A stretch of DNA of 63,838 bases, filler included, from Reclinomonas americana ATCC 50394 (Eukaryota): the NCBI GenBank assembly GCA_048213135.1. It is 15 parts of 15 records of this genome, joined end to end, with 100 filler letters (N's around TTAATTAATTAA, not from the genome) between each part and the next. Parts side by side here need not be neighbours in the genome. Positions count along the whole stretch, not along the records: positions 22,339 to 29,077 come from AFZH01018615.1; positions 29,178 to 42,967 come from AFZH01018616.1; 13 more parts are not named here. One strand, given 5' to 3'. Both the position numbers and the translations under genes were made by a program. The notes below the pieces were generated by a model, which saw nothing but the letters and a program-made list of their open reading frames with translations, was not told the origin of the DNA and searched no databases. Shown piece after piece: positions 1 to 63,838 of the stretch (its first letter is position 1; each line of letters begins with the position of its first letter).

Positions 1-96
1 AGTCGTCGCGTCACTCTCTCTACGTACCCCCCTCCCTCCTTACTTCTACTCTTCGTTTCGTTTTGTTGTGTCTACTCGTAGACGAAGGAGTAGTCA

Positions 97-130
<34 letters not shown>

Positions 131-1455
131 GTGTGCGTTCAAGGTGCAATTCGACTTATTGGTTTGGAGGACAACTCGCGTTTTCTGCGCTTTGATGCTG
201 TTTTATGTGCGTTTGCAGGTGGGAGAGTGTTTGCGTGGGTGGGTGCTTTGCACGCACTGTGTGCGTTGCGCTGAGTTTGAATTTCGAAAAAAACGTCGAC
301 GTCGGCTTGTGTCTTGCTCTGAGCGTGCCCGCGTGCATGTGCTGCAAGCTTCAAAACACAAGTGTGTACATCGGCGAAGTTCGTGTACATGATGGCTTGT
401 GCAGTGTGCAATCACTGCGTGTTTCGCTGCTTGTGCTTCCGAGAACGTCGCCGATGAATTTCCCTTCTCCCGTTCGTGCTGCGATCTGCCAGACACCACT
501 ACGTTATTGATGTAGCGCTTGTAGACGACTGCCCGTGCAGTATACAGGCACTATGCGTCGCGCTGCATGTGCGATCGAACAACGTCGCAAATTTACTCGC
601 ATTGCTCCGGAGGCTCTATCAGTCGCATATGGGCTTCGTGGTATATCTACATGGTTGCCGAAGTGCTTGCGGATGCTGGTCCGTGCAGTGTGCACTTACT
701 TTGTGTTGCGATGCACACTTATTCGACATCAATGCGTTTACGTTTCTATTGCTCTCAAAGCTCCGTTGCGCAAGCTACACGCTTCCACGTGCGCCTATCC
801 GATGGCTCAAGTGCTTCTGTACATGTGGATATGCCACACGCGCGCAGTGGGAGCTTGCATTCCTCGTAAAGCTGAACGTCGGCGTGACAGACAACTCGAA
901 AGTTGATTCCAACGCACCATCAGTTCTCACTGCTTGTTGGTAGGCAGTCACTGCGCAGAAACGCGCTCTTCCTTGCGCAGAACTCGAAAATCAATAAAAG
1001 GTCCTGCGAGGACAACTCGTCACAGCCCAAAAACTCGCGCGCGCGGTGAGCACACACAGAAAGACAGAGACAAATAGAGAGAGTGAGACGAGGACTTGTG
1101 CAAAGTTGTGTTTGTGCAAGAGAGAAGCAGAGAGGAAAGCGCGTGGAGTTGTGTGAGCGGACATTTCGCGCTCAAACACTTGTCTCTCATAGAGAGAGAG
1201 AGAGAGAGGCAAGCAGTGCACAAGTATGTGTGTGTGTGAGAGAGAGAGGAAGAGAGTGACACAGAGAGTGTACGAGACAAATGATGATTGAGTGAGTGAG
1301 AGAGAGAGAGAGAGAGCAATGTGTGTGAGACTGAGAGAATAAGAAGTGTGTGAGAGTAAGATTGCACTTGTCTGCACACATGACTTTATGTGCTCACTCA
1401 CCTTCTTCTCTCTCTTCTCTCCTCAGAGTCTCTCTCTCTCTTTGTTTGCATCATC

Positions 1456-7868
<6,413 letters not shown>

Positions 7869-8134
7869 AGAGCACTCGAAAACGAGAGCGAAAAGCAAGG
7901 CTGCCATGAAACATCTCATTCTTCGCGAACGTCGCAATGTCCCAGTGTCAATGTGTCCGGCAGCGACTCGCGCGCGCAGTTTTGTTTCCCCACGAGAGCG
8001 CGTGTGTGTTTGAAGAGGAGTGCGTGTGTGTGTGAGTGAGTGAGAGCAGGAAGAGAGCGTGTGCGCGTGCAAGTGTGCAAAAAGAACAAACAAACAAAAG
8101 GAAAAATTACACTCAGACACGGGTGTATTGCGTC

Positions 8135-16277
<8,143 letters not shown>

Positions 16278-16559
16278 GCCGTCAACAAAAGCCATCTCGA
16301 CNNNNNNNNNNNNNNNNNNNNNNNNNNNNNNNNNNNNNNNNNNNNTTAATTAATTAANNNNNNNNNNNNNNNNNNNNNNNNNNNNNNNNNNNNNNNNNNN
16401 NACGGTGAAGAGTGCGGTGAGGACGGGAGGACAATGGGGGAAGGGATGGGAAGGGAGGGGGGATTGCGAGAGAGAGAGAGAGAGAGAGAGAGAGCAGGAG
16501 CGAGATAAAAGGAGCGAGATAAAAGGAGCGAGATAAAAGGAAGACAAGGGCGAGGCATA

Positions 16560-16635
16560 GGTGTGCGAGGGGAGATTGTGTGGTTTGCAAGCGACTCAGA
16601 GCTGACTGATGATCAGGAGAGATGAGAGAGAGAAA

Positions 16636-16734
<99 letters not shown>

Positions 16735-16877
16735 GAGAGAGAGAGAGAGAGCAGGAGTGAGAGAAAAGGAATGCAAGGGAGAGGCATTGTTGTGCGAGGG
16801 GAGATTTTATGGTCTGCAAGCGACTCAGAGCTGACTGATGATCAGGAGAGATGAGAGAGAGAAGAAGAGAGAGTAGA

Positions 16878-16908
<31 letters not shown>

Positions 16909-17020
16909 GGGCGAGAGAAAGGAAGAGAAGGGAGGCGCATAGTTGTGCGAGCGGAGATTGTATGGTCTACAAGCGAAGGACTCAGCGCTGACTGTTGATC
17001 CGCAGAGATGAGAGAGAAAA
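16560..17020. repeat. Three copies of a ~70-bp unit interleaved with (GACA)n/(GA)n microsatellites
   Basis: TGTGCGAG.GGAGATT.T.TGGT.T.CAAGCGA..CTCAG.GCTGACTG.TGATC recurs at ~16562, 16791 and 16944. Confidence 0.8.
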
Positions 17021-17271
17021 TCTCTATCAATCTTTCTTCTATTCACCCTTACGACTTATCTGTCGATCACCCTCCTCAGCTTCTCTGTCATAAACTCACA
17101 AGCACCAGGCATGTCTTAGATATCGCTTCGTGAAATCTCTCTCACTCTCTCTATCTATCACTCCTGTCAACTGCGCTATCGCAGCATCTCCTGCTACGTA
17201 TTCGCTTCACCTTCCCTGCAACTCCTCCCTTTCTCATTCTTGTTGCTCACCATCTCCCATTCCCCTCGCAG

Positions 17272-20200
17272 CGCGACGAAGTGGCCCTCGCCACACGTCT
17301 CTTTTACGCCCAGTGCGGTGGAAGCGACGCGCTCGCACAATCCCTCTTGCGAGTGTTTGCCGGACGAGCTGCCGCCTCTCCGTCGTCCTCGTCGCCCAGG
17401 TTTGTGATTATCACCTCCGCTTCGTGTGCTCTCTCTCTTCTCTCGTCTCTCCCTGTACTTCTCTCCCTTTCATCTCTTCTCCTCTCCTCTCCTCCCTCTC
17501 CTCCCTCTCTTCTCGTCTCCTCCCTCTCTCCTCTCTTTCTCGTCTCCTCCCTCTTTCCTCTCTCTTCTCGTCTCCTCCCTCTCTCCTCTCTCTTCTCGTC
17601 TCCTCCTCCTCCTCCTCCTCCTCCTCCTCCTCCTCCTCCTCCTCCTCCTCCTCCTCCTCCTCCTCCTCCTCCTCCTCCTCCTCCTCGTCCTCTCTCCTCC
17701 CCTCCCCCCCCCCCCCCCCCCCCTCCGCTTCAGATCGCCTGGCCTGGAGGATGCGTTTCCCGGATCACCGGTATTGGGTGGTATCACGGCCACAGAGATC
17801 GTGTCAGCCGGGTTTGCCGTGATCGACAATGCCCTCATGCTCGTGATTGTGGAGAAACGCGGCATCCTCTACACGTTGCGTTTTAGAGAAAAGAGAGGAA
17901 GTGACTACAACACGACCCTCATCTTTGCCTTCTACCTCTTTCTCTCCCTCTCTCCCTTTCTCTCCCCCTCCCTCTCTGCCACCAGCTGGGTATGGTCCGA
18001 GTCCGAGGGCCTGTGGGAGGCCGTCCGACCGCGCGCCGTGCCCGGACCGCGCTCCGCCACTCCGGGCCTCAAACTGGCGTCATCAATCTCGTTTGCGAAC
18101 ATGCGCGGACAGCCGGGACTCGTGTGCGGCACATCGATGGCCTGGTTCGGCGCCGACAATGATGAGTGGAGGACACTGAGCGTGATGGACTGGACATCGG
18201 GGAGGCAATTGGCGAGGTACGGAGAGCGACAAAGGTGATGGTGCAGAGTTTGCCTGACACTGTGGGTGCGATCGCAGTTTGCGTGTGCTGCGTGGTCTTG
18301 CAGTCGACGAGCCAGCATTCCTCCAAATGTACAGCACTCGGGGATGGTGGGTTGCCGGTGGAGCGCACGCCAACCAGCGCGTGTTTGTCAACGCCGCCGA
18401 CAGTCGAGCCGTTTTCGCCGCCGGCAACTGGCCATCGTCACGAGCGCATGTGCCGGTAATCGGCTACGCTGTGCATCCGGTGCACGGGGATCTGTTCGTG
18501 TTCTTTGCCGATGGGTCTGCGGTAGCCACGTCCGTGGTGGCCAAGGGTCGCGAATTGGTGCTGGAGGAGAGTGCGCTGCCGCATTTGCAGTTGCCGCGGG
18601 AGTTCCGCGAACCTGGTGAGGAAAAGAAGAAGAGGAGGGGAATGATGATTGACTGGGGAAAAGGGGTTGATCTCTCTCAGCTTCGTTGGGGTCGCGGTTA
18701 CACTCATCGCTGGTGTTGCTGTTGTGTTTCCTTTCTTGTTCCACCTGTATTCCTTTTGTTGCCACTTTTTCGTGTTTGATCGCTTCTATCACGCTGTGTT
18801 TCTCTTTGTTGATACTTTCGTGCTCCACTGCTTGCCTTTCATTCTCATCTTCACTTGGCTGATTGCTTTTACCTTTCGCCCCGCTAGGAACGCAATTCTT
18901 CTTCCCCCAAGAACACCTCGTGGCCGCCGTGAGCCCTGCCGGCGTCTGCGGCGTCATTGAGTGTTTCGCCGGTGTGTTGGTCGGTCGAATGCTCATTCCC
19001 GGTGGCGCCGCCGCCGCTCGCTCCGTGCAAGTGTTTTCCGCACCCGGTCGAGGCGGCATTGTTGCTAGCAATCAGCTCTTTGAGTTGCAGGTTTGTCTCC
19101 CTCCTTCCCCTCATCTCCCTCTCCCCCCTCTCATCCCCTTCCCCCCGCCCTCCAGTCGCCTCCCCTCCTCGACGTGCTGCGACAGGCGCAACCCGAGTTC
19201 GTCGTCTCCGCGCCCGGTCAGCCAAATGCGGAACAGCTGGCCGACGTCAGTCTGACGCATCACCGACTGGCCTCGTTTTCGCGAGGACATCACATGCACG
19301 AGTTTGCCGTGTACCACCGACTGCAGGAGCTGCTCAGCACTCCGCACGGTGATCCGCATGCGCACTTGGTGGAGGAGCGCGATCTGTGCCGCGAGCTGCA
19401 GAGTGCGATTCTGCCGGCGGCGGCCGCGAAGCTGCCGGAAGAGCTGTACGCGTGTGTGGGTCACATTGACGGGCAGTGGGAGAACGGCTGGGAGGCCAAG
19501 GTGCGCTCGACTGTGCTCGACAAGCGCGAGCTGCCGTCGCTGTTGCAGTTGCACGCCGATGTGCGGGCACGGTTGGAGGGCGAGAGTGGGAGGTCGACCG
19601 GTGCACTGGATGCCAGTTGCGTAGGTTGCTTGTTCCGAGCTTAGCTTGGTACATTGCTCACACCACAGTGGGGGGAACAGGCGCGATGTGGACGCTGGAG
19701 GAGGTGGAAACGGTGGTGGCCGGTGGTGATTCAGAGATGGGTCCACCATCGCGTGCCGAGGAGCTGCTGTTGGCGGTAAAAAAGAAGATTGGCTTTCCCG
19801 CTCTGCAGGCGACGAGCAGGAGGTGCGTCATCACAGTCTCCAAATCCTCTCACACTCCTTTGCTGATGGTGTTGCGTGTGCAGAGTACTCTTCCGTCCGT
19901 TTGTCGATTTTCTGGTGGATCACGTGCGCGAAGAGGTGGAAACGGACATGTTCCAAGTGTCGCCGTCACGAGTGCCTGCACGTGCAGCAATGCCGACGCA
20001 AGATCCTCCAGAGGTGATGGCTTGTTTTGCCACTTGTCGAGAGAAGGAAGCAAGGAGAGAGAGAGAGAAGAGAGTGAGGGAGTGAGAAGGAAGAGTAGAA
20101 AAAGAGAATGAGACTGGAAAGTGGAGACAGAAAAGGAAGAGAGGAGTGAGAAGGAAGAGAGTCCTTATTGTGAGGGTTGATGCTAATGTGCGGCGCTGAA

Positions 20201-21513
20201 TACAGTTTGATCCGCTTCCATCGCTCACGCTGCCTCCTCCGGTGCTGGCCGCCACGTTGTTCAGACTCGCGTATGCGTTGTCGCCAGCGGACATACCCGA
20301 CATGCTGGTGTTGTTTGGTAAGTGGCGCAGCGTAGCAGCGGCTTACTCGAGTTTCCATGCACTATCATTGCATTCTTCTCCTTCTTTCTCGCATTCTGTC
20401 TCTCTCTCTCTCTCTCTCTGTCCCTCTTTCTGCTTCTCTGTTCTCCTCCCTCTCTTTGCCTGTCTCCCCTCCCCCTTCCCCTCTTCCACACTCTCACAAC
20501 CGCCCTCTCTTCTCTCTTTTCCTTATCTCAAACAGCGGTGAGCACCCTCCGCCCGGATGCCGACGACCTGGCGCCTCTGCTGCACGATCCGTCGGTGCGC
20601 CGCGTGCTGCAGACTCGCATCAGTCCGCCCACCCTCCTGGCCTCTCGTTGCGCATATCTTCGCCGCATCGTCTTCATGCAACCCGGGATGCTCATTTTTC
20701 CGCACAGTACCTCCCCTGCCGGTGCGTGCACGCACTGCTCGTCCCGTGTCGGGCTTGCGCGAGATTCGACTGGCCGAGGCGCTCGCCGACTTGTCGGCAC
20801 TGGCGGTGGACCAGATTGGCATGTCGCTCGGTTTCGCCACCGGTCACACACGCGAGCATTATTTGGCTCGTGCGCAGTTTGCGCGCTGGTCGGGTCGCAT
20901 CGTGGACACGATTCGGTATCTGCTGCTGGCCGGCGAGTGGTCAGCCGCCGTCGTCCGGGCACGCGATGCCAGTGAGCACGAGTCGGATGTGGATCTCTTT
21001 CGCGTCTTCCGCCTGTGCTACGAGCACTGCTTGCAGCACACGGTGGGTGAGAAGGCCGACAAGAGTGCTGCGGCGCAAGCCGAGTCGGCGCGCATGTGGT
21101 CGGATGTGTGGGATCTGGTGCCGCCAGGCTACAATGTGTTTGATCTGTTGTCGACATTTAGAGCATGTTATGGTCAGTGGGCGTTCGCTTTCTGTTGGTG
21201 GAAGCAGGCATTCAACTCATCGTCGTGTGCTCGCAGGTGCGGACGCGCAGCCGCCACCACTACCACCACCAACTGTCGATGGTTCCTTGTCCGTGGGCTT
21301 GGCGGCGTCCTCGTCGTCTTCATTATCACCACCGCGCGGACCGTCGTCACTGGAAGCATCGGTGGCAAGGTGTGCAGTCATCGCTACCCTGCTGCGACAC
21401 TTGTTTCGCACGCTCATTTTTCTATCTCGTGCAGAGGCGAGCCGGGCACAGTGTCGGTGAAGGAGTGGAAGAATCAATTGCTACGCTTCGGATTGCTGGC
21501 AGAGTTTCAATGA
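17272..21513 (+). CDS. Uncharacterised multi-exon protein, beta-rich N-half and helical C-half; 5' end not located
   Basis: Series of GC-rich coding-like blocks bounded by GT..AG with polypyrimidine tracts (e.g. 17272-17399, ~17734-17874, ~17986-18215, ~18278-18616, ~18888-19090, ~19156-19451). Final exon reads ...EPGTVSVKEWKNQLLRFGLLAEFQ* with TGA at 21511-21513. Confidence 0.65.
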
Positions 21514-21558
21514 ATGGCTGCTGCGCGCTCGGCGTCACACTCTATCGTGCTTTTCCAG

Positions 21559-22911
21559 TTACTCGGTGATGCCCAGCTCGGTGAGCACAAAGGCAGTCTC
21601 CATCGCCAGCTCGCGCAGAGCGGCATAGCGGCCGGTGACGCCACCGTGACCGGCCTCCATGTACGTCTTCAGAATGATTCGAGCATGCGGGTTGGTGTTG
21701 TTTTCGCGCAACAGGGCACACCACTTGGTGGGTTCCCAGTACGCCACACGCGGGTCATTCAGCCTGCGTGGGAGGGCGAGGGCGAGGAATGAGGGGAGAT
21801 GAGAGATGCTAAAGAGAAACCTGTCACGAACCCGGAGCTGATGAACACACTCGGGTACGCCTGCCGGTGCACATTGTCCACGGGCGAGTACGACAGCATG
21901 TACTCTTGTGTGGGTGAGAGACGAGTGAGCGAAGGGAGATACATAGAAGCCACGCCGACGACTGCCGTACTTACCGTAATACTCGGGTTTCTCCGGGTTT
22001 CCCCACTCCTATATGATCCACACGAGGGTGAGCAACAACACAGTGAAGCACTTGCACAATGCCGGATGAGACAAACCTCCCACTCGGTGACCGTGAGCGG
22101 AATCGACGGGTCCTGCATGGTGGTGACAATGTCGACGAAGGGCACGAGGGCCGACACGACGCTGCGGGGTAGAGGGGAAGAGGGGAAGGGAGATGAGGGG
22201 AAGAGAAGGGGAAGAGAAGAGGAAAGTTGGGGAAAGTTNNNNNNNNNNNNNNNNNNNNNNNNNNNNNNNNNNNNNNNNNNNNTTAATTAATTAANNNNNN
22301 NNNNNNNNNNNNNNNNNNNNNNNNNNNNNNNNNNNNNNGGGGGAAAGAGGGGGGAAAGAGGGGGGGAAAAGAGGGGGGGAAAAGAGGGGGGGGAAAAGAG
22401 GGGGGGAAAAGAGGGGGGGAAAAGAGGGGGGGAAAAGAGGGGGGGAAAAGAGGGGGGAAAAGAGGGGAAAGAGGGGAAAGAGGGGAAAGAGGGAAAGAGG
22501 GAAAGAGGGGGAACAGAAGGGGAAAGAGGGGGAAAGGAGGGGAAAGGAGGGGAAGAGGGGATGAGGGAAGAGGAAGAGTGAAAATGAAAGAGGGAAAGAG
22601 GGAAACAGGGAAAGAGGGAAACAGGGAAGAGGGAAAGAGGGAAAGAGGGAAGAGGGAAGAGGGAAGAGGGGAAGCTATCAGTTTGCTCCCTCGCCTCTTT
22701 ATCTGACTTTCTCGCTCCCTGTGCCTCCTGTTTGCTGCTGCCTGGCTGTCTGACTGCATGCCCTCTATCTTCTTTTCTTCTCTCTCTTATTCTTCTTCTC
22801 TTCATCCCTCTTCCCTCCATCTCGTCATTACTTATGTCTGCATCCACTCTTCTCTTTTTCCCCTCTTTCCCTCGTCCAGCTTCCCCTCTTTCCCCTCCTG
22901 CCCCTCTTCAT

Positions 22912-22945
<34 letters not shown>

Positions 22946-25900
22946 GCCTCACGCACCGGAACAGCTCGGGACGGGCGTTGATGACTGCACAAGACAACAC
23001 ATGAGGCCACAACTACGTAATCCTCTCTCCAACGAAAAAAGATGCACGCAACCCGCGCCCATCAGCAGGCCACCGGCACTGCCGCCACGAATGGCCAGGT
23101 GCGGTGGACTCGTGTACTTGCGGGCAATCAGGTCCTCGGCGCAGGAGATGAAATCGTCAAACGTGTTGCGCTTCTTCAGGAACTTGCCGTCGTAATACCA
23201 CGGGCGACCGTTCTGCGAGCATGTGGATGAGGACACGGAACTCACCATCGTACAAAAGTCAAGCACGGCACACCTCTCCACCACCGCGAATATGCGCAAT
23301 CACAAACACGACACCACGGTCCAACAGGCTCAGTCGTGATGACGAGAAGTTGGGATCCTGCAAGCACGTGAGGGAAACGAGAAGAACCTTGCAAACTGTG
23401 CGTGTGAGAGAGAGAAACGCACAATGGCGTAGCCGTAGCTGCCGTAGCCGTACAGCTGGAGCGGATTGGAGCCGTCCAGCTTGAACTTGTCCTTGCGGTA
23501 CACCACCGACATGGGGATCTGCGTGCCGTCGTGCGCCGTGGCAAAGAGGCGCTCGGTCTGCGCAGCGGATTCCATGAGATACCACGAAAGCGCTGAAAAA
23601 TCATCTCCTTCCACGCGCACCTTGTACAGCGACGCATCGTACCCGCCCTGCACCTCGGTCTGCTTCAACAGCGTCAGGGTGCGCTGGTCGAGATCGTAAT
23701 CGTAGATCGTGCGCGGTGACACCAGCGACGTGTAGACGACGCGGAAGACGTGCGACTCGAAAATGTAGTTGTTCGACGGGCTGTGCAAGGGACGGGTGAG
23801 TGAATCGTGCTTGGAGAATTGTAATCAATCGCCAACTCAGATTCACCCGAGGTAGTACTGCATGGAGGGAACAAGTCAGATAACATGAGGCGTTAGGTAA
23901 GGAAAAAGGCAACAACTCACCGCGCTCTCAGGCATCTCCATCTCCCCTGGCAACGAAGAATAGGCAGTGAGACGGGGCATGAACACACAAGCACAAAGTG
24001 CTGCACGCAACAAAATTCGGGCTTGTCGTACGACGCGGACACCATGATGCGCGTGTTGCCGCCCTCACGGGTTCCGACGCTGTGCAAAAAGAGATGTTGT
24101 TGGTGAGTATACTCTTGGAGAGACCAAGAGTGCAACAAAAGAGGAAAGGTGTTCCAGGAGAGGACGTTGTCGCACACCAACCCAGAAAGAGCCACGTCAC
24201 GGAGACTAGCCGTCAAGGAAAGGAGACGCATCTTCACCACTTGTCTTTTAGCTCTTCACGTCAACACAGGATAGACGCCTCTCGACCAGTAACTGCTTAA
24301 TCGAGAACAACAAGGAGAAGCGCAGTCGCACACAAACTCAAAGGAGAGAGAGGGAGAGCTGTCGTACAGAGGCCATGGAATGAAGGGAGCTGGCCTGCAG
24401 GTCGGTTGTCGACTCAGGAAGAGTAAAGAGAGCAGGTTCGACCTGCTTACATACGGAAAGGTATCCGAGGACCACAGAGAAGTGCCCTCCCCATGCCCTC
24501 CCTCCACCGACGCAACATCAAAAAGTCGCGCAGCGTGTGCACCCACTTGATCAAGCGCGAGCTCTTGTGCGGAATCACCTGACAAATGCAAATCATCGCA
24601 TGAGATCAAAAGCGGTGCTCCCTCTCTCTCCCCCCACACACCTCCTCCCAATTCTCAATGCCCGTGGCAGACACCGGGGTGCGCATGAGGCGGAAGTTGA
24701 TGGCCCCACCCGAGTTGGTGACAATGTAAAAGTGGTCGCCGTGGTGGTCCACCGAGTACTCTACGTCGGGCAGGCGCGCCTGCACCAAGCGCCACGCGCT
24801 GGTCGGTGCCTTGGCGGGCACAAATCGCCACTCGGACTGCGTCTTCGAACCGGACTCGATGAGCAGGTAGTCGCCCGAGGCGCTCTTGCCCACGTCGACA
24901 AAGAAGCGCTCGTCGTCGTCGGTGAAGACGCACACGTCGTTGAGGTCGGCGGTGCCCACATGACGGCGCCACACCTTGTACGGACTGCGCGAGGGTGGAG
25001 AGAAGAGTGAGGAGGAAGAGGAGAAGGGGGGAGAGGAGAAGGAGGGAGAGGAGAAGGAGGGAGAGGAGAAGGAGGAAGAGGAGGAAGAGGAGAAGGAGAA
25101 GGCGGAAGAGGAGAGGGAGGGAGAAGAGAGAGATGAGGACGAGGACGAGGAGGAAGAGGAGAAGGCGGAAGAGGAGAGGGAGGGAGAAGAGAAGGAGGAA
25201 GAGGAAGAGGAGAAGGGGGAAGAGGAAGAGGAGAAGGGGGAGGAGGAGAAGAAGGAAGAGGAGAATGAGGAAGAGGAGAAGGAGGAAGAGAAGAAGGAGA
25301 AAGAGAATAGACACCGCCTTTTCCTCCTCTTGCTTGTCTCGCTCTGCTCTTGCTCATCTCGTCGTGCTCTTGCTCGTCACACCCTCCCCTTGCTCGTCTC
25401 GTTGTGCTCTTCCTCGTTTCGTCCTCCTCTCCCTCGTCTCGTCCTGCTCTTCCTCGTCAAATTCTCACCTTGCTCGTCTCGCTCTACTCGTGTTCGTCTC
25501 ATTCTGTCCTTGGTCATCTCACCCTCCCCTTGTTCGTCACGTTGTGCTCTTCCTCGTATCCTTCTCCTCTCGCACGTCTCGTTCTGTTCTTGCTCATCTC
25601 ACCCCTTTGCTAGTCATGTTCTCCTCTTGCTCGTCTCGTTCCGCTCTTGCTCGTCACACCCTCCCCTTGCTCGTCTCATTCTGCTCCTCGTCGTCTCTGT
25701 CTCCTGTTCGTCTCACGCTCCCCTTGCTCGTCTCATTCCTCTCTTGCCCGTCAAACGAGTGAAAAAAAGTAGTCACCGCTTGATGTGATCCAGCGTGGTG
25801 TAGAACAGGTGCTCATTGTCGCCGGCCCACACCGCACTCGTGTACACGTTCGGCACCACATCGGGCAAGTGCTGCACAGATTGATGAGCTCTCGCACAGC

Positions 25901-26896
25901 CTTTTTCTCAACAAGCAGTGCTTCTTCCAAACCTCTCCCGTTCGCAAATCCTTAATGCGCAGCTCGTACGCCTCGTCGCCCTTGGTGTCGAGTGCGTAGG
26001 CCAGCTTGTGCCCGTCGGGCGACACGGTGAACACGCCCAGACTGAGGTACGACAGCTTCTGCGACTCGGCAATCTGGTTCATGTCCAGCAGCACCTGCTC
26101 GTGATGGCCGCGGCAATCGTCACGTGGCTTGCGGCAGTAAATGTCGTACTGCTTGCCCTCCTCGGTGCGCGTGTAGTACAGGAAGCCGTCACGGCGCAGG
26201 TACGGCACCGACACGTCGGTCTCCTTGATGCGGCTCTTGAATTCCTGGAACAGCTTCTCCTCCAGCTGCTTTTGCGGGGCCAGCTGGGCGTCGGCGTAGG
26301 CGTTCTCCGCGTGGAGGTAGGCCATGACGCGGGGGTCCTCGCTGAGGTGGGGAAGGGAGAGGGGTGTGGAGAAGGGTGGGAGGGGGGCAAGACAACAACG
26401 AGGTACAGGATTGAGAAAGAGGCAAGCACAACGCGCCATGAGAGAGAAAGAGAGGAGAGAGAGAGAGTGAGTTCCGGGAAAGTCCAGGCAGAGAGGACTG
26501 AGAAGACGACTGCAAGTGAATGATTGAGACAAAGGAATGCAGCAACAGGGAAGAGAGAGAGAGAGAGCGAGGCAAGCACGAGGCGACTGAGAGAAAGGAA
26601 GACACAAAGAGAGGTGGGAAGACAACATGTGACTGAGACAACTCGCAGACAGACAGCTGCTCATTGCAGAGCTGCATGCAAGTGCGTCTTCCTTTGCTCT
26701 CAACAAGCACACGTGTGTGCACATGCATGCAAACAAGCACACACCGATTGCGGAAGTAGTAGAACTTGTCGACTCGATTGTGGGCCACCACACGCGGCTC
26801 CTCCGCCACCGGCTTTGGCGGCGCCAGCACCGGCGAAGATGAACTGGAAGCAAGAAGCGAACCTACAAAACAAAAAAAACACAGAAAAAGCATCAT
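21559..26896 (-). CDS. Oligopeptidase B (peptidase S9A, PtrB/OpdB type), multi-exon, hydrophobic N-terminus
   Basis: [53 protein letters not shown], nucleophile motif [32 protein letters not shown], catalytic Asp [11 protein letters not shown], catalytic His AGHGG. Stop at 21559-21561. Confidence 0.95.
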
Positions 26897-26977
26897 CAGT
26901 CATTCATCACAATCTCTCACTCTCTTCTCTGCAGTTGTCGCTTTCCTGTGTGCTCTCTGCTGCAGTGTTCTCTGTGC

Positions 26978-27081
<104 letters not shown>

Positions 27082-27159
27082 TACTGCTCTCTGCTGCAGT
27101 TGCTTCCCTGTGTGTTCTCATTTCTCTCACTGGTCTCTTCACTCTTTGTGCTCACTGTG

Positions 27160-27198
<39 letters not shown>

Positions 27199-27427
27199 CC
27201 TCTCACTCACTCACTCTCTCACCATTGACCAACGTGCGACGCCACCACGACGACGACGAATGACTGACATTGTTGCTCACAGACGACACTGTGAGCAGAC
27301 CAAGCACGGCCATGGCAGCAGCGCGACGCCCAGCCGAGGCGCCGACAAGAAACATGGATGAAAAGGCAATGAAAAGCGCATGAAAAGCGTAGGACAACTC
27401 CTGCTGCTGCTGCTTTGCTTTTTTCGC

Positions 27428-28507
27428 ATGTCATCCGCCTCTCCTCCTTCTCACACTTGCAGTCTCCTGGAAGGACACACCGGGTTCGTGAACGCTGTTG
27501 CCGTCACTCCCGATGGTCTCCAACTGGTGAGCGGGAGTGATGACAAGACTGTGCGTGTGTGGTCTCTGGCGAGTGGCGAGGAGGTGCGACGACTGGAGGG
27601 ACACACCACATGGGTGTGCTGTGTCGCCGTCACTCGTGATGGATTATACATTGTGAGTGGCAGCTGGGACCAGACAGTGCGCGTATGGTCACTTATGAGT
27701 GGAGAACAAGTGCGACTGCTGGAGGGACACAGAGCCGCAGTGACGTGTGTTGCTGTCACCTCCGATGGTCAGCATGCTGTGAGCAGCGGTCACGACGAGA
27801 CCGTGAGAGTCTGGTCTCTGGTGACAGGCGAAGAGGTGCGTCAGATATGTACGAAGAGATTGGACCTTATTGTTTTGTCTCTGGCTGTGACTCCCGACAA
27901 CGAGCACATTGTGTGCGGAGGCGCTGACAAGATTGTGCGTGTGTGGGCACTCTCGAGTGGCGAGGAAGTGCGCCGGTTGGAGGGACACACGAGTATTATC
28001 TGTTCTGTCGCTGTGACTCCCGACGGTCTGCGCGTGGTGAGCGGGAGTCAGGATAGGACTGTGCGAGTGTGGTCGCTGGCGAGTGGCGAGGAGGTGCGAC
28101 GATTGGAGGGACACAGGAAAACGGTGCTGTGTGTGGCCGTCGCTCCCGATGGTCTGCACGTCGTAAGTGGCAGCGAAGACAAGACCACACGAATGTGGTC
28201 ACTGGCGAGTGGCGAGGAGGTGCGGCGATTTGAAGGCGGCGCGGGCGCCGTAGCCTTCACTCCAGACGGCCAGCGCATCGTAAGTGGCGGTTGGCATGGT
28301 AGATTGCGAGCTTTGTCGTCGCCGCTCGCTTTGGCCCGTCGCGAGCTCGACTGGGCGCGACTGGCGATGCGGGCGGTGCAGGAGGCACTGCTGGGAGGGG
28401 AGGAGAATCCGCGATGCTTGGCGGAGATGGTGCTGCGGTGCTTCATTGTGGAGGAGGTGGAGGTGGTACTTTTCCGGTGCAGCGCGGACTCCTCTTTGTG
28501 TTGGTGA
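27428..28507 (+). CDS. WD40 array copy 1: intronless 7-blade WD40 protein with conserved C-terminal tail
   Basis: MSSASPPSHTCSLLEGH, seven WD repeats, tail PLALARRELD...PRCLAEMVLRCFIVEE...FRC. An upstream in-frame ATG also exists at 27380. Confidence 0.9.
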   Translation: MSSASPPSHTCSLLEGHTGFVNAVAVTPDGLQLVSGSDDKTVRVWSLASGEEVRRLEGHTTWVCCVAVTRDGLYIVSGSWDQTVRVWSLMSGEQVRLLEGHRAAVTCVAVTSDGQHAVSSGHDETVRVWSLVTGEEVRQICTKRLDLIVLSLAVTPDNEHIVCGGADKIVRVWALSSGEEVRRLEGHTSIICSVAVTPDGLRVVSGSQDRTVRVWSLASGEEVRRLEGHRKTVLCVAVAPDGLHVVSGSEDKTTRMWSLASGEEVRRFEGGAGAVAFTPDGQRIVSGGWHGRLRALSSPLALARRELDWARLAMRAVQEALLGGEENPRCLAEMVLRCFIVEEVEVVLFRCSADSSLCW

Positions 28508-28683
28508 GACGTGAGGGATAAGGAGCAGAGAGAAGGTGGGAATGAAACTCACCGCGAAATGCGCTCACCCGTTGAGCTGAGATACACACAGCAACAACAA
28601 CAACGTCGAAGCCATCCAGTGTGTCCCACCTGTCTTTTCACTGTTTACATAACGCACTGGCTCCCTCTCCTCTCTTCTTCGTC

Positions 28684-29597
28684 ATGTCATCCGCCTCTCC
28701 CTTTTATTCTTGCAGTCTCCTGGAAGGACACACCGGCTGTGTGTACGCTGTCGCCGTCACTCCCGATGGTCTCAATGTTGTGACCGGCAGCAAGGACAAC
28801 ACTGTGCGTGTGTGGTCGGTGACGAGTGGGAGGGAGGAGCGGCGGTTGGAAGGGCACGCGAACTGGGTGCTCTGTTTGGCGATTACGCCCGACGGGCAGT
28901 ACATTGTCAGCGGCAGCAATGACAATACCATTCGAGTGTGGTGGCTGGCGACTGGCGACGAAGTGGTGTTGTTGGAGGGGCACAGAGATATGGTGACGTG
29001 CGTTGCTGTCAGCGGCGATGGTCAGCACATTGTGAGCGGCAGCTACGATGGGAGCGTGAGGGTGTGGTCCCTGGAAANNNNNNNNNNNNNNNNNNNNNNN
29101 NNNNNNNNNNNNNNNNNNNNNTTAATTAATTAANNNNNNNNNNNNNNNNNNNNNNNNNNNNNNNNNNNNNNNNNNNNCACGTCGTGAGTGGCAGCACTGA
29201 CATGACGTTGCGAATGTGGTCGCTGGCGAGCGCGAGTGGGTTGGAGGAGGTGTGCCAGGTCGCGAGTGGGAATTCGAAAGTCAGTTCTGTTGCTGTCACT
29301 CCCGACGGTCAGCATATTGTGAGCAACGCCGTCGGTGACAGCGCAGTGCGGGTGTGGTCCACGCCGCAAGGCCTCGCTCGGCGGGAGCTGGACACTGCGC
29401 GGCAGGCGATGCAGGCGTTGCAGGAGTTGATGGAGGAAGAAGAAGAAGAAGAAGATCCGCGGTTGCTGCCGGAATTTGTGCTGCGGTGTTTCATCGTGGA
29501 GGACGCTGCGGTGGTGCTGTTCCGCTGCAGCGTTCGCACGGCTGCGGAGCAGCTGGCGGACTTCGATATGGAAACAGATCTAGAGAGGACAGAATGA
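28684..29597 (+). CDS. WD40 array copy 2 (interrupted by gap 29078-29177; could be parts of two copies)
   Basis: MSSASPFYSCSLLEGH plus 3 repeats before the gap. Last repeats and tail follow the gap, with an extended end ...FRCSVRTAAEQLADFDMETDLERTE*. Confidence 0.75.
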
Positions 29598-29779
29598 GAA
29601 AATAAAGGTCACTGCAGGGGTATCCTCGCCTCATGCCTCTTGCGATTCGTCTCCAACAGGAAGAGGCAGGGGAAAAAAAGAGAACTTCAAGTTGCGTCCC
29701 ACGCTGCGTCTCACACTCCCCGTCATCCGTCAATACAATCGCAATCGCACGCCGAGTCTCCCTTCTCCCGATCGGTGTC

Positions 29780-30871
29780 ATGTCACTCTCCACTCACTAT
29801 GATCTTCACAAGTGCCTGGAAGGACACACCGACATTGTGCTTCGTGTTGCCGTCACCTCCGACGGTCAGCACTGTGTGAGCGGCAGCAAGGACAAGACTG
29901 TGCGAGTGTGGTCCACGCAGAGTGGGAAAGAGGTGCGACGACTGGAGGGTCACACGAACTGGGTGCGCTGCGTTGCCGTCTCTCCGGACAGTCAGCATGT
30001 TGTGAGTGGCGGCGACGACAAGTCAGTGCGCGTGTGGTCACTGGCAAGTGGAGAGGAGGAGGTGCGACTGCTAAAGGGACACACTGAATGGGTGAACGCT
30101 GTCGCTGTCACACCGAATGGTCGCCACGTTGTGAGCGGGAGTGCAGACCGCACTGTGCGAGTGTGGTCACTGGACGATGGGAGAGGATACGAGGTGCAAC
30201 AGCTGGAGGGACACACGGAGGGTGTGCGCGCTGTTGCCATCACGCCGGATGGTCGGCGAGTGGTGAGTGGGAGCAATGATGGATCGGTGCGTGTGTGGTC
30301 GTTGGCGAGTGGAGACGAAGTGCGATGGTTGCGAGGTCACCGTGACTGGGTGTCGACTGTCGCTGTCACTCCCGATGGCGAGCACGTGGTGAGCGGGGGC
30401 GCCGATGAAGTAGTGCGCGTGTGGTCCATGTCGAGTGTTGAAGAGATCCGGCGTCTGGAGGGCCACACTGGCTGGGTATTCTCGGTGGCCGTCGCCGGCG
30501 ACGGACAGCTGGTTGTGAGCGGGGGCGCGGATGGTACGGTGCGCGTGTGGTCGCTGGCAACAGGGATGGAGATGCAGCGGCTGGAGGGACGCCATGGCCG
30601 AGTGCTATCGGTTGCGTTCACACCCGACGGGCAGTCGATCGTCAGCAGCGGCTTTGATTGCGTCGTGCGAGTGTGGTCCACGCTGCTCGGCCTCGCTCGG
30701 CAGGAGCTCGACACTGCGCGACTGGCCATGGAGGCGGTGCAGGCAATGGTGCAGGCAGAAGAAGAAGAGGATCCGCGGTGCTTGGTGGAGATTGTGCTGC
30801 GGTGTTTCATTGTGGAGGAAGCTGAGGCGGCGTGCTTCCGGTGCAGCGTGGATCCCGACTTGCATTGGTGA
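29780..30871 (+). CDS. WD40 array copy 3
   Basis: MSLSTHYDLHKCLEGH, 7 repeats, tail ending DPDLHW*. No introns. Confidence 0.9.
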   Translation: MSLSTHYDLHKCLEGHTDIVLRVAVTSDGQHCVSGSKDKTVRVWSTQSGKEVRRLEGHTNWVRCVAVSPDSQHVVSGGDDKSVRVWSLASGEEEVRLLKGHTEWVNAVAVTPNGRHVVSGSADRTVRVWSLDDGRGYEVQQLEGHTEGVRAVAITPDGRRVVSGSNDGSVRVWSLASGDEVRWLRGHRDWVSTVAVTPDGEHVVSGGADEVVRVWSMSSVEEIRRLEGHTGWVFSVAVAGDGQLVVSGGADGTVRVWSLATGMEMQRLEGRHGRVLSVAFTPDGQSIVSSGFDCVVRVWSTLLGLARQELDTARLAMEAVQAMVQAEEEEDPRCLVEIVLRCFIVEEAEAACFRCSVDPDLHW

Positions 30872-31061
30872 GGGGAAACTGAGTGTGGAAATGAAAGTCA
30901 CACAGTTGCATCCTCGCCTCATGCCTTTCCACTTCAATGGCAGTATGGAGAGAAGGTCGCTTCGGCAACTTCGAGCTTCAACAATTCGTCCCACACTTCT
31001 TCTCGTCAAGGTAGTAGTCAACCGCACGCCATCGTTCCTCCCTTTCCTCCCTCTCTCTGCC

Positions 31062-32129
31062 ATGTCATCCGCCTCTCTTAATCACCACTGTAGGCTTCTG
31101 GAGGGACACACGGAAGAGGTGCAGTCTGTTGCCGTGACTCCCGATGGCCAGCACATTGTGAGTTCGAGTGACGATGAGACGATGCGCGTGTGGTCGCTGG
31201 CGAGCGGGAAAGAAGTGCGACGATTTGAGGGGCTACCGTTCGTGAAGTCTGTTTTCATCACTCCCGATGGTCAGCAAGTAGTGGGTGGCGGCTTGGAGAA
31301 GACAGTGCACGTGTGGTCGCTGGCGACTGGAGAAGAAGTGCAACGATGGAAGGGTCACACTTCTGTGGTTTCCTCTGTTGCCGTCACTCCTGATGGTCAG
31401 CACGTTGTGAGTGGCAGTTGGGAGAAGACATTACGCGTGTGGTCACTGGCGAGTGGAGAGGAGGTGCGACGGCTGGAGGGACACACTGGATATGTGCACT
31501 GCGTCGCAGTCAGTCCCAACAGTCTGCATGTGGTGAGTGGGAGTGCGGACAAGACAGTGCGCGTGTGGTCGCTGGCGAGTGGGGAGGAATCGCGGCAGAT
31601 GGTGGGGCACTCTTCAGCTGTGTGGTCTGTTGCTGTCTCTCCCGACGGTCTGCATGTGGTGAGCGGGAGTGCCGATAAGACGGTGCGAGTGTGGTCGCTG
31701 GTGAGTGGTGAGGAGGTGCGCCGGTTGGAGGGGCACATGAAGTGGGTGTTGTGTGTCGCCGTCTCTCCCGATAGCCAGTTCATTGTCAGTGGTAGCAATG
31801 ACGACACTGTGCGGCTGTGGTCGCTGATGAGTGGCGAGGAGGTGCGACGATTCGAAGGTGGCGCCAGTGCTGTGGCTTTCACTCCTGATGGACAGCGCAT
31901 CGTGAGTGGTGGTTGGACACACAGACTGCGAGTGTTGTCTTCGCCGCTCGCCTTGTCACGTCACGAGCTCGACACCGCGCGACTGGCCATGGAGGCGGTG
32001 CAGGAGATGATGGAGGAAGGAGAAGAGGATCCGCGATGCCTGCCAGAGCTGGCGCTGCGGTGTTTCATCGTGGAGGAAGCCGAGGCGATGTGCTTCCGGT
32101 GCGGCGCTGATCCTGATTTGCATTGGTGA
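31062..32129 (+). CDS. WD40 array copy 4
   Basis: MSSASLNHHCRLLEGH, 7 repeats, conserved tail. Confidence 0.9.
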   Translation: MSSASLNHHCRLLEGHTEEVQSVAVTPDGQHIVSSSDDETMRVWSLASGKEVRRFEGLPFVKSVFITPDGQQVVGGGLEKTVHVWSLATGEEVQRWKGHTSVVSSVAVTPDGQHVVSGSWEKTLRVWSLASGEEVRRLEGHTGYVHCVAVSPNSLHVVSGSADKTVRVWSLASGEESRQMVGHSSAVWSVAVSPDGLHVVSGSADKTVRVWSLVSGEEVRRLEGHMKWVLCVAVSPDSQFIVSGSNDDTVRLWSLMSGEEVRRFEGGASAVAFTPDGQRIVSGGWTHRLRVLSSPLALSRHELDTARLAMEAVQEMMEEGEEDPRCLPELALRCFIVEEAEAMCFRCGADPDLHW

Positions 32130-32328
32130 GGCGTGTAGGAAGGCAGAGAAGAGCGTGCAAAAATGAAAGTCACAGAGTCACATCTTCGCCTCGTGCGTTC
32201 CATCTTCAATGGCCAAAAATCGAGAAGGTTCTGTGGCAACGTCGACGGAGCTTCAGCAATTCGTCCCACACTTCTTCTCGCCCTCAACCGCACGCCATCG
32301 TGCCTCCCTTTTTCTCCCTCTCTCTGCC

Positions 32329-33396
32329 ATGTCATCCGCCCCTCGTAATCACCACTGTCGTCTTCTGGAGGGTCACGCTCGTGAGGTGCGGTCCGTCGCC
32401 GTCACCCCTGACGGGCAGCATGTTGTGAGCGCTAGTGATGACGGTACTGTTCGTGTGTGGTCACTGGCGAGCGGGCGGGAGGTGCGACGACTGGAGGGGT
32501 ACATTAAGTGGGTGAACGCTCTCGCGGTCACTCCCGACAGTCAACACATTGTGGTGGGGTGCTCCGACGAGGCAATTCGAGTGTGGTCACTGGCGAGTGG
32601 CGAGGAAGTGCGACGATTGGTGGGGCACAGTAGGTTGTCGTCTTTCGCCGTTACTCCAGATGGCCAGCACGTTGTGAGTGGCAGTTGGGAGAAGATATTG
32701 CACGTGTGGTCACTGGCGAGTGGAGAGGAGGTGCGACGGCTGGAGGGACACACTGGAATGGTGATGTCTGTCACTGTCACTCCCGACGGTCAGCACGTGG
32801 TGAGCGGGAGTGGAGATAAGACAGTGCGTGTGTGGTCGCTGGCGAGCGGAGAGGAAGTGCAACAGATGGTGGGGCACACTGAGACTGTTCGATGTGTCGC
32901 CGTCTCTCCCGATGGTCTGCATGTGGTGAGCGGAAGTCACGACAAGACGGTGCGAGTGTGGTCACTGGCGAGTGGCGAGGAGGTGCGCCGGTTGGAGGGG
33001 CACATGAAGTGGGTGTTGTGTGTCGCCCTCACTCCCGATTCCAAGTTCATTGTCAGTGGGAGCATTGATGACACTGTGCGGCTGTGGTCGCTGATGGGTG
33101 GCGAGGAGGTGCGACGATTTGAAGGTGGCGCCAGTGCTGTGGCTGTCACTCCCGATGGCCAGAGCATTGTGAGTGGTGGTTGGACACACAGACTGCGAGT
33201 GTTGTCTTCGCCGCTCGCCTTGTCACGTCACGAGCTCGATACCGCGCGACTGGCCATGGAGGCGGTGCAGGAGGTAGTACCAGACGAAGACGTGGATTTG
33301 CGATGCCTGCCGGAGTTGGTGCTGCGATGTTTCATTGTGGAGGAGGCAGAGGCGATGTGCTTCCGGTGCAGCGCTGATCCCGAGTTGCATTGGTGA
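32329..33396 (+). CDS. WD40 array copy 5
   Basis: MSSAPRNHHCRLLEGH, 7 repeats. The 3' third is nearly identical to copy 4. Confidence 0.9.
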   Translation: MSSAPRNHHCRLLEGHAREVRSVAVTPDGQHVVSASDDGTVRVWSLASGREVRRLEGYIKWVNALAVTPDSQHIVVGCSDEAIRVWSLASGEEVRRLVGHSRLSSFAVTPDGQHVVSGSWEKILHVWSLASGEEVRRLEGHTGMVMSVTVTPDGQHVVSGSGDKTVRVWSLASGEEVQQMVGHTETVRCVAVSPDGLHVVSGSHDKTVRVWSLASGEEVRRLEGHMKWVLCVALTPDSKFIVSGSIDDTVRLWSLMGGEEVRRFEGGASAVAVTPDGQSIVSGGWTHRLRVLSSPLALSRHELDTARLAMEAVQEVVPDEDVDLRCLPELVLRCFIVEEAEAMCFRCSADPELHW

Positions 33397-33595
33397 GGCA
33401 GGATAATATGTGGGAATAAAATCGCTGCGGTGTGTTCTTGCCCTATGCCTCATGCGGTTCGTCTCCGAGAAAAGAGAGCAACTTCGATGCAGTTGAACAA
33501 GTCCCACACTTTCTTCTCGCACTCCGTCCCACGCCATCGCACTCCCTTTCCTTCTCTCTCTCTCTCTCCCTCCCTCCCCCCTCCCTCTCTCTGCC

Positions 33596-34666
33596 ATGTC
33601 ATCCGCCTCTCCCATTCACTCTTGCAGTTTCCTGGAGGGACACACCGATGGCGTTCTCTGCGTCGCCATCACTCCCGACGGGAAGCACTGTGTGAGTGGC
33701 AGCAAGGACAAGACTGTGCGTCTGTGGTCACTGGCAAGTGGGAAAGAGGTGCGACGACTGGTGGGTCACACGAACTGGGTGCGTTGTGTCACCGTCACTC
33801 CCGATGGACAGCATGTTGTGAGCGGCGGTGATGATGATTCTGTGCATGTGTGGTCACTGGCGACTGGAGAGGAAGTGCGACAGTTGGAGGGTCCCACTGC
33901 CTGGGTGTCGTGCGTTGCCGTGACTCCCGATGGTCAGCATGTCGTGGGTGCGAGGGGAGACAACACAGTGCGAGTGTGGTCACTGGCGAGTGGCGAGGAG
34001 GTGCGACGGCTAGAGGGACACACGGATAGTGTGCGCTCTGTTGCCATCACTCCCGACGGTCAGCACGTGGTGAGCGGGAGCCATGACAGGACAGTGCGCG
34101 TGTGGTTGCTGACGAGTGGCGAGGAAGTGCGTCAAATGGCGTGGCACGCCGGGTGGGTAACGTCTGTCGCCGTCACTCCCGACGGCCTGCATGTGGTGAG
34201 CGGAGATATGGTCAAGACAGTGCGCATGTGGTCGCTGGCGAGTGGCGAGGAGGTGCGACGGTTTGAGGGGCACACGAAAGCGGTGCTGTGTGTCGCCGTC
34301 GCTCCAGATAGTCAGTTCATTGTCAGCGGGAGCCATGACAACACTGTGCGAATGTGGTCCTCGGTGACTGGTGAGGAGGTGCGCCAGTTCGAGGGGAAAG
34401 TCAACCGCGTGGCTGTCACTCCCGACGGGCAGTCAATCGTCAACAGCGGCTTCGAATTTGTTGTGCGAGCTTTGTCTTCGCCACTCGCCTTGGCCCGCCG
34501 TGAGTTCGCCACCGCACGGCAGGCCACGCAGGCGGCGCACGAGATGATGGAAGAAGAAGAAGAGGATCCGCGGTGCCTGGTGGAGATCGTGCTGCGGTGT
34601 TTCATTGTGGAGGAAGCTGAGGCGATGTGCTTCCGGTGCAGCGCGGATCCCGACTTGCATTGGTGA
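33596..34666 (+). CDS. WD40 array copy 6
   Basis: MSSASPIHSCSFLEGH, 7 repeats, conserved tail. Confidence 0.9.
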   Translation: MSSASPIHSCSFLEGHTDGVLCVAITPDGKHCVSGSKDKTVRLWSLASGKEVRRLVGHTNWVRCVTVTPDGQHVVSGGDDDSVHVWSLATGEEVRQLEGPTAWVSCVAVTPDGQHVVGARGDNTVRVWSLASGEEVRRLEGHTDSVRSVAITPDGQHVVSGSHDRTVRVWLLTSGEEVRQMAWHAGWVTSVAVTPDGLHVVSGDMVKTVRMWSLASGEEVRRFEGHTKAVLCVAVAPDSQFIVSGSHDNTVRMWSSVTGEEVRQFEGKVNRVAVTPDGQSIVNSGFEFVVRALSSPLALARREFATARQATQAAHEMMEEEEEDPRCLVEIVLRCFIVEEAEAMCFRCSADPDLHW

Positions 34667-34806
34667 CGCGCGAAAGAGAGAAGAGAGCCAAGAAGGCGTG
34701 TTACCCATCAATAAAGAGTTGTCCTTGTCCTTGTTTTCGACCACACTCTTCATCTTTCGCATTTCGCAGCGCACACACGCATCCCTTCCTTCACCTTTCC
34801 CTCCCC

Positions 34807-35895
34807 ATGTCGCTCACCACCCCCACCATCGCTCACCAATGCCTGATTGGCCACGTGAGCGCCGTGACAAGTATCGCCTTCACCGTCGACGACACCCACA
34901 TTGTGAGCGGCAGCTGGGACACCACCCTCCGCGTGTGGTCTGTGACCAGTGGAGAACAAGTGCAACACATGGAAGGCCACGTGAGCTGGGTGCGAAGTGT
35001 GGCCGTCACACCCGATGGAGAGCACGCGGTGAGCTGCGGTCGCGATCTGTCGTTGCGTGTGTGGTCGCTGGCAAGTGGGCAAGAGGTGCGACAGTTCATG
35101 GGTCACGCGTACGCGGTGATGTCGGTCGCGGTGACACCCGATGGACAACACCTGGTCAGTGGGAGCGAGGACAGGACTGTGCGAGTGTGGTCGCTGGCGA
35201 GGGGCGTGGAGGTGCGACGAATGGAGAGGCACACGGACCGGGTGTCGGCCGTGGCCGTCACTCCCGACGGAGAGTTTGTTGTGAGCGGGAGCTGGGACGC
35301 GTCGGTGCGAGTGTGGTCGCTGGCGAGCGGAGTGCAGCTGTGGCGATTCAAAGGGCACACAAAGTGGGTGCTGTGTGCGGCGGTCACTGCCGATGGGCAG
35401 CACGTAGTGAGCGGCGGCTGTGACGCGACGGTGCTTGTGTGGTCGCTGGCGAGTGGGCGACAGGAGCGCTGCTTGCTCGGGCACGAGGATGCGGTGTGTT
35501 CTGTCGCCGTCACACCGAATAGTCAGCATGTGGTGAGTGGCGGGGACGACAAGACTGTGCGAGTGTGGTCGCTGGCAAGTGGACAAGAGGTGCAGCGGTT
35601 GTACGGTCACACGGATCGGGTGTTTGCTGTCGCCGTCTCTCACGATGGTCTGCGCGTTGCGAGTGGAGGCTATGACGAGACGGTACGGGTGTGGTCACTG
35701 CCGCACGCCTTTGCCTGTCGCGAGCTTGATACTGCGCGGGAGGCCGTGCAGGCGGTACAGGAGATAATGATAGGAGAAGAGGGAGAGGAGGATCCGCGGT
35801 GCCTGCCGGAGATCGTGTTGCGGTGTTTCGTGGTGGAGGAGGCTGAGGTGGTCCTCTTCCGTTGCAGTGCAGTTTCTGATTTGTACGTGGAGTGA
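34807..35895 (+). CDS. WD40 array copy 7
   Basis: MSLTTPTIAHQCLIGH, 7 repeats, tail LPHAFACRELD...CLPEIVLRCFVVEE...FRCSAVSDLYVE*. Confidence 0.9.
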   Translation: MSLTTPTIAHQCLIGHVSAVTSIAFTVDDTHIVSGSWDTTLRVWSVTSGEQVQHMEGHVSWVRSVAVTPDGEHAVSCGRDLSLRVWSLASGQEVRQFMGHAYAVMSVAVTPDGQHLVSGSEDRTVRVWSLARGVEVRRMERHTDRVSAVAVTPDGEFVVSGSWDASVRVWSLASGVQLWRFKGHTKWVLCAAVTADGQHVVSGGCDATVLVWSLASGRQERCLLGHEDAVCSVAVTPNSQHVVSGGDDKTVRVWSLASGQEVQRLYGHTDRVFAVAVSHDGLRVASGGYDETVRVWSLPHAFACRELDTAREAVQAVQEIMIGEEGEEDPRCLPEIVLRCFVVEEAEVVLFRCSAVSDLYVE

Positions 35896-35940
35896 ACTTC
35901 AACACAAGTGTCCGTCCGTCCCTCTCTCCCACCCCCCCTA

Positions 35941-37020
35941 ATGTCACTTGTCACGCACATTCACCGCCACAAGCGCCGCTTGGTGGGACACACTGCAGGG
36001 GTGAACTCGGTGGCCTTCACTCCCGATGGACTGCACGTGGTGAGTGGCAGTCGAGACACCACAGTGCGCGTGTGGTCTCTGGCGAGTGGCGAGGAGGTGC
36101 GACAGCTGGAGGGCCACGTTGATGTGGTGCGGTCTGTCGCCGTCACGCCCGACAGTCGGCACATTGTGAGCGGCGCTGATGACAGGACTGTGCGCGTGTG
36201 GTCTCTTGAGAGTGGCGACGAGGTGCGGGTGCTGCGAGGACACACTGACTTTGTGTTTGCTGTCGCTGTCACTCCCGATGGCCGGCATGTGGTGAGCGGA
36301 AGCCGCGACATGACTGTGCGACTGTGGTCCATCGAAAGTGGAAATGCAGTGTGCCAGTTGCGGGGACACACTGGCGCAGTGCTGTCTGTCGCCGTCACTC
36401 CCGATGGCCTCCGCGTTGTGAGTGGCAGCCAGGACAACACCGTGCGAGTGTGGTCGCTGGCGAATGGAGGAGAATTGCAGTGGCTTTTTGAGGGGCACAC
36501 CTATTTGGTAATGTCTGTCGCCGTCACTCTCGACGGTCTGCATGTGGTGAGCGGGAGCTACGACAAGACAGTGCGCGTGTGGTCACTGTCGAGTGGCGCA
36601 GAGGTGCAACGGTTGGAGGGGCATACAACATGGGTGCGTGCAGTCGCAGTGACGCCCGATGGTCAGCACATTCTCGGTGGCAGCAATGAAAAGGCCGTGC
36701 GAGTGTGGTCGCTGGCACGTGGCGAAGAAGTGCTGCATTTGGCAGGTGAAACTATCGGAGTGCAATCGGTCGCCGTTTCGTCTGACGGGCAGCATGTGGC
36801 GAGCGGGGGTGACGACTGCAAGGTGCGAGTGTGGTCCCTGCCGCATGCTTTTGCTTGTCGCGAGCTCGACGCTGCGCGGCTGGCCGTGCGGGCGGTAATA
36901 GAAGAGGAGGAGGAGGAGGATACGCGGTGTTTGCCGGAGCTTGTGCTGCGGTGTTTCATTGTGGAGGAGGCTGAGGTGGTGCTGTTCAGGTGCAGCATTG
37001 ATCCTGATGTGCACTGGTAG
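35941..37020 (+). CDS. WD40 array copy 8
   Basis: MSLVTHIHRHKRRLVGH, 7 repeats. The ATG lies only 45 bp after the stop of copy 7. Confidence 0.9.
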   Translation: MSLVTHIHRHKRRLVGHTAGVNSVAFTPDGLHVVSGSRDTTVRVWSLASGEEVRQLEGHVDVVRSVAVTPDSRHIVSGADDRTVRVWSLESGDEVRVLRGHTDFVFAVAVTPDGRHVVSGSRDMTVRLWSIESGNAVCQLRGHTGAVLSVAVTPDGLRVVSGSQDNTVRVWSLANGGELQWLFEGHTYLVMSVAVTLDGLHVVSGSYDKTVRVWSLSSGAEVQRLEGHTTWVRAVAVTPDGQHILGGSNEKAVRVWSLARGEEVLHLAGETIGVQSVAVSSDGQHVASGGDDCKVRVWSLPHAFACRELDAARLAVRAVIEEEEEEDTRCLPELVLRCFIVEEAEVVLFRCSIDPDVHW

Positions 37021-37184
37021 AGCAGGCGGAAAAATGAAGGTCAAAGTGTTGCATCCTCCCTTCATGCGTTCCCCGTACGCGACGGCAGCGCAGCAACTTC
37101 GACCTCGCCTGCGAACGTGTCCCACAGTCTTTCTCGCACTCCTGTTGCACGCCATCCTGCCTCCCTTGCTCTCTTCTCCGTGTC

Positions 37185-38273
37185 ATGTCATCCGCCTCTC
37201 CCCTTCACTCTTGCACTCTGCTGGAGGGTCACGCTCAGGAGGTGCGGTCTGTCGCCGTGACTCCCAACGGAGAGTACATTATCAGCGGAGGTGATGACGC
37301 AACAGTGCGTCTGTGGTCACTGGTGAGCGGGAAAGAAGTGCGACGATTGGAGGGACACGCTAGCGGCGTGTGGTCAGTCGCCGTCACTCCCGACAGCCAG
37401 CGCATTGTGATGGGGTGCGTTGACAAGACCATTCGCGTGTGGTCACTAACGAGCGGAGAAGAAGTGCGACGGTTGGTGGGACACGCTGCTTTGGTGTCAT
37501 CTGTGGCCGTCACTCCCAACGGTCAGCACGTCGTGAGTGGGAGCTTTGACAACACAGTGTGTGTGTGGTCGCTGGCGACGGGCGAAGAGGTGCGACAGGT
37601 GAAGCCTAATGTGTACACGTTTCGCTTTCTTGTGTTGTCTGTCACCGTCACTCCTAATGGACGGTACATTGTGAGCGGAAGTGCTGACAAGATGGTGCGT
37701 GTGTGGTCGCTGGCGAGTGGCAGGCAAGTGCAGCAGCTGGAAGGACACGCGGAATCGGTGAACTCTGTCGCCGTCACTCCCAACGGGCAGTACGTGGTCA
37801 GTGGGAGTCACGATACAACAGTGCGAGTGTGGTCGCTGGCGAGTGGCGCAGAGGTGCGACGGTTGGAGGGGCATACTGGGTGGGTGACTTCTGTCGCCGT
37901 CACTCCCGATGGTTTGCATGTGGTGAGTGGCGGCAACGACAACGCCATACGAATGTGGTCACTGGCGAGCGGCGAGGAGGTGCGCCGGTTTGATGGAACA
38001 GTCAGCTCCATCGCCATTACACCCGATGGTCAGGGCATTGTAAGCGGCGCCGGTCGCGACAAGTCCGTGCGAGTGTGGCATTCACCGTACGCCTTGGTCC
38101 GTCGCGAGCTGGACGCTGCACGACTGGCCATGCAGGCGGTGCGGGAGGTGGTGCCACACGAAGAAGACGTGGATCAGCGGTGCTTGCCGGAGCTGGTACT
38201 GCGGTGCTTCATTGTGGAGGATGCAGCTGTCCTGCTGTTCCGCTGCAGCATGGACTCTGATATGCGCTGGTAA
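37185..38273 (+). CDS. WD40 array copy 9
   Basis: MSSASPLHSCTLLEGH, 7 repeats, conserved tail. Confidence 0.9.
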   Translation: MSSASPLHSCTLLEGHAQEVRSVAVTPNGEYIISGGDDATVRLWSLVSGKEVRRLEGHASGVWSVAVTPDSQRIVMGCVDKTIRVWSLTSGEEVRRLVGHAALVSSVAVTPNGQHVVSGSFDNTVCVWSLATGEEVRQVKPNVYTFRFLVLSVTVTPNGRYIVSGSADKMVRVWSLASGRQVQQLEGHAESVNSVAVTPNGQYVVSGSHDTTVRVWSLASGAEVRRLEGHTGWVTSVAVTPDGLHVVSGGNDNAIRMWSLASGEEVRRFDGTVSSIAITPDGQGIVSGAGRDKSVRVWHSPYALVRRELDAARLAMQAVREVVPHEEDVDQRCLPELVLRCFIVEDAAVLLFRCSMDSDMRW

Positions 38274-38422
38274 TGAAGAAAGAGAGCATGTAGATAACTG
38301 AATGCTAGGTTCTCTTCTTGCGTTCCCGTACGCGACGGCAGTGCAGCAACTTCGACCTCGCAGAGTCCGTCCCACAACGCTTCTCGCACCGACTCGGCAC
38401 GCCTCTCGTCCCTCTCGCTCTC

Positions 38423-39520
38423 ATGTCATCCGCCACTCCCCTTCACCACTGCAGTCTCCTGGAGGGCCACACTCGCGACGTGCGGTCTGTCGCCATCACT
38501 CCCAACGGAGAGTACATTATCAGCGGTAGTGCTGACGAAACAGTACGTGTGTGGTCACTGGCGAGTGGCGAAGAAGTGCAACGCCTGGTGGGTCACACTC
38601 TGGAGGTGCGTTGCGTCGCCATCACTCCCGACAGTCAGCAAGTGGTGAGTGTGAGCAATGACTCGACGGTACGAGTGTGGTCGCTGGCGAGTGGCGAGGA
38701 AGTGCGACGACGCGGCGGGTGGGTGACGTCAGTTGCCGTCACTCCCGACGGTCAGCACGTGGTGGGTGGGTGCGTTGACAGGAACGTGCGAGTGTGGTCG
38801 TTGGCGACGGGAGAGGAGGTGCGGCGGTACACTGTGCGACGGATTGACTTCCAGGTGCTTTGTGTTACCGGCACCCCTGACGGGCAACACGTTGTCAGCG
38901 GGGGTGCTGACAACATGGTGCGAGTGTGGTCACTGGCGAGTGGCGGGCAAGTGCAGCAGCTGGAGGGACACGCGGGATGGGTGCATTCTGTCGCTGTAAC
39001 TCCCGACGGTCAGCATGTGGTGAGCGGGAGTTATGACAAGACAGTGCGAGTGTGGTCACTGGCGAGTGGACAAGAGGTGCGTCGGCTGGAGGGACACCAC
39101 TCCTGCGTGTGGTGTGTCGCCATCAGCCTCGACGGCCAGCACGTTGTCAGCGGAGGCGACGATCAGATCGTGCGGATGTGGTCGCTGGCGAGCGGAGAGG
39201 AGGTGCGGCGATTTGAGGGGCACGGAGGAAGAGTCAACACGGTTGCTGTCTCGCCGGATGTTCAGCATGTGGTGAGTGGCGGGCACGGCGCGACTGTGCG
39301 GGTGTGGTCTTCGCCTCTCGGTGTTGCCCGTCGCGAGCTCGATTGTGCGCGGCAGGCCATGCAGGCGGTGCGGGAGGCAATGCAGGAAGACGAAGGAAGA
39401 GAAGAAGAGGGAGAGGGGGATCCGCGGTGCTTGCCGGAGTTGGTGCTGCGGTGTTTCATTGTGGAGGATGCAGCTGGCCTGGTGTTCCGATGCAGCATGG
39501 ACCCTGATATGCGCTGGTAA
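38423..39520 (+). CDS. WD40 array copy 10
   Basis: MSSATPLHHCSLLEGH, 7 repeats, conserved tail. Confidence 0.9.
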   Translation: MSSATPLHHCSLLEGHTRDVRSVAITPNGEYIISGSADETVRVWSLASGEEVQRLVGHTLEVRCVAITPDSQQVVSVSNDSTVRVWSLASGEEVRRRGGWVTSVAVTPDGQHVVGGCVDRNVRVWSLATGEEVRRYTVRRIDFQVLCVTGTPDGQHVVSGGADNMVRVWSLASGGQVQQLEGHAGWVHSVAVTPDGQHVVSGSYDKTVRVWSLASGQEVRRLEGHHSCVWCVAISLDGQHVVSGGDDQIVRMWSLASGEEVRRFEGHGGRVNTVAVSPDVQHVVSGGHGATVRVWSSPLGVARRELDCARQAMQAVREAMQEDEGREEEGEGDPRCLPELVLRCFIVEDAAGLVFRCSMDPDMRW

Positions 39521-39674
39521 TGAAGAAAGAGAGCATGTAGATAAATGGTCACAACGTTGCAGGGTTCCCTACTGCAGAGCAGCAACTTCGATCCGCAGTC
39601 CGTCCCATACAGTTCTTCGCGCACTCACGCGCCATCGTGCCTTCCTTTCTCTCTACTCCATTCCTCTCGCGCAC

Positions 39675-40748
39675 ATGTCATCCGCCTCTCCCCTTCACTC
39701 TTGCAGTCACCTGAAAGGACACACCGACAGCGTTCTCTGTGTCGCCGTCACTCCCGACGGTCTCCAAGTGGTGAGCGGCAGCAAGGACAAGACTGTGCGT
39801 GTGTGGTCACTGGCAAGTGGACAAGAGATGCACCGGCTGGAGGGTCACACGAACTGGGTGCGTTGCGTCACCGTCACTCCCGATGGACAACACGGTGTGA
39901 GTGGCGGTGATGACAAGTCAGTGCGTGTGTGGTCACTGGCGACTGGAGAGGAAGTGCGACTGCTAAATGGACACACTGACTGGGTGTACGCTGTCGCTGT
40001 TACCCCCGATGGTCAGCATGTCGTGAGTGGAAATGGCGACCGAACGATCCGAGTGTGGTCACTCGCGTGTGGAAGAGAAGCGCGACGGTTGGAGGGGCAC
40101 ACCGCCGCTGTGTATTGTGTCGCCGTCACACCCGATGGCCTGCACGTTGTGAGCGGGAGTCAGGACTCGACAGTGCGCGTGTGGTCACTGGCGAGTGGAG
40201 AGCAAGTGCGACGGCTGGAGGGACATTCGTCACTGGTGCGGTCAGTTGCCGTCCCTCCCGACGGTCTGCATGTGGTGAGCGGGAGCTGGGACAAGACTGT
40301 GCGAGTGTGGTCGCTGGCGAGTGGAGAAGAAGTGCGACGGATGCAGGGGGACTTTGATTGGGTGAGCTCTGTCGGCATCACCCACTATGGTCAGCAAGTC
40401 GTAAGCGGAGTTGACAGTAGGACCGTGCGGATGTGGTCGCTGGCGAGCGGAGAGGAGGTGCGGCGATTTGAAGGTGGTGCCAATGCTGTGGCTGTCACTC
40501 CCGATGGTCAGCGCATTGTAAGTGGCTGTCACGACAAGACAGTGCGGGTGTGGACTTCGCCCCTCGGTGTTGCCCGTCGCGAGCTCGATTGTGCACGACA
40601 GGCCATGCAGGTAGTGCAGGAGATGGTGCAGGAAGAAGAAGAAGAGGATCCGCGATGCCTGCCGGAGCTGGTGCTGCGGTGTTTCATTGTGGAGGAGGCT
40701 GAGGTGGTGCTCTTTCGCTGCAGCATGGATCCCGAAATGCGTTGGTGA
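39675..40748 (+). CDS. WD40 array copy 11
   Basis: MSSASPLHSCSHLKGH, 7 repeats, conserved tail. Confidence 0.9.
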   Translation: MSSASPLHSCSHLKGHTDSVLCVAVTPDGLQVVSGSKDKTVRVWSLASGQEMHRLEGHTNWVRCVTVTPDGQHGVSGGDDKSVRVWSLATGEEVRLLNGHTDWVYAVAVTPDGQHVVSGNGDRTIRVWSLACGREARRLEGHTAAVYCVAVTPDGLHVVSGSQDSTVRVWSLASGEQVRRLEGHSSLVRSVAVPPDGLHVVSGSWDKTVRVWSLASGEEVRRMQGDFDWVSSVGITHYGQQVVSGVDSRTVRMWSLASGEEVRRFEGGANAVAVTPDGQRIVSGCHDKTVRVWTSPLGVARRELDCARQAMQVVQEMVQEEEEEDPRCLPELVLRCFIVEEAEVVLFRCSMDPEMRW

Positions 40749-40940
40749 CGCGCGAAAGGGAGAGAAGAGCATGAGGTAGTAAATGGCACTGGGAGTGCCC
40801 TAGCTTTGCGAGTTCTGTCTCCAACAGAATGTGCAGATATGATATGAGAGGCAACGTCGAGAGACAGTCAATTGATAAATCGTGTCCCTCGCTCCCACAC
40901 TCGCCTCCCTTGCTCTCTTCTCCTTCTCCCTCTCCCTGTC

Positions 40941-42011
40941 ATGTCATCCGCCTCTCCCCTTCACACCTGCACTCTGCTGGAGGGTCACACCGACAGCGTT
41001 CGCTGTGTCGCCATCACCCCCGACGGTCAGCACTGTGTCAGCGGCAGCATCGACACTGTGTGTGTGTGGTCACTGGCGAGTGGCGAGGAGGTGCGACGAC
41101 TGGAGGGGCGCTTTGACGCGGTGACCTCTCTCGCCATCACTCCCGACAGTCAGCACGTTGTGATGGGGTGCGGTGACGCGACCATTCGCGTGTGGTCACT
41201 GGCCAGTGGAGAAGAAGTGCGACGACTGGAGGGACACACTGCTGTGGTGTTATCTGTGGTTATCACTCCCGACGGCCTCCGCGTTGTAAGTGGGAGTGCT
41301 GACAAGAGTGCGCGCGTGTGGTCACTGGCGACGGGCAAAGAGGTGCGACAGCTGCAGCGAAGTGTATACTCGTTTCTTTTTCTTGTGTTGTCGGTGGCTG
41401 CAGCTCCCGATAATGAGCACTGTGTGAGTGGAAGTGCTGATAAGATGGTGCGATTGTGGTCGCTGGCGAGCGGTGGGGAAGTTCGATGGATGGAAGGGCA
41501 CGCGGGATCGGTGAACTCTGTCGCCGTCACTCCCGACGGTCAGCATGTGGTGAGCGGGAGTCACGATGCGACAGTGCGAGTGTGGTCACTGGCGAGTGGC
41601 GCAGAGGTGCGACGGTTGGAGGGGCATACTGGGTGGGTGACTTCTGTCGCCGTCACTCCCGATGGTTTGCATGTGTTGAGTGGCGGCCATGACAAGACCA
41701 TACGAATGTGGTCGCTGGCAAGTGGCGAGGAGGTGCGCCGCTTTGATGGAACAGTCAGCTCCATCGCCATTACACCCGATGGTCAGCGCATTGTGAGCGG
41801 CACCGGTGGCGACAATGCAGTGCGGGTATTGTCGTCGCCATACGCCTTGGCCCGTCGCGAACTTGATAGTGCGCGGCAGGCCATGCGGGCGGTGCAGGAA
41901 GAAGAAGAAGATCCACGTTGCTTGCCGGAGGTCGTGCTGCGGTGCTTCATCGTGGAGGAGGCTGAGGTGCTGCTTTTCCGGTGCAGTATGGATCCCGACT
42001 TGCGTTGGTGA
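40941..42011 (+). CDS. WD40 array copy 12
   Basis: MSSASPLHTCTLLEGH, 7 repeats. Blades 5-7 are nearly identical to copy 9. Confidence 0.9.
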   Translation: MSSASPLHTCTLLEGHTDSVRCVAITPDGQHCVSGSIDTVCVWSLASGEEVRRLEGRFDAVTSLAITPDSQHVVMGCGDATIRVWSLASGEEVRRLEGHTAVVLSVVITPDGLRVVSGSADKSARVWSLATGKEVRQLQRSVYSFLFLVLSVAAAPDNEHCVSGSADKMVRLWSLASGGEVRWMEGHAGSVNSVAVTPDGQHVVSGSHDATVRVWSLASGAEVRRLEGHTGWVTSVAVTPDGLHVLSGGHDKTIRMWSLASGEEVRRFDGTVSSIAITPDGQRIVSGTGGDNAVRVLSSPYALARRELDSARQAMRAVQEEEEDPRCLPEVVLRCFIVEEAEVLLFRCSMDPDLRW

Positions 42012-42234
42012 GGAAGAAATGAACGCCGCAAGAGTTGCATCCTCGCTTTCCTCGTTGCCACGGCAAGTAGACAGGCACACACACACATGAGCGCAGCGGA
42101 TAAGAGGATGAGGAGCGTGCCGCCGGCACCGTGCGCGCGTCCGTTCATGTTCTTGACATGCCATGCTCTCCAAACCCTCCCCGACCACCTCTTGCCATCT
42201 CTTTTCACTCCTCACACGGAACTCGCGACGAATA

Positions 42235-42858
42235 TCATCGCGTGGACAACACCGGCAGACCCTGTAGCAGCATGCGCTGCAGCATTCGCTTCTCACGATC
42301 ACGCATCCTCTCAAAGTGCAAATCGCCCTCGCCCTGGTCAACCCACAACTCCTCCGGCGTGAAAGCCACATTGTCGCCCTCAGCCGACCAGTGCCGTTCG
42401 CACTCCACTCGCAGATTGCGCCCGTGCTCGCTGCACTGGCGACACAACTCGGCCCAGCGGTCCTTTAGTGACACTTGGGTGCGATGACTCGGGAACTTGA
42501 ACATGCGAAGGATGCGAACCCACGCCGCCCCGAACCGTCGATAGCCCTCCATGATCCAGCGGTCCTGAGTGTAGCGTTGAGACCACGGGGGCGAAGCGCA
42601 CACAGACACAATTGCGCTTCAGTTCAGTCATACCTCTTCGGCAGCAAACTCACGCTTGCCGCGGGATGGAGATGCGGCCACAGTGGTGGTGGTGGTGGAC
42701 AACGACGACGACGACAATGACGGCGCCGGAGATGACACGGACAGTGGCGACGCGCTGGATCTCCTGCCTGCCACCGCCTTCGAGCTGGCTGTCGGCGACG
42801 GCGACAGAGACGATGGGGCTACTGTCGGCACGGCGCGTGACGAATGGCTGCTGTGAAG
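42235..42858 (-). CDS. C-terminal exons of a telobox-type Myb protein (TRF/TRB-like telomere-repeat-binding domain)
   Basis: Splicing out a 69-nt phase-0 intron (42633->42565, GTATGA..CAG) gives KREFAAEE|DRWIMEGYRRFGAAWVRILRMFKFPSHRTQVSLKDRW. This matches the TRF telobox pattern G.RKYG..W..IL....F..RT.V.LKDRW. The exact stop is uncertain. Confidence 0.85.
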
Positions 42859-42882
42859 GGAGGAACAGCGGCAGTCAATGGC

Positions 42883-42930
<48 letters not shown>

Positions 42931-43609
42931 AGAGACGAAGGAGGACGAAAGAGAACGAAACGAGGGANNNNNNNNNNNNNNNNNNNNNNNNNNNNNNNNN
43001 NNNNNNNNNNNTTAATTAATTAANNNNNNNNNNNNNNNNNNNNNNNNNNNNNNNNNNNNNNNNNNNNGAAGGGAAGGGAAGGAAAAGGGACATGGGAAAG
43101 CGAATGAATGGGCAAGGGAAGGAAGAGACGTGGGAGACGTGGGAGGTCAATGGGGGAGGATGAGGTAATGAACAACAATGATAAGAATATGAAACAGAAA
43201 GAAGAAGGAGAAAGGCAGGAAGAAGAAGAGGAGGAGGAAAAGGAGGGGAGGAAGAGGAAAGGGAGGAAGAGGAAAGGGAGGAAGAGGAGGAGGGTATAAA
43301 ACAACGATGGTAAGAACAAAACAAGAACAAGAAAAGCAGGAAGAAGAAGAATAAGAAGAAGAGGAGGAGAAGAAGAAGAAAGGGGACAGCAGCACGGCAT
43401 GTCATGTGTGCACGAGTAAGACGCAACGCCATTGATTCGCTCAGATCGGACGCGAGTTTGCTGCCCAGAGATAGGTGAGTGACTCAGCAGCGAGTGAAAT
43501 CGCTGCTCACAACTCACAGACTCACCGCAGAGACAGTTGCACTATTATCGTGATTCAAAAGAAAATGTGTGAGCACAGCACAACCAACGCAGTGAAATCA
43601 AAGCGACTC

Positions 43610-46469
43610 CCTACCAAGTGACACCGGGCGCGGAATTCGCTCCTCAGGTCCGAGTTTGTCCAGCCGCTGAGCAGCAGCGTGAGACTGACACTCTCACAGC
43701 ATCACCCGCAGCCGACCAAGACTCACCGTAGAGCAGTCACGCACACACTGCAGATGCGACGCGCAAGCATCAGAAAGCTCTTGACTCAACGCAAATACGG
43801 CGTCTCTTGGCGAACTGACGACCTGCACCATCGCCAGCAAGCGCGAATCTGTCAGTCTCACGACGACAAAGGGCGGATCGGCATGTGCCACGCGAACCAG
43901 TCGGATTTTGCGCACAAGGGTGTCCGACGATGTCAGCACGCGACGCATCGCAATGGAAAGTTGCGTGAGGGCCTCGTCCTTGTCGGCGCAGGGTTGGCAG
44001 GGGGCGCGCCCGGCGGCGAACTTGCTGACTCGCTGGAGGGGGGGGGGGGGGAGTGGGAAAAGAGGTTACAAGCGGAGACGGGAAAGGAAACGAGGAATAG
44101 GAGAGGAGGAAAGCAAGAAAACGAAGGGGAGAGAAAATGGTGAGAAGTTGGGAAGAAGAAGCGGTGACAGTCGGGACGGAAACGAGGGGAACAGGAAGGA
44201 AGGGTTGAAGAAGGGACGAGAATAGGCGAGGAAAGCAGGGAAGACGATGAAGGGGGAGAGATAAGACGATAATAGGGGGGAATGACGGGAAGAGAGCAGA
44301 GAATAGAAGGAAAGAAGGGATGGAAACAAATGGAGTGAAAAGGGGACGAGAATGGAAGGGGGAAGAAAGAGAGGAAGAGACAGCAAGGTGGGAGGAAGAA
44401 AAGAATGACAACTTTCACAATCCAACCAGCAAAGTGATTTCGATGAACTTACCAGCAAGCCTACATGCAAGTTTCCGCTGCAGGCCAACTCAAAGAGCAC
44501 GTCAGCTGCACTGCTGATGAGAGAGCGCAGCGACGGAAACGTGTTGAGCGACATGTTGCCAGTGGCGATGATCTGCGGCCACGTGCGTCAATCACAAGTG
44601 AGTGTTGGTACGAAGGTGATGGATGGCACCTCTTCGAGCTGCTTGCGCACGGCCTCATCGGCCTCTTGGTGTTCAGCGGTAATGTGGGGATCCTGGGGGG
44701 AGACACGCGAATCAGATCTTGTGGCACACTCGCCAAAACACACGCGAAGAACGCACGATTTTGAAGTGTTGCTCCAAGAGGGCGGCCGGCGTGTCTCTCT
44801 TGCGCAGTGTAGCGTCGTCGGGGAATCGGAGGGCGTGGAGAACGATCTGTGGTGTGAAACATGGGCGTTGATGAGGAGCGAGAAGGTGGTGCGTCAACCA
44901 ACATGTGATTCCTTCTTCTCAACTTCTGCAATGCACCCTTCAGATTCGTTCTCTGTGAGTCTAGCGAAGAGAAACGCAGAGAGAGAGAGAGAGAGAGAGA
45001 GAAGAAGAAAGGCAAGACAACTCTGCGACGTTGTCACGGCTCAATGCTGACAACTGAAGAGGGAAGGAGGCGAGAGAGTGAGAGAGACAGAGATAGAAGA
45101 TAGTCTCCACCACTACCTCTGCAGGCAGCAAACCAAATCATTGAACTCTTCCTCCCCTCACTCGCATTACGAAAAACCTCAAATACGTTCTTATCCCAGA
45201 CTCTCCGAGTCAACCAAATATCATCATTCTCTGTACCCCTTTCCCCAAACCCCCGCACGCAACATGCGCCCGCCACAGCCTGTCGATGGCAATAATGCGT
45301 TGCGCCACAGGACTGCTCTCCGGCACGTCGGCAAACAGGAAACCCAGATCGACTTGGAAGCGGGCCAGCGACTGGAACGTGCACAGGGGCTTGCCATTCG
45401 CATCGACATCCTCGTCGTTGATGGCGGTCAGCGCCGCGTCCTCGTCGAGCGTGTTGGCCGGCGGAGCAGCGGGTGGCTGGAGGGACAGGTGGGAGGTGAG
45501 TGGGGTGGGGGGAAGGTGTTAGCTAAATCAACAGGTCATACCGGGTGGAGAACGCGTCGGAAACAGGCCACGAATGAACGGTGCGCGATCTTGCAGCGTG
45601 TGGAGAACGGGGCGGCCTGGAGGGGAAATGCAAAGGGAAGAGATGGGAAGATGTGAAGGGAAGAGCGCATATCGTGAGAGCGAGAAGAGAGAGCGACGTG
45701 ATCCGATTTCGACGTACCCAGTCACCGCCACGAGCAGCCACCACGGGCACGAGTCCTGCATGGGAAAAACGAGGGGTGAGACAGAGTGCAGAATCATGGG
45801 AGTGGGGAAGGGTGGAGAGAGAGAGAGAGAGGGAGGGGGAAGAAAGAGAGAAGAAGAAGTACGGGAGGAAGGGAGCGTAGGGAAGAAAGGAAAAGGGNNN
45901 NNNNNNNNNNNNNNNNNNNNNNNNNNNNNNNNNNNNNNNNNTTAATTAATTAANNNNNNNNNNNNNNNNNNNNNNNNNNNNNNNNNNNNNNNNNNNNAGT
46001 GCTGGAGAGAGAAAGAGAGAAAGAGAGAGAGAAAGAGAGTTAGAGACAAGGAAGAATGCACGCACTTCCTCACACGAGTGAGATTCCCTCTCTCCCTCTC
46101 CCTCCCCTCATTCACACACCAACAACACTCACCATCCAACACCACTCCCGGCAACAACTCCTCCCGCGCTCCCGCCTCCGCATCCCGCATACACACATCA
46201 CCACCATCACCACTCGCACCACTCATCATCATCATCAACGCAGAATACGACGAATACGACGACTGCTGCATTGCTCCCTTGCCGCGCATCGCTCGCACCC
46301 GCGCCTGCTCATATCGCAACTCGGCATCGTATAGCACCTCAATCGCCGCAAGAACCTCATCCGGACAGCTCACTGCGTCGCTGTCAAAGTCTTCCAAGTC
46401 GTCCTCGTCTTCGAATTCCTCTTCTAGTTCTTGATCGTTGAGGTCTGCTGCTTCTTCGTGCGTCGACAT
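43610..46469 (-). CDS. Probable upstream exons of the telobox gene (acidic exon 1 at 46469-46133 plus short internal exons)
   Basis: Exon MSTHEEAADLNDQELEEEFEDEDDLEDFDSDAVSCPDEVLAAIEVLYDAELRYEQARV...LPGVVLD ends at a GTGAGT donor (46132). Further minus-strand coding-like blocks lie at ~45.5-45.3, 44.9-44.45 and 44.0-43.6 kb. Linkage crosses two gaps, so it is inferred. Confidence 0.5.

Positions 46470-63838: not shown

What the first reader, a model, noticed from the sequence alone, without database searches (positions are those of the whole stretch)
27428..42011. Tandem repertoire of at least 12 intronless 7-blade WD40 genes with constant scaffold and hypervariable surface positions
Seen: 12 head-to-tail genes of ~355-365 aa, all complete copies with open frames. 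Their ~42-aa repeats share a nearly fixed scaffold (EVRRLEGHxxxVxxVAVTPDGxHVVSGSxDxTVRVWSLASG). Variation concentrates just after GH (TGFVNA, TTWVCC, MKWVLC, AYAVMS, HSCVWC, TYLVMS) and at SGS-x-D-x (W, K, H, Y, N, Q, R, E). Established: these correspond to the propeller top-face positions that are diversified in the highly internally conserved WD repeats of fungal HNWD/NWD non-self receptors (Podospora HET-E/HET-D). Inference: this is a diversified library of stand-alone recognition modules, with no NTPase attached, possibly a protist innate-immune or allorecognition repertoire.
Basis: partly seen in the sequence, partly recalled or inferred. Interest (0 to 1): 0.9.

Follow-up and report, generated by a model that had tools for sequence, protein, structure and literature searches.

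The report
Tandem WD40 genes with variable faces
A protist scaffold carries a head-to-tail run of about a dozen related genes for seven-bladed WD40 propellers that share a fixed framework and a previously undescribed tail but differ almost completely on one binding face; they look like a set of adaptors with different targets, and an immune role is possible but not shown.

Summary
Window 27428-42011 holds 11 complete intronless genes (355-365 aa) plus a twelfth interrupted by an assembly gap, all on the + strand. Two more partial copies lie at 62756-63838 (-). Each complete gene has 7 WD40 blades (77 blades).

Variability peaks at repeat positions 4, 5, 7, 23 and 25 (3.2-3.7 bits). These lie in the d-a loop, the start of strand a and the b-c turn, which form the top face. 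They match in pattern the four codons reported as positively selected in Podospora HET-D/E.

It matches no Pfam or PDB family and has 2 relatives among 1.84 billion representatives. One is a Reclinomonas americana EST.

The tests do not support the HNWD-like reading:
- No position shows dN/dS significantly above 1; the hypervariable sites run at about the synonymous rate (0.6-1.3).
- Blades are 62% identical, not 85% or more.
- There is no within-gene concerted evolution.
- Blade number is fixed at 7.
- There is no NTPase.

Paralogs are old (pS about 0.5), all intact, and mosaic.

Best reading: an adaptor family with a constant docking tail and a variable binding face. The ligands are unknown.

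The parts
27428..28507 (+). g1: 7-blade WD40 + tail, 359 aa
28684..29076 (+). 5' part (3 blades) of the gene cut by the assembly gap
29078..29177 (.). 100-nt contig linker (44 N + TTAATTAATTAA + 44 N) inside that gene
29178..29597 (+). 3' part of the gap-split gene: end of blade 6, blade 7 and a variant tail (RLL for RCL, different C-end)
29780..30871 (+). g2: 7-blade WD40 + tail, 363 aa
31062..32129 (+). g3: 7-blade WD40 + tail, 355 aa; 3' two thirds 90-99% identical to g4 in 30-codon windows
32329..33396 (+). g4: 7-blade WD40 + tail, 355 aa
33596..34666 (+). g5: 7-blade WD40 + tail, 356 aa
34807..35895 (+). g6: 7-blade WD40 + tail, 362 aa; ends ...LYVE
35941..37020 (+). g7: 7-blade WD40 + tail, 359 aa; only 45 nt after g6
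37185..38273 (+). g8: 7-blade WD40 + tail, 362 aa; blades 5-7 are 85-93% nt identical to those of g11
38423..39520 (+). g9: 7-blade WD40 + tail, 365 aa
39675..40748 (+). g10: 7-blade WD40 + tail, 357 aa; the copy that was modelled
40941..42011 (+). g11: 7-blade WD40 + tail, 356 aa
63461..63838 (-). C-terminal part (2 blades + tail) of a further family member running off the window end
62756..62998 (-). N-terminal part (about 2 blades) of another family member, cut by a contig end
30966..30974 (+). Example of the upstream box CAAC[GT]TCGA. All 8 window matches lie in array spacers: 28601, 30966, 32237, 33479, 37094, 38347, 39583, 40852

Best explanation
This is a lineage-restricted, tandemly amplified family of at least 14 genes in this window. 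Each encodes one consensus-like seven-bladed WD40 propeller followed by a conserved ~60-residue tail. The tail is predicted to be an alpha-helical hairpin with the motif R-C-L-P-E-x-V-L-R-C-F-I-V-E, and it belongs to no described family.

Shown: every complete copy is kept intact, and the framework and tail are under purifying selection. Five positions per blade on the top face have diverged almost to randomness at about the synonymous rate. Paralogs have exchanged segments.

Inferred mechanism: the constant tail docks every paralog onto one shared partner or complex, and the variable top face gives each paralog its own ligand. The array would then be a set of specificity adaptors or receptors with the logic 'constant handle, variable face'. 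Whether the ligands are self or non-self proteins is unknown. The host is an intron-bearing flagellate; the only named relative of the family is an EST of the jakobid Reclinomonas americana.
For: Anatomy:
- 11 complete genes plus 1 gap-split and 2 partial copies.
- 7 blades in 11 of 11 complete genes.
- AlphaFold2 model: mean pLDDT 85.4, pTM 0.82, 28 strands.

Tail:
- 16 invariant columns among the 11 window copies.
- 12 columns remain invariant when the gap-gene copy, the end-of-window copy, P0121 and P0122 are added.
- No Pfam family matched by more than 1 of 11 tails (best E 0.075), and no PDB sequence below E 1.
- Modelled alone, it forms a two-helix hairpin with pLDDT 73.
- Relatives: 2 of 1.84 billion representatives. 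P0121 is the R. americana EST EC795383, so a relative is transcribed there. P0122 has a propeller only 22-27% identical but the same tail, i.e. the tail is the constant part.

Selection:
- Over the 55 paralog pairs, mean pS is 0.51. Outside the five hypervariable (HV) positions pN is 0.17 (pN/pS 0.35); at the HV positions pN is 0.61.
- 26 of 42 repeat positions are significantly under purifying selection.
- All 11 complete genes keep open frames despite this divergence.

Top face:
- Entropy peaks at positions 4, 5, 7, 23 and 25.
- 62 distinct signatures among 63 blades; 16% identity at these positions against 70% elsewhere.
- Composition there is not random: W is 21 of 72 at position 5 and 9 of 77 at position 23.

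Exchange between paralogs: mosaic identity profiles. Maximum chi-square breakpoints were reached by 0-1 of 500 permutations in 6 of 7 pairs tested. The more similar side differs between pairs: the 3' side in g3/g4, the 5' side in g5/g10.

Own regulatory elements: the CAAC[GT]TCGA box occurs 8 times in the window, all in array spacers on the + strand, against 1.6 expected.
Against: - No partner of the tail is known, and no binding was shown by any search.
- In the full-length model the last 34 residues have pLDDT below 50.
- The hairpin fold match is generic: Z 7-8.5 to unrelated helical hairpins, within the tool's stated background for helical models.
- dN/dS of about 1 at the variable positions is equally what complete lack of constraint would give. 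On that view the top face might be unimportant, and the conserved bottom and side surfaces would be the functional ones.
- Expression of these particular copies was not observed.
- The 90-99% identical stretches between g3/g4 and g8/g11 could in principle include assembly chimeras in a short-contig draft. No reads were available to check.
Confidence: 0.5

Rival explanations
1. Innate-immune or allorecognition repertoire. The propellers are non-self sensors diversified by positive selection and repeat exchange, as in the fungal HNWD/NWD genes. The new tail would replace the NTPase and effector part as the signalling end.
For: - The variable positions match in pattern the four positively selected codons of HET-D/E (against PMC1805685 passages).
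- Near-total divergence of the top face: 62 of 63 signatures are distinct.
- Tandem array with segment exchange between paralogs.
- 57% of residues at these positions are aromatic, charged, H or N.
Against: - 0 of 42 positions have significant dN>dS.
- In the youngest segments, hypervariable pN is 0.196 against all-site pS 0.244, a ratio of 0.80 (Fisher p 0.28).
- Blades are 62% identical; 0 of 165 within-gene pairs reach 85%.
- Scaffold pS for different blades of the same gene (0.527) equals that for different genes (0.529), so there is no within-gene homogenisation.
- Blade number is fixed at 7 in 11 of 11 genes.
- No NTPase, HET or TIR domain is present.
- Paralogs are old (pS about 0.5), not a fast-turnover set.
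- No polymorphism or challenge data exist.
Confidence: 0.15
2. Redundant amplified scaffold proteins. The functional surfaces are the conserved tail and the conserved bottom and side of the propeller. The top face is simply unconstrained and has drifted, so the copies would not differ in specificity.
For: - Hypervariable positions evolve at about the synonymous rate: 0.87-1.21 of the global synonymous rate.
- Exposed bottom loops (repeat positions 12-15 and 31-37) are strongly conserved, with dN/dS 0.05-0.5 at most of them. That is unusual for WD40 proteins and would fit a functional bottom face.
Against: - Tryptophan is kept at position 5 in 21 of 72 blades, and sub-groups of paralogs share top-face signatures, e.g. 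NWRDK twice. This argues against pure drift.
- Eleven redundant copies would not all be expected to stay intact at pS about 0.5.
Confidence: 0.2
3. Assembly artefact. Fewer real genes were inflated or shuffled by mis-assembly of a repetitive locus.
For: - The assembly is a draft of short contigs joined by linkers; one linker falls inside a family gene.
- Some paralog pairs share 90-99% identical stretches of several hundred bases.
Against: - Ten complete genes and one partial gene lie on one uninterrupted 13.8-kb contig (29178-42967).
- Copies differ by 13-29% at non-synonymous sites and 29-62% at synonymous sites, far more than read error or allelic variation.
- Each copy has its own diverged spacer.
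Confidence: 0.03

Closest known systems
Fungal NWD/HNWD WD-repeat domains (Podospora anserina HET-D, HET-E, HET-R)
   Same: - Consensus-like WD40 repeats with a near-constant framework.
- Variability concentrated in two pairs of positions flanking a conserved residue, on the top (interaction) face.
- A multigene family with exchange of segments between members (PMC1805685 passages).
   Different: - No NACHT NTPase and no HET or other N-terminal effector; instead a C-terminal orphan tail.
- Blades 62% rather than about 85-100% identical (PMC4986451 passages).
- No within-gene concerted evolution.
- Always 7 blades.
- Positive selection not detected.
- Genes are tandem rather than dispersed.
Highly repetitive bacterial WD40 propellers and designs derived from them (PDB 2ymu 'WD-40 repeat protein', 5yzv PkwA, WRAP-T 7big/7bie, Tako8 6g6m)
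   Same: These are the best sequence matches among solved structures: 2ymu E 1.2e-150, WRAP-T about 1e-85, PkwA 1e-80. They share the same consensus-like blade. The best database hits of the propeller are likewise metagenomic 'WD40 repeat protein' entries, 27-59% identical over 58-91% of the query.
   Different: None of those hits covers the tail; query coverage was at most 91%, and the tail profile found only 2 proteins. The bacterial proteins are single long genes, often fused to kinase, TIR or other domains, not tandem arrays of single propellers. That 2ymu comes from Nostoc is recalled, not shown by a call.
Substrate-receptor families built as 'variable WD40 + constant docking module' (F-box/WD40 such as FBXW7; WD40 + SOCS-box proteins)
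   Same: The working logic proposed here: a constant short module that plugs into a shared machine, plus a propeller top face that selects the target. FBXW7 is among the PDB sequence matches of the propeller (5v4b, E 8.6e-58).
   Different: No F-box or SOCS-box was detected: no Pfam family was matched by more than 1 of 11 tails at E up to 10. The resemblance is functional analogy recalled from general knowledge, not tested membership.
Gcp1-Gcp3, the WD40 proteins co-occurring with the mitochondrial T2SS in jakobids, heteroloboseans and malawimonads (PMC8134430)
   Same: WD40 proteins restricted to a set of protists that includes jakobids (passages read).
   Different: They are described as Pex7-related. 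[quoted passage not shown] No evidence of kinship.

Membership tests
WD40 repeat superfamily (Pfam PF00400), 7-bladed beta-propeller | Repeated ~40-aa GH...WD-type units folding into 4-stranded blades | tested here: met
   PF00400 E 6e-61 to 6e-70 in 3 of 3 genes scanned. 7 units in 11 of 11 genes. The AF2 model has 28 strands, pLDDT 85.4.
Fungal NWD/HNWD NLR-type receptors | NACHT (or other STAND) NTPase N-terminal to the repeats | tested here: not met
   Only WD40-type Pfam families in 3 of 3 genes scanned. Blade 1 starts at residue 15-16. Spacers are 45-199 nt.
Fungal NWD/HNWD NLR-type receptors | High internal repeat conservation (about 85% aa identity or more; PMC4986451 passages) | tested here: not met
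   Within-gene blade identity has mean 0.62 and maximum 0.79; 0 of 165 pairs reach 0.85.
Fungal NWD/HNWD NLR-type receptors | Concerted evolution of repeats within and between genes | tested here: not met
   Scaffold pS is 0.527 for the same gene and 0.529 for different genes. 54 of 77 blades have their nearest neighbour at the same blade index; one row, g1 blade 7, had too few aligned bases to count. Exchange of longer segments between paralogs is seen. No second species was available for the species-clustering test.
Fungal NWD/HNWD NLR-type receptors | Positive diversifying selection on four top-face codons | tested here: inconclusive
   The same positions are the most variable. dN/dS there is 0.62-1.20, and 0 of 42 positions are significant (parsimony counting on 72 of 77 repeats). 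In young segments the ratio is 0.80, p 0.28. Synonymous sites are partly saturated, and no likelihood site model was run.
Fungal NWD/HNWD NLR-type receptors | Repeat-number polymorphism | tested here: not met
   7 blades in 11 of 11 complete genes. Variation between strains is not testable here.
SOCS-box or F-box substrate receptors | Recognisable SOCS-box or F-box module | tested here: not met
   Pfam scan of the 11 tails at E up to 10 gave two unrelated single-member hits only. PDB profile search: best E 1.1. Fold search of the tail model found generic hairpins only, which is inconclusive for fold.
Gcp1-3 (miT2SS-associated WD40 proteins) | Sequence kinship with published Gcp1-3 sequences | tested here: inconclusive
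   Three family motifs are absent from the 6 held supplementary files. No alignment to Gcp sequences was made.

The most novel reading that the evidence does not exclude
A deep-branching, jakobid-type protist keeps an NTPase-free, germline-encoded repertoire of WD40 'paratopes'. At least 14 propellers sit on an ultra-stable consensus scaffold, and their top faces are diversified and reshuffled between tandem paralogs. All are wired through a new helical-hairpin tail to one common signalling or degradation machine. This would be a non-self or prey/parasite recognition system that evolved independently of NLRs. The fungal HNWD repeats and the bacterial repetitive WD40s would be parallel uses of the same scaffold.
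Probability: 0.15. Interest if true: 0.85.

Novelty: new variant of a known kind. Interest (0 to 1): 0.5.

Why it matters
Consensus-like WD40 repeats with hypervariable top-face residues are so far tied to STAND/NLR receptors of fungi and to multidomain proteins of multicellular bacteria. Here the same scaffold and the same variable positions appear without any NTPase. They occur as a tandem array of single propellers, each with a conserved tail that public protein sets hardly contain (2 relatives in 1.84 billion representatives).

If the tail is a common docking handle, the family offers two things:
- a simple system for asking how repeat-protein binding repertoires arise by duplication and segment exchange;
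- a new interaction module to characterise.

If the ligands turn out to be non-self, this would be a recognition system in a lineage for which I know of none described; no literature search was made on that point.

The negative results also matter. The family shows that a 'constant scaffold, variable face' pattern can be maintained by purifying selection on old paralogs. It needs neither concerted evolution nor detectable positive selection, so the pattern alone should not be read as immunity.

Tried and rejected
1. Whole genome: none is held for this window, so no genome-wide count was possible.
2. Sequencing runs: none was listed for 31062-41000, and no RNA holder was listed. Read laying was therefore not used, and expression and assembly could not be checked.
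3. Earlier notes of this scan: nothing by place or by sequence.
4. Full-length homologue search: 1308 hits, 120 listed, all generic WD40 proteins covering at most 91% of the query. None had the tail.
5. Tail-region word search in the 195-623 aa range: 35 candidates, none scored.
6. Tail in metagenome contigs: the 2 loci (L001, L002) are bacterial-type contigs. In L001 the match lies in a 149-aa ORF overlapping the opposite strand of a 540-aa ORF (L002 was not mapped to a frame), and no WD40 repeat is evident by eye in the listed ORFs of either locus. Judged spurious.
7. Tail in prokaryote genomes: 1 locus (L003, a Chloroflexota MAG) with a short RCFIVEEAEA-like string and no WD40 context in the 200 residues translated. 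Judged spurious.
8. Tail in viral contigs: none.
9. ESM Atlas: no usable hit for the tail. For the whole protein, only generic WD40 clusters from bacteria and fungi, scores 0.92-0.94.
10. Complex prediction with two copies of the tail (residues 288-357): no verdict (score 0.01). This is neither for nor against self-association.
11. Fold search of the tail model: Z 7-8.5 to many unrelated helical hairpins, within the tool's background for helical models. No specific relative.
12. Organism identification through the neighbouring oligopeptidase B exon: only bacterial-labelled or unnamed S9 peptidases, 46-60% identical. Uninformative.
13. Gcp1-3 lead from PMC8134430: no support.
14. Literature: searches 'jakobid / WD40 / nuclear genome' and 'Reclinomonas americana / WD repeat / WD40 / tandem / gene family expansion' listed no paper describing this family. 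bioRxiv supplements and non-held journals were not seen.
15. Zinc-binding cysteine cluster in the tail: rejected. Only one Cys (in LRCF) is invariant once the gap-gene copy, P0121 and P0122 are included.
16. Kinetoplastid-style polycistronic array: rejected. Neighbouring genes (oligopeptidase B, DRC7) are split into exon-like ORFs, and each family gene has its own conserved upstream box.
17. Script slips: wrong regular expression, fixed; an empty no-op.

Full report
**What the window is.** The 63,838-nt window is not one continuous sequence. Fourteen 100-nt linkers (44 N + TTAATTAATTAA + 44 N) join 15 contigs. The order appears to be real scaffolding. An oligopeptidase-B-like gene on the minus strand is spread over exon-like ORFs on both sides of the linker at 22239-22338. 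A DRC7 (dynein regulatory complex) gene is likewise spread over several contigs. The host is therefore an intron-bearing, flagellated eukaryote. No whole genome is held and no sequencing run was listed, so genome-wide counts, expression and read-level checks of the assembly were out of reach.

**The observation.**
- ORF listing and tblastn show 11 complete genes on the + strand between 27428 and 42011. They encode 355-365 aa and are 54-68% identical to the copy used as query.
- A twelfth gene has its 5' three blades (28684-29076) and its 3' end (29178-29597) separated by a linker. About 2.4 blades are missing, which fits one 7-blade gene spanning a gap of about 300 nt. That is inference; the copy is not a verified complete gene.
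- Ten complete genes sit on one uninterrupted 13.8-kb contig.
- Two more partial copies lie on the last contig on the minus strand.
- A repeat HMM finds 7 blades in 11 of 11 complete genes.
- An AlphaFold2 model of g10 is a confident 28-strand propeller (pLDDT 85.4, pTM 0.82).
- Spacers are 45-199 nt. Each carries a CT-rich tract abutting the ATG. Most carry a CAAC[GT]TCGA box 75-95 nt upstream: 8 matches in the window, all in array spacers on the + strand, against 1.6 expected by chance.

**Where the variation is.** I aligned the 77 blades to a 42-position model (GH = positions 1-2).
- Entropy is 3.2-3.7 bits at positions 4, 5, 7, 23 and 25. It is 2.1-2.5 bits at positions 3 and 36, and at or below 2.0 elsewhere.
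- DSSP on the model puts strands a-d at positions 6-11, 17-22, 26-31 and 37-42.
- So positions 4-5 lie in the d-a loop, 7 at the start of strand a, and 23 and 25 in the three-residue b-c turn.
- By the established WD40 topology (recalled), these elements make the top, ligand-binding face.
- The variable positions come as two pairs around conserved V6 and D24.
- Paoletti et al. 2007 (PMC1805685, passages read) report codons 7 and 9, and 25 and 27, under positive selection. These flank consensus positions 8 and 26 on the interaction surface of HET-D/E repeats. The pattern and the 18-residue spacing are the same; the 2-residue offset is my inference.
- 62 of the 63 fully aligned blades have a distinct five-residue signature. 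Same-blade identity between paralogs is 16% at these positions against 70% for the rest of the propeller.

Every copy ends in a conserved ~60-residue tail: a helix (ARRELDxARLAMxAVQE), an acidic linker, and DPRCLPELVLRCFIVEEAEVxLFRCSxDPDLxW.
- There are 16 invariant columns among the 11 window copies.
- The tail matches no Pfam family (no family matched by more than 1 of 11 tails, best E 0.075) and no PDB sequence (best E 1.1).
- A profile of the tail, run against 1.84 billion representative proteins of any length, found two proteins.
  - P0121 is a 116-aa translation of the Reclinomonas americana EST EC795383 in EukProt. It is 62% identical to the copy at the end of the window.
  - P0122 is a 381-aa protein from an unnamed assembly. 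Its propeller is only 22-27% identical, but it carries the same tail.
- The EST shows that a relative is transcribed in a jakobid. It does not show which organism the window comes from.
- Twelve tail columns stay invariant across all 15 sequences, and only one cysteine does. That argues against a metal-binding cluster.
- Modelled alone, the tail is a two-helix hairpin (pLDDT 73). In the full-length model its last 34 residues are below pLDDT 50.
- The fold search returns only generic hairpins (Z 7-8.5).

**How the family evolves.** I used Nei-Gojobori counts on codon-aligned blades.
- Age and constraint: mean pS is 0.51 between paralogs (range 0.29-0.62). pN is 0.17 outside the five hypervariable positions (pN/pS 0.35) and 0.61 at them. 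The paralogs are old, every copy is kept open, and the framework is under purifying selection.
- No concerted evolution within genes: scaffold pS is 0.480 for the same blade in different paralogs (330 pairs). It is 0.527 for different blades of one gene (165 pairs) and 0.529 for different blades of different genes (1650 pairs).
- Saturation: at codons with identical amino acids, observed pS (0.47-0.52) is below the 0.69 expected for random draws from the family's codon usage. Synonymous sites are thus not fully saturated, and all blades retain traces of a common origin.
- Internal conservation: within-gene blade identity is 62% (0 of 165 pairs at 85% or more). This is far below the threshold of about 85% used for 'highly internally conserved' fungal repeats (PMC4986451 passages).
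- Mosaicism: paralogs are mosaic. g3/g4 go from 62-81% to 90-99% nt identity along the gene. g5/g10 do the opposite, and g8/g11 share a 3' block.
- Breakpoint tests: maximum chi-square breakpoints were reached by 0-1 of 500 permutations in 6 of 7 pairs tested. The g6/g7 breakpoint falls at the tail and may only reflect stronger constraint there.
- Segment exchange between paralogs is therefore likely. A contribution from assembly chimeras cannot be excluded without reads.

**Is there diversifying selection?**
- Closest pairs: dN at the hypervariable positions is 0.48 (g8/g11) and 0.45 (g3/g4), against framework dS of 0.37 and 0.42.
- Youngest shared segments pooled: hypervariable pN is 0.196 against all-site pS 0.244, a ratio of 0.80 (Fisher p 0.28). 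Framework pN is 0.068.
- Suzuki-Gojobori-type parsimony count on a tree of 72 of the 77 repeats: 0 of 42 positions have significant dN>dS and 26 of 42 have significant dN<dS.
- In that count, dN/dS at positions 4, 5, 7, 23 and 25 is 0.68, 1.20, 0.81, 0.62 and 0.83. Relative to the global synonymous rate it is 0.87-1.21.

The five positions thus change about three times faster than the framework and at roughly the neutral rate. Composition there is not neutral-looking (W in 21 of 72 blades at position 5), which hints at a mixture of retained and changing residues. Partial saturation, recombination and the absence of an outgroup limit all these tests.

**Interpretation.** What is shown:
- a lineage-restricted tandem family of intact genes;
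- a constant framework and a constant orphan tail;
- a top face diverged almost to randomness;
- segment exchange between paralogs.

From this I infer an adaptor or receptor family. The tail would be the common handle that docks every paralog onto one partner, and the top face would give each paralog its own ligand (confidence 0.5). This is the logic of F-box/WD40 or SOCS-box/WD40 substrate receptors, but no such box is detectable, so it is analogy only. The immune or allorecognition version of this idea keeps some probability (0.15) because of the positional match with HET-D/E. However, four of six defining features of the fungal system were tested and not met; the selection test was inconclusive and only the match of variable positions was met. 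A drift reading, in which the top face is irrelevant and the conserved faces and tail are functional, gets 0.2. An assembly artefact gets 0.03.

**Closest known.** In sequence, the propeller is closest to highly repetitive bacterial WD40 propellers and designs based on them: 2ymu E 1.2e-150, WRAP-T, PkwA and Tako8. It is also close to metagenomic WD40 proteins, 27-59% identical without the tail. Such consensus-like sequences resemble each other whatever their history, so no transfer is claimed. The Gcp1-3 WD40 proteins of jakobids (PMC8134430) were checked as a lead and show no link. Two literature searches listed no description of this family.

**Verdict.** This is a real and well-defined feature: a new variant of a known kind (consensus WD40 with a hypervariable top face), here NTPase-free, tandem, and carrying a new tail. 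It is moderately interesting as it stands (0.5). It would be highly interesting if the ligands proved to be non-self.

Noticed in passing
window 1774-62752 (14 sites): Fourteen 100-nt linkers (44 N + TTAATTAATTAA + 44 N) join 15 contigs of 1-14 kb. Split genes across linkers suggest that order and orientation are real scaffolding.
   Followed up: yes
window 21562-26862 (-): Oligopeptidase-B-like (S9) gene in at least three exon-like ORFs directly upstream of the array, spanning a linker. Its best database hits are bacterial-labelled or unnamed peptidases, 46-60% identical.
   Followed up: partly
window 12939-15719 (+): 926-codon open frame (ATG at 13587) with a pentapeptide-repeat-like N-part (by eye, no Pfam hit) followed by about 14 WD40 blades (estimate, not counted). 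It is intronless, lacks the family tail, and is 33-37% identical to the array genes. A second, different WD40 gene type in the same scaffold.
   Followed up: partly
window 51789-56092 (+): Exon-like ORFs matching the DRC7 MORN and C-terminal domains (dynein regulatory complex subunit 7). This indicates a flagellate with introns.
   Followed up: no
window 59772-61046 (-): 425-codon stop-to-stop open frame with ankyrin repeats (Ank_2 E 1.8e-14).
   Followed up: no
window 28601, 30966, 32237, 33479, 37094, 38347, 39583, 40852 (+): CAAC[GT]TCGA box: all 8 window matches lie in array spacers, 75-95 nt upstream of the ATG (1.6 expected). It is followed by a GTCCCAC-like box and a CT-rich tract that abuts the ATG. 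Possibly a family-specific promoter or start-site element.
   Followed up: partly
window 35896-35940: The spacer between g6 and g7 is only 45 nt, against 140-199 nt for the others. g6 also ends differently (…LYVE instead of …HW/RW).
   Followed up: no
window 29178-29597 (+): The gap-split copy has a variant tail: RLL instead of the otherwise invariant RCL, and a longer unrelated C-end after FRCS.
   Followed up: partly
window 27380-27427 (+): In g1 only, the open frame extends 16 codons upstream (MKSVGQLLLLLLCFFR) and looks like a signal peptide. The other copies have no such extension, so it is probably a chance reading of the upstream tract.
   Followed up: no
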